From NCBI RefSeq assembly GCF_038025025.1, contig NW_027117347.1, forward strand, positions 186,001-250,000: DNA of 64,000 nt. The letters are read 5' to 3'. Positions 1 to 64,000 of the stretch are shown in pieces (position 1 is the stretch's first letter; the number at the start of each line of letters is the position of its first letter). Source of the DNA: Phyllosticta citribraziliensis (lineage: Eukaryota). The position numbers were made by a program, and so were the translations under genes. The notes under the pieces were generated by a model. It had not been told where the DNA came from. It saw only the letters and a list, made by a program, of their open reading frames with translations, and did not search any database.

Positions 1-175
1 ACGAACCACCACGGCTACCATCCCGCTCACCACCTTTGCCTCGTCCTCCAAACATTCAACCCCCTCCTCGTCCCACCCCGATCACCTCACCCGCCACGGC
101 TCCTCCCAACCTTCGTCTCCCTTCCCCGGGGCTTCCGCCGACGGACTGCCCCCGTGGACCACGTCCACCGCCACA

Positions 176-1954
176 ATGGACAACAACACGACCACGACCA
201 ACCACTCTCGACGGAGATCGACCTCGCTCATCGGTCCCGCCGCCACCGTCGGTCGCTCCAACTCGCTGCGCTCGCAAAAGGGCCACCGCAGGACCATGTC
301 CGAGCACATCCCTGAGGCCGCCGAGGACAAGCAGGACCTCGACTACGGCGACAGCTCCAGCTCCGGCCTCGACGACGAAGAAGGCCTCACCGACGACGAG
401 GAGACGGGCCTCACATCCAAGGACCGCCGGAAACGAAGAAGGAGAAAGAGGAGAAACACCCGCCTCGACGAGCGCATAGCCTCTGATGTCACCATCTCAA
501 AGGAGGAGGAGAAGATTGCTACAGCCACCTTTGTCAAGGCCTCTCTCATCAACACTACTCTAATCGCTCTCTGGTTTGTGCTCCCTCCCCCTTTCTTGAG
601 CCCTTCTAACCTCTGACCCAGGTACTTTTTCTCCATATCCATCTCAATCGTACGTAACCGACCCACTGCCCGTCATGGCTCGTGCTCACCATCAACAGTA
701 CAACAAGTGGATGTTTGCAGCAAGCGAGGACGGTCAATCCAACCTCAACTTCCCCTTTCCGCTCTTCACGACGTGCCTGCACATGGTGGTCCAATTCACC
801 CTCGCCTCGCTCGTCCTCTACTTCTTCCCGAAATTCCGACCGCGACACGACTCGCTCGACTCGCATCATGATTCCGCTCGGGCGCCCCCCCGGCGAGAAG
901 AGCCGACGGATCCGAACAAACCGCTCATGACCAAGTGGTTCTACTGCACGCGCATCGGCCCGTGCGGTGCTGCCACCGGTCTAGACATTGGCCTGGGCAA
1001 CATGAGCCTCAAGTTTATTTCTCTCACCTTTTTCAGTGCGTAGCCCTCTTTTTTCCCTGCATCCAACTAACATGTCCAGCCATGTGCAAATCCTCCGTCC
1101 TCGGCTTCGTCCTCCTTTTTGCCTTTATTTTCCGCCTAGAAAAGCCGTCGTGGAAGCTTGGGGCAATCATACTGACCATGACCGTTGGTGTGATTATGAT
1201 GGTTGCGGGCGAGACGGCGTTCAACGCCCTCGGCTTCATTCTCATCATGTCGTCGGCCCTCGCGTCCGGCTTTCGGTGGTCGCTGACTCAGATTCTGCTG
1301 CTCCGGAATCCTGCCACGTCGAATCCCTTTTCTAGCATCTTCTTCCTCGCACCCGTCATGTTTCTCAGTCTTTTTGTCATTGCCGTGCCCGTCGAGGGCT
1401 TTGCGGAGCTCTGGGAGGGATTTGCCCAGCTCCGAGCCGCCAAGGGCCTGATGCTCAGCATCCTGATTCTCATGTTCCCCGGAACCCTCGCCTTCCTCAT
1501 GACGGCGTCCGAGTTTGCTCTGCTGAAGCGAACCAGCGTCGTCACGCTCAGCGTGTGCGGCATCTTCAAAGAAATCGTCACCATCACGGCGGCATCGCTC
1601 GTGTTTGACGACCGCCTCACGACCATCAACGTGTCGGGGCTGCTGGTGACGATTGGCAGCATCGCGGCGTACAACTGGATCAAGGTCAAGCAGATGCACG
1701 AGGACGCGCGGCTCGAGGCGCGCCTGGCGGCCGAAGAATACCAACCCGTGCTGAGCGCCGAGCCGGGGGATGAGTACCATGTGGATGGGCAGCGGGTAGG
1801 CCTCCCCGGTTCCAGCAGCAGTCGAGTGCGTAACAGTCTGAGCATTCAGCCAGTGCGCGATGCGGACCGTCTTTTGCTCGGCGAGACAGCGGCGCAGCAG
1901 CAATCAACACCGGTTCGGCAGAGTCCGGTCAAGAGACCGGAGGACTTGGATTGA
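176..1954 (+). CDS. Triose-phosphate-translocator/nucleotide-sugar transporter family protein (SLC35C2/YMD8-like)
   Basis: Introns 574-621, 650-698 and 1036-1079 give WYFFSISISIYNKWMF...FPLFTTCLHMVVQF...LDIGLGNMSLKFI...TMCKSS...SEFALLKRTSVVTLSVCGIFKE, typical TPT-family motifs with many TM segments. The frame is open back to the window edge, so the start could lie upstream of 176. Confidence 0.88.
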
Positions 1955-1990
1955 GCGGAATGAAAAGAGCGGTAGCGGTAGCATTTTGAT

Positions 1991-2021
1991 TTCTTCTTCT
2001 TCTTCTTCTTCTTCTTCTTCT
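1991..2021. repeat. (TCT)n microsatellite
   Basis: About 10 TTC/TCT units just after the transporter stop codon. Confidence 0.9.
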
Positions 2022-2812
2022 CCTGCGTCTTCGTCTACGTCTGCTACTACTACGTCATCGAATGATTGTTTTGACACGACTTGTTCTTCCTCTTCTTCGA
2101 CACTAGGCGTGGTGGAACGCGGCGGCGGCGGGGGTGGCGGCAAAGGGGGGTGGAGGCAGCAGAAGCCACTGAGCCGGGCGTCGTCGTCGCGGAGGCGCCA
2201 TTTTCTTTGGGACATGTGGGTGGAATCGACGACTGCATATTTTGCCAGCAAGTGGTGGTGAATTAGATAGATATCTCAAGGGCGGCGGCGGCGGTTGGTT
2301 GGTGGTGTTTTCTTGGTACCGTCGTATTGGGGAAAGAATGGTTTGGGATGGTTTTACAGCTGGGCCAGAGGGAGGCGGATGGACGGATGGATACGCCCTG
2401 CCTACCAGACTACCAGACTACCTACCCGCCTGCTGCCATCACATGGCACAAGAATCAATCAATCCATTTCGATTGATCGCCCGAACGGTTTGCGAGCTAT
2501 GGGATGCCGTTTGTGACTCGAACCACGGTAGATTGTCGAGGAGAGGAGAGGAGAGGAGACGAAGGCAACGGTAGACCTCCTCAACCGCAGTTATCGACCT
2601 GGCCCGGTGGATCCATCCGCTTCTTTCGTGCCCCCATCCCCAACATTGATGGGTGGTGTATGTATATCTCGCGCTTGCCTGCCTGCTCCTCCCTCTCTCC
2701 TGGTCTCACTCGCTCACTCACGCGTATATTGTTCGTTCGTTCACAGAACAGAACATTTCTACGATTGCTTTACCTCTCCAAAGCAAAAGAAAAAGAAGAA
2801 GAAGCCAAAGAC

Positions 2813-4285
2813 ATGGCAAACTCAAGCCGTCCTCGCGTCGTGGCCTTCACCTACGCCGCCATCCTCTTCGTCTGTCTGCAAGGCAGCTCGAGTCCAGGCG
2901 CACTCGCAGCCCCCGTCCGTCCCACGCTGCCTCTGCCTCTGCCTCTGCTTCTGCCCTCGTCACCCCCGTCGACACTCCCCTCGACGAGACCGCTGCCGCT
3001 ATCGCGAGAGCAGCGGTGGGAGCAGATGTGGGAGCAGCCGGAGGAGCGTTTGAGCGCCACGCTGCCTACGGCCTCCAGGCTGCCCGTCCCGCACAAGGAC
3101 AACCATAGCCCCCTTGACATGACCAGCACCAGCGGTACCGGCAGCAGACCCACGCTGCCTGCTCCCGAGGTGCATCTCCCCGAGGTGCATCTCTCTGCTC
3201 CTGCAGTCCCCACGCTCCCTACAGCCTCCACGCCCCCTAAGCTCGCCAACCACACCGACGACGCGTTCCAACTCGGCAACGTGCACGTGCAGGCGCAAGT
3301 CAAGACGCCGACCAACGCGACGGAAGAGGAGAAGAAGGCGGCGCTGGCGCAGGCGCTGCGGGAGGCCATTGTCGTGTTTGAGCGGCAGGGCCAGAACCAG
3401 ACCGCCACCACCGCAACGACAAGCACAGACGACCGGATGGCCAAGGCCGCCGACGACGATGACGACGACGACGACGATGCCGCCGCCAAGGAGGTGCTGC
3501 GGAAGAGAGACCTGCAGAAAGACGACCAGCCAAAACCTTTTCTGGACAAGAAGACCAAAGAGCTTCTGGGCAAGCTGCTGAAGAACGTGCCGCGGGTGCA
3601 CAGGCATGGCGGCGCGGTCACCAACACTATTAACAGCAACGCCAGCACAACCACGACCACGACCGCCACCACCGCCCTTAGCGACAAGGAACGGAAGCGC
3701 CAGGAGAAAGAACGCAAGCGCCAGGAGAAGGCCGACGCGAAACAGCGAAAGGCCGAGGAAGCGCTTCTGGAGTGGTGGAGGAACTTCAACCAGATCAAGG
3801 ACAAGAAGAAGAGCCTCAGCAAGCGGGCGGCGGACGCGCCTGATTTCGCGAGGAAGGTCGCGATGCTGCAGGACGCGCTGGGCAAGGTGTCTGCCGATGC
3901 CAACGCCGCCAATCGCAACGCCAACGCCAACAGCACCGGCATCATGGCCGACAGCACGCTCAGCAACCTGACCAGCAGCCTCAACAACCCCAACCCCACC
4001 GTCACCAACCTCCCCGACAGCACCCCCCTAACCACGCCCACCGCCGCGGACACAGCCGAACGCACCAACGCGACAGCCGCCGCCGCAACGGACGCCAAAA
4101 CGGCAATCCTGCAGCTGGCAGCGGCCGCCAACAAGGTGCGCAACGGCAAGAGGAAGGACGAGGTGATGAAGGCGGTCAAGGCGGTCAAGGCGGTGGCGGC
4201 GGCGACGAGCGGGGATCTGGAGCTGGCGTTTTGGAAGAAGGTGATTGGGATCTTGGATGACATTTTTGGGGATATATATGGTTGA
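2813..4285 (+). CDS. Hypothetical secreted low-complexity protein
   Basis: ATG at 2813 (MANSSRPRVVAFTYAAILFVCLQG, signal-peptide-like). Strong GC3 codon bias, Pro/Thr/Asp/Asn-rich linkers, dibasic KR sites. Confidence 0.7.
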   Translation: MANSSRPRVVAFTYAAILFVCLQGSSSPGALAAPVRPTLPLPLPLLLPSSPPSTLPSTRPLPLSREQRWEQMWEQPEERLSATLPTASRLPVPHKDNHSPLDMTSTSGTGSRPTLPAPEVHLPEVHLSAPAVPTLPTASTPPKLANHTDDAFQLGNVHVQAQVKTPTNATEEEKKAALAQALREAIVVFERQGQNQTATTATTSTDDRMAKAADDDDDDDDDAAAKEVLRKRDLQKDDQPKPFLDKKTKELLGKLLKNVPRVHRHGGAVTNTINSNASTTTTTTATTALSDKERKRQEKERKRQEKADAKQRKAEEALLEWWRNFNQIKDKKKSLSKRAADAPDFARKVAMLQDALGKVSADANAANRNANANSTGIMADSTLSNLTSSLNNPNPTVTNLPDSTPLTTPTAADTAERTNATAAAATDAKTAILQLAAAANKVRNGKRKDEVMKAVKAVKAVAAATSGDLELAFWKKVIGILDDIFGDIYG

Positions 4286-4674
4286 GCATGATGAAGTAGG
4301 GGAAGGGAGGAGTGGGAGGATTGGGGCTGGGGAAATGAGATGGGTGATGACTGGACTGGTTGGACTGGACTGGACCGACTAGCCTTTGAGTAATGTACCT
4401 AATGTAGATGGATAGATGGGGAGGATAGATGTAGGACGTACGGGGTATAATGAGACAATTGACCGACAGACAAGTAGAACGAAGGAAGGACGGTGCGAGA
4501 AATCGAATCCAACGGACAAGGAAAGTGGACGTGTAGAAAGATAGGAAAAGAATACTTCGAAAGAATAACGAAAACGATAAGGGACATCAGGTATCAACCC
4601 CAAGCAAAGCAGACGACCAACAGCGCCACCAGCAAGAATCCAAAACACCCAAGAAGGTTGCAATCAACGAAAGA

Positions 4675-6345
4675 TCACTCCCCCACAACGCCCCACCGTT
4701 GCAACTGCATCTCGTCCATCTCCTCTCCCTCGCCAACACCCTGGAAGCGTCTCACATGCCTCAACCCACGCTCAAGATACTCCTTGATAACGCACTCGCC
4801 ATTGCCCTGGCAAACCTTCTTGCGACCAAGGTTCTTGTAGCGAGGGCCAAGTGGACCATTGACGTAGTGGTACTGGCCGGCGAAGCGGTACTGGCGGGGG
4901 TCGGAGAGGGGATAAAACTTGTCGCCCCAGTGGCCGTGAAAGTAGAACCACTTGGTGGGCGCGAGGGGCGTCGCCGTCGAAGACCGCAGCTCGTCGGTCG
5001 TGTAGTTGTACGTGAAGCTAAACAGGTTGAGCGCTGGGTCCCAGAGTGGGCCGCGGTCGGTAATGTCGTGCAAGAGGCCCCAGGGGAGAATGTAGGCGTG
5101 AGTGCCGGGCGTTGCGTACATGGCGTGCGTTCCAGTGGCAATGTAGCCGACGGGCTGCCTGGTTAGCTTGACAGTCTTTAAAGAGAGCGAGAAACCTACC
5201 CTCTTGCCAATCTTTTCCACCGCTTCATACGCATAGGCCTCGCCAAAGCTGTGCTCGCTGAAAAAGACGGCCTTGGGCTTGCCGTGGTGGAACCGTATCA
5301 CCGTGTGCTCCCAATCGCCCACGTGGTTGCCGAACCGCACGTTGAGCACCACGTTGCCAAGGTTGTAACTGTAAAAGTAGAACCAAAAGGCGTCAATCAC
5401 GCCGTCCCCTTTGTCCACCACAATCAGGACCGCCGGCGCGTCGCTGCGACCTCCTGGACTACCGGCTGCCTCACCTGCGGACCAATCCAGGCGCTTCTTC
5501 CTGCTCTTGGTCCGCGGCTCGTGATCGACAAACTCTTCGTCCTCCCCCACTAGCTCTTCCCCTTCATCCGTGTCCGTCGGCATCTGCGAACCTTGGTTCG
5601 GGTTGGGTCGCACTCCGCCCCGCTCCTTGCTATCACCCTGTCCAGCCTCGTACCACGGGCGGTCATTCTTGTCCGGCAAGTCGCCATCAACGCGGCTGTC
5701 CCAGTCTGCCCATGCAACGGGCAAATCATTGTCGTCCTCGTGGCCTGGGCGGACAGGCACGTTGGACTTGCCGCCAAGCCAGTCAGGGCGCTCTTCCACA
5801 TTGTCGTCGCTTTGAAGATATACAAAGCGGCCGTAGTCGTTGAGCTCGTCCAAGTCTGAGAGGGTAGGATGGTCCGACCGCGCCTGGATCGGAGTGTAGT
5901 TTAGATGCGGCGTCGTGTGGAAGAGGTGTTCGGCAATATCACAAGGCCAAAACTTTTCTCCCGAGAACAAATGCATCAACGGGGCATAATCCAGCACGTA
6001 CTGCGGTACCTCACGCAACACGCGCTCGTCCTGGGACCACTCGTCGGGCGACGTCTTTCCACTCTTCCAAAAGTCACTGAGGTCGTGGTGTTCTGTCGCC
6101 AACGCCTCTTGCTTGCTACCTCTGAGATTTCCCCACTTTGAACGGTTGAGGTGAGAGGCGCCGCAAACACCAAACCATTGACACGCCTTGCGCTCCGCCC
6201 ATGACTTGGAGCTCGATATCCACTGCTGTTCCTCCAATCCCTCGGAGCCAGCCGGTACATGAGTGTGTTGGTAGACCTGCGAGACGGAGAAGAGACTTAG
6301 AAAAGTCGAAAGAATGGCAATCGGGACTCGTCTCCCCATCAACAT
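4675..6345 (-). CDS. VPS62: Vps62-like protein
   Basis: N-terminal hydrophobic anchor, YVLDYAPLMHLFSGEKFWP, DAFWFYFYSYNLG...FGNHVGDWEH, YIATGTHAMYATPG, DITDRGPLWDP, WFYFHGHWGD, GPLGP. In-frame 45-nt intron at 5155-5199. Confidence 0.8.
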   Translation of the reverse strand: MLMGRRVPIAILSTFLSLFSVSQVYQHTHVPAGSEGLEEQQWISSSKSWAERKACQWFGVCGASHLNRSKWGNLRGSKQEALATEHHDLSDFWKSGKTSPDEWSQDERVLREVPQYVLDYAPLMHLFSGEKFWPCDIAEHLFHTTPHLNYTPIQARSDHPTLSDLDELNDYGRFVYLQSDDNVEERPDWLGGKSNVPVRPGHEDDNDLPVAWADWDSRVDGDLPDKNDRPWYEAGQGDSKERGGVRPNPNQGSQMPTDTDEGEELVGEDEEFVDHEPRTKSRKKRLDWSAGEAAGSPGGRSDAPAVLIVVDKGDGVIDAFWFYFYSYNLGNVVLNVRFGNHVGDWEHTVIRFHHGKPKAVFFSEHSFGEAYAYEAVEKIGKRVGFSLSLKTVKLTRQPVGYIATGTHAMYATPGTHAYILPWGLLHDITDRGPLWDPALNLFSFTYNYTTDELRSSTATPLAPTKWFYFHGHWGDKFYPLSDPRQYRFAGQYHYVNGPLGPRYKNLGRKKVCQGNGECVIKEYLERGLRHVRRFQGVGEGEEMDEMQLQRWGVVGE

Positions 6346-7427
6346 GGAAGTGTCGGTGTCGTTTTGAAGCGCGTTGCAATCGTCAGAGGCCCGGGAGTCG
6401 AAAGAGGGATCACCTGGTGCAACGTCTACCAGAGGCGTTGGAATGTCGACAAAGGACGGGGTAGGACTGGCTACCTGGGGGGTCGTCAACGAACGGAGAG
6501 AGGATACGGCAGCACCTGCTGGCGGCAGGGCTGGATGAAGTAGCGGCGCCTGGCCGCCATGTTGTGCGAGAGCTGGCACTAGAGCAGGCAAAGACGACGA
6601 ATTAGCCACGAGAGAAAGGTGGGGTGGGCCTACGGGGGCGGACTTGCTGGTATGAGGTCAGAAGATGCGTCCGTGTAGTGATGTCTGGGGGCGCCGGCGT
6701 GGATTAGCAAGACCGGGAGCGGAAGCGTGTCGAGGCCGGAGGAGCTGACGGCAGGCGGCGATCGGCAACCAGGACTGGACTGCAGGGCGTTGGCATCGCC
6801 AGGGCGAGTGATTGGAGAGCGAGATGATGGCCAGAAGCGAAAGGATTGACGACGCACGGGAGAGGCGGAAGACTGGCCGAGTGGCGAGCGCGAGTGGAGG
6901 AGGGAGTTTGGGCAGTGATGTGATGACGCCGTCGTTGTCGGGAGTGTTTCGGAGCCGGCGGTGAGCAATGCTGATAGAAGAAGTGATGGCTTGATTAGTA
7001 GGGGTGAGAGTCAGAGTGTAGCCGCGAGCATCCGGAGAGGAGGGTGAGAAGCTGGGCCAGCTCACGAGTGAACATGAGCTTGGCGGTGGTTGGACGTCGA
7101 CTGGTGTCCATGGACGTTGACGATAAGCAGCAATCGATAGCCGAAACCCCGCGGCTGAGAGGGAGAGGGAGAGGGAGAGGGAGGAAGGTGCCGGCTCGCA
7201 TCCCGAACCCGACGGCCGACCCGACGGGCGGATCCCGTCCAACTCTGCACGTCAATCCATCTTTTCTCTCCACTCCACTCTGCCTCCAGCGCAATGGACT
7301 GAACACCGCCCTCGATACACGCCAACCATGGACTTGGACTTGGACATGACCCAATCAACACCCGACCTCCATCCCCTTCGACTCCCCCCAAGCCTCGCGC
7401 GCCGAAAATTTTGACCCGACCGCCACC

Positions 7428-8809
7428 ATGGCCGCCGCACCCGCTTCTGCAAACCGCGGCGCCGACTCGGACGACTGGGAGTACGAGTATGACGACACCG
7501 ACACCCAGGTCCGTCTTTCTAGCCAGCCTACGCTCTAGGCCCCCGTAACTCACGCCGCTCACAGGACGTTTACTTTACGCTCGACCTAACCTCGCACACG
7601 GCCGTCGCCGCCCCCAGAAAAGGCTTCGGCAAGCTTGAGCACGACATTTTTCAAGAGACCCGGAAGAAGAAGAATGGACTCAACAAACGACAAGCTGGCG
7701 ACGGCACTCCCCAAGACCAGGGCGACGACGACATAGAGATTGAAGACGACGACGACGAGGAACGCCTGCAAATCGTTGGCCTCCACCATGACAATCCCAT
7801 CGTCTCGTACAAGGGCCAAGCCTACACTTGCAAGTGGGCATCAACCATTGGGACCGACCTCTTCTTTGCGCGCGCCCCAGACGCCGACGCCGACGACGAC
7901 CAACCCCCCGCGCCCGACCCCTTGCGCCCCCTAGGCACATTCAACATGCTGGGCGCCAGTTCGACGCGGCTGGTCGCGACAGCAGCCAAACTGCGCGAAC
8001 GCACATCCACCGAGCAACGCGGTACCCCTGCGCCGGCTGGACCCTCGAACAGCAGCGCAGTCGCAAGCAATTCGCAACCGCCAGCCGCCAACCCCTCGTC
8101 TCTCCTCTTCACGCGCGCCGCCGACGTCCCGCACTTCTACGTCCCTCCCAACGCGACACGCGCGCAAAAGCGCCAGGCGTCGTTTCTCGAAAACTTCGCC
8201 GCCGTCAAGGCGCGCCTCGGCGAGCAAGACACCGTACGCTCAAACTCGTACACGGGGCGAAGCGGCGCCCGCACAGCAGCGGCAGAAGCGCCATACGACG
8301 CGCAGAGCGAAGACGAAGCCGGCGACCTTGCAGGCCCGTCGACGCCGCGCTCGCATCGCGGCAATGCGAGACAATCGGCGTCATTCCTGTCTGCCCAACG
8401 CGCCGCCCACGCCACGCCCTCTGCGAACGGCGACGGCAGTCCCGCCGCCTCTGCCTCGCCCAGCGCGGAGCCAGCGCCCACGCGCGGCAGGGGTCGCGGC
8501 AGGAAAGGGCGGCCCCGGGGGCGCGGGAGGGGGCGCGGACGGCCTCGCGGGCGTGGCAGAGGGGCCCGCACGGCCAACAAGGCCATAGAACCCGACCCCG
8601 ACGGCGGCGGCGATGGCGACGGCGACGGCGACGCAGCAGACGCGGGTGGATCGGTCGCTACGCCCGCGCTGTGGGATGACGCCATGACGGGCGTGGAGAG
8701 CGCGTCGCCGAGGAGGTTTTCGGTGGGCGAGGTGCTGGCGCAGCAGCAGAGGCAGCAGCAGCAGGGGTCTCAGGGACACGAGGCTGGACCGGACGCTATG
8801 CAGGAGTAG
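7428..8809 (+). CDS. TFIIIC subunit with triple-barrel (tau55/GTF3C6-like) domain and an RG-rich tail
   Basis: Exon 1 MAAAPASANRGADSDDWEYEYDDTDTQ, intron 7509-7564, then DVYFTLDL...LQIVGLHHDNPIVSYKGQAYTCKWASTIGTDLFF, in frame with ORF 7922..8809. Confidence 0.75.
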
Positions 8810-10246
8810 ATGGAGGCTACTGAGGAAGAGAGCGAACGGGGGCTGGGAGGGGATGGCTACTTTGGCTAGCTTGGTGAGTGAAGACAAGAAGGCGAACACC
8901 TTGAACAAAAGGAAGAGGAACAAAAGAGCAACAGGAAAAAGATAGGGAAAAGGAAAAATACACCTAGAAAGATACCCAATGCATCAATCAGCCCAAATGG
9001 CCAACCCTTCATGTCTACGCTCACGTCTCCCTTGCTCACTCCCCCCCTCCCTCTATACACTAGCATAAGCGAGCACTGCCCACGCATCCATCTTTTCTCC
9101 TCCCCCTCGTCCTCGTTCTCTCTCTTACACCGTGCTGGTTCTGCGCCGGCGTTTCAGTTTCTCGTGCCGCTGCGCTATACCACCACGCTACGGGATGCTA
9201 CGGTGCTATACTGCATCGTAGTGTGGCTGGGTTAGTATGGCGGATATACACCTAGGCAGACAGACAGACGGGCAGGCATACAGGCGAGTAGGCAAACACC
9301 CACATACACAGCCATGCGGATTTAGGCAGACTTCTACGCGGTACCTATCCAGGCAACCAAGCACACGGGCAGGGTGGGCGAAACGGAAGAGCGGTGTGAT
9401 GCACTACTGTACGCCCGGATAGCTACATAGGTTCATAGACACAGAGGTACGTGTCCTACCCAGTATGTAGGCACCCATCACACAATGCAGCCCTGAAGGA
9501 GATATATTATGTCAGTAGGCTAGGTAGATGGGGAGCTAGAGAGCTAGGAGGATGTAGAAGGAAGTGGAGTAGGGAAGAAAGGACGAGCAGAGGAGCAGCG
9601 CGGCGTGCTCTACGTGTGTTTGTTTGTCTGTCTGTCTGTCTGTACGTCGACCCAAGTAAATCGTCCCGTATCCATGCTTCCATCCATCCATCCATCCCCA
9701 TCAGCCTCATCCAAACCGCTTAAGATGGCGAGGAAAGACAGGAACGACACAGAGAAGGAGAAACGGAGCGGGCAACGAAAAGGTCAGAGTCTATGTTGCA
9801 AAGAGAGGTCGTCGACGTCGTGGGTAGCGTGGTGTAGCAACCAGACACAAATGCCCATCAAAAAAGGGAGAAAGGAAACATGCCAAATCCTAACCACCCA
9901 AGTCTCCAGCCAGCCAGTCAGTCCCAGTCAACAACAACAAGTAAAATCGATGCGCGCTGAGCAAACACAGAGAAAGAAGGCCCGATTGGAGCCGTCAGGA
10001 AGGAAAAGAAAAAGAAAAGGGACAGACAGTCCCCTCATGCAATTGGTGCGCCGCGCTCTTTTTAGAGTTTGCAACATGTGCGCCGACCCGACCAACGGAA
10101 AACAAGGCTGAACAAAAGTCAATGACGCGCGTAGGTAGGCCCAAATGTGACGTGGACGACACCGACAGGAGGACCAAGAGCACAGCCTGGGCAGGGCAAG
10201 ATGCAATGGTGAATGGTGAATGGCGAGCTTGATACGACCGAGTGAA

Positions 10247-11146
10247 CTATGGCGGTGCCGGTGCTAATTGGACGCCTGCCTGCGAGTCCACGTCCATAAT
10301 GTCAACCGAGGCGTTAAAGGGCAGGGCGGTCCAGCCATCGTCAGGATCGGATACGGACGGAGGACGACTGGTGCTGCCGCTTGCGCTGAGGGGCAAGATT
10401 GATTCGTTTTCTCGTGGAGGGACGTTGGAAATGCCGAAGAGGCCGGCGTCGTTTGTAGTTGGATTCACCTTGCGGCGCAAACGACGCGCAGGAGAGAGGT
10501 CGTCGGTGGGGTCGTCAGCGTCGCTGCCTTCAATCTCGCTGAATGTGCGCTTGAACCGTCGGTCCATCCGCCGCTTTTTGCGTTGTAGAAACCTGCGCTG
10601 GCGCTCCCCGAAACCACTCTTGCCCGATTCGTCGCCGTCGCAGTTCAAGTCCTGAAACCTCGTCGCTATGCCGCAGTCGTCGCCATTGCGCTGCCGGTCC
10701 CGCTCCGCAGAGGGCTCCTCAACACCATCAGGTTGCACAATCTCCAGTCCATTGTGGACGGCATCGCCTTCGGTGACTTCCTCCACGTCGAGCTCAATGT
10801 TTCCCATGGGCGATATCGGGACTTCTTCGCTTGGGGAGAGGACTTCGCTCACGGACCCCGTGTCACCAACGGACGCCACAGACAGGTCATCCCTTGCATG
10901 AGCGCCGGCTTGGAGCGATTCTCGCGACGAGACGTGCGATAGTGGTCGTATGGGGTGGTCCCGTCCGGTGGGCTCGCCGAATTCCAGCGGCGGCGACTCT
11001 GCCAGCTGCGGCGTGCCCATGCGTTTGTAAAAGAAAAAGGGCGGGCTCGGTGCTCCGGGGGTTGCAGGAGGGCTGGTCGGCCGGGTTGCCGGTGCCTCGA
11101 ATTGCGGTGGGAGCGGTGCCTCGAGCAGAGGGTTCGGCCCGTTCAT
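10247..11146 (-). CDS. Hypothetical protein (acidic and disordered, basic NLS-like KKRRMDRRFKR)
   Basis: 299-aa ORF with protein-like composition. The true 5' end or upstream exons are uncertain. Confidence 0.6.
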   Translation of the reverse strand: MNGPNPLLEAPLPPQFEAPATRPTSPPATPGAPSPPFFFYKRMGTPQLAESPPLEFGEPTGRDHPIRPLSHVSSRESLQAGAHARDDLSVASVGDTGSVSEVLSPSEEVPISPMGNIELDVEEVTEGDAVHNGLEIVQPDGVEEPSAERDRQRNGDDCGIATRFQDLNCDGDESGKSGFGERQRRFLQRKKRRMDRRFKRTFSEIEGSDADDPTDDLSPARRLRRKVNPTTNDAGLFGISNVPPRENESILPLSASGSTSRPPSVSDPDDGWTALPFNASVDIMDVDSQAGVQLAPAPP

Positions 11147-12140
11147 TTTTAAAGGCGTCGACGGCGAACGGGCCTGGCAAGGTAGATTTTCGGATCAAAA
11201 AAGACGTCGGATATGACGTTGCTGCTGGCAAAAGGTCTTGGTGAGGCCTGTCATTTTCTTTGGCGATGCTGGACAATGGCGTGCCGTCTTTCTGGCCAGT
11301 CTTATCGTCAAAATGGCGCCATCACAGCGTGGAGGGGCAAGAGTCGGCCGCGGTATTCGGTGCGGAGGGAGCTGACCAGAGAGCAATAAATCAGGCGGGC
11401 TGCCGCGTTGGAGTACAGTAGGCGTGTCTTTGGCCAGGATGGTCCAGAGGTTGCGGGGGGAGAATATTATCTAGGGCGACGACAAAGAGCGGGAGATTCA
11501 TGTGCAGTGGGTTCCTTGTTTCCCGGCTGCTGACCGAGAGAGCGTCTCCCAGGTCTTGGTATGACAGGCTGAAGCCATGCGCCCGCATCTGCACCTGCGC
11601 GTGCATGCCATGGCATTGAACGGCGAATCGAGACGACGAGCAGCTGGTTGGTGGCAGTGTTGACATGTCAGTCGTCAATGCCGTCCGTCTTGACCGTCCA
11701 GTGCCGCATAACCCACGAGTCTGGGATCTTCCATGCAGACGATGCAGAGAGCGCGCTGGCAGTCGTCTGGCCGTGGCGGGGTCGCGGTACGGATGGATGC
11801 GATGGATGGTCCAGGTCGTCCACCGCAGCGTCCAGCGGTTGTCCGTCGGCCTGACCGCCTTGAACTGCCCTGCCCGGGTCGGCACAACCATTCCCCGGTC
11901 AAGCTGGCCGCTGGGCTCAGGCCGGGCTACTGTCTCCAGCGAGGCCACCTCTCAGTTGACATCTTCAACCCCATGTTACATGGACCGCAGCTTAACCTCG
12001 CCGCTGCTCCTCTCCAACCAATCGTTACGCTCTCCACGCTCCTTCAGCTCTCATTCCGCCCCGAATCTTTTGCGATTGAGCGACACTCCCACCCGTGAAG
12101 CTGCGGCTTCTCCCTGAACAGCGCCATGCAGTCCCCATCC

Positions 12141-15100
12141 ATGCTCACCAAGGTGCGTCTCCAATCCCCTACCACGGCCATGCTAACAATCGCAGTTCGA
12201 GTCCAAGTCCTCGAGGGCCAAGGGCATTGCCTTTCACCCCAAGCGGTACGCGCCCTGAGCGCCCAGCGCCCAGCGCCATCTTGCCAACACTAACACGACC
12301 AGGCCATGGATTCTCGTCTCCCTCCACTCGTCCACCATCCAGCTCTGGGATTACCGCATGGGCACCCTCATCGACCGCTTCGAGGAACACGACGGCCCCG
12401 TCCGCGGCATCGACTTCCACAAAACACAGCCCCTCTTCGTCTCAGGAGGAGACGACTACAAAATCAAGGTCTGGTCCTACCAGACGCGGCGATGTCTGTT
12501 TACGCTCAACGGCCACTTGGACTACGTGCGCACCGTCTTTTTCCACCACGAGCTTCCCTGGATTCTGTCGAGCTCCGACGACCAGACCATTAGGATATGG
12601 AATTGGCAAAACAGGTCTCTGAGTACGTCGCTCATCACGGATGGATGCGCGAGATGCTGACCATTTAGTCTGCACCATGACGGGCCACAACCACTACACC
12701 ATGTGCGCCCAGTTCCACCCCAAGGAGGACTTGGTCGTCTCCGCCTCGCTCGACCAGTCGGTCCGCGTCTGGGACATTTCCGGCCTGCGCAAGAAACACT
12801 CGGCCCCGACCTCCATGACCTTTGAAGACCAGATTGCGCGCGCCAATTCCAACCAGGCCGACATGTTTGGCAACACTGATGCCGTCGTCAAGTTTGTGCT
12901 CGAGGGCCATGACCGCGGCGTCAACTGGGTCGCATTCCACCCCACGCTCCCGCTGATTGTCTCGGCCGGAGACGACCGCCTCGTCAAGCTGTGGAGGATG
13001 AGCGAGACCAAGGCTTGGGAGGTGGATACTTGCCGGGGACACTTTCAGAACGTTTCGGCCTGCTTGTTCCACCCACACCAGGACTTGATCCTCTCAGTCG
13101 GCGAGGACAAGTCCATCAGGGTTTGGGATCTGAACAAGCGCGTCTCGGTGCAGTCCTTCAAGAGAGAGAGCGACCGCTTCTGGGTCATTGCGGCGCATCC
13201 CGAAATCAACCTGTTTGCGGCTGGCCACGACAATGGAGTCATGGTGTTCAAGCTCGAGCGCGAGAGGCCCGCGTCCGCAGTCTACCAGAACCAACTCTTT
13301 TACATTACCAAGGAAAAGCACGTCCGCTCCTACGACTTTACCAAGAACCTGGAGTCGCCATCGATGCTATCTCTCAAGAAGCTCGGCAGTCCATGGGTGC
13401 CTCCGCGGACCATGTCGTACAACCCGGCAGAACGTGCGATTCTCGTCACCTCGCCGGCTGACGGAGGCTGCTACGAACTCATCAGCTTGCCCCGTGACGC
13501 CAGCGGAGCTGTTGAGCCGACAGACACCAAGCGAGGAGCAGGCAACTCGGCCGTCTTCGTTGCCCGCAACAGATTTGCCGTCTTCAACCAAGCCCACCAG
13601 CAAATCGACATTAAAGATCTCTCCGGCTCCACGACCAAGACGATCAAGCCTCCTCCCGGCACCGTCGACATTTACTTTGGTGGCACCGGCTGTCTCCTTC
13701 TCATCACTCCAGCCTCCGTCGTCTTGTATGACATTCAGCAAAAGAAGCATCTCGCCGAACTGGCCGTTCCCGGCGTCAAGTACGTCATTTGGTCAAACGA
13801 CGGGCTCCACGCCGCCCTTCTGAGCAAGCACAATGTGACGATTGTCACCAAGAGCCTCGAGCAGGTCAGCACCCTGCACGAGACCATCCGCATCAAGAGT
13901 GCCACGTGGGACGACGCCGGCGTCTTGCTCTACTCGACGCTCAACCACATCAAATACACTCTGATGAATGGCGACAACGGCATTGTGCGCACGCTGGAGC
14001 ACACCGTCTACTTGGTCAAGGTCAAGGGCCGCAACGTCTACTGCCTCGACCGCGCCGCCAAGCCAAAGATTCTCCAGATTGACCCCACCGAATACCGCTT
14101 CAAGCTTGCCCTCATCAAGCGCAACTACGACGAGATGCTCAACATCATCAAGACGTCGAGTCTGGTTGGTCAAAGCATCATTGCCTACCTCCAGAAGAAG
14201 GGATACCCCGAGATTGCCCTTCAATTCGTGCAAGACCCGCAAACGCGGTTCGAGCTGGCAATCGAGTGCGGCAACCTCGATGTCGCCGTCGAGATGGCCA
14301 AGGAGCTTGACCGGCCGAAGCTGTGGAATCGTCTGACCTCCGAGGCTCTAGCACACGGCAACCACAAGGTCGTCGAAATGACATATCAAAAACTGCGCAC
14401 ATTCGACAAGCTTTCTTTCCTCTACCTCTCGACTGGTGACCGGGAGAAGCTTACGAGGATGGCAAAGATTGCAGAGCACCGGGGCGACATGACGTCGAGA
14501 TTCCAAAACGCCATCTACCTTGGTGACGTTGAGAGCAGGATTGAGATGTTTAAAGAAATTGACCAATGTAAGTTTGGAGTCGAGAGTCACGCCGCATGTC
14601 TAACACGCACAGACCCTCTTGCCTACATGCTCGCCAAGTCGAATGGCCTCGAAGACGAATGCCAATCCATCCTGGAAGCGTGCGGTCTCACAGAGGAAGA
14701 GATCCAACTCCCCCAAATTGGCGAAACCCTGTCACCACCCAAGCCCATCGTCCCTACTTACAACGCCAATTGGCCCGCCAAGAGCTCTGGCGTGTCAGTG
14801 TTTGAAAAGGCACTGATGGGCGAGGAAATCGACCCCGACGAGCTGCCTCCGGCGACCAATGGCTACGAGGAAGATGTCCAACCAGAGGCTGACATTGCCG
14901 GCAATGGCATAATCGACGACGGCGAGGAGGACGAAGATGCTGCCGGCTGGGACATGGGCGGCGACGAGGACATTGAGGCCGAAGACGACTTTGTCAACGT
15001 CGAGACTGCAGACGTGGGCGCTGGCGTCAGCGAGGCAGACATTTGGACGAGAAATTCACCCGTGGCGGCGGATCACGTTGCTGGCGGGTCGTTTGAAAGC

Positions 15101-15976
15101 GCCATGGCGCTGCTCAACCGCCAGGTCGGCGCAGTCAACTTCCAGCCACTCGAGTGGAGATTCCAAGAGATCTTCCAGGCATCAAAAACGTTCCTCCCGG
15201 CAAGCGTTGGCCTCCCGCCGCTGGTCAACTACGTGCGCCGGACGGTCGACGAGACGGACACGCGCAAGGTGTTGCCGCTGATTCCGCGCGATCTCGAGTC
15301 GATCACGGCCCACGAGCTGGCAGCAGGCAAGACGGCCATGCGCACCAACAAGCTCGACGAGGGCATCGCCGTGTTCAAGAAGATTCTGCACCTGATGCTG
15401 CTCAACGCCGTCACCACGCAAGCCGAGGTAGCCGAGGCCAAGAAGCTCATCTCGACGGCGGCGCAGTACGCGCTAGCGATGAGCATCGAGCTGGAGCGGC
15501 GCGCGCTGACGAACAACGGCCAAGACATCTCGGGGCTGGACGACGAGACCAAGAAGCGGGCGCTGGAGCTGTCGGCGTACTTTACGGTGCCGGACCTGGA
15601 GCGGGCGCACAAGGCGCTGGCGCTCTTCGCGGCCATGAACTTTGCGCACAAGAACAAGCAGGCGTCGTCGGCGCTGTCGTTTGCCAACGCGCTGCTGGAC
15701 CGCGGATCCACCAATGCAAAGTTCAAGGAGTCGGCGCGCCGCGTCAAGACCGTCTCGGAGCGCAACCCGGCCGACGCCGTCGAGATTGACTTTGACACGT
15801 TCGCCGACTTTGACGTCTGCGCGTCGAGCTTCACCCCCATCTACGCGGGCGTCGCGGCGGCCGCGTGCGGCTTTTGCAACGTCAAGTACCACAGCCGCTT
15901 CAAGGGGACGGTGTGCAAGGTGTGCGACGTGTGCCAGGTGGGCGCGTCGGCGAGCGGGCTGCGGTTGTGCTTGTAA
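12141..15976 (+). CDS. COP1: Coatomer subunit alpha (alpha-COP)
   Basis: [56 protein letters not shown]..., WD40 repeats, C-terminal CKVCDVC. Introns 12153-12194, 12246-12302, 12623-12668 and 14568-14612. Confidence 0.98.
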
Positions 15977-18225
15977 TGCGGTGGCAGCAGTGAGTCAATG
16001 GGGTCAAGGAGTGGCATGAATAAAAGTAGGCGAGCATCACTGGTCTCGCAGCGGTATCCGGGGTCTGGTAGTTGCAGCGAGGCGAACAGAGGCAGCACAA
16101 TGATATAGTATGGTATGGTACGATACGATGTCGATTCATCCCTGGGCGCACGTTTCCTTTCCGTTCATTCCCTCGTTCTACCGTCGCGCCATTGATTCGC
16201 TGCGTGAGGTGCTGAGGTGGCTCCGCGCTGCGCTCCAAGGTATGTTTGCTGCGGGCGGTAGCCGGCACGAGCCGGCCGGCGAGACTGGACACCCAATGTC
16301 GAACACGGGGGACGTGGGGGACGCGGGGATGGGTGAGGGTCTAAACGTGTGTTTTGTGGTGCGGGCAATAGAGAGGAATAGAGAGCGAAAGAGAGAGATG
16401 ATTAGTTTACCCATCAATGGCTGCCAGGGTATGTGTGTGGCTGTCTTTTTTCGTTTCTGGCTGGGGGTGGGTTCGGTTTGCCGGAGAGATGGATGGATAG
16501 ATGGATCGTGATGCTGTGGTGGTAGTAGGAGCAGCAGCGCCCCGAAACACTCCGATGACGATTGGTCATACAGCCGTGTTGTCCACGATACCTACCTACC
16601 TACTTGCTCACCCACATTGTCGGAGAGCAGTAGTCCAGACCCCGCGTCCTGACAAAAGACGATGACGAACGGAACCGGAACGGCGACAGGGGCAGGGGCA
16701 AGGGCAGGGCAGGGCAGGGCAGAGGAGAGACATGCTTAAATGCGCTGGCTGGCTTGCTTGCTTGCTTGCTGTCAGCTCCGGGACGCGGCCGAGAAAGCTT
16801 CGAAGCTTCTATTTGAAAGCACGCAAGCAAGCATCCAAGCGGAAGCATGTCGACAGTACGAAGAAGCGTCCAGTCGCGTCGTCGCGTCTGATGGGGTCCG
16901 TCGGTGGCGTTTGGTTCTGGGTTTTACCTTTCCTTTCTTCTGTCGCTAGCCGTATGGGGATGACGCAATGTTTGGGGATGGATGGACTGATGGACGGCCG
17001 GGCTGGGCTGGGCGAGCTGCCCTGGGTTAGGTTGGTGGGTTCAGTTGGCTCAACGGCGTCATGAGCGGCAGGCCATGGCATGGCATTCCTGAGCGTGGCC
17101 ACGAAAAAAGGGGACGAGGCAAGGGACTGGAGGATGGATATAGGTATACAGGTACAAAGACTGTAGGCAGCCCTATGACACAGCGCAGCAGGACAGGCCC
17201 ATCATTCGCCGTGGTGCCTTGGTGGTGCGCGCGGCCTTGGACCCGTGGGCGACGGCGGCGACTAGTGCGGTAGGTTGCGCGTGTCGAGGTCGACCAGGAC
17301 AGGACAGGACAGGACAGGACAGCACGGGCGGCATCGGATGGATGGTGTGGTGGATTGCTGACGACTTCATTTGCTTCACTGCAGTCTCCGTTTCATTTTC
17401 GTCGTGTGCTGCAGGCCCGATAGCGGCAGCCAGTGCAGCCAGCGAGAGAGGCGCTTCGGCGGCACGGATGCAAGGGGGCGGCCAGCTTGCTTGCTTTGCT
17501 GTAGGTTCCTTGAGTGAGACTGTAGCTGAGTCCCTTGCCAACGGTCGATGAGTGCGAGTGCGGGGTAGACGTCGAAGCCAGCAGAGGTGGTGATGGTGTT
17601 GAGCAGGCAGGGTTGAGGGTGGTTGATGTTTGGTGGTGTTTTGCGGTTTCGGGGCCGCAGACGCCATCGGGCCGCCGTAAGAGCCTTATCGTCACGTCAT
17701 GATTGTCGCCCTCAAGGTCCTGCACTGGTGGTCGCTCATGGATGGCCCGGGGTAGCTAGCTATATGCTTCATACCACCACCTGTTCAACTGGACCGACTC
17801 CTGCTGAGCTGATACTCGTCCTCATCTCAACACTTCTTCTTCTCTCCCTCGCGCTCCTTGCTCTCACACCAAACCAAATCCTGCTGCTCTCTTCCCGCCT
17901 CTAGCGCCCGCAACCCTGTTGTCTCCCTCCACTCCACGCCGACTACGTGACACTCGGTCACCAGATACAACCACCACTCCTACAGGCCGTCGTCCCTGAT
18001 TCTCCAGTCGCTCATCAACACCCCATTTCCATCCTATCCCATCGTCTTGTCGCGTCAGCCTAACCCTCAGCCTTACTCATCTGCTGTTGCTCATATCCCG
18101 ACCCGGCGACCTCGCGCTTTATTGCCCGCAATTACCACCGACGACGCCTTATACCTCGACTCTCTCGCAGCCACTCGTGAACCATCTCCCTCCAGCTCCT
18201 CACATCTGGTCCGCCCCGTTGCGTC

Positions 18226-20220
18226 ATGGCCTTTCAGCAGCCACGGCGCCCGCCTGTCGCGCGCCCGCTGTCTTACACCTCGCCCCCGCCGCAAGACCTC
18301 GCCGAGTCGTCGCAACAGCAGACGTCGCCTCAGCGCAAGCGCTCGCTCGACGAGTCCGAAGAATGGGTCCTCTTCAGCCCGTCGGCCGCGGGCTCCACCA
18401 CCGGCCGCACCCACACCACCTCGACCGAGCGGACGCCACGCACCGCGGGCCTGTCCCGCCTGAGCGACTTTGGCTCACTCGACACGGCTGCGAGGTCGGA
18501 GCAGCTCGACGACGACCTCGACGAACATGTCGCCGCCGACGACGTGACCTGCCAGGGCACCGACCCGTCGGATGACGCCGAGGCCGAGCTGGACAGCCTG
18601 GATGACGGCCTGCATGCGTTTCACGAGCCCTCGCAGCAGCTGGGCGAGAGCAGTCAGACCGTCTTCCCCACGCATGACGGCTTTGGCACGTTTCCGGGCA
18701 GCAGCGCCGCGGTGCAGGAGCAGATGATGCAGTTTGAAAGGTACAACGTGTCTAGAAAGGCCAAGCAGCCGCGGCGAAGATCAAGCGTGCAGCGCAGATT
18801 GGACGCGTTGGAAGACGCCGAGGGCCTCGAGCAGGATGAGAGGCGACAGCGCATAGAAAGATGGCGTCTGGAGCAGAGCCGCGCCTTGCTGGAGGAAATC
18901 GAGCGCGAGACGCGACGGCGCAGACGCATGAGTCGAGCCAGCTTGGCCAAGTCGGTGGCTGCCGCGAGCACGGCGGGAGAGAGCAGTAGAGCTTCTGCAG
19001 CAAACACGCACCAGAACCCGGCCGAGGACGCGTCGTTCTGGCGGCGCTTCACCAAAAAGGTCATCCGCGACCTCATGGGGATCGACGAGAACCTCCTCTC
19101 CGTCATCTTCGGCGAGTCATTACCGGCCGAGGCGGCCACGTCGGGCTCGTCTTCGTCTGCGTCTGCCGAGAGAGACGTGACGGCGTCGAGCGAGGTTCGC
19201 GATGCTCCAGACATGGCGTTGGGGAGGCACGAGACGTGGGAGCACCGCCTGCTCGACCGCATCGCGCGCGAGCTTGGCATCCTGGTCCACCAGCTGTCCG
19301 AACACCCGGGCGCCTTCAGCACCTATCTGCGGACACAGGAACCGCTGGCCTACGCTGGCATGTCTCCCCAGATGGGCCCTCAAACAGCGCGCCGGCCCAG
19401 CAACGTCTCTACTGCCGCCGAATCATCAGCCACGTCTACCCAAACGCAGTCCACTCCCAACATCCAGTTCCAGCCGACGCTGCCGCCGCAGACGACGACC
19501 TACAGCGAAGCCTCGCTCTGGGGCATCGAAGAAGAGCCCGAGCCGCCGTTCGCCTACATCTCGTCGTCTGCCGCGGCAGCCAACGCCGCTCAGCGCGACC
19601 GCGACTACTGGGAGCGCGACCTCGACGTCAAGATGGTCTTCAACTTCCTCAAAGACCGCTTCTCGTCGCGGCCGCCGTCGCCCGTCAATGACGGCGGCGC
19701 CAGCGATACCGACGACCACGCAGGGCCGGTCCACCCTTTAGGCGGACGCAGTGGCGGCAGTCGCCCTAGACGCCCTTCTTCCTCGTCGCCCGCGTACAGA
19801 CGCGACTCGCTGTTTCGCGACCACCAGATCCAGCACCGCGCGGCGCTGATCCGGCATCACCACCCGCTCGTCTCGCGGAACCTGCACCAACACTACGCTT
19901 CTCCGGCATCCAACAACGCCGCCAACACCACCACCAGCAACAACAACACAACAACCATCACCGTCCCCATCCCCTCCCCCTCCGCCGCCGACGCCCCTTC
20001 CCCCACGTCTGCGACCCCGGCCCCCATGTCCCGCAAGAACCTGCGCCGCTTCGACAACGCGGCCAGCGGGCGGCGCAGCAGCTGCGCGTCCCAGAGCACG
20101 CGCCGCAGCCGCAAGAGCGGCAGCAGTCGCAATTATTGGGATTTGGGCGGCAGTGTGGGCAGTGCGGCGGGGCCGGCGGGCGGAGGCGTTGTGGCGGGCG
20201 TCACCATGGGGGAGGTTTAG
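18226..20220 (+). CDS. Hypothetical fungal protein, largely disordered
   Basis: 664-aa single ORF with strong codon bias and ordered-looking islands (ERWRLEQSRALLEEIE, FWRRFTKKVIRDLMGIDE, YWERDLDVKMVFNFL). Confidence 0.8.
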   Translation: MAFQQPRRPPVARPLSYTSPPPQDLAESSQQQTSPQRKRSLDESEEWVLFSPSAAGSTTGRTHTTSTERTPRTAGLSRLSDFGSLDTAARSEQLDDDLDEHVAADDVTCQGTDPSDDAEAELDSLDDGLHAFHEPSQQLGESSQTVFPTHDGFGTFPGSSAAVQEQMMQFERYNVSRKAKQPRRRSSVQRRLDALEDAEGLEQDERRQRIERWRLEQSRALLEEIERETRRRRRMSRASLAKSVAAASTAGESSRASAANTHQNPAEDASFWRRFTKKVIRDLMGIDENLLSVIFGESLPAEAATSGSSSSASAERDVTASSEVRDAPDMALGRHETWEHRLLDRIARELGILVHQLSEHPGAFSTYLRTQEPLAYAGMSPQMGPQTARRPSNVSTAAESSATSTQTQSTPNIQFQPTLPPQTTTYSEASLWGIEEEPEPPFAYISSSAAAANAAQRDRDYWERDLDVKMVFNFLKDRFSSRPPSPVNDGGASDTDDHAGPVHPLGGRSGGSRPRRPSSSSPAYRRDSLFRDHQIQHRAALIRHHHPLVSRNLHQHYASPASNNAANTTTSNNNTTTITVPIPSPSAADAPSPTSATPAPMSRKNLRRFDNAASGRRSSCASQSTRRSRKSGSSRNYWDLGGSVGSAAGPAGGGVVAGVTMGEV

Positions 20221-20340
20221 GGGGGGTTGAGGTGTGGTTGGAGGAAGAGGAGGGTGGAGATGCTTTTTTGATGAACGAGTGGATGGTTTGATATGCATGT
20301 ATGCATCGCGCACGGCGCATAGATGGACGGACGTTACGGG

Positions 20341-20492
20341 TTTTTTTTTTTTCTCTCTTATTTTCTTCTTCTCAGCGTAGTAGCGTCGTCGCTCAGTTCT
20401 TGTTCTTCTCTTCTCTTTTGTTCTCTTTCTTCTCTGCTGTCTAGAGGGTATCCCTTTCCTTTCCTTTTCTCTTCTCTTCCCCCTCTCTTCCC
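20341..20492. repeat. Pyrimidine-rich low-complexity tract
   Basis: Poly-T followed by TTCTC/TTC-rich sequence. Confidence 0.7.
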
Positions 20493-20931
20493 TTAATATA
20501 TCAACGTCTACATCATATACCCGCCTATCTACATCCCTATCTATCTACCATCCTCTTCTTACTTAATCAACACACTTGACTCATGTGGTGTCACCTCGTC
20601 GCTGATATTGACTGACTGTTGCTGCTGATTACTGCCGTTGCAAGTGTCTGGGACGAGCCGTATAGGTACCGTAGCTGCGAGACCTTAGACCACGCAGTCA
20701 GCAAACTACCTACCAACTGGGCAGGCAGCAGGGAGGGAGCATTCATGCCGTTCTGTACTGCTGCTGCTGTTCAAGCACGGCCAGGCAAGGCAGGGCTGGC
20801 AGGGCGAGCAAGCTGGCTTGTGTGTGGCGGCCGCTGGAGTGCGTGTCTGTCGTGGCTTGTCATGGCTTTTCATGGCTTGTGGTGCGAGGAGGGCAGGGCA
20901 GGCAGGTAGGCTGGGAGAGAAATGGAGGGAT

Positions 20932-21381
20932 GAGAAGGGAGGAAGAGAATAGGAGAAAAGAGAAGAGAAGAGAAGAGGAAGAGAAGTAGAAGAGAAGAGG
21001 AAGAGAAGAGAAAAGGAAGAGAAGAGGAAGAGAAGAGAAAAGGAAGAGAAGAGGAAGAGAAGAGGAAGAGAAGAGGAAGAGAAGAGGAAAAGAAGAGGAA
21101 GAGAAGAGGAAGAGAAGAGGAAGAGAAAAGGAAAAGAAAAGAAAAAGAAGAGAAAGAGAAAAGAAAAAGAAGAGAAGAGGAAGAGAAAAGAAAAAAAAGA
21201 GAAAAAGAAGAAAAAAGGAAGAGAAGAAAAAAAGAAGAGAAGAAAAAAAGAAGAGAAGAGAAAGAGAAGAGGAAGAGAAGAAGAAGAGAAGAGAAAAAGA
21301 AGAGGAAGAGAAGAGGAAAAGAAGAGAATAAAAGAAAAAGAAGAAAAGAGAAGAGAAGAGAAAAGGAAGAGGGAGAGAAGG
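20932..21381. repeat. 450-nt polypurine tract, degenerate (GAAGAGAAGAG)n
   Basis: Only A and G except three T (20950, 20987, 21329). An 11-nt period is visible at about 21040-21125. Confidence 0.95.
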
Positions 21382-22092
21382 TATGGCTGCCTGCTCGACG
21401 CACCTCTTCCGTTCCTTTACTTGAGTTGAGGTGCTTGCAGAAATCGTCATGGCTCCATAGGCCTGGTTGATGTTCTGGTCTGGTTCCGCTGTTGGCTCTG
21501 ATACTTCTTGAGGATCCAGTGCTACAGACGACGCTTTCTGACGAGTATCGCTGCTTCCTTTGACTGGCCTCCCTGATGGCGTTTGTTTACTTCACGTCGT
21601 TTTCAGGTGTTGAGATGGGGTGCAGACAAGACAGTCACCCACACGCAGAGCCTCGGCCGAGCAGCATCGACTCAACGGATGTCGGCCAGACCTACCGAAT
21701 CAACAGCAAAAGGCTTTTGAGGTGGACGGAACCGTCTCAAATTCGATACAGTCCATCTGGACTCGCCACAACTTTTCCAAAAGCTCTTGCGTTCCTCGGT
21801 CCAGCGTGGCCCACGTGTGCTCCAGGATCCGGCTGTTTCCCCGCAACCTCCACTCGCGAGACGAGCCCGAAGGGGAAGGTATCGGGTCAGCGACATCTTG
21901 TACCACGCAGAGACGCGCAAGAAAAATGGGGGGTTTTAGAGCTGCCTCGTCGCCTTGTTCGTGTCCTGCTCTTACCTTTGCACCTGGTGAGATAGGGTTT
22001 GTCTTGCACAAGCGGTCGATATGCCTTTGCGAAGCGATTGGAGGCTCCAGCGAGAAGGCGAGTATCCCTGTTGCTTGTCGAGTACCTGCGTG

Positions 22093-23225
22093 ATGGCTGA
22101 CAGGAGACGCCCAGGCCTCACGGTCGAGTATTTGGGGCGTCTGCTTGCGCGGACGGCTTTCAACCCCGTGCTGACGCTTCCACTCGTACTGCTCGCGCGC
22201 TTCACGGCGCAAGGCCGCACGCTCTCGGGGAGCTATGCCAGGCAGCTCAAGACCATCAAAGCGCTGCTGTACTTGGGCTTGGCCCACCACATCAGCAACT
22301 GGCTGAGCAAGGGCGTCGCCAACAATTGGACCAAGGATGTGTACGACTGGAACAAGGAGATTGTCGTCGTGACGGGAGGCAGCGACGGCATTGGAAAGCA
22401 CATTGTTTTGTTCCTCGCGGAGTGCGGGATCAAGGTCGCCGTGCTTGACATCCAGCCCATGACTTATGCGCGTGCGTCCTGGCTTTGTTTGCGTTTCGAA
22501 CCGCAACGACTGACGTGCCGGCAGCGCCTCCGTCCGTCAAGTACTACAACTGCGACCTCGCATCGGCCGCCTCCATCAGCGACGCCGTCAACGCCGTTCG
22601 CGCCGACTTTGGACACCCTACTGTCTTGATCAACAATGCCGGCATCTGCTACGGCGAGCCCATGCTCTCGGCGCCGCTCGCCCACGTCCGCAAGACGTTC
22701 GAGGTCAACGTGTACGCCCATCACCAGCTGGCCGCTCACCTCGTGCCGTCCATGGTAGCCGCCAACCACGGCATGATAGTGACCGTCGCGAGTCAAGCAG
22801 CGTGGGTGGCGGCGCCGCGCATGGCCGACTACGCAGCCTCCAAGGCGGCAGCGCTGGCCATGCACGAGGCGCTGGCGGCCGAGCTGGCAACCATCTACGA
22901 CGCGCCCAAGGTGCGCACCGTCGCCGTCTGCCCGAATGCCACCAAGACGCCGCTGTTTGAGGGCTTCCAGATGTACAACAACGCGTTCCTGTACAAGCTG
23001 GAGCCCGAGACCATGGCCGAGACTGTGGTCAAGGCGGTGCTCAGGGGGGAGAGCGCGATGGTGGCGCTGCCCGTTACTGGGTTTTATCTGTTTGCTGGCG
23101 CGCGGGGGATGCCGCTGTGGTATCAGAGCGGGCTGAGGAAGAAGTTTAAAGATGTCCTGACGACGTGGACTGGGCGACTGGTAGAGCAAAGAGAGGGAGA
23201 TGTCGAAGACGTAAAGGAGGAATAG
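22093..23225 (+). CDS. Short-chain dehydrogenase/reductase (retinol/17beta-HSD-like, membrane-anchored)
   Basis: VVVTGGSDGIG Rossmann motif, LINNAG, catalytic YAASK (YxxxK). Intron 22472-22524. Confidence 0.92.
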
Positions 23226-23557
23226 AATGGCGACTGTGGCCCTGTTTCTCCGAGTTTGTCCTCCTGTATGTGGTGCTCGTATTTCCGTGGATCGTGTTTG
23301 TTTTGGGGCCTGGTGGGTCGTGTATTCCGAGAACGTGCATGTTCCCTGGGTCACTTTGATGCCTGGGAATGCGAAATATCAATGGGACGCGTGGTGTGGA
23401 GTGGATGAGCAGAGGTCGGAGGCGACGCTCAAGCCACCCCCGCGCTCGGTGGGCTGTGCGTGGCGTTACGTAGCTGCTGCCTCTCAGGTTTCCATTTCCA
23501 TTTCAACAACATCAATTCCGCTGTCCTCTCCCACTCCAGAAACACAATTTGTCCATC

Positions 23558-25531
23558 ATGTCCATCTCTCCCGGTACTTCTCCCCTCCCATTGACCCGAC
23601 AATGCTGACCTGACAGCTGCCGTCTGGGCCGCCGCCCCCTCGACCACCCGCGGTCAAGCTACCCCTCTATCCTCCGACTCCAAGGGAGAGCGCATCGCAT
23701 ACGCCGTATGATTCTCTGACGTCGATTCCGAATCCTGGCTTACCTCCGTAGTCTGGCAAATCCATCTTTGTCCGCAACATCGACGATCCCTCCGTCAGCA
23801 GGCAGTACACAAACCACCAAGCACCAACAACTGTCGCACGCTTCTCGCCGTCTGGCTTCTACGTCGCCAGTGGTGATGCCACCGGCTCGGTCAAGGTCTG
23901 GGACTGCGTAGGAGAAGGCGCCACAAAGGGTTGGACTCACCTGGAGAATATCAGAGCCTCGCTGATAGCTTGCTTGCTTAGGAGACTACCACATCATTGC
24001 GGGCCGGATCAATGACTTGGCCTGGGACGGCGACTCGCAGCGCATCATCGCCGTCGGCGACGGCAAGGAGCGCTTCGGCCACTGCATAACCTGGGACAGC
24101 GGCAACAGCGTCGGGGAGATTTCAGGCCACTCGTCGCAAATCAACTGCGTTGCCATTCGCCAGCAGCGACCCCTTCGCGCTGCCACCGGAAGCGATGACA
24201 CCAGCATGGTCTTCTATCATGGCGCCCCTTTCAAGTTCAACACCAGCTCCCGCGGCCAACACGACAGGTTCGTCTTCGGCACCGCCTTCAGCCCCGACGG
24301 AACGTACCTCGTCACAGTGGGAGCCGACAAGAGGATCTGGCTTTATGATGGCAAGACTGGCGAGGCCAAAAAGTCGATTGGCGAGGGCGTGCATACCGGA
24401 AGCATCTTCGGTGTCTCTTGGTCCAGCGATTCCAAGAGGTTTGTCACGGCCAGCGCCGACCAGACTGTGCGCATTTGGGAGGCCGAGTCTGGGGAAAACG
24501 TCCACACCTGGAGGTTGGGCGAAGAGGGTGTCGTCAACATCAGTGACCAGCAAGTCGGTGTCACATGGCCTGCTGGACGCAGCGACGGCCTGATCATCAC
24601 CGTCGACCTGGGCGGCAACCTCAACTATCTCGTGGAGAGCAGCGAGAAGCCCATCAAGGTCCTGCCCGGCCACTCAAAGAACATCACCTCCGCAGGCATC
24701 AGCGGGGACAAGTTCTTCACTGGAAGCTACGACGGCAGCATTCGGGAGTGGGATGTCAAAACTGGTGTTGCTGACCATGTGGATGGCGAGACGCACACCA
24801 ACTACGTCGCTGGCTTTAGAGAATCCACCGCAGGCTCCGAGCCCAGGATGTACAGTGTGGGGTGGGACGACACTCTGCGCACAATCTCCGTCAACGCCAA
24901 GGCCTTTGTTGGTTCGAAACTGGAGCTTGGCTTCCAACCCAAAGGCGTTGCAACGAGCGGGAACAGCGTGCTGGTTGCATCTCCCACTTCTGTCGTCATT
25001 TACGAGGAGGGCAAGGAAGTCGGCTCGCGCCCCATGCCGCACCCGCCAACCGCCATCGCGGCCCACGAGAACCTCGTCGCCGTAGGAAGCGAGGACAACG
25101 TCGTCCGCCTTTTCGAGTTTGCCGGCACCAACCTGAAAGACCTCGGCATCGAGCTGTCCAACTCGACGACGGCCATCTCGACCCTCTCCTTCTCGCCCAA
25201 GGGAACCTTCCTCGCCGCCGGCAACACGGGAGGCAAGATCCAGGTCTACTCGGGCAAGACGGGCGAGTGGAGTCTGATCACGGACCGCTGGAGCACGCAC
25301 ACGGCACGCATCACCGCCGTCGCGTGGAATGACGGCGAGGAGTTTGCCGCCAGCGGCAGCCTGGACACGAATGTCTACGTGTGGAGCGTGGCGAACCCGG
25401 GCAAGCGGGTCAAGACGCTGAACGCGCACAAGGACGGCGTCAATGGCGTTGCGTGGGTTGGCAAGGACACGGTGCTGACGACGGGCGGTGATGCGACGGT
25501 CAAGGTTTGGAAGACGGAGCGCCTCGTGTAG
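23558..25531 (+). CDS. AIP1: Actin-interacting protein 1 (WD40, WDR1)
   Basis: MSISP|AAVWAAAPSTTRGQ...ERIAYA|SGKSIF...LAWDGDSQRIIAVGDGKERFG...TGSDD...YHGAPFKF. Introns 23574-23616, 23706-23751 and 23930-23981. Confidence 0.93.
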
Positions 25532-26273
25532 GCCGATCTTTTGTGAGCTGGCATAGCGATTTATCGAATCTTCATGCGTTGAACAATGCCGAGACTTGCC
25601 ATCTTGTTCGTTCGTACTCGTCGGTGACTTGCTTTGGGCAACACCACGGTGGGTGGCCAGTCCTTTGCGCCGGAGGTCGCCGAGCGCGCTGGTCAGTATC
25701 CGTGTTCAGGGGCTGATGGCCTTGTTCGTCAATGTTGTCTCTCCTGTCTGAATTGTGGCAACGAACATTTATTTCTAGAGCGATGAGGGTGTGTAGAAAC
25801 TTCTCCGTCATTGGAACGACGCATACACGTACGACGCGATGAAAACACTAGGTCGTGCCGATAATGCAAGCGTTTATGATGTAGATCTTCTTGCAAGCCG
25901 GGCAGTAGATGTTCTTAAGACTATAAAGTTTATTATAGGTTATCTAGATTATCTGTAGCCAACTCTAGGACGTAGTTATAGATGCCTCAGTCAGCCGCTC
26001 CCTCGGGAATGAACGCGTAAATGTACGGCAAGCTTCTGTATGTTTCTCCACTGTTTTGCTGTGCATCTTCTGACCGCGCGCAGCATGGACTACAGTCGAT
26101 GCTCGGATTGTCCGCCGCGAGCCCCGATTGGGAAGCCCGATGCGCTCTATGGCACTCACGACCACTCGCTCCTCTTGCTGGCTCGCATAGGAGAGAGGTC
26201 CTCGTGCTCCATGGCATCCACGCGAATCACGTCATTGGAGCTTCTGCGTCTCCAAAGGTTCCTACAGAGCTAC

Positions 26274-26536
26274 AGAGGCTGTTGGGGGCGGCGGCTCTTC
26301 AGGCTCCATGGAACCCACACGGTGAGGCATGGTGGCTGCGCTGGGAGCCACGACCGTGCTTCAAGAGGTCATCAGAGGTGCGGCTCTTCGGGCTCCATGG
26401 TATCCATGCGGCGAGACATCGTGGCTACGCTGTGAGCCACGAAGATGCCTCCAGAGGTCATTGGAGGCGTGGCTCTTCAGGCTTTATGGAATCCACGTGG
26501 TGAGGCATCGTGGCTGCGCCAGGAGGCCACGAAGGC
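26274..26536. repeat. Degenerate ~89-90-bp tandem repeat, 3 copies
   Basis: Units start at AGAGG 26274, 26364 and 26453 and share GGCTCTTC(A/G)GGCT..ATGG...GTGGCT.CGC...GCCACGA. Confidence 0.85.
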
Positions 26537-27186
26537 TGGTGGCCGAAGTTTGCCGTCAAAGAGCGTCCCTGATTCCCAAAAGACCGTGGAATTATGAGAG
26601 AGATTTGAGGTATCGTCCCGAATCCGCATCATTCCATAAGCTGGGATTGAGGAAAGATCACGACAAATAGCAGCAATGCCGATAACCAGCGACAATTTAG
26701 CTTTCTTGTTGGACAGAAACTGCCCGTTCCGGCTAGGAAGGGATGGAGAATCTAACGGCAAAAGGCAGTTTTTCCAGGGACAAGCGGTCGGAAACGTGGG
26801 CGAACCAAGCGTTGAATTCCAACGCAAGCCGGGGACATCTCATGGGGGCCAACTCGAACATCAGCACCAAACGTACCGACCTCGATGGCCAAAAGTGTTT
26901 GTATCGCAAAAAGCTTTCGTCTTCTGTCATAGAGTGCACCATCAGGTATCACCGCTGTGTTTCGGATCCTCAAGATAGGGAGACAAAAGTATAGAAGATG
27001 GCCCTGCAATTACTGAATCAGGCGCAATTCAGGTGTGTCTCCATGCCTTTCTCTTTCATAACCCATATCTCGTTCCTTTTGCCTCCATCCTTCTCCACTA
27101 CCCCTTGTATTGATTTTGAGCGACGAGGAGCGACAACGAGTGCGAGGTGGACTTTGAGCGGAGAGGACGTTGGACGAGGAAGACGG

Positions 27187-27260
27187 CGAGCGAGGTAGAT
27201 GTAGAGCGAGGTAGATGTAGAGCGAGGAAGATGTTGAGCGAAGAGGTTGAGCGAAGATGA
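27187..27260. repeat. 16-bp minisatellite GAGCGAGGTAGATGTA, decaying
   Basis: Two perfect copies followed by degenerate GAGCGA-led copies. Confidence 0.75.
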
Positions 27261-28147
27261 CATCGAGTGATGAGGACGGCGCGCGAGGAAGACGGTGACC
27301 GAGGAGGACGGCGGGTGAGGTCGATTGGCGAGCAAGGAGGATGGTCAGTGAATGAAAAGTTGAGTAGTTAAAGTCTTACGGACTGCAATTCTTGGGCAAA
27401 GCTGGGGAAAAGGGAGTAGAAGGTAGGGAATTGAAATAGCAAAGCGATGTGCTTTCATGCGATCTCTGCAGGATGGCATTTCAACGGCGTGCCGATAGAG
27501 TTGGGACGAGGAAAGAGCTGAGGGATGGTCGGGTGGGCTTCTACGTGAGGCAGCTGCGCAGAACAATCCAATCCCATGGCCGGGGCTTGCACTGTGGCTC
27601 CTGCCTTACTGGCAAGGTCAGGCAGGTAGGCGGGTGGTGGTGAAGTTCCGCGCTTCACTCGATTCCTTTCCTTTCCCTCTCCAGCACCGCCGTCATGGAT
27701 CGAGCGTAAGTACAACCCCCACCACCATTCTTTCGGCTTGCAGACACCAGAGCGAAGTTTCAAAAGCATTCTTCTCCTCATCAGCTTGCCTTTTGTCGAT
27801 CTTTCTGCGCTCGCGCTCGCAATTCCCTCCCCAAAGTTGAACGTTCCTCGGGGAGCTTGTCAACACCAGCACAGAAGTCACGAAGACATCCTCTCATTTA
27901 CACTCCGTCCTTTTCATTACACACCCTGCTGTACTCACGACTGCAGTCTTGTCTCTACAGATTACTACTGCTCTTACTACTCACCAGCATCAGCACAGAA
28001 GTTACAACGAATCATCTCCGGTACTTTCTTTAGCGAATCTTTTCAGTTTTTGCTTGTTTCGCCAGGAATTCACATCACCATTTTCACATTACCATGCTTT
28101 TTTTCTGATTAAGCTAACTTAGAGATAGTTTTTTCTTCGACAATGCA

Positions 28148-28924
28148 ATGTTTGTGGGTCACAATGACCACAACTTCTCCTCGGGCTCCCTTATGCCCAC
28201 CAGCACTGGCGATGACAGGCCCGCTTCGCCGCCACCTACTCTTCAGGAAGCCTTGCCGCCGGCGCGCAAAAAGCGCAAGAAAGAAGAGCCCAAAGGGCAG
28301 AACATTGTGGTGGAAAGTGGGGAGAATACCCAGGAAAATGGAGAAGAAGTTGCAAAAAGGATGGAATACCAAGCTACCATTCTGGACTGCTCGCGGCGTG
28401 TCAACCAGGTGTTGTGGTGGGAGGAAAAATTGCGTGGCGTGAAGAAAGTCACCGCTATGTACCAGGCCTACAAGTTGGTGCTCGACACGGCCATCCTTGA
28501 AGAGTTTTGGGATCATAGGATCAAGGCACACAAGTGCAGGTATGTTCTAATTTCCTAATTTCCTATGTTACTATTCCCTTACAATTTCTAATCATTTCTA
28601 ACAATTTCTTAGGAAATGCAAGAAGCATAAAGATGATTTTACACAGAAGACGTATCTCGTCTGCAATGACTGCTCGCCAGCTGATCGTAAGAAAAGAAGC
28701 AAGGACAAGACTGGCTCCATATGCATGTATGCATAGTCTACCATCTCAAATCCTTGGGAAATGATTCTAACTTCTTCAGACAATGCGAATCGGTATACGT
28801 TGCTGGCCAAAAATGGTACAAGGGACCAATCTGCAACAACTGCTACAACCGCAACAGGAAAGCGAAGAAGAAGGAGAAGCAGGAAGAGGAAGAACAGGAT
28901 GAGGAGGAACAGGATGAGGAGTAG
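28148..28924 (+). CDS. Orphan ~216-aa protein with two C4 zinc fingers (second GATA-like), NLS-like motif and acidic tail
   Basis: Exons 28148-28539, 28613-28726 and 28780-28924 (GTATGT/GTATGC donors, CTAAC branch sites, TAG/CAG acceptors) splice in frame to ...KCRKCKKHKDDFTQKTYLVCNDC...ICIQCESVYVAGQKWYKGPICNNCYNRNRK... Start codon uncertain. Confidence 0.7.
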
Positions 28925-29462
28925 AAAGTTTTCGAGGGCCGAGGCACCAGGCGCAGCGGTTCCACTATCAGATAAGACCACACACCCACCTTTGGCATCA
29001 TCATGCACAACACCATGCCGAGCCGGAGGCAATGCTACTCCCTGTTCGCCTTCGTCTCCACCGTCCAGGTTGCAGCACACTTTGGCGATGATAAGGAAGC
29101 AGAAAGAGAAGGCGATGCATGTTGCCGCCAATCGCCTCGGTGTTGCTACAGTGTTGAGCAAGTCCGACAGGCTCTGGATCAACCGTGGACCACCACTCAA
29201 CACCTCGCCTTCTTGGCGCCAACGTTGTCTTCTCCGGCTGGTTAGGGTCTCCACAAATGATGGCGCAGTGATGTACCAGATCTTCTCTTTTAAGCAAAGG
29301 GGCAGCACCCGCATTGTTGGGGAGAGGGAGCATAGAAACCGTGGAATCAAAATCTCCTCCATTCGTTCCTCTCTTCTCCTGTTCCGTATATTTGTCTCCC
29401 TTGCCTTTGACTGGTTGTTGCAATCAACTACGCAAAAGCTTGCCGTTGGCCTCTTTTCAAAC

Positions 29463-31420
29463 ATGGCCGCCCACGACAACGAGCAAGTGCAGTCGCAGCA
29501 GACGGGTGGCGGCGACAATGGCACACCACAATGGAACGAAAAGAAGACGCCAATCACCTCCGCCTCTCCAATCGAGTCCAGAGACTCCATGACGCAAAAG
29601 GGCGACAGCCTTCGGCAGCACTCTTCCACTTCTCCCTCGGACGAAGATGAGATCCTCGAGTCCGACTACACGCCGGAGCAGTACGCCAAGCTGCTCAAGA
29701 AGATTGACCGGTATCTGCTGCCGCTCATGTGGTTTAGCTACGGCATCCAGCAGACGGACAAGACGGCCGTGAGCACGCAGGCCCTGTTTGGGCTGCGCGA
29801 GGACACGCACCTCGTCGGCCAGCAGTACTCATGGCTCACGACCATCTTCTATCTGGCCTACGTTTGCGGAGAGTTCCCTTCAAATTTCCTCCTTCAGAGA
29901 TGGGCCCTGGGTCGCACTCTGAGCATTTACATGCTGTTCTGGGGTGCGTAGATCAAACAAACAACACTTTCTCTCCTTCTCTGGCGTCGAGACCATCACT
30001 GACATTTTCCAGGCGTCTGCGTCATCTGCATCGCCGCCGCGCAAAACTGGACACACCTGATGGTCCTCCGCGGGCTGCAGGGCTTCTTTGAATGCACCAT
30101 CTCGCCGGGATTCGTGCTGGTCATCAGTAGCTGGTACCGCACCGAGGAGCACGCATCGCGGCAGCTCTTCTGGCAGAGCGCCAACGCCGGCTTCGGCATC
30201 ATCTTCAGCCTGTGCATGTACGGCATTGGAACGCACGCCGAAAAATACGGCGGCCTCGCTGCCTGGAGAGCCATCTCGCTTTTCCTGGGTACCGCCACGC
30301 TGCTGCTGAGCGTCACGAGCTTTGCGTTGCTGGGTAGTCCCAAGGAGGTGAGGTGGATGAATAAGGATGAGAAGCGCATGGCGTGAGGCTTTCTTTCGTC
30401 CCCCTTTTCCATGTGTTGAAGCTGACGTTTAATACGACGACAGTGCCGCACGCATCGTCAAGAACAAGGCCGGACGTGACGTGACGGGCGTCAAGTGGTC
30501 GTGGCCGCAAGTCGCCGAAGCATTCAAAGACCCGCAGTTGTACTTTTGCTGCGCCAACGCGTTTATGTCGTCGGTTCCAAACGGGTAAGCGACCCCTGTG
30601 CTCTTTTTTGGGTGTCGGGTTGATTGCTGACGCGGAGGGCGCTGTTGTTTAGTGGTCTGTCGACATTTGGTAGCTTGATGAACCAGTCGTTTGGCTTCAC
30701 GAAGCTGCAAGTGCTGCTGATGGACATACCGCGCTCGGGTAAGGAGACGATGCTCTGCTCCCATCTCTTGGATTCTCCTCACTAACTCCATCTCTCCAGT
30801 CGTCTCGGTCCTCGTCTTCGTCGCCGTCGGCATCTACACGCGTCGCGTGGCTAACCGCCGCATGTACATCATGGCTTTGGGCACTCTTCCGCCCTTTGCC
30901 GGAATGCTCGCCATGGCGCTGCTCCCCAACACGCCCGAGTACAAGTGGATCAAGTGGGGCATGTACCTGATGACGATGCCGTTCGTGCTGGCGCTGTTCC
31001 TAGGCTGGACGCTGAGTGCGTCTCCCCTCCCCTCCCTTTTCATTCTCGCCATCCCAGACAGACATACGGACTAACACCACCCCAGTCTCCTCCAATGTGG
31101 CCGGCCGCACAAAGAAAACCATCATCTCGTCGGCCACCTTCATCGGCTACTGCACGGGCAACATGTGCGGCTCGCAAATCTTCAAGGAGGCCGACGGCCC
31201 GCGCTACATCCCCGGCACCATCGGCTGTAGCGTGTGCTTCGGCCTCGAGTTCTTCCTCATCTGCGCCTGGCGCGCCTGGTACGTGTGGCAGAACCGCCGC
31301 CGCGACCGCGAGGCCGCCGCCAGTGGCCGCTCGCCCGAGGAGATGGAGAAGGAGGGCAGGGATATGGGTGAGAGGGATGTTACTGATTTGCGGAATCCGC
31401 ATTTTAGGTATGCTTTGTAG
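29463..31420 (+). CDS. MFS transporter, allantoate permease (Dal5/anion:cation symporter) family
   Basis: LLKKIDRYLLPLM...QQTDK...GQQYSWLTTIFY, GFFECTISP, SWYRTEEHASR, SNVAGRTKK, DVTDLRNPHFRY. About five introns (first 29944-30012, last about 31016-31085). Confidence 0.93.
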
Positions 31421-31681
31421 GGTGCTTGGGGGGCGGGTGCGGGTGGGGGTGCGTGGATGGGGAAGGGTTCGTTGGTTGGTGATGGGTTTGGTTGGGAGGA
31501 CGAAGAGTACGAAGAGGAGGATGTGAGCGAGGGGGACTCACCTCTCCAGTATCACGACAGCAAAACGACATTCACCTGATTCATCAAAGCATTTGGCAAC
31601 TGGACTGAGTTCAGTGGCCATGAGATGGTTTTGAATTCTGGATTGATTGAGTAGGCTAAGGGGGGGCATCCGCAATCCAAG

Positions 31682-32090
31682 GCCAGTATCCCATCTCCAG
31701 AAACCAATTGTAAGGGAAGTGGGTGTCATCCTCCGGTGGCTCCTGCGCATGGTCTTTTTCGCGCCACCGAAGGGGAAATCAACTCTGAACCAAGGGGGTT
31801 TGTCGCTGTCTGTTCCTCCGCCATCTTCCAGCCAGTGTTCCGTCTCAAAGAAAGAAATTGCAAGGGAGGTGGGTGTCGTCCTCCGGTGGCTCCTGTGTAT
31901 GATCTTTTTCGCGCCACCGAAGGGGAAATCAACTCTGAACGAAGGGGGTGTGTCGCTGTCTATTCTTCCGCCATCATTCCAGCCAGTGCTCCATCTCAAA
32001 GAAAGAAATCACAAGGGAAGGAAGGTGTCATCCTCCAGTGGCTCCTGTGTGTGTTTGCAGTCGCGCCACTGAAGGGGAAATCAAATCTGA
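31682..32090. repeat. ~150-bp tandem repeat, about 2.7 copies
   Basis: GCCAGT..TCC/CCCATCTC-type unit starts at 31682, 31831 and 31982. AGGGGAAATCAA recurs at about 31770, 31921 and 32073. Confidence 0.92.
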
Positions 32091-32144
32091 GGAACACTCT
32101 CCAATAGCTCCGTGCAGCGTTTTCGGGCCATGTTGCTTGGTCTA

Positions 32145-34685
32145 CTACTTCTTCAGACCACAGATGAGGCAACCAGGAGTGTTATGCTCAGCGCAAGCGG
32201 GCAGATCAAAAAGAGACGACCTAGCGCGAGTAGTTGGAGGGGAACTGCGATTACGGGCACGCTGACGAGCAGTTGCCCCCTCCAACTCAGTGCGAGTGGG
32301 ATCGCGCTTGTGTCCACGCTTGAAGGCAGTGGGCTGTGCAGGCTGGGCGGACGAGTAAGCGGTCTGGGACTGACCAGTTGATGTGGCAGGCGTCGCACGG
32401 GCAGATCTGGGACTTTGAAGCCTTTCCATGCCTTGAGCCAAGTCTTGATCAACCGTGGTTCCTTGCTGCATTGATGAGGAAGGGTGAGGGGGCAGTGCCG
32501 CCGCTGGAATGACTTCCGCACCGGTCCACTGCAGCTTCTCTGGGGAAGTCATGAGAAGATTGATGTAGCTCTGGGGATGCGGCTCAGGGCCACGAAGCGC
32601 CTCCCTCTTCCTCTTTCCCGCTGCGTCGTTTTCCCTGAGAATCCCTGAATGAGTCCACGTGCATGGACGCTTCAGGACACCCTCACAGATTACGCAGTTC
32701 CTACCGTTGCGCGATCGTTTGCATACGCCGTGGTTATCCTCCAAGCAGGTATCGCACCTTTCTCTTTGACGGTCGTCGTTGAGCGTTATTCGCCATCCTG
32801 TGTTGATGTTGTGGAGGCCGGCGGCTTTGAGCTCCGCTACCAAGGCGTGCTCTGACTTTGCAGACTGGTCCGGGCAAACTCCGACGCCGCCACGCTCTTT
32901 TGAGAAAATGAATGTTCTGTTGAACAGGTCTGTGGTGATGTCTCGAAACCTGCACAATCCGAGCAAAGAGTCCCAGGAACGGGGGTTCGAAGGGGCGACT
33001 CTGTGAAAGAAGTGATAGAGTGACATGGCTGCGACGTAGTCACGGAGGGATCCAGCGCCTTTTTCGTCCATGCTCGTAGCGGGCTCCACATTGGTAAAGC
33101 GGCACTCGCGCTGTGCATACTGGCACATCCAGTTACCAGCTTCATCCTGCCACTCAAGTCGGCATGCGAATAAGCCTGCCAGGTTCCAATCCTTGAATGG
33201 ACCCACGGTTGGCAATCGAACCCAGGAACGAGGATGACGTCTGTAAGGATCGGCTGGGTCAGGTGTAAGGAAGACGAGCACCAGCTGGGCCAACGTCTGC
33301 TCCTTTGGAAATTTTGTTGCGTCGAACTGAATCGTCACCGTGACCGTTTCGCCCGATGCTCTTCGTCCCCGGAAAACCCAGTCGGCCGTCACCCTCTTCC
33401 ATGATTCGCCTTCCTTCCGCATCTCTTTTTTCTGAATGGTGTGCGAGGGTCCAGAGGTAAAAATGGTGACCTCACCATACGTCTGGTCCATTACCTTGGT
33501 CCTGTACCATAGACTTTGCTGGTAGTCGAGACCGGCTTCCATGAACGGGCTGGAGATGTTCAGACCAATTCCTGGTGTGCGGCCGAAGGAGGTACGGTGG
33601 CAGGCGCCTGGCCAGGTGAGATTGGAGGGTTGCCTCTCTTGGACAGACTTCGTGAAAGCCATGAGCACCCTGCCAGGGAAATACCACTTGCCACTGTGAT
33701 GCGTAGCTTGCCCGATGTTTTCCTGTGCTACGTTCTGAAACCTGTATGTCTCGAGAAGGCAGACGAAGAGCTGTTCCACGAACAGGTCCAGATTTGTTGC
33801 GGAGGCATCCTTCGGCAAGTGGCAAAGGGGAAGCTATTCGTAGCCCATTAGCCTAACGATTCCATGGTATGAGGGACCTGGTGAACTTACCATGCGAAAT
33901 TTCTTCGCCTTCCGCGCGATGTCGTAGTGAAAACTTTCATCCTTGTCGACAAAAATGGATTGATGATGAGTTTTGAATCGGCTCGAAAAGGTGGTGCAAC
34001 GACCGACATAAAGCCAGAACATGTCTGCCGGATAACCTTCAACTTCCCAGTAGAGGCGGAGGTAGATTCCTCCAACGGAGCCGTGGGACGTGGGTGTAAC
34101 AGTTTTGCAACGGTTCAGAATGTCCTGGCAAGTGAAGTTGGGCTTGTTGAATGTTTCCAGCAGCCGAGCGTCGCGAACGCCCTTCTTCATCAGCGTGATC
34201 AATGCACCAACTCCTTCAGCTTGAGGACGGACGAGGGAGTGCCACCAGTCAGGAACGACAGTCGAAAGAGATGCATCCTTCTGCTGGTGGATGGCGAGAG
34301 TCCATGCTCTAGCTGTGCTGGTGAACAACTCGTCCCCAGTAGACGATGAAGAGCTGGCATCAACGGTGAAGTAAGGAATTTCAAATCCTCCATCGATAGA
34401 GACATTGAATGCGGACCACGGCTCTTGTCCCACCACGATGAATTGTCCGGGGACCCAGCCTTGACTGGTCTCTTTGGGCTGGTTGGGATTGTAGAGGACA
34501 AACATATTCTGTCGCGGATCGTAATCCCGAATGTAGCCGACGTCCCCCTCTTCGATGACGATCTGAGAGCGACCTGAGAGATGCGCGTTATCGTAGCTGC
34601 TGACGGCTTTGAATGGATGGCCAATCATGTCTTCTTTTTTGAGGCCAGGCTTGGGCTTGATGGGGGGTTTATTGGGAGGAGCCAT
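32145..34685 (-). CDS. Orphan ~827-aa protein: SH3-like domain, GIY-YIG nuclease-like domain and six-Cys Zn-cluster-like motif
   Basis: ORFs 33834..34685 and 32145..33818 join in frame through intron 33834-33890 (GTAAGT...CTAAT...TAG): KKFRM|LPLCHLPKD. Motifs: KAVSSY..IEEGD..QGWVPGQFI; GIY-x17-YVG-x7-R-x3-H..E..GLN; C-x2-C-x7-C-x8-C-x2-C-x7-C. Probable 5'UTR intron at about 34703-34757. Confidence 0.72.
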
Positions 34686-34882
34686 GTTGATGGCAAAGTC
34701 TTCTGTTGGGACATGTCAGTTGTGGTAAGGCATAAGAGTTACGGGGGATCGCTTACCGCAAAGAAGTTGTTGGCTGTTCCTGATTTTCGCAAGCGTTGAT
34801 GACGGATGGGGCCTTGAGCAAGAGCTTCTCAGAGGAAGATGAAGTTGAACCGTGGACCTGAGCAAACTCAGTGTTGAGAGCA

Positions 34883-35017
34883 CCGGAAGCGAGCAGAAAG
34901 GTGTGCGGGGTGCGGAGTTGAGGTTTCAGCGCCGGAAGCGAGCAGAAAGGCGAGGAGAGTGGTGTTGGGTTGAGGTTTCGGCGAGCTCAGGGTCGAGAGC
35001 ACCGGAAGCGAGCAGAA
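34883..35017. promoter_or_regulatory. Three copies of CCGGAAGCGAGCAGAA upstream of the GIY-YIG-like gene
   Basis: Identical 16-mer at 34883, 34932 and 35002. The regulatory role is inferred only from position. Confidence 0.4.
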
Positions 35018-35450
35018 GGATGTGGAGTTGTGATCTGGGCAGGCTGGATATTGACAGCGCCTGGAGCGAGCAGTGGGTGGAGGGGGTATGGAAGGGGAAA
35101 CACGCAGTGGGCCGGAAGTTGAAGGCACGGCTCAAGCGCTGAGAAGGTGAAAGGTACGAGGGATTGTAAGAGGTGCTGTTCCGTCAGGAAGAAAACAGAG
35201 GGAAGATATGGGGGGAGGTGTAGGTAAGTGGGCGAGTGGACGGCGTCTACGCCAGATGGGTGGGCAACAGCTTTGTTTGGCCAGCGGGGTCAGTTTGGCC
35301 AAAAGTGTTAATTGTTTGATCGAAAGTGTTAACTGTTTGCCTAAACCTGCCCGACACCGCTCCTCAAATGCTCACTTATGCAGTTTGCTACAAACGATAG
35401 CGCTTTTGCAAATCTCAACACAAACAGCTGTGCCCTCTAGCTCCGGCGCC

Positions 35451-35488
35451 CACAATCAACATCACTGTACACAATCAACATCACTGTA
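35451..35488. repeat. Perfect 19-bp tandem duplication CACAATCAACATCACTGTA x2
   Basis: Read directly from the sequence. Confidence 0.9.
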
Positions 35489-36406
35489 AAGGGTACAACA
35501 GTTCAAAGCGGGAGTAGATGAGAGCCATCGAGCAACAACGCTGCGTGGCTACATGAGAAAGAAAGAAAGACAGAATTGATTCCAGCAGAGACAGGTATGT
35601 CCGTCCGTCCGTACATCTATGCGCCGTACGCCCATACATCAAGCCATAAATTCATTCATCAAACAAACAACTCCGCCTACCTTCACTCGTGTCGGGTAAT
35701 ACCATCTCACACTGAAGCAAAGAGCAAACCTGCTCCTCCTTCTCGGCCACCTGACCTGTGCCTACTCCTTCTTTTCCTCGAGCGCGTTCTTATACGCATT
35801 TGCCTTCTGCGCGACGATATCGAATTTGCCCTTGATGTGTCCTGTCAGAATACCTGCAAAAGCATCGTTGGTAAACAAGTAAATAACCACAGATATCACG
35901 AAATCTTATTTTTAGTAGATCAATGGGGAACTACCGTCGCGGCTTCTAGGGGCTGAGGCACGACGTTAGTTCAAGGGCGCGTTTGGTGAGGCTCTGTTGT
36001 TTGTGGCGGGCGGCGTGCCAGAATTAAGGTATCCATTGTTTAGAGTGGCGGCTGTGCCCGAGCCGACGAGGCTTTCAGGCTCAAGTCCTTGTCTGGCGAA
36101 CCCTGTTAGACATGGGCTTGGGATCGCCCCCTGTGAATAGTTGAGCGTGCTCCAGGAGCGTTCATGGGGAGTACAGTACGAGCCATAGAAAATTGATGGA
36201 AAAAGCGGCGACGATGAAGTGCCAGAGAGCAAGAATGTTTTCCTGAGTAGAAATGCGGCCGTTGGCAACGCCGCGGGTACCTATCATCCGCAAAATCCCA
36301 TCGAAATAACCCAAAATCGCTTCGTCTCGGCAGCTAAGTCGTGTGCTCATGACAGCATTACAAAAGCCAAGCTCTCACAGGCAACTCTGCCGACGCCTCT
36401 TCCAGA

Positions 36407-36901
36407 CTACCTGGTCCTGATGATGATCCTCTCCCTCTCCTCGACAAGACTCCCACTGCTCGTGGTCGGCGCCCGAACTTCGACTCGTCGAATCAAGCCA
36501 CCATCGCTCGTGTGATAGGAACGGCCAGGGCCATAGCTACCGGCGCTGCTAGCTGCGTAGCTCGCGCTTCCAGCGTACGAACTTGGCAGCAGCTCCTCGC
36601 GGTACTCGATGTGTTCGCCCACCTGCGAGGGAATGCGGCCGACGTGACCGCTGCTGCGATGGAGCGGGAGCGGGGCAACTGCTGGAGGCAGCGGGGCGTA
36701 TCGGCGGCGCGATACAGAGCGAACCCTGCGTGGCGGCGGAGGTGCTTCGTAGTATTCGACCACTTCTTCATAGGAGCGCCGGGGAGGCGGCAGGACGCGC
36801 GCGCGGGCCGAGGCTGTTGAAAAATTGGAAATGCGGGCCGGAGGGAGCGCGGCTGCGGAAGGCGGCGGCACATATGTCGTCGAACGGCCTATCCAGCACA
36901 T
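36407..36901 (-). CDS. Small Pro/Arg/Tyr-rich hypothetical protein
   Basis: 164-aa ATG-initiated ORF, GC-rich, protein-like motifs (YEEVVEYYEAPPPPRR, EERERIII). Confidence 0.45.
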   Translation of the reverse strand: MCWIGRSTTYVPPPSAAALPPARISNFSTASARARVLPPPRRSYEEVVEYYEAPPPPRRVRSVSRRRYAPLPPAVAPLPLHRSSGHVGRIPSQVGEHIEYREELLPSSYAGSASYAASSAGSYGPGRSYHTSDGGLIRRVEVRAPTTSSGSLVEERERIIIRTR

Positions 36902-38261
36902 GGTTGTCGTGGTGGGTGTTTTCCCGGGTTTTCAGGGGTTTGTCGATAAGTTTTCCAGGATCGAACAGAATCCTCTTGTTTTGTGGAAGTGAAGGCGTCA
37001 GGCTGACTGAAGGCTGAAGATCTGGGCTCTGTTCACACGCCCGGAAAGCTGCGGCTGCGTTCTGCACAAGACTGATGGGCGAGGACGTCAAGGGGTCAGA
37101 TGGCAGTGCGATGCGCCCCGTGAGTGGTGCGCCCCGTAGGTGCGCAAGACGGTCTTGAACTGGACCCTGAAGGAACAAGAAGCGCAAGTCAGATCCAAGG
37201 CATGGCGATGCCGTCTATAAAGGATCGCGTCAGCCTGATGATTTCGGTGGCTGGGACGCACGTCGGGCGGCATCGCCATGGGCGCCGGTTCCGTGCGGGC
37301 TTGGGCACGCCGGAAGCCTCATTGCTCGCTCAGCTCAGGCTCTCAGGCAGGTAAGCAGTCTCGTGATGGCATCGGCAGCGTGACGTAAGTGGTGATGAAC
37401 TTGGTCTGATGTCAACAGCTGAAGAGGTTGGCGCTAACCTGATATGGCAAGTGGATGCCGGGTTCGAGTCGCTCGCCATTCGTTCTGGTGGGAACTACGC
37501 CATGCTTATGCGGTCTTGAATGATGCAGAAATTGGCCAGTGAAGGATTCTGCAGTTCTGCCAAGCCATGCAAGTTCGTCCAGTTAATACGCAGAGCTTTC
37601 AGTTGCGACCTAGCTTCAACAGGTTAGCTTGCCTGTCATTTCGGTGACACTCTCTGATCGTTGTGGGTCAGAAGAATGGCATTCTGGAGATGAAGAACAA
37701 CGAGAAATAAATCGACGATGAAGTAGAGCGAGCAATCTTGAAAGAATCGAGATGGTCGAGGTTGTGGGTCGCGAATCAGAGGAGGACTCGGCATGGGTAA
37801 AGGTCAAGGCCCGCACTCCGCTCCGCCACGCTCCGCCCCGCCCCGCCACGCTCCGCCCCGCCCCGCTGCAGCGGAATACCGAGCGGCGCGCATGCATCCG
37901 ATCCCAGACTACGACGACATTTTGCTGCTCCAACTTTCTGGTCAACACCCGTTACCCACGCGGCCACCACAATCTCTGACGCCAGAACACCTTTCGCAAT
38001 CACTGTCGACTGATTGACGACACGCGGACCACGCAATCGCGCAGCCTGCCACCACACGCACGCCCGCACGCCCGCACGCCCTCCACGCTCGCAGACGACC
38101 GAGCAGCATCAACACAGACGACATTCGAGCGCGAGACCTGAGCGGTAGCCGCAGCGACTACCACGGTAGCATCAGCATCTAGGCAGTGAATCGGACCACG
38201 GCATCACACTCAACGAGGACACAGCTCCACGAGCCCGAGACAACCACGCACAGCAAGCACC

Positions 38262-38858
38262 ATGGCCAAAAAGGCGCTGCCCAAGGACCAAATCGTCAAG
38301 CTGATAGTCGGCGCGGGCATGGCGTCGCCGTCGCCGCCCGTCGGTCCCGCGCTGGGATCGAAAGGTGTCAAGAGCATGGATTTCTGCAAGGTACGCCGTC
38401 TCAACACCACGTCCACCTCATGCCACCCCACTAACACACCCGCTCAGGAATTCAACGCACGCACCGCACACTACACGCCCGGCACGCCCATCCCCGCCCG
38501 CATAACCGTCCGGCCGGACCGCAGCTTCCACTTCGAGCTGCGCACGCCGCCGACGGCGTCGCTGCTGCTGGCGGCGGCCGGCGTGCCGCAGATCCGCAAC
38601 AAGACGCGCGGGGCGGGCAACGTGCCGGGGCCCAAGAACAACGCCGAGGGGCAGACGGGCGGCGCCAACGTCAAGGCGGCCGAGGGCGTGCGCGGCAACA
38701 GCGGCACGGGCACCGTCGGCAAGGTCAGCCTCAAGCATGTGTATGAGATTGCGCGCGTCAAGATGCAGGAGCCGCGGTTGGCGGGCGTCGGGTTGGAGAA
38801 TTTGAGCAAGTGCATCGTGGCGCAGGCGGCAAGTATTGGGATTGTGGTTGTGCCGTGA
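38262..38858 (+). CDS. MRPL19: Mitochondrial ribosomal protein uL11m
   Basis: [38 protein letters not shown]...PDRSFHF..TPP...[13 protein letters not shown]. In-frame intron 38391-38447. Confidence 0.95.
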
Positions 38859-39706
38859 GGGAGAGGCATGAAGGAGAGGGAAAAGAGAGTGGCATGCTGT
38901 TTTGTAGTTTTCCAAAAGGGCGGCAGGACAAGACAAGACAAGCCGCAGAGTCGGAGGAGCGTGACCGAGGAGCAAATTCAATCAAAACAAAAACAAAAAG
39001 ACCGAGGGGTGACGGGTTCAAAAGCGCCATCCATTCTACACATCTCTTTCTCTCCCCCTATTTACCGTACCCGTGTAAAGTTGCATGTCCTGTCCCGCAA
39101 GAAGAACAACATCACACAGCACCCCCTTCCTCCTTCCTCCTTGCTCCCCACTCAAAGCACTGATTAGACAACAGTTGGTCAGCTACCCACCTACCTCACC
39201 TCAGTCAGCCAGCCAGCCAGACCACCATTTGCAGCAGCAGCGGCGGGGCGGCGGACGAGGAGGAAAGGGGTCTAGACGCGCACATACATTTGATGAAGTG
39301 TGATCAAGCAAGCAGTAGCAGCAGCAGAATACATCGCAGATAGGCAACGCCAGGGAGATAAGGAGGGAGACAAGCGCACACGTGGTATACAGTCTGAGCA
39401 GGTACTTTAGATAGCCCAGGGGGCAGTATGTCACAGTACCTTACGCCAGTAGGAGATCTGTCAGATGTTTGAATGTCTTTGTTTTATGCCATTGTGCTTT
39501 CTTCCTCTCTTCCTTTCTGCCTGCTCACCCGAACCCCCTTGACTTCTCTCCCGTGCTGTTTGTTCATCGGGCCTGGCGTATCTGCAAAGGCCCTGCGCGT
39601 GATGAAAGACAGGACATGAGTAGCCAGCCATCGGTTTCTTGCTTGCTTCGCGTCTCCCCTTTCTGCTTGATGGACTTTTCTCGCACCCCCTCCTTCCCCT
39701 CCACAC

Positions 39707-40581
39707 CTACACAATCGTCTCCAACTCCCGCGCATACCCCAGCGTATTCTCAATCACCGTGCCACTCATCTGCACGACGTCGCGATCGGCGCTCAGCTGC
39801 TCGAGCTCCGTCTGCGGGAAGTAGATGCGGCCGTCGCGGCCGTTGCACGCCCAGCCGCGCTGCTTGGCGAAGTCGACGACCGCGCCCTCGCTCTCGAGGA
39901 ACAGCAGCGACTTGGCGTCCGTGATGGGGATCGAGGGGTAGGCCTTTTCGCTGCACGACGCGATTTCGGAGCGGATTGTTGCGATGAGTACCTAGGGGGT
40001 GTTAGTGGAAATGGGTGGGTGATGGATGGACGACGCACCTGCGAAAAGACGCTGAATTCCTCGCTGGGCACGCGCTCGCCCTTGGTCTCGCCCCACACGC
40101 GATCATACGCGCCCTCCATGAGCGCCTGCTCCAGCCGCACAGGATACTGCACGAACGGATCCTCATCAAGGCGGCGGCCCTCCTTCTCGCCCTCGACCTC
40201 CAGGCCCTCGAGCACGGTGTGGAAGCCGGCATAGTCGCCCTGGCTCAACAACAGCAGAAGATAGAGACCGGTAATCTTGCTGCGCTGCGAGCCCGCCGGC
40301 GACAGCATCGACGGCGGCAGCGCGTAGAAGGGCGCCACGCTGTGGTAGTAGCGCACGAAGCTGTCCGGGTCTTGCTGCTTGATGGAGATGAGGGCGCCGA
40401 GTTCGTGGATGGAGCGCGCGGCGGCGAGGGCGGCGGCCGAGGTGCTGGGCGACGGCATCAGCGCGTTGGACTGCAGCAGCAGCAGCTTGGCGCGCGAGAG
40501 GAGCGGCCCCGCGCTTGCTGGGTCGCGCTGCAGCGCCGTTTGCAGCTGCGTGGTGATGGTTTGGAGGTCCTTTTCTGCCAT
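39707..40581 (-). CDS. RPN12: 26S proteasome lid subunit Rpn12 (PCI/SAC3-GANP domain)
   Basis: ARSIHELGALISI...FVRYY...ITGLYLLLLLSQG...FHTVLE...PVRLEQALMEGAY; after intron 39992-40038, TIRSEIASCSEKAY...YARELETIV. Confidence 0.95.
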
Positions 40582-41543
40582 GGCGGGCTGCTGGGGTGGT
40601 GGAGTTGACGGAGCGGTGGAGGGTGCAGCGGGCGGGTTTCGGTGGTGAGATGGAGTGGGAGCGGTGGCGGAAGAGGACGAGGTGCCGGTCGATGATGGCG
40701 AGGCGGCGAGCAGTGGTTGGTGTTGGAGTTGTGGTGTTTGGTTGTCGTTTGGATGATGGCGTCGTCGGCCATGATGTCTGGCCGTCGGAGCTGAAGCTTT
40801 GACCGCCCGGCCGCCGGAGCCAACCCATGCATGCCGCTCTCCAAACGCAAACGCCTCGCCGCTCCACGACGGCCGCTCGAACGTGCGAGAAAGAATGTAG
40901 CAGCTGTTCATTTTGCGATGTCGATCGAAACCATCGGATCACCCTCCCTTTTAACAGATCTAGGTTCCAGCTCCCTCACTGGCTGGACAGTCACCCGCGC
41001 CTCCCTCCACATGACCCTCGCGCTACGAGCGCCGTGGCACGACGACAAGAGAACATGTCTTGCATCGCGTGGGCAGACTAACGCCGCGCCCGTGGGATGT
41101 GGATACCGACGGATGGTTGCAATCGAGGAGGTTGGGGAGATTCCTGTCTGTAGATCCGCAACATCTGACTTTGACCGGTCCTAGCCATGGGTGCCCGCGG
41201 CGATCTATCCGCGTCGTAGCACGGCATGACTATTCGCATGTTCCAATCACGACGCCGATGATGACAAGCTCCCTGGAGGATTGGACGATGAAAAGTGACT
41301 TCGAGGCTAACACGGTACAATGCAGAGACGCCCGAGCAAGCGGGAATTGAAAAGGCCAATACTCCCCGCGACAGAAGAGGCAGTTGCTTCGCAAAAAAGC
41401 CCATCAAGATGCCGCCGACCTGACGCAAAGAGGACCACGCTCATTCGCTCGCTCAGAAGCATGCAAGCGCCAAAGAAAAAAAAAGAGAGTGAGCAATCAG
41501 AACGAAAAAGAAATGCAGTATCAACAAGTCCCAACTCCCATTA

Positions 41544-42516
41544 CTAGACTTCCATTCCCAGGAATAACCACGCGTCGCTGACAATGGGCGGCTTGTCGGT
41601 CCACTCGGCCAGCGTGACGGGCTCGAAGCCAATCCAGCCGAGATCCTTCATGAGGCCCTTCATGTCGTCACCGGGCGCCGCGGCGCGGTCGAGGCAGACG
41701 TTGAGGCGCGCGCAGTCAAACTCGGGCAGGCTGCACAGCTCGATCAGCGCCATGAGGCCCGGCTTGAGGTCCCGCACAGCCGCGGCCGCGTCGAAGAAGA
41801 CAAACATGTTCTTCTCGTCGCCGCCGCTGTTGTCGGCCACGAAGCCGCGGAAGAGCGCGCCGCCGACGTAGTCCCACACCTCGATCCACTGCTCGATGGC
41901 GCTGCCGCAGTAGAGGTGGGCGGCATCAAAACCCTTGACGTCTGGGGCGTCGGGCGGCGACGGCAGGCCGATGCTGTTGCCGTTGTTCATGTTGATGTTG
42001 CAGGAGGTTCCAATCCTTCTAGAGTTGCGGTGGTGGTAGTTGATGTAGTCGTCGTCGATGGCTTGGTCGTCGTCGTCTTCGTTGTTACACATGGCCGTTG
42101 CAAGCGAGTCCTGGCAGCCCACGTTCCCCTCACCAAGGAAAATGGTCCGCAGTGTCTCGCAGAAGAGTCTCTCACACTCTTCCGCAATGGTGCATGCAGC
42201 CCCCCCTCTGCGCGCCGAGCCGAGCTGCTTCTTGGGCGTGCTCAGCTCACGGATGGCGGCGAGGGGGGGGCTTTGTGGAGGCGATGGCATTCCCTGCAGC
42301 CACAAGTCAGCAAACGACTCAACACCATGACTTGGACTCAAGATACTCACCGAGCTGACCTCAGGAACGCCACTCGGCCCCGCCGGCCCCGGTAGTGGAG
42401 TAATGGAAACCCTGGAGGGCCATGGAAGAGGCATCGACCGAGTAGCAACTGGCCTTCATGGCGGGGGCGCGGTTGCTACTATTACTACTACTAGATGTAC
42501 TGGAATTTTTCGCCAT
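41544..42516 (-). CDS. OAZ1: Ornithine decarboxylase antizyme, expressed by +1 programmed ribosomal frameshift (~304 aa)
   Basis: ORF1 42516-42361 (51 aa, ...ASCYSVD...FHYSTTGAGGAEWRS-TGA). The +1 frame continues EVSS|GMPSPPQSPPLAA...IAEECERLFCETL...WDYVGG...LKPGLMALIEL...LGWIGFE...WLFLGMEV. Intron 42294-42350. Confidence 0.93.
42361..42372 (-). other. +1 frameshift site TGG-CGT-TCC-TGA
   Basis: ORF1 ends in TCC TGA, the shift-site codon pair known from mammalian and S. pombe antizyme mRNAs. Confidence 0.9.
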
Positions 42517-44954
42517 TGTTGACTGAGCGTGCCACGGTTGCTGCCGGGTGGGATTCAGGAGGGATGGAAGGTTGTGGAGAGACTTGAGTCGGAGACGGTG
42601 GCGAACGAGATCAGTGACGGCTGTCGGAGTGGCTAAGCTTTGTCGTTGTCGGTGAGTCGAAGACGGCTGTTATAAAGGCGCGATAGGTGGATTGAGGTCG
42701 GCGATGTTGTGGTGACGGTGGTAAGAGAGTGGGTGGTCTGGGGCGCAGCAGAAATGAGGGAGGAAACGGGCGGCGCTAGGTGGTTCGGTTGGTTTGTTCT
42801 CGGCACGCCATGGCCCATCGGGTCGGGAGCCCACCTGACGGCCCTGACACCACGACCTGACGCCGAAACAATCTAACCACCAGACCAGACCACACCGAAC
42901 CAATTCTCTCGTTGCAGCGCCGTTGCCATTCTACCCTGCATCACCGCCATTCCAACGCCGCCCATAATCGCCCAGAAGCACCAGCACCACCAGCGACGTC
43001 CGTCGCCACGCTTGGCAATGTTCCAGAAGACGGCCTTGCGCTGCTTCAAGTATAGTCACCACGTCCGATGCTTCAGGCAGCGTCTCAGCATTTCCATCCG
43101 CATCTATGATTCGATCGCATCCCCAGACCATCCATGCCGCCCAACGCGTGCCAAACTGCAGCCTAAGGCAGCCCAGCCCAAGAGCGAACTGTACTGAGAG
43201 CGTGATGCAGGCATGTGTGCGGGGAACGACGGCGACCTACTCAACACCAAGCCCGGCATCGAGCGAGCGGGCGGCGGGCTTCTGACAGCCGAGCCGAGCC
43301 TCACGGAGCTGAGGCAGGTAGGCAGACCGACACCGTCGCGGCTCTCGTCGAATATTCTAGACACATGTCTGCTCTGATCTGAATCCACTGCCCGTCGCGA
43401 CATCTTTACCGCCTAAGGACCGACACGTCCGCGATGGCGGCGACATCTAGACAAGGCTGCAGCAATCTCACACACTATGTACCTCCCTCCCGCACAGACA
43501 GGATAGGACAGTCGCGGCGGTGCCGAGCACACGGAACCTCAAAGGCCTTTGAGCCTCCCCAACAAGCAACGCTCACGAAATGAGGCCGCCTCAAACGGCA
43601 AACAGAAACACCATCTCTCTACAGTGCCAACTCTGCTCCAGACAAGCTCTGCCTCTCACGTCGTAGCTTAGCTTTGGCGAGCGAGCTTAAGCGTCGAGCT
43701 TACTTGCTTACCTCGCTGACAACAAACTCTGTCGCAGACTCCGGGAGGCAGGGGGACGTGGCGGGTGTATGAGTAAGACGAACCGCATACACACAAGCAT
43801 CAGGCCGTTCTTCCGAGCAAGAAGAGATACACAGGCCAACAGGTAGGCGTAGAGAGGGTGTGAACGTGAGGTACACCAAACGCACCACACCAGCAATCCC
43901 AGTGCTTCGTCCTTCGACATATCAATTGCTGTTCTTACTACTGCCGTCCCGGCTCAGCTAGTTCAAATCCACAAAGGGGTATCTATGTAAAAACTACACT
44001 CTCCTCTCCATCCGTCTCGCGCAGAATCGCGTTCGTGCGAGCATACCAACTCCATCTCCGTCAGCGTATCAACTCGTTTGAAAAGCAAAGCCACAACAAA
44101 AGTTCCTCGCCAAAAGACAACCCAACTAGCGCATGCAACCCATAAACCCAACTGGAAAGGAAAGAGACCAGCACTCTAAAGAAAACTATACGCTCGAAAA
44201 ATCCGCCGCCCCATGATGCATGCGCTGTGAAAAACTATGTAAAATGACAAATGTCCAAAATGAGAGAACCCATTCAAAAGATGGCCGCCGCCTGAAAACG
44301 AGACCAACGGTTGGGGAAAAGGAGAAGAACAAACAATAAACAGCAAAACGGTAGAGCGAGAAAAACCAAAACAAGGAACGAAAAACGGCGGAGAAGAGAA
44401 GTGATGAGGATGGGTAGGAGAAGAACCGACAGCGAAGAAAGATAACCCAATGACATGGGTGACCCGATTTATGCCCTCCCAATGTGCGTGCGTGCGAGCG
44501 ATGCAGAACCATCATCAAGTGTCAATTGCAGCAGCAGTAAGCGGTCGAATATCGCAAAAAGAAACGCTCAGTTAAGCAAGCAAACAAGCAAGCAAACAAG
44601 CAACCTAGCCAACATTTTCGTGTGTGGAGAACGCTCAGATCATACGTGTGTTGTTCTTGTTGTTGCAGTTGGCTTTGGAGCCAGGCCTCTTTCTTTTTTG
44701 TTGCAAGTAGTAGTGATGATTGTGGGGTGATGAGAAGTCGGAGCGCAAAGGCGTTGGACGTTGGAGCCGGAACGACCGAGACAACAAAATGGGTGATCGA
44801 ACAAAGAAAATACAGCGAACCGAAGACGAAAAGAGGACGACAGTAAAAAAGATCAAAGCGGCCATCATTTCTAGCGGCAAATCCAAAGTAGTTGGAGGGG
44901 AGATAGTCGATGGCGACGGTACGAGGCAACACGCAAGGGCAGCACGAGGTGTTC

Positions 44955-47900
44955 TCACTCAAACCTCCCCGCCTTGTCGAGCGGGTTCTCATCGCTCTTC
45001 TCGACGCCATCGCTGGCACGAGCCCTCTTCAAGCTGGGTTTTCCCTCAGCGTCGTGAGCGGCCATAGCGGCGGCGGCCGTGGCGGGTACGTCTCCTTTGT
45101 CTCCTTTGTCTCCCTTCTCAGCAACGGGACTGCTAGTGTGGTGTTTGTGGTTCGGGCTGTTGTGCCCGCTGCCACCACCCGCCGTCGCCGCGCTGCTGCC
45201 CGCTGGAATCTCCTCGGCCAGCCGCTCTGCCATGTTGGAATCATACTCGCGCTCGCGGGCGCGGATGCTCTCGGGGTCAAGCTCGCGCGCCGTGGCCAAA
45301 AAGTCAAGCGAGCCGTCGTCGTCATCGTCTTCCTCGTCGTCCGAAGAGTACGACGATTCGACGTTGGTTGAGTTGAGACGGTAGCGCGAGGTGGATGCCA
45401 GACGGTGGTCGTCGTCATCCGAGGGAGATTGGTGAAAGCTATTGCGGCCGTTCTCCGTGGCCTGCGAGAGGGAGTCACTGCCATCTTCGGTTTTGGACGC
45501 CATTTCCATCGGGCGCGGCGCAGCCGACGGGTCAGACGAACCTTGATCTTGCATGACCATGTCCGAGAGCTCGCTGTCGAGGTCCGAATCGTCGGCGTCA
45601 CAGGAAGAGTCAACCGGTAAGAGAGATGGAGGAGGCAAGTCTGATGGGGGCAGGTGGCTCTCGCGAACACCAACAATGTGTCCAGCATAGACCGGGAGGC
45701 GGCGTCTTTTAGCCGGTGGCGGCATCGTCGACTCCCTGTCGCCCGTTGGGCTGAGGGCCATGCTAATCTTGCTGGGATACAGCTTGTCGGGACGCAAAGC
45801 GTGGCAGGCGCCGTTGTTTAGAGACCGACTGCCTTGGCGTACTTGTCGACGATCGACCTCGATGAACAAGTTGTCTTCGGGGATGATTCCGCCAACACCC
45901 GACACTTCGAGAGCCATGGGCTCGATGGAGACGGGGCTCGAGTTGCCAGACGACAGGGGTGCACAGTCCATGTCGACTTGTGGGTCACTCGAGTAGAATG
46001 AATCGTCGTCCATCATCTCATGAAGCGCAGCCCGAGCAAGTGGGCCGCGTCGATCATCGTCGGTACCATATGCAAGTTTCTTGGGTGGTTCGGGTGATCC
46101 GCCGATTGGGGTCGTCGTGTAGGGAGTATAACTTGTTTGCGGTCGGCCAATTTGGACACGATCCCCGCTCAAGTCGGTACAAAACTTGGCCTTGTTGTAA
46201 AAGATGATGGGTCCGTCGTCCCTCTTCCTCTTTGATGCATACGTCTTCATGCCCGAGCTCGCAAAGGCCGAAGACACATTGGCACCGGTCGCGGCCTGAG
46301 GAGGAGTCTGCTCAGGCTCGGATGCCGGCTCCACGTTGGAGAGAAGTTCATCCGACGACGTGTCCTTGTGATAGAAGAGGGGCGTGTATGAAAGCTCGTG
46401 CTTATTGCGCTGTGCAGATGGATCCGACAACCTGCCTGTTGCCTCACTCGAAGTGTGGGCACTGCTGGGTTCGATCTTGAGGCGCTTCGTGCCTGACTTA
46501 TCGAAGTGTGGCCCAGCAGACGATTCGAGTTCCTTGGGAGAAGCGTCGCTGCTGTTGATCGACACATGGTATCCACCTCGCCAGCGAACTTTGCGGCCAT
46601 CGTGGGACAATTCAATCTGCGAGCTGTATTGCTGCAAGGCCTTGATGACGAACTCGGTCGTCACATTGATCGTGTGGAGTTGCGCCATGTTGACCAACAA
46701 GTTGAGGTAGATCCATCCATGTCCGTCCACGGGCGGAAGCTCGGGATCCTGTGGCGAAAATCCCAAATGACGAATGTAGCTCAGGTTGTCAGCAGGGACC
46801 TGTGCTCGCTGTGGATCCAGATCGAGCGGCCGCGTCGGTCGCTGATCAGGGGATTGGTGGCCTGGAGATGACCCTGGCTGTGGGGTGGGCTTGGCCACCT
46901 CGAGTGCCTTTCGATTGGCGTCGGTCTCGAGCAATACCCGATTTCGTCTCAATCGTTTGCTTTCTAGCATGATGCGAGCTTCTCGAAGTCCTTCTTTCCG
47001 GGCTGGTAGTCCCGTCTCTTCTTCGCGGGCCAGCCTATCGGCATGGGCAGCAGACTGGGCAACCTCTTGCTGTTGGATGGGTTGCTGGTGGCCGTTGGAC
47101 CCGGCGCCCTTGCCGGCAAAGATTTGTTCCAGCCTCCGAACGACCAACTTCTTCTTGGTCGTGTCCGTCATGGAAATGGTCTTTGGCATCAACCCGAGAG
47201 GAATGTCTTTCAGATAGGACTGAATGTTGTCTTGCTGGCGGCCGAACACCGATCTTGTTCTCTTCTTGGGCTGCGCGTCTTGGGCACTAGAAGCAGCATT
47301 CGAATTTTGGCCCGAGGCCGACATGGAGTGGTAGGCAGAGTCGGCATTCTGGTGCGAATTTAGGGACGACATGGTGGCCTGGGCATGAAGAGACGGGCGG
47401 GCGTGGTTTGTTTCCTCGTTGGACGAATTTTCATCGGCTTCCATGGCAAACTTCTTGAGCAAGTCCTCCAGCTCTCGCTTCTTGCCGGGATGGAGACCAT
47501 GCACGCGGACCTCGAAGAGCTTTTCCTCCTGCAAGTGCGCGTCGTGGACCTTTTCGTACCTCTTGAGCTTCTTCTTGAGCTTCTTATTCTCAATGGTAAG
47601 GTCGTCAATGACGCTTCGAAAGTCTCCGGCACTGCTGCCATCGGTCCGCATGCGCATGAGAGCCGGCCTGTGAGGCATGGACGACTGGCCTTGGGTGTGC
47701 ATTTGGAGCGGGTTGAGCACGTCCGGGGAAGTTGAAGATGAAGAGTTGCGAAGGAAAAACGGAGGATCATCTAGGGTGGTTAGTAGCAGCGGGATATCAA
47801 GAGTGTTGGTCACTTACTATCCATGTAAGACCCATCTTGGTTGACATTGTTGTTCGAACTCTCGAACCACTTGCCGGCATCACTCGTCTCTCCGGAGCTT

Positions 47901-48112
47901 TCCTTCTTGGAGAGGGGCTTGGAGGAGCCTGGAGAAGGTGGGTTGGCGCGGTCACTCGAGGGGACGGTGGACGACGAGTGCGAGAGGACGTCGACGTCTT
48001 CATGTCGACGAAACTTGCCGGGAGAATGAAGCAGCGAGACAGACTTGTGGGCGGGTGGTCTTCGGGGGTGCGCAGCAACCGGAGGGGCTTGCGATTGTGA
48101 CTGGTCCGCCAT
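44955..48112 (-). CDS. frq: Circadian clock protein FREQUENCY (~1036 aa)
   Basis: Exon 1 48112-47818, intron 47771-47817, then DNDPPFFLRNSSS, coiled coil DFRSVIDDLTIENKKLKKKLKRY, LFEVRVHGL, KKLVVRRLEQIFAG, EGLREARI, QRPTRPLDLDP, GWIYLNLLVNMAQLHTINV, GRKVRWRGG, FCTDLSGD, EEIPAGSSAATAGG. Confidence 0.95.
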
Positions 48113-51100
48113 ATCCCTCTGGACGTTGGACGTCAGTGTGATGATGGAGTTGATTAAAGGTGAGCCGGATCAGCCATGGGTGGATCCAGGGCGGTGGAGC
48201 AGCAGATGGACGGTTCGAGACGTTGGATGAAAGGGCGGGTACGTCGGTAGCGTTGTGTGGGCGGCGTGAGCGGTGTCGATGGGCAAAAGCGGTGGTTGGT
48301 TTCGATCGCGGACGTCTTGGTGGAAGCCGGGTGGGCGATATGGGGGGCGGTTAGATGGAAGGATGGGGCAAACAGGGTCGCAACAGAGAGCCGACAAGGG
48401 CGTGTATAAGGCAGAGGCGTGGACGGGCGACATGTTTAGGTGGGCGCATGGTGGGAGGTGACGACAAGCAGGACTTTGCTCGATCTTGAGGAACAAAAAC
48501 CGGGGTCCTGGCATCGCGGACATCGCTGAACGCTGAATGGCAGCGGGCACAGACCAGATCGTTCGTACACAGGGCCAGAACCACGCATCGAGATTTGCTG
48601 CGCATCCCTCAGCTCACCAGCCAGACGCATCGACGATTGCCCGTCATCCAGGAAGGCCGCTTCGGGAAGTGTGCGACGGCGGGCACGGGCAAAGGGTCTG
48701 ATGGCGCCGGGATGCGGCTGGGGGGCGTTTGCTGGAACAGCAGACCGGGTAGCATTGCTGGGCAGACGGGACCGGGTCGCAGAGGCGGTGGTGGTGGTGG
48801 GCGGAGCCGTGGTGGTGAGGCCGAGGGCGAGGGTGCTGGCGCTGGCGAGGGCGACATGGAGGAGAGGGAGCAGTGAGGCGCGAGGCGAGCCGTCATGGGT
48901 CGAAAGCGGTTAGCGCAGGGCCCTTGGAAATCTGGAGAACGAGGGCCATCGCTGCCGTGGCATCAATTGCATCAGCCCGCAGATCCCGGCAGCGCAGCGC
49001 AGCGCAGACTCTCCGTCACTGTACATGTCGCTACAACTATCCATCACCAACCACACTCTGCATGCGCCGAACATTATCGCCAGCACGACGTCCGACTCGC
49101 TGCGTTTCGGCAGCTTTTTCCCTCCCCTCACCGCGCGCCGCTCGCCGCTCCGCCCTGCCCTCCGCCCTCGTCCGCCGACGGCCCTGCTCCCGACCGACGC
49201 CGACGCCGACGCCAGGTTCCATTCCTCAGCCTCAACACCACACCCCGGCCTCCCTCACCGTCGCCAGACGACCCGTTTGAAGGGTCCATCAGCCGCTCTT
49301 TGCCTCCTTCCCTCTGGATTCCTCATCCACACGGCCCGCGCCACCCTCGATCGATTCAGCACTCCCGTCACGCGCCATGGGAACCCATTCCGCTGAAACA
49401 TTCCATCTACCTACCGCACACCATTCACTGCCCCCATCCCGGCCGCCCCAGCCTTACGCAAAGGCCTTTGTTGCTGACAAGCCGTCGCCGTTGCAGCCAC
49501 GTCCGCTGCTCTGGTGCCCTGGGCTAGGTTGTCGTCAGACCCCGACGTCATTGCCAAACCTCAACCTTCATCGACGATGAAATTGTCAACACGGGCCGCC
49601 GTCTCCAATTTCAGTCTCCTTTGGGCCCAGTTTACCGTACTCCCTTTTTCGTCAACCCTTCCGATTGGCCCTCTTCCAAAAATGTGTCGTGCAGTGGCGA
49701 ACATCACCGGCCTTCTCCGACCTCTGCCGCTCCTACTCTCGCCCGCCGGCCTCATGACTCCCTCTCGTTTCACGCCACTGCGCGGCCTGGTCGTCTTTCG
49801 GGCCTCAACCGCCTGTTGTTGGCCGTTGCTGCGCGCCGACTGAAATTCCATTCGAATCCATTCAGGCCGTCGTATTGCTTTTTCCCACCGCCCCGGCCGC
49901 CGCGCCCGCCTTCTGCTTGTACGCCTGCAAATCTGATCTAGACGCTTCTTGCGCCCTTCCTCGCGCTTCCCTCTTGCATCACGCAGCTCGTAGCTGAGGC
50001 CCAGACCAATTGAGGGCATGTTCCGTCGGTCTATTTTGGCGGCCGTGTTGCGCAGTGGCAAAGACGCGACCTGGTTCACTGCCTGCTTCCTTGGACGATA
50101 CTGACAGGTACCGGTACATTATTTTCAAAACAAACACGCTCGGTATTGACTAACCCGGTCGCGTCGATCGGTGATGCTTGTCGGATTAGACGTGCAAACA
50201 ACGCCACAAACCCATGGAAAACGACTGCGCTGCCTCACCTCTACGGTCACTCTAGCCCATGGCACAAGTTGCACCCCTTTGCCGAGCAGCAGCTTTCAAC
50301 AACCAAGCACACGGCTACCCGATTGTCTCCAACCCACCAACCCTGAAATTCCAGCAAAGCTTCGATCCCAAGATGGCATCGTCCGACCTTGCAATCTTTC
50401 ACTACTCACCCACCACCAACTCAAAAAACAGTACTACCCCGCAATTACAACCATCCTAGAATCGCAGCGACCAGCATCTCACCCACCATTGCGCCCATCT
50501 TTGGCCACCAAGCTCTGTTTGTCATTTCTTCGCCCAAGTAAACAAGCTAGGATCGCATACCCCAGCCGTCCGAGCAAAAAGAGTACCACCAAGGTCACTT
50601 TTAGCTCGCTCGGCTGCCCCGGCCCCCCGAGATGATCCACGGTATGCAGGGACGAAGCCAACCGCTAGCCGGAAACCCTCCAGCAATACGCGCGTGCGTT
50701 CGCCGCACCCGGGTAGGGTACCCGCGACTCGTGATGCTTCGGTTCTACGTATATTGCCTACCCATCCTCACGACGTCCCTTGCTCCCATGCCCTTTCCCA
50801 GGCACACAACCTGGTTGGTGTGCGTGCGTGCGCATCGCTAGCCACATCGTCGGGACCGGCTGGGCGGGTGGCATGGGTGTCAAGACGCGTCGAATCAAAA
50901 AAGGAAATACGCTCGTGGCAGATGAGTGGACACACGCTTCGACGCTTGCTTTCTTGCTCGACGCAAAAGAAAGCATGCGATGAACCGACATGGCAGCAGC
51001 AACAGCGCGTTTGACTCATCCACTCAGGCCAGCACTGAAGAACGAGAAAAGCACAAAACAACGGCACGGCTGGTACTACGGTTTCCGGGACGAGTTCAAG

Positions 51101-53016
51101 GAAGTGATGCTATTCTTGCTCGTTTCGAAAAACCGGTCGGTCAGCCGCCCAAACCCTCCCCCCGAGGCGGCGAGCGGCGAGCGGCAAACAGACCCTGTCG
51201 CCGCCTCCTCGTCCTGGGTTTGCTCTGCCGCCGTTGAGCTTCCTTGTCGCTTCTGTGACGAGATGCGCAGACTGGCCCGCAGGTGTGGAGGCGTCAGGGT
51301 CTAGCGTGCCGCTGTCGCCGCAAACAAAGCAGGGGGGAGAAAAAAAAAGTTGTCTTTAGGTTCGTCACAACAATCGGCAAGCCGGCTAGCCGGCATGCAT
51401 GCATGGCGCAGGCTGTCTGGGCAGTCGTGGTTTTCTGATCCAGCTGTCCGACGGTGGGTTCTGTGAATCGCTGCCTGCAGGCGACTCATTCAGCATGCGC
51501 ACCATCGCACGTCTCGTTCTGCACTGGAGGTAGGAAACGGAAGTATCTACGGTAGGTGAGAGCATTCACTTGTTTACTCGCCTAGGCCTCCCTCCACACC
51601 ACCATTTTTGTTGTTGTCTGGTCACGCACTCACTCACACACCACCGCCGGCTTTGCCTCCCGTCTGCCTCCCGTCTCCCCGTCCCGTTTCCGCTCCACAC
51701 TCCACACTGCTCCCTCCACACAAGTCTTCTCTCCCCGCGTAGGCGGCGGGCGGGCGGGCGGGCGCAGGTTGGCAGGTCAGTAAGGTAGGTGAGTGAGAAG
51801 GTGGTTGCGCTGTGCGCCTGAACACCCGCCTGCCGTCGCCGCCGCTATTGCGCGGCTCGCGGCACGCACTGACTCCTGAGCGTCCCCACACTTTGTTCTA
51901 ATTTCCTATTCCCGAACCGTATGAGTATTGTATTGCACACGTGCTCTGGAGAGGGAGAGGAAGTGGTGCGAGCTTTTTTTGTCGCTGCTGCTGCTGCTAT
52001 GTAGAGAAGTCTGGATTGGCCTCTCGTTACTTCGTTCCTCACGTTCCTTCTTTTCTCTGTCTTCTTTTCTCTTCACTCCTTCGCCTATCTCGCTCTTCGG
52101 TGGCTATGGACGTGAATGTCGATTCGAGTTTTCGCCTTCAACTTGCGTGGTCGAAATGACATCCCCACTAACGCACCCTCTTTGGTTTACCTAGTCTTGA
52201 TGTTCATCGCCCGCCTCCTATCCGCCTGGCCATTGCCCTGTCCGTCAGATCTGTCTGCTCACATTATGAAACTCGCGCAGCAGCTCAGTGCGGTACGGTA
52301 TGGTAAAGATGGTAGGAGGGGTGAGTTGGTGACTCGCCTGCTAGCTCGCCCGCTGGCCGCTGGCCGCTGGTCGCCTAGGCAGGTAGGCTGTGAATGTGGC
52401 GAGACGCAGCGCGGCTCGTCTGTGTGGGTATGTGGCTCACTAACTCACTGACTGCTTGGTCAATCGAGGCAGGGGGTGGACAGGACGCACACCATTGGAT
52501 CGGATGACAGAACGGCATCGCGGGAGTCCGAGTTGGCCGTCTCCATGGCTCTCAGCCCGGTCCTAGGAGCAGATGGCTCATGGTTGTAGGTGCAAAGGAG
52601 GAAGTGTGCTGTGGTGGGACGTGGATGAAGTAGATTCTCTCTCGCCTTCATCTGTAGGCGCGGCTTCGTGGTGGAGTAAAAAACAGTGCGATGAGCCTAG
52701 TAAACATAGCTGCAGTGTGTCCGTCTGTTTCAAACGAGTTGCAGTTGACTGTGACCGTGTTTTTTGTTTCCCTTTGATTGGCTAGGAGGGATGCCATTAA
52801 CACACAAGCCTGGCCTGCTCTACTCTCCTCCCGCCGCGAAAGAGTGAGGTGGAGAGTAAGTTCGCCGTGGTCCAGGGTGCAGCAGCGGCGCTATACCGCA
52901 TCAGGCAAGCAGAAAAGCTCGCTTAACGTCCGTCGTCCGTCGTCTTCACCTTGGTTCTTCCCTGCCTGCCAGCTGCAACATCAACACCATCGTCTCCACT
53001 CACCTGCTCCTCCACC

Positions 53017-54595
53017 ATGCCAGACATCGACACGGAGGCGCCAGACGTGCCCGTCCTCTCCTCTCTGCACACTACCACGCTGCCTCTCCCGCCTAGTTGC
53101 ATCGCGTTTGTGCCACGGTCGAGGCAGTGGTTTGTTGTCGGGACGTATTTTCTGGAGCGGGGAGAGGAGGCTGAGGGCCAGAAGAGGAGTGGGAGTTTGG
53201 TCCTGGCGAGATTGGGCGAGGGGGAGGGGCGCGATGTGTAGGTTGCCTTCTTTCTACTTTTTTTCTCTCTTCAGTCTTTTCAGTCTGTTGGTCATTCTGG
53301 GCGGGCATTTCTCTCCGTCCATCCTCAAAGCCAAACAAATGAAACGAAAAACAACTGGACCCTCCCTCCTAACGCCCACCCCCAGTACCATCACCGCAAC
53401 CCATTCAACGCCCTTTGCCATTTTCGACCTGCACTTCTCGCCGCACGAGACCACCGCCATCACATCTTCGACATCGCACCTCCTCGGCCTCGCCTCATCA
53501 ACCGGCTCCGTAGCCCTCTACGCCATCGATCCCGCCTCGCCCACCGCACCGATCCGTCACATCCGCACGCTGCAGCTCTTCCCCACGACGAGCTTGTTTA
53601 CCTATTTCTCCTGGCATCCCACGATCCCGCTGCTCGCCGCCGCCGCGCTGGCGGATGGACGCGTCGTGCTGTGTGATTGCAGCGGCAATGCCGATGATGA
53701 CGAAGTCGATTCTCGTTCTAGAAGGATTGTGACGCTGCATGCGCACGCCCTCGAGGCGTGGGTCACGGCGTTTGCGCCCGACGGCAGCGCGCTGTTCTCG
53801 GGCGGCGATGACGCGGCGCTGAAAGGCGTGGGGCTACCTCCTCCTACCCCTGCCGCTGGAGCAGGGCTCAGCGCGTCGGCGTACCTTGCGGCGGTGTCTT
53901 CTTCTCAGCCCGGAGACGGCGAGGGTGAGCAAGAGGAGGAAGGGGAAGAAGAAGAGGAGGATGGAGACGGGGCGCCGCAATTCAGTCCGCCCTGGCAATG
54001 GCAAGACGCGCGCACTCACGGCGCTGGCGTCACCTTTATCCTGCCTCTCCCTCAACCATACTCTCCCCCCACAACCACAGCGCCCGCCCCTCCTCTCCCG
54101 CCCCCCGATCTCCTCCTAACAGGCTCCTACGACGAATCCCTCCGCCTGCTCTCCCCACCCGCACGCAACGGCCTCGGTCCCCGCCGCTCGCGCGTGCTGG
54201 CAGAGATCGAGCTAGGCGGCGGCGTGTGGAGGATCGATGTCGTTGACTCCAGCATGGCCGGCCCTGTGGTGCAAGGAGGAGACAAGGAGGCGACGGCGGA
54301 GGCGGAGTGGATCCTCCTCGTCAGCTGCATGCACGCGGGGACGCGCGTCTTGCGTTTGAGCGGCACTGCAACATGTCCTGCGGCAGGAGAAAACGAGGAG
54401 GTCGATGAGGTGAAAGAAGCAGAGGGCGAGTGGGAGTGGACGTGGCAGTTTGACGTCCTAGCGCGCTTCGAAGAGCATCAGAGCATGAACTACGGTAGCG
54501 CGGTGCAGCCGCTTCGAGCCGGGGAGGCAAAGAAAAAGCGGACCGTCGTCAGCACCAGCTTCTACGATCGGCTGGTTTGTGTGTGGGAGTTCTAG
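53017..54595 (+). CDS. DPH7: Diphthine methyl ester esterase (WD40; Dph7/Rrt2/WDR85)
   Basis: LPPSCIAF...VVGTYFLE...RSGSL; intron 53238-53385; AIFDLHF, HALEAW, SGGDD, HGAGVT, TGSYDE, LGGGVWR, SCMHAG, EHQSMNYG, STSFYD. Confidence 0.88.
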
Positions 54596-55656
54596 CGTCG
54601 TCCCCATGGACGAGAAGAAGAAAAAGATAACGGGCTGCGATGACAAAGCGCCGTTCTCCTCAGAAGCTTCTGGTCTTGACGGCGTAGTTGGTGTCGAAGA
54701 GAATAATATGTTCACTCCTGGCACTGACAGCGGCTGGCTGGCTCCAGCCAGCATTCCTCCACTGCTGCGGATGGAGCTGTGGAGCTGCTGTTGTCCACCG
54801 TGGAGCTACACCGCGACATATCGCTGCTGCTTTCGACACGACCTTGCCATCACAATCCGCACTGCCTGGCGGGTAACAAACATCTTCCAGCGTTCCACCA
54901 GCGTGCCCGACGTCAACAAACTTCAACAACGAAAGACAAGAACTCCGCTTTCCTACCACGCCGCGGGCGGTTGCCGGGTCGAATGACCCTATGGCATTTC
55001 ATCTGCGACTGATGGATGGAGAATGATCTGTGTGTACGAAGCCGCCGTGCCGAGTGCGAGGTTGAGACTGGATTGCAAAGGCGACCTGTCTTGCGTTGGT
55101 TCTGGGAGCGTTCAGGGGTCGGTCAGGGGTAAGAGAGGGTTTGAAGAGACACAGCAGGCTTGTCAAAGGAGAATCGAGATTGTTGATTAAGCGCCATCCG
55201 AAGGCGGAGACCGAGTATCTACGGACTGATCCGAGTACTACCAGTACAGAGCTGGTACGTGTAGATCAATCTCCGTCGAGCGCCGGTAAAAAGGTACTTC
55301 TCTCAGCCGTCTGATTTGCATGGAAGTGTCATAAAGTTCGTCTTGCCGAGGCCCCTTTTTTACATATTCTCTTGCATGTTTTTCCCTCACTATCTCCTCG
55401 GCCGTGTCGGCGAAGTCGTCGTACCATCTGTAGTCAGCCTGGTTTACTTCAACATGATGCGATAGGACCATCTCAGGGGATCATCACAACAGCAGTCGAG
55501 AGTTCCATCAGTACGAGAATACTCGTGAATTGACTGGCCAAACAAAAATGCTCAAACAACGATGCATCATCAAAACCGAGACCCAGCGCTAAATGACCCC
55601 AGAGAAATTCAACGACTCCTCAGCCACGTCCGGCGGCCCCCACGATGCAAACACAC

Positions 55657-57295
55657 CTACTCAGCCACCTTCAAGTCCCTGCGCCACACCTTGACCGGCA
55701 TGTCCTTGATCAACCAATTCATCGTCTCCTCGCGCTGCAAGTCCCACTCGGGGTGCGGCAGCGCAAAATCGTAGCGACGGACGATACTGGCCAGCACAAT
55801 CTCCTGCTCCAGGTAGGTAATGTTGCGGCCAATGCAGCCGCGGGCGCCGGCCGAAAAGGACAAAAAGTACGACTGCAGCGACTTGCCCTTGTCGCCGAGC
55901 CAGCGCTCCGGGATGAACTTTTCGGCGTCGTGCCACACCTTCTCGTCGCGGTGCGCCACCAGCGCCGACATGCCGACGGTCGTGCCGCCGGGGATCCAGT
56001 CGTCGAGCACGCGGCAGCCCTCGGACGGCGTCTCGCGCGGCAGGTTGTGCGGCGTCGGCGGGAAGAGGCGCAGCGACTCGTCCAGCACCGCCTTGAGGTA
56101 CGGCAGGTGCTTGATCTTGGGGTAGGGGGCGTAGACCTCGTCCGGGTCGAGCGCCTCGTCGAGCTCGTCGCGCAGCTTTTGCAGAACTTCTGGGTGCTTG
56201 AGGAGTTGGAAGAGCACGTTGGTCAGCGCAAGGGCCGTCGTCACGCTGCCGGCGTTGAGCATGATGTTCATTTCGGAAACAACTTCGCCGAACGGGACGT
56301 TGTTGTCTTCGCCGTACTTGTTCTTCATGAGGGCGGAGAAAAAGTCTTCCAATGGCTCGCCTGCTTGGTATCTCTTGAGGCGGCGAGTGGTGAGTTCGGT
56401 AGGGATGCCGTCCCACATCTGGCCGTTATGGCCCATGCGGCAGAAACTGGGAAAGGCGTAGTTGGTGAGCTTGTCCAACACCTTGTACCAGTCGTACGAC
56501 CAGATAATGTACGACTGCTTCCGGGCATTGTCGTAGAGACACTCGCGTAAATGGCAGGTGTACTTGGATCCATCTGGCCTGCTGACGGTGACGCGGTCAT
56601 CGTCCGTGTCGAGGAATCCAAGACGTTCAGAGAGGCCAATGTCGGCAATGGCGTCCAAGCTGAAGTAGTTGGCCCACTTGCGCCAGTCAAGATTGACTTC
56701 GTCCTCTCTGGGGATCGTCTCGCCCTTTGGAAGGGGATCGGTGCAGCACTTGTCCATGTGTGCCATGAGCCTCACAGTCTTGTCCAAGACCTTGGCCTCC
56801 CAGCCCTCGAGGTTCTTGATGGCGTACGCGGCCGAGAGGTATTTGCGTTTTCGCGCATGGTCTTTGCGGTCGATGACGTCGGCGAGGTGATAGTATTCGC
56901 CAGCACCAACCCTGTACTGGCCATCTTTGATGCACTTGGTGTTGTGGCCGTAAATGTCCTTGATCGCACGCGTATCGCCGTAAGACAGGGCGTTGGGGCC
57001 GATCCTGATGACGGGGTGCTTCTTGTGCATTTGCACCAGGTGCGAAGAGCGTGCGCCGGTGTAGGCCAGCAACATGAACGGTAGGTTGGAAATGGCCGCC
57101 AGCGGCGTCATGTTTGGAAATTTCCTAAGACCTTGGCCATATTAGCTAATCGCTCAGCTGCGAATCATCAGGGCGGTTACCTTTTGGGTCGCGAATGTAT
57201 TCAAAACAAGGGAAGACGACAAAGTAAAACAGGACGCTAGCCCCAACCAGGGCCAGGGCAGACGGCAAGCTCACAGTCTGGATCATGGCTGTCAT
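55657..57295 (-). CDS. Cytochrome P450 monooxygenase (benzoate-4-hydroxylase-like group, substrate unknown)
   Basis: N-terminal TM helix, DPKG|LRKFP (intron 57132-57180), IRIGPN, AGSVTT, ESLR, PERW, heme motif FSAGARGCIG. Start at 57295 or 57286. Confidence 0.95.
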
Positions 57296-57926
57296 GGTGG
57301 TCTTGTTGGATTCAAAGACTGATGAAAGTTGTGGAGGAAACGGCGTGCCATGTGCAACTGACGGTGTCAAGCTCGTCGTAAATTCTGGTCCTTATTATAT
57401 CCAACTTCTCCTTCCAACGACGCAGGACAGTGTAGCTGCTGAAGCCGCAAGACGGGCTCGGCCAAGCGAGGGATAGTTTGTTCCGTTAGGCGGCGGCTGA
57501 GTTTGGAAAGTCTAGCGCTGAAAGTGGATATCGACCGGCGAGTGGGACGGATTTCCGGATCCGGGCCCCATCCGGCAATTTCTTCCTGCTTCCCCAGATC
57601 TTCAACCCCACAACCTGGCTACTAGCCATCGACAACCACTCAAAAAGTTGGCGGGATAGGGAACGCGAGCATCGTGAGTGCAAAATCCAAGCACCCCGCG
57701 TTCTTGGCGTATTTTTTGCATCCTGCGGGATTGCAGACCCGGAGTGGTGCATTGAAAAGACAAGACTGGGCCTGCCAACTCTGTCGTCATAGCCGGCGTG
57801 GGAGGGGCTCTCGACGGCGGATTAAGACGAGAAAAGCTCCGGAAGCGGACAGCACCAGAGAGGCAAGTTTAGAGCGAGGGCGACGTTCGCTTTCCGTGGT
57901 TCAACTTCCTCGGTTGGAAACGATGA

Positions 57927-60082
57927 CTACGCACTCCAAGTCTCCTTCAAAGTGTTGACCACTCTCTCAGTGCGCCAGCCAATCTTCCTCTCCATGTCCA
58001 GGAGAAACTCCACCGCGGCCTCGCGATCTCTTTCTGATTCCAGATAAGAGCCGCCTGTTGTGCTCAGCCTCGTTCAAAGTGGAGCAGCCGAGTTAAACTT
58101 ACAGGTCAAGAGGATGTGTGAAGCATGGTTCATTGCAGAGGATGCAAAAGGGTTGGTGATGGCCAAGCCGATGACGATGCGGAGATTCGAGAGGATGATG
58201 CCCTGTACGCAACGATCAGCTGCGGAAGGATGTCGTTGTGGGCGTGCAGACGCACCTCTGATGCTTTGCGCAACTTGTGGCTCCCGAACCCGAGCTTGAG
58301 GAGGTGCGGATCATAGGAAGCGAGCAGTATTTTGGCGAGGCTGTAGTACTGTTGCCCGACGACTACGCAAACCCAACGTCAGCCACGGATCTATCCGCAA
58401 CGCAAAATACGCACCATGTGCCGGCAACGTCATCCATATCTCAGGAAATGGAGACCCGATATCTTTTGGCTCATTGACCCACAAGGGCCGGAAGTGATGC
58501 GGCTTGTTGGCGTTCCAGGCCTCCACGTCTCCGCAAAGTTGCTTCCACTGTTCAAACGACGAATTGTCTTCCTCTTGGTTTTGTTGACTGCAGTAGTTGA
58601 GGACGTGGGCAAAGGTGTAGATTATCCGGTTCGCCCAAGCACAATCGCTCTCGTCTTCAAAGACGTGCGACTTGCGGTATATTTCCAGGTTGCAGTTGAC
58701 GGGCTCGCCAGTCGTCAGCGAGACGTAGAGATCTTGGCGAATGAAGATCCAGGCCGCCGCCTCACCTAGGCCACCCCGGGGCAGCATGTGAGCGATTGAG
58801 TTGATTAGTCGGGTTCCGCCGTAGAGGTGCGTTTTTTGGTCACGATCTCAGCCTCGGTCAGCGTCGGCTTGGCAAGGGGAGGTGGCGGACATACCATCCA
58901 TTTCCTCGTACAATCGGAGGATAACGATTGCGGCGAGAAGGTTCTCGTCGAGGGCAGCAAGGGGGTCCTCCAAAACGGGTATCAAGATACGCAAGCACTC
59001 GCTCATGTATGACGCAGACTGAAGATCCTCCGTGCCGTGAGCACCATTGAGGACCCTTGAAGCCAGAGCCAGAATGGCATTGGCGATGACAGGATAGCTC
59101 ATGGCACGGCGAGGTACTTCGGTACCGAAGTGACCAGCTTCGTCACAGCAATCGACCTTGTATTGTCAGCCAACGACATCAATCCGGCATGCCACCTACA
59201 TGAGGGCCCAGGAATTGCACATAGTATTGAAACAGGCGCGCTTCATCCTCCGTCCTGATGGTCCATATTGGCGAGGGTTGATATAAGATTGAGACGGGAC
59301 TCCATATACCACCCGCCGGGCTGGCCGACTGGATGGATGGCGTATCATGAGATATCTCCTGATGGACCCGCCCGCTGTCCGAATGTGAGGTGACCGACGC
59401 ATTCTCCCGCCGTCGTAGCACCTCGAAATGCGCGCCAAGCTCCGAGTGACTGGGCGTAATGGTAGGGGTACCAGACGTTGGATCGGCAGCGTGGGAAGGG
59501 GACGCTGCGATTGATGGCCGGGGCCTGGACGGTCGTACAAACGTCTGCTTGCCCTGAGCTCTCGAATCCCCATCCAATGTCTTGAAAGTCTCGTCCTCCA
59601 GCTCCTCCAGTGTGGATGCCGGTTGGATGAACGTCACTATTCACACTTAGCCCTACCCCACGGGGTTTGAAACCACGGAAATGGAGAACGGCACGGACCG
59701 GACGGTATATCTACCCATACTTGGTCCTCTCTGTAGTCGAGCTGGACATGATCGAGCTTGCCGGGCTCGGACCTTTTTTCTCGGACGCTGGTGACGGGCC
59801 GGAATCGAATGGTAAGACCCCTTCGGCATTCACGTCCCGACGTAATACACCTCTTGCACTTGTCTTCTCCGGGCTGCGTCGTGCCTATATAGAAAGCCAA
59901 ATGCGGTTAGTACGTATCCTTCGAAGGAGGTTTGTTGTACGAGGTCTCATCCACATTTCAAATGTCGGTCCCGGCATGCGTGGCTTGAGAGGTGAGTCAG
60001 TCAGGTGTTTGACGGGCATTCCTTTCTCGAGCGACGAGTTCCTGAAAGAATCGGGCACTTACCACCCCACAGAAGTCCTCAT
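57927..60082 (-). CDS. Zn(II)2Cys6 transcription factor with fungal-specific C-terminal domain
   Basis: Micro-exons 60082-60063 and 59983-59955 plus an exon from 59884 give MRTSVGCHACRDRHLKCTTQPGEDKCKRCITSGREC. Later exons include EARLFQYY, AILALAS, LLAAIVILRLYEEM, GLGEAAAWIFIRQD, WANRI, PFPEIW, ending IGWRTE...WSA*. Confidence 0.88.
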
Positions 60083-60845
60083 ATCGTGACGCAACGTTCC
60101 GTGCAAAGAAAGCAATCGTGCGCCGCAGCGAGCTCGAGCTGAAGGCTTTTCATTGCCGAAAGGTGGGACGACCAAACCCCAAGCGCGAGGAGAGATTGCT
60201 GCGCGTCAGGGTGGAAGTGGAATTCATTCAGCGATGCCAGCAGGAAGGTGATTGACGATGGGAATGCAAGGAGCAGTTATTTCCCGCTAGCGCCTGGCGG
60301 CTCCGGGAGACGGACGGGAAAGACTGCCTTTTATGACGAACCCTGCTAGACAGACGTGGCAGGTTTCCAACGACCGGGGAAAATTTCCCCGACCATGTTG
60401 ACGTGCATTGCCTGTCCAACCAGGACGCTTCTTCCAGCCCTAGTCCCACACGATGGACCGAAACGGCAACCATCCATGCATCGAGGCGAGCCGAGCCAAA
60501 CAGTCGACCCCAAGCTCCAACAACCACATTCCGGCCAATCGTCTCGTGCGCTTTGACAACGGCACCTGGGACCTTCCATCGGGACCACAATTGCGGCTCG
60601 TCGAGCGCCAGTCCGGGGTTGTGGTGGGACAATCTGGGGAAAGCTGGGGTAGAATCTGGGGTAATGCGGTGTGGACGAACAAGTCCCCCGCCCTCCACGT
60701 GTATAAATAATAGACGGGTGCAGCCCTGATGAACTAAGCGGTTTCTGGGCCTTTACACGCGGGATCCCAGCATTGTCCATTTCGAACCTTTCCATCAAAG
60801 TTTTTGGGTCGCGTCCGTCGCTCTCCGACACTTGTCCACTCCGCC

Positions 60846-62580
60846 ATGACGATGGATGCCCAAGGCAATTCGATGGATATCAAGAAAGACGATACGATAC
60901 GCATTGAGGACGTCAGCAATGGCGACTCTTACGGGTTAATTGACGACTCGATCGAGCAGACGGAGTGTGGGAAGATGACGTGGGTGATTTGTATTGCCGT
61001 TTCGATTGGCGGATTTCTTTTTGGTGAGCCAAACTCCAGTGCCGTATTCTCAGATCCGGGACCAACGTGAGACAGGCTACGATACCGGTGTCATCTCCGC
61101 TGTGCTCGTAACAATCAAACAAGACCTTGGGCAGGACTTGTCGGCCAGCGAGCAAGAACTCATCACGTCTCTCACCTCGGGTGGTGCCTTTGTCGGCGCC
61201 ATGATTGCCGGCTGCACCGCCGACAAGTATGGCCGCAAATCCGGAATGTATTTTGGCAGTGTTCTCTTCACCCTTGGTACAATCATCATGGCCACATCCT
61301 ACAGCCTCGAGCAAATGTGTGTCGGACGTTTCGTCGTCGGCTTGGGCGTCGGAAGCGCCGCCATGATCATCCCGCTTTACATTGGCGAACTGGCTCCGTC
61401 GAAATACCGCGGCAGAATGATTGCTTTTGACAACATGTGTGTAACCTTTGGTCAACTCATCAGCTATTCCTTCGGAGCCGGCTTTACCGACGTAGCCCAC
61501 GGATGGAGATACATGGTAGCGATCGGTGGTGTTCCTGCGGTCTTGCTGGGTTGCATCATGCCCCTCTGCCCCGAGTCCCCTCGACAACTGGTGAGCCATG
61601 GAAAGCTTGAAGAGGCCGAGAAAGTCATCAAGCGCGTCTTTCCCCAGGCAACGGACAAACAAGTCAAGGACAAGATTCAGCTTATCCTCAACAGCGTACA
61701 CGAAGTGACTGCCGCATTGGAAGACAAGAGCATCTGGTGGCAGTTGAAGCAGCTGTTTTGCGTCCCAGCAAACTTTCGACCGCTCATCTCGACTTGTGTT
61801 GTAGGCGCCGGTAAGTATGCTGACCCTATCTGTGAGCCATGCTCATTCGATTAGTTTCGCAACTGGGAGGCTTCAACACTCTCATGTACTACTCGGGTAC
61901 AATTTTCGGGCTGGTAGGATTCAACAAGCCCACGGTCGTATCCATCGTTGTAGGCGCAACCAACTTTACCTTTTCTCTCTTCTGCGTCACCATTCTCGAT
62001 CGCTTTGGCCGTCGCAAGACAGTCTGCGTCTCGGCTCTCGGCATGTCGTTGTCACTCGTCGTTGCGGCTGCAGCGTTCCATTATATCCCGGTCAACAAAG
62101 ACCTCAAGATTGAAACCCAGAGTGTTGGCTGGCCTGGATACCTCGTCCTCACAACCATCATCATTTACATTGGTTTCTTCGCCTCCGGAGTCGCCACCAT
62201 CACCTGGGTCGGAACAGAGTTGTTGCCTGTGGAAGTTCGTGCCTTGGGTACCATGACTGTAAGTCGAAATGATGATTTGGAGACCGTGGCTCACACCTAG
62301 ACAGAACACTGGAGTAGTCTGGGGCTGCAACATCATCATTGCTTCCACTTTCCTTTCGATGATGAAAAATATAAGCCCAACGGGTGCTTTCGGCTTTTAT
62401 TCTGGAATTTGTTTTCTCGGGTGGCTTTTCGTTCTTGTTGGATACCCCGATGTTACTGGTATGCCCCTGGAAACGGTGAGAGAAGTTTACACACACGGCT
62501 TTGGCGTCAAGTTTGCGTCGAAGCTCCAAAAGGAGCGCAAGTTTGCAGAGAGAAATGGCGCGCTCATGACAGCGGCCTGA
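60846..62580 (+). CDS. MFS sugar porter, myo-inositol transporter-like
   Basis: IGGFLF|GYDTGVIS, ADKYGRK, GRFVVGLGVG, YIGELAP..YRG, GWRYM, PESPR, QLGGFNTLMYY, DRFGRR, ELLPVEVRALG. Three introns. Confidence 0.92.
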
Positions 62581-62618
62581 TGCGGGGGATAGCCTTTTAT
62601 GGCTAATCTATAGCCTAT

Positions 62619-64000
62619 TTATACATCTTCGAATTGCCTCACCAACAGACCCTGCTGTTGAAGGTGCTCCTTGACTTGCTTGACGGTGTACTCTCCACGG
62701 TGGAACTACATCTGTTAGTAATGTGGTGAGGAGTAAGGGGAGTAACTTACCATTCCCGCACCAAGCGCAGCATCAGTTGGCGTCTTCTCAAACACCTCGG
62801 CAAAGTGGCCAGGGTGACCAGCACCACTGCTGGCAATGACGGGAATCTTGATGGAGGCCTTGACGTCATTGATCAACTCGAGGTCAAAGCCGCTGTTGGT
62901 GCCGTCCTTGTCGATGCAGTTGAGCAGGATTTCTCCGCACCCCATGACCTCAACAGCCTGTACGAGCTGTATCACGTCAAAGTCGCGAGTCTCCCGGCCA
63001 CCCTTGATCGTGCATGCATACCAGCAGTACTCTTCTCCGTTGGGGCCAGGAGTGGAACTCTTGACGGTGTGGTGAGAGGTGGCTTCGGGCGAGCCCACGT
63101 ACTGACGCTTGGGGTCCACGCTGACGACAACAGCTTGGTTTCCGTATGCCGCGGAAATGGTCTCAATGGCGGTAGTGCCGGCAAGAGTCTTTCCGCGAGC
63201 ATAGTACTCCTCAGCCGCGGTAACGGCATCGGAACCAATGCTGACCTTGTCCGCACCCGACTTGAAGTACATGGACGCAATGTCCAGTGCAGATACCTTG
63301 GTGCCATCCGTGTCCACAGTGTCGCGGATACCACCGCCAATGGTAAGAGGAACGAAGACGGTCTCCGATGTCCGTCGGAGAATCTCCAGCATGGGCGTAT
63401 CAGCGACTGGGCAGTTGCGGAAGGAAGTAATGTTCAAAAAGGTGACCTCGTCTGCGCCTTGTTCGTAGTACTTTCTTGCCATGTCCACAGGCTTGCCCAG
63501 GTTCCGAACAGCACCACCAGCATCGACACCGTCTTTCTCTCTGACGTCATATTGGTCTCCCTTGGTGACGACGAGGTCTCCTTGGTCATTTGTGCGGACA
63601 TCCAGACAGGCAATGACACGACGAGTGAGACCTTCTCTTGCAGCTTGGGCAGACGGCTGCTGCGGTAGCTTGGTCACCTGCTGTCCGTCACAGAATGCCT
63701 TGAGGACTCTGAGACCAGCGGCTCCACTCTTTTCGGGGTGGAACTGAGTCAAAAGCACATTGTCCTTAGCCAGGGCACCGACAAACTCCTCGTTCCCGTA
63801 CCTGGCGGTAGCGACGGTCCATCCTTTGCTTTCAAGCTGACCCTCGACGTAGGGGAGCGCGAACGAGTGGACGTAGTAGTACTTGCTGTCCGGCCTCAGA
63901 CCGTAGACACTGTCTCCAGTGACGTTGCCCGCCCTGGAGGTGTTTGCCGAGTTCCAGCCAATGTGAGGGACCGCCTTGTCCGAGTCGTCGAAGCGCTTCA
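62619..64000 (-). CDS. HIS7: Imidazole glycerol phosphate synthase HisHF, 5' part outside the window
   Basis: [73 protein letters not shown]; intron about 62707-62750, then [12 protein letters not shown]...EDV*. Confidence 0.97.

Follow-up and report, generated by a model that had tools for sequence, protein, structure and literature searches.

The question raised by this locus is what kind of protein would carry an SH3 domain, a GIY-YIG nuclease core and a cluster of six cysteines, and whether it is a selfish, defensive or host enzyme. The locus lies within a 64,000 bp stretch of the Phyllosticta citribraziliensis genome, the whole of which is referred to here as the window. To our knowledge, nuclear eukaryotic GIY-YIG nucleases are known from few settings, namely Slx1, ANKLE1 and Penelope-like elements. 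The sequence and the predicted structure point to a likely answer, which is an intact nuclear ascomycete gene for a modular, metal-dependent DNA endonuclease, with a leaning towards a lineage-variable role in genome conflict.

Gene model and intron

Two stop-to-stop open reading frames (ORFs; 33834..34715 and 32145..33833) were found on the minus strand in one shared frame with a single TAG between them, and the ATG start codon of the gene is at 34685 on the minus strand. An earlier note on this DNA had proposed that the two ORFs splice in frame to ~827 aa, and this was borne out by a canonical 57-nt intron that is also used in the deposited model and by homologues that continue across the junction. 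The joined ORFs encode 827 aa, with 265 aa from exon 1 and 562 aa from exon 2, and the product of 809–827 aa is identical to the deposited P. citribraziliensis protein model. The features of the gene are as follows.

32148..34685, minus strand: coding region of the 827-aa model (tail unspliced), with the stop codon at 32147..32145
34685..33891, 33833..32267 and 32220..32156, minus strand: exons of the deposited 809-aa model (annotated protein)
33834..33890, minus strand: intron 1, 57 nt, in frame and containing one stop, with a GTAAGT start, a CTAAT branch-like site and a TAG end
32221..32266, minus strand: a 46-nt second intron, used by the deposited 809-aa model, that reads GTCAGC ... CTAG and whose signals are weak

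Intron 1 falls between M265 and L266, inside the GIY-YIG domain, at a junction coinciding with that of the deposited protein, and the family alignment is continuous across this point, with an insertion in only one of 102 relatives. The second intron alters the last 19–37 residues only. Five contigs of 151–204 nt were obtained from two sequencing runs, neither of which is recorded as RNA, and none of them spans 33834..33890 or covers the second intron.

A gene-model artefact or a decaying pseudogene, with two chance ORFs linked by a fortuitous GT-AG pair, would be in keeping with the finding of no RNA-supported splice among these contigs and with the disagreement of the two models at the 3′ end of the gene. 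However, the 827 codons are in frame with their sole stop inside a canonical intron, the predicted fold is confident over both exons with one domain spanning the junction, and homologues are collinear with the window's protein over residues 2–690. An artefact or pseudogene is consequently very unlikely, close to negligible as an explanation, and the locus is, as judged from its sequence, a real and intact nuclear gene of the ascomycete P. citribraziliensis with predicted splicing.

The predicted nuclease core and its family

An AlphaFold model of the full-length protein (pLDDT 80.6, pTM 0.80) was ordered over residues ~10–690, with a predicted order of SH3 domain, helical region, GIY-YIG core, beta-rich domain of ~245 residues, six-Cys cluster and disordered tail. 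The corresponding positions are given below.

34422..34628, minus strand: SH3 domain, residues about 20–88, from a structure match and the family profile
34110..34358, minus strand: helical region, residues about 110–192, with no family assigned and with WW147-148, G169 and F184 conserved
33549..34076, minus strand: GIY-YIG domain, residues 204–360, split by intron 1 and with a helical insertion at ~296–345
34064..34062, 34010..34008, 33980..33978, 33776..33774 and 33560..33558, minus strand: catalytic codons for Y208, Y226, R236, E285 and N357, respectively, to which H240 is added
32784..33521, minus strand: beta-rich conserved domain, residues about 370–615, matched neither by a Pfam family nor by a known structure
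32649..32765, minus strand: six-Cys zinc-cluster-like module, residues 622–660, R-x2-C-D-x-C-x7-C-x8-C-x2-C-x7-C-T-W-T
32148..32624, minus strand: C-terminal tail region, comprising a short helix (669–679) with a basic KRKR patch (672–675) and a disordered Ala/Thr/Ser/Pro-rich part from 693 to the end

The GIY-YIG fold consists of three strands and three helices and has a central Arg and a C-terminal Glu, and members of the homing-endonuclease and UvrC lineages also have an Asn in motif E. In the available part of a 2006 survey, the domain is described as about 100 aa long with the 'GIY' and 'YIG' motifs in its N-terminal part (PMC1564403). Every motif position predicted by the earlier note was found in the window's protein, where G206-I-Y208 (G206 codon at 34070) is followed after 17 residues by Y226-V-G228 (34010), after a further seven by R236 and after three more by H240, with E285 (within FVEQLF) and N357 (within G355-L-N357) downstream. 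Conservation among 102 aligned relatives was high for Y208 (93/94), Y226 (87/95), G228 (92/95), R236 (90/96), E285 (96/96) and N357 (96/100), and H240 was present in 76/94 with Tyr in 13. All seven catalytic positions were kept in 109 of the 133 members bearing the domain, and at least one was changed in 24 of the 133.

Comparison of the predicted model with crystal structures using VIA placed residues 204–360 on the catalytic domain of I-TevI (1ln0_A; Z 7.7, rmsd 1.9, 90/92 residues, 20% identity), with no other GIY-YIG chain among the 50 VIA matches listed. A Z of 7.7 is middling on the tool's own scale, and the match is persuasive because of its near-complete coverage of the 92-residue domain and not because of the Z value. 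The GIY-YIG fold, the absence of which from a structure prediction had been named in advance as counting against the assignment, was present in the model, and the superposition and the conservation of the motif positions together uphold a GIY-YIG core in which the catalytic set is complete.

The window's own protein was unmatched by Pfam PF01541 at E<=10, and this family was matched by 12/56 relatives at E<=0.01 (best 5.3e-5) and by 29/56 at E<=10. TIGR01453 (group I intron endonuclease) was matched by 3/56 relatives (best E 0.021) and a PHROGs homing-endonuclease family by 2/56, and a profile of the family gave weak matches to I-TevI (1mk0, E 0.16) and SLX1 (7wme, E 0.52) in the PDB. The predicted GIY-YIG assignment is made via the relatives, the conserved motifs and the modelled structure. 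As the catalytic residues are conserved over more than 100 divergent members, a maintained enzymatic function can be argued, and the protein is a probable DNA-cutting enzyme.

The gene had been described as an orphan, but an exhaustive phmmer search at E<=0.001 identified 277 cluster representatives, of which 134 remained at E<=1e-10 and 15 at E<=1e-30, the best relative having 34–38% identity, and the whole architecture is common to 75 of 150 aligned family members. A metagenome scan with the single protein gave 38 pattern matches and no confirmed relative. These sequences appear to make up a large, very divergent, undescribed and apparently ascomycete protein family. No account of a fungal SH3, GIY-YIG and zinc-cluster family was found in a full-text literature search. 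In their available parts, PMC13159263, PMC4226480, PMC5844311 and PMC3482391 deal with Penelope elements, Slx1 or mitochondrial homing genes or contain nothing relevant, and the 2006 survey (PMC1564403), in its available part, has no mention of SH3 or fungi ('fungal' occurs once, in the reference list) and names no family of this kind in the legend to Figure 2. What is already known is the kind of catalytic domain, and parts of such proteins had been flagged by automatic annotation.

The protein resembles I-TevI and other GIY-YIG homing endonucleases not only in the superposed core but also in the series of GIY, Y-x-G, Arg, His four residues on, Glu and motif-E Asn, in a small nuclease head combined with separate modules that would have a DNA-targeting role here, and in the weak family-level HMM matches (TIGR01453, PHROGs). 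However, the gene is nuclear, with a spliceosomal intron and housekeeping neighbours, and is not located in a group I intron, a phage or an organelle. The nuclease is internal here whereas it is N-terminal in I-TevI, the GIY-to-YIG spacer is 17 residues, about 50–65 residues are inserted between the Glu and the Asn, and the SH3 domain, the new beta domain and the six-Cys cluster are additions. Neither this protein nor any of the 56 relatives has a Pfam match to NUMOD, IENR1 or helix-turn-helix modules, and no intron or intein context, no target-site duplication and no sign of homing was seen at the locus. A homing endonuclease gene of the I-TevI type was rejected on the nuclear context and on the lack of NUMOD/HTH-type modules by Pfam.

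Other uses of the GIY-YIG domain in eukaryotes are the endonuclease of Penelope-like elements, which are mobile, and the host nuclease ANKLE1/LEM-3. These differ from the protein studied here, in which, as in its 56 relatives, Pfam finds no reverse transcriptase, ankyrin or LEM domain, and a Penelope-like element was rejected as there is no reverse transcriptase domain. Slx1, which according to the available part of PMC1564403 consists of a GIY-YIG core and a C-terminal RING-type zinc finger and lacks the motif-E Asn, is similar in being a eukaryotic nuclear GIY-YIG protein with a C-terminal module of zinc-binding type. However, the Asn is kept in the present family, the module has six ligands, all of them Cys, in place of a RING, and the protein is far larger, with SH3 and beta domains, in agreement with the earlier reading that the layout is unlike that of Slx1.

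Modules accompanying the predicted nuclease core

An SH3 fold had been proposed for the N-terminus, and it was recovered from the predicted model using both VIA (POSH SH3, 7nzd, Z 8.3, 63/63 aligned, with many SH3 chains at Z 7–8) and Foldseek (Abl SH3, TMt 0.76–0.81), as well as from the family profile, which matched the p47phox SH3 domain in the PDB (E 6e-4). The match of Pfam SH3_KALRN to the window's protein was below threshold (13.7 bits against a cut-off of 29.2, E 0.062), and SH3_1 and SH3_2 were each matched by 2/56 relatives at E<=0.01. The proline-rich N-terminus (PPxxP) upstream of the SH3 domain is conserved (P4 in 53/55 and P13 in 62/67), as is the G-W-V-P stretch of the SH3 domain itself (P79 in 72/89).

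The beta-rich domain is the largest conserved block of the protein, and had gone unnoticed in the first reading of the sequence. A separate model of this region had a pLDDT of 89.7 and a pTM of 0.89. P441, H465, RLP471-473, W481, W493, Y504 and G526 are conserved, and V452 of the window's protein aligns with a position that is Glu in 96/101 relatives. Searches with residues 362–695 gave 19 chains at Z>=2 with a best Z of 2.8 (VIA wide), a best E of 0.032 with prob 0.21 and TM<=0.25 (Foldseek against the PDB) and a best E of 0.028 (BFVD). An Atlas feature search returned CBM_4_9 / galactose-binding-like clusters for the beta part (0.88, 115 shared features), a result that is under the tool's bar and is a lead only. 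The modelled domain is a candidate new fold, the absence of a match being no proof of novelty.

The Zn2Cys6 cluster, the PROSITE pattern of which is C-x2-C-x6-C-x5-12-C-x2-C-x6-8-C, is regarded as a fungal transcription-factor module, and in Gal4 the basic residues that contact DNA are carried by the loop corresponding to the first loop here. In the window's protein, the six cysteines are arranged as C625-x2-C628-x7-C636-x8-C645-x2-C648-x7-C656 (32756..32661), and all six were found in 92 of the 108 members having the region. Among the 102 aligned relatives, the individual residues were conserved in 91/91 (C625), 89/90 (C628), 78/79 (C636), 69/73 (C645), 69/72 (C648) and 75/79 (C656). The first Cys loop, x7 here, varies from 6 to 14 residues among 66 family matches and is x6 in 4/66, and the other spacings fit Zn2Cys6.

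The Gal4 cluster (1aw6) was aligned with residues 617–661 by VIA at a low Z of 2.3 (rmsd 2.8, 41/43 residues), and was 6th of the 19 chains at Z>=2. Neither the full protein nor its 51-aa segment was matched by Pfam Zn_clus (PF00172) at E<=10, and among relatives there were matches in 2/56 at E<=10 (best 0.021). The module resembles Gal4-type clusters in its six conserved cysteines, its C-D-x-C start, the C-x2-C-x6-8-C spacing of its second half and, at a low score, the 1aw6 alignment, and differs in the length of the first loop, in the acidic character of this loop and in its C-terminal location behind a nuclease. The Zn2Cys6 cluster proposed in the earlier note accordingly stands as to the position and conservation of its cysteines and, at a low score, their placement on the Gal4 cluster, but not as to the first loop, which is x7 and not x6, nor as to a Pfam Zn_clus match. 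The stretch from Cys2 to Cys3 is acidic in the window's protein and has no basic residues. Because of the noncanonical first loop, this acidic stretch, the failure of Zn_clus and the Z of 2.3, DNA binding by the module can only be suggested.

The name on the deposited protein, which is automatic, reads 'Zn(2)-C6 fung...'. This name, the alignment of the six-Cys module with Gal4 and the basic KRKR patch would each suit a zinc-cluster transcription regulator in which the nuclease domain is an inactive relic. However, such a regulator is strongly disfavoured, as this protein and 109/133 relatives retain all seven catalytic positions, the zinc module is C-terminal, unmatched by Pfam Zn_clus and free of basic residues between Cys2 and Cys3, and Pfam finds no fungal transcription-factor middle-homology domain. 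The five closest relatives lack the disordered tail that follows.

Genetic context and possible roles

The genetic context of the gene was examined, and the neighbouring genes were found to encode an MFS transporter, ribosomal L11, CSN8, ODC antizyme and FRQ. Two sets of local repeats are adjacent to the gene.

31691..32090, no strand: tandem repeat just 3′ of the gene, with a 150-bp unit, 2.7 copies and 86% match
34862..35082, no strand: loose direct repeats 5′ of the gene, four 44-nt copies with 61–86% identity to the reference copy

The locus had been called repeat-flanked, which is correct in that there are local tandem repeats on both sides, but no inverted repeats were found in 27000..40000 and no further copies of either flank repeat in the window. 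On these two grounds, a transposon was rejected. The block had also been called compositionally distinct, and the GC3 of the gene (0.59–0.61) is mildly lower than that of five neighbouring ORFs (0.64–0.80), but no RIP signature was found. The RIP indices are ordinary, and a RIP-degraded island was likewise rejected.

In a word-based search of 5.8 billion protein clusters, only the protein itself was recovered, with no close orthologue, and a second word search, made with the profile, likewise gave nothing else. The absence from congeners is one from annotated proteins. Using the same database, the neighbouring FRQ was matched in P. paracitricarpa (81%), P. capitalensis (73%) and Botryosphaeriaceae (54–57%), congeners overall being at 73–83%. 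The missing close orthologue, set against the congener matches of FRQ, fits a patchy distribution of the gene.

One explanation is that the protein is a host nuclease for repair, recombination or chromatin, with a role like that of Slx1 or ANKLE1, which is fast-evolving, has been lost in some lineages and is tied to a scaffold by its SH3 domain. This is favoured by the conservation of the catalytic residues across more than 100 divergent members, the stable five-module architecture in 75/150 members, the housekeeping neighbourhood and the fact that Slx1 likewise has a GIY-YIG domain followed by a C-terminal zinc-binding domain (PMC1564403, available part). However, FRQ-carrying congeners have no orthologue among their annotated proteins, codon bias is low, the core is more like that of homing enzymes than those of Slx1 or UvrC, and the motif-E Asn is present here and absent in Slx1 (PMC1564403, available part), such that a host nuclease of this kind is rather unlikely.

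Also unlikely is a selfish nuclear element consisting of a free-standing endonuclease, either homing-type or killer, that cuts chromosomes or alleles without it. Homing endonucleases are the nearest match to the core (I-TevI in VIA, as the sole GIY-YIG chain among the 50 matches listed, together with TIGR01453 and PHROGs), the layout of a nuclease with DNA-binding modules is of the kind expected, no close orthologue was found though FRQ finds congeners, GC3 is below that of the neighbours, and members of the family have diverged greatly, the best identity being 38%. However, no intron or intein context, target-site duplication, inverted repeats or second copy in the window was found, no antidote candidate was found adjacent, and there is no sign of mobility or toxicity in an ordinary gene neighbourhood. 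The fusions to SH3 and fungal zinc-cluster modules and the spliceosomal intron suggest long residence in nuclear genomes, and the absence from congeners is seen in annotated proteins only. An element of this type would spread by repair-mediated copying or by killing of non-carriers, which would account for presence in one species and absence from congeners.

Given the low codon bias and the failure to find a close orthologue in congeners, the preferred reading of a modular DNA endonuclease leans to genome conflict, as a selfish or a nonself-DNA nuclease, and not to core repair. The gene may be selfish or defensive, which would explain presence in P. citribraziliensis and absence from the annotated proteins of congeners. 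In the proposed mechanism, the single GIY-YIG active site would nick or cleave DNA, on which the enzyme may be placed by the Gal4-like zinc cluster and the adjacent basic helix, and perhaps by the beta domain. Such positioning would parallel, by analogy, the separate DNA-binding modules of I-TevI. The SH3 domain and the proline-rich N-terminus may recruit or restrain the enzyme, either by engaging a partner rich in proline or by a contact within the protein itself, and the KRKR patch may direct the protein to the nucleus. The fullest version, in which these are nuclear endonucleases with a homing-type head aimed by a Gal4-like cluster and a new-fold beta domain, controlled by SH3 and encoded by genes acting either selfishly, by homing or killing, or in defence against nonself DNA, is put forward tentatively and is open to considerable doubt.

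The hundreds of divergent members, in which a homing-type nuclease head is combined with an SH3 domain, a module like a zinc cluster and an unmatched beta domain, suggest that fungi have a class of DNA-cutting enzymes that is unexplored. If sequence-specific, these could be natural modular nucleases with a new targeting principle, and if selfish or defensive, a new player in fungal genome conflict. Should the targeted-nuclease reading be true, this would be the first use of the fungal zinc-cluster module in a nuclease. When 17 long relatives were scanned for extra fused domains, SH3 variants only were found in three and a weak match to PBP_like_2 in one.

Gene structure and the first splice

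The gene for the protein carrying SH3, GIY-YIG and six-Cys modules (32145..34685, minus strand) was assembled from two stop-to-stop ORFs found in an ORF scan, which lie in one reading frame with a single intervening TAG.

33834..34715, minus strand: upstream stop-to-stop ORF
32145..33833, minus strand: downstream stop-to-stop ORF
33890..33834, minus strand: intron 1, 57 nt, with a GTAAGT start, a CTAAT branch-like site and a TAG end
32266..32221, minus strand: intron 2 of the deposited model, 46 nt, GTCAGC...CTAG, with weak signals and no clear branch site

The earliest ATG is at 34685, and removal of intron 1 gives a product of 827 aa (265 aa from exon 1 and 562 aa from exon 2). A deposited protein of 809 aa, named 'uncharacterized protein J3D65DRAFT_684185 [Phyllosticta citribraziliensis]' in its source and bearing a second source name that starts 'Zn(2)-C6 fung...', is 100% identical to the window's protein and has the same first junction. 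A script check showed that this model comprises exons 34685..33891, 33833..32267 and 32220..32156. Intron 2 affects the extreme C-terminus only: splicing it out exchanges the final 37 residues of the unspliced frame for 19 hydrophobic ones; otherwise the frame continues to a TAG at 32147..32145.

The junction between M265 and L266 is gap-free in the family alignment, an insertion being present there in 1 of 102 sequences, and the domain that spans it has a confident fold in the AlphaFold model. An intron-bridging contig was not found among five short contigs on this stretch from two sequencing runs. As the alignment is unbroken and the spanning domain folds confidently, the predicted first splice is correct and the gene is real, as judged from alignment and model. 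The gene is also intact. The in-frame splice to about 827 aa, proposed in an earlier note from the sequence alone, is therefore supported at its first junction by the deposited protein and by continuity in relatives, and every motif listed in that note is present at its assigned position.

Modules of the encoded protein

An AlphaFold model built from the 102-sequence alignment had a mean pLDDT of 80.6 and a pTM of 0.80, with residues about 10-690 ordered and 693-809 disordered; from its high pTM, the modules may be packed together as one body. Computed folds were assigned to three modules. For the SH3 module, anticipated in the earlier note, Foldseek against the PDB returned SH3 domains only among the matches listed (Abl SH3, TMt 0.76-0.81, E from 6.7e-3). 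VIA, an independent structure search scored by Z, found SH3 domains at Z 7-8.3, with the POSH SH3 aligned over 63/63 residues. In Pfam, the protein gave one sub-threshold SH3 match and nothing else. A conserved PPxxP lies directly before this domain.

The I-TevI catalytic domain (1ln0_A) was at VIA rank 11 with a Z of 7.7, which is middling by VIA's own note, an rmsd of 1.9 and 20% identity, and was the sole GIY-YIG chain among the best 50 entries listed. The GIY-YIG assignment was made because coverage of the domain is nearly full (90 of 92 residues, aligned to model residues 204..360) and the motifs are present, and not on this Z alone. Of the folds expected from a model and Foldseek, SH3 was recovered by Foldseek, and GIY-YIG, absent from the Foldseek matches listed, by VIA. 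PF01541 (GIY-YIG) was not found in the window's own protein by Pfam scan; of 56 relatives, 29 matched it at E≤10, 12 of them at E≤0.01 (best 5.3e-5). NCBIfam TIGR01453 (group I intron endonuclease) was matched in three of these relatives (best E 0.021) and a PHROGs homing-endonuclease family in two. Matches of the family profile to PDB sequences were all weak (I-TevI, E 0.16; T4 endonuclease II, 0.23; SLX1, 0.52).

The catalytic set is conserved in the 102-sequence alignment at Y208 (93/94), Y226 (87/95), G228 (92/95), R236 (90/96), H240 (76/94, with Tyr in 13), E285 (96/96) and N357 (96/100), in keeping with the GIY-YIG core that had been proposed. All seven positions are kept in 109 of 133 domain-bearing members of a 150-sequence alignment. 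The remaining 24 carry a change or gap at one or more positions (in six, for example, Arg replaces the YIG Tyr), so inactive or mis-modelled proteins may make up part of the family. Judged by the definition in a 2006 survey (PMC1564403), the window's protein has GIY, YIG, Arg and Glu.

The six-Cys module has the pattern R-x2-C-D-x-C-x7-C-x8-C-x2-C-x7-C-T-W-T. Each Cys is 95-100% conserved where the region is present, and all six occur in 92 of the 108 members of the 150-sequence alignment having it. The first Cys loop is 6-14 residues long, with the canonical 6 in just 4 of 66 pattern matches; the remaining spacings agree with the Gal4-type pattern. The Cys2-Cys3 loop is acidic in the window's protein. 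Pfam Zn_clus (PF00172) matched neither this protein nor its isolated 51-aa segment, and matched 2/56 relatives at E≤10. Against a model built for residues 362-695 alone (pLDDT 89.7, pTM 0.89), the Gal4 cluster 1aw6 was among just 19 chains with a Z of at least 2, and fell exactly on the six-Cys segment (41/43 residues, rmsd 2.8) with a low Z of 2.3. On sequence and model, the module reads as a divergent Gal4-like zinc cluster that does not reach PF00172 assignment. The Zn2Cys6 cluster originally proposed was borne out in its six conserved Cys and in part by the low-scoring Gal4 alignment, but not in its first loop (x7) or by a Zn_clus match.

A beta-rich domain spans residues about 370-615, and P441, H465, W493 and G526 are among its near-invariant positions; at the site of Val452 in the window's protein, 96/101 relatives have Glu. 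No structural match was found by VIA among 48,161 chains (best Z 2.8), by Foldseek in the PDB (best E 0.032, probability 0.21, TM≤0.25) or in BFVD (best E 0.028), and no Pfam family was matched. An Atlas feature search gave sub-threshold leads only, to carbohydrate-binding-type beta sandwiches. The modelled domain is a candidate new fold.

Family distribution and predicted function

A word-based search of 5.8 billion clusters matched the protein to itself only. An exhaustive phmmer search covering 1.84 billion representatives recovered 277 proteins at E≤0.001, of which 134 reached E≤1e-10 and 15 reached E≤1e-30, and the earlier description of an orphan was abandoned. The top relatives are mostly 600-800 aa and collinear with residues about 20-690; the closest share just 34-38% identity, and the five closest lack the long disordered tail. 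The nearest clusters are placed in Ascomycota (Atlas). The full SH3, helical, GIY-YIG, beta and zinc arrangement is present in 75 of 150 aligned members, with the zinc module alone missing in 20, SH3 alone missing in 16 and the remainder partial; many of these may be fragments or mis-modelled genes. In 17 relatives picked chiefly from the longest, a Pfam domain was found in four (SH3 variants in three and one weak PBP_like_2 match).

The protein is probably an active modular DNA endonuclease of an undescribed family. It would cleave DNA by the one-metal GIY-YIG mechanism, with targeting by the zinc cluster, for which we infer DNA binding, together with a basic helix containing KRKR (672-675) and possibly the beta domain. 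The SH3 domain and preceding PPxxP could provide control or recruitment. Within this endonuclease reading, a lineage-variable conflict role is slightly favoured over a core repair role.

I-TevI-type modular endonucleases would be closest in their way of working. However, these are encoded within introns, or in phages or organelles, and carry NUMOD or HTH modules, none of which applies to the gene described here. In its product the GIY-to-YIG spacer, at 17 residues, is longer than that of I-TevI, and a helical segment is inserted between Glu and Asn. Slx1 lacks the motif-E Asn according to PMC1564403, whereas the window's protein keeps it and has no RING finger; Slx1 identity was thus ruled out, as the unfamiliar layout had indicated. 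A Penelope-element enzyme was ruled out by the absence of an RT domain in the Pfam scan. The SH3, GIY-YIG and zinc-cluster architecture was not found described in the full-text literature searched, outside subscription journals. The family places a known catalytic domain in an arrangement that is new and widespread, one part of which is a domain without a recognised fold.

Genomic neighbourhood

The neighbours are ordinary nuclear genes, and tandem repeats lie on both sides.

23969..25531: WD40 protein
about 28737..31420: MFS transporter fragments
31691..32090: 150-bp tandem repeat, 2.7 copies, 86% match, directly 3' of the nuclease gene
34862..35082: four loose 44-nt repeats, 5' of the nuclease gene
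38190..38858: ribosomal L11
39793..40938: CSN8/PSD8-family protein
41544..42455, minus strand: ODC antizyme ORF, C-terminal part matching PF02100 (E 3.4e-40)
44955..47813, minus strand: long ORF for the frequency clock protein FRQ (PF09421, E 1.3e-119)

As a control in the database of the word-based search, where the nuclease gene matched itself only, the FRQ ORF matched 1712 proteins at E≤1e-20, including those of P. paracitricarpa (81% identity), P. capitalensis (73%) and one further assembly (83%), with Macrophomina, Lasiodiplodia and Diplodia at 54-56%. Because an ortholog at FRQ-like distance should share enough words for detection, the nuclease ortholog is, on this comparison, either missing from these congeners' annotated proteins or much more strongly diverged.

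The 150-bp repeat separates the 3' end of the nuclease gene from that of the MFS transporter gene. Inverted repeats were not found around the nuclease gene, and the flanking repeats have no further copies in the window. GC3 is 0.59-0.61 in the nuclease gene versus 0.64-0.80 in five neighbouring ORFs, and RIP indices are ordinary. The claim of a repeat-flanked, compositionally distinct block is therefore weakly true: there are local tandem repeats and a small GC3 shift, but no inverted repeats.

Antizyme genes usually require a programmed +1 frameshift. Between the nuclease and L11 genes (34686..38189, ~3.5 kb) there are three ORFs of at least 150 aa, two of which (36353..36820 and 36407..36931) gave no Pfam match; the third is 36553..37017. 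As GC climbs to 0.63 at 36501..37000, this interval may contain an unannotated gene. Relative to a window mean of about 0.58, GC falls to 0.46-0.49 at 21001..22000, 28001..29000 and 44001..45000, two of which have a strong AT skew (0.32-0.39), and these three stretches are probably intergenic or UTR sequence.
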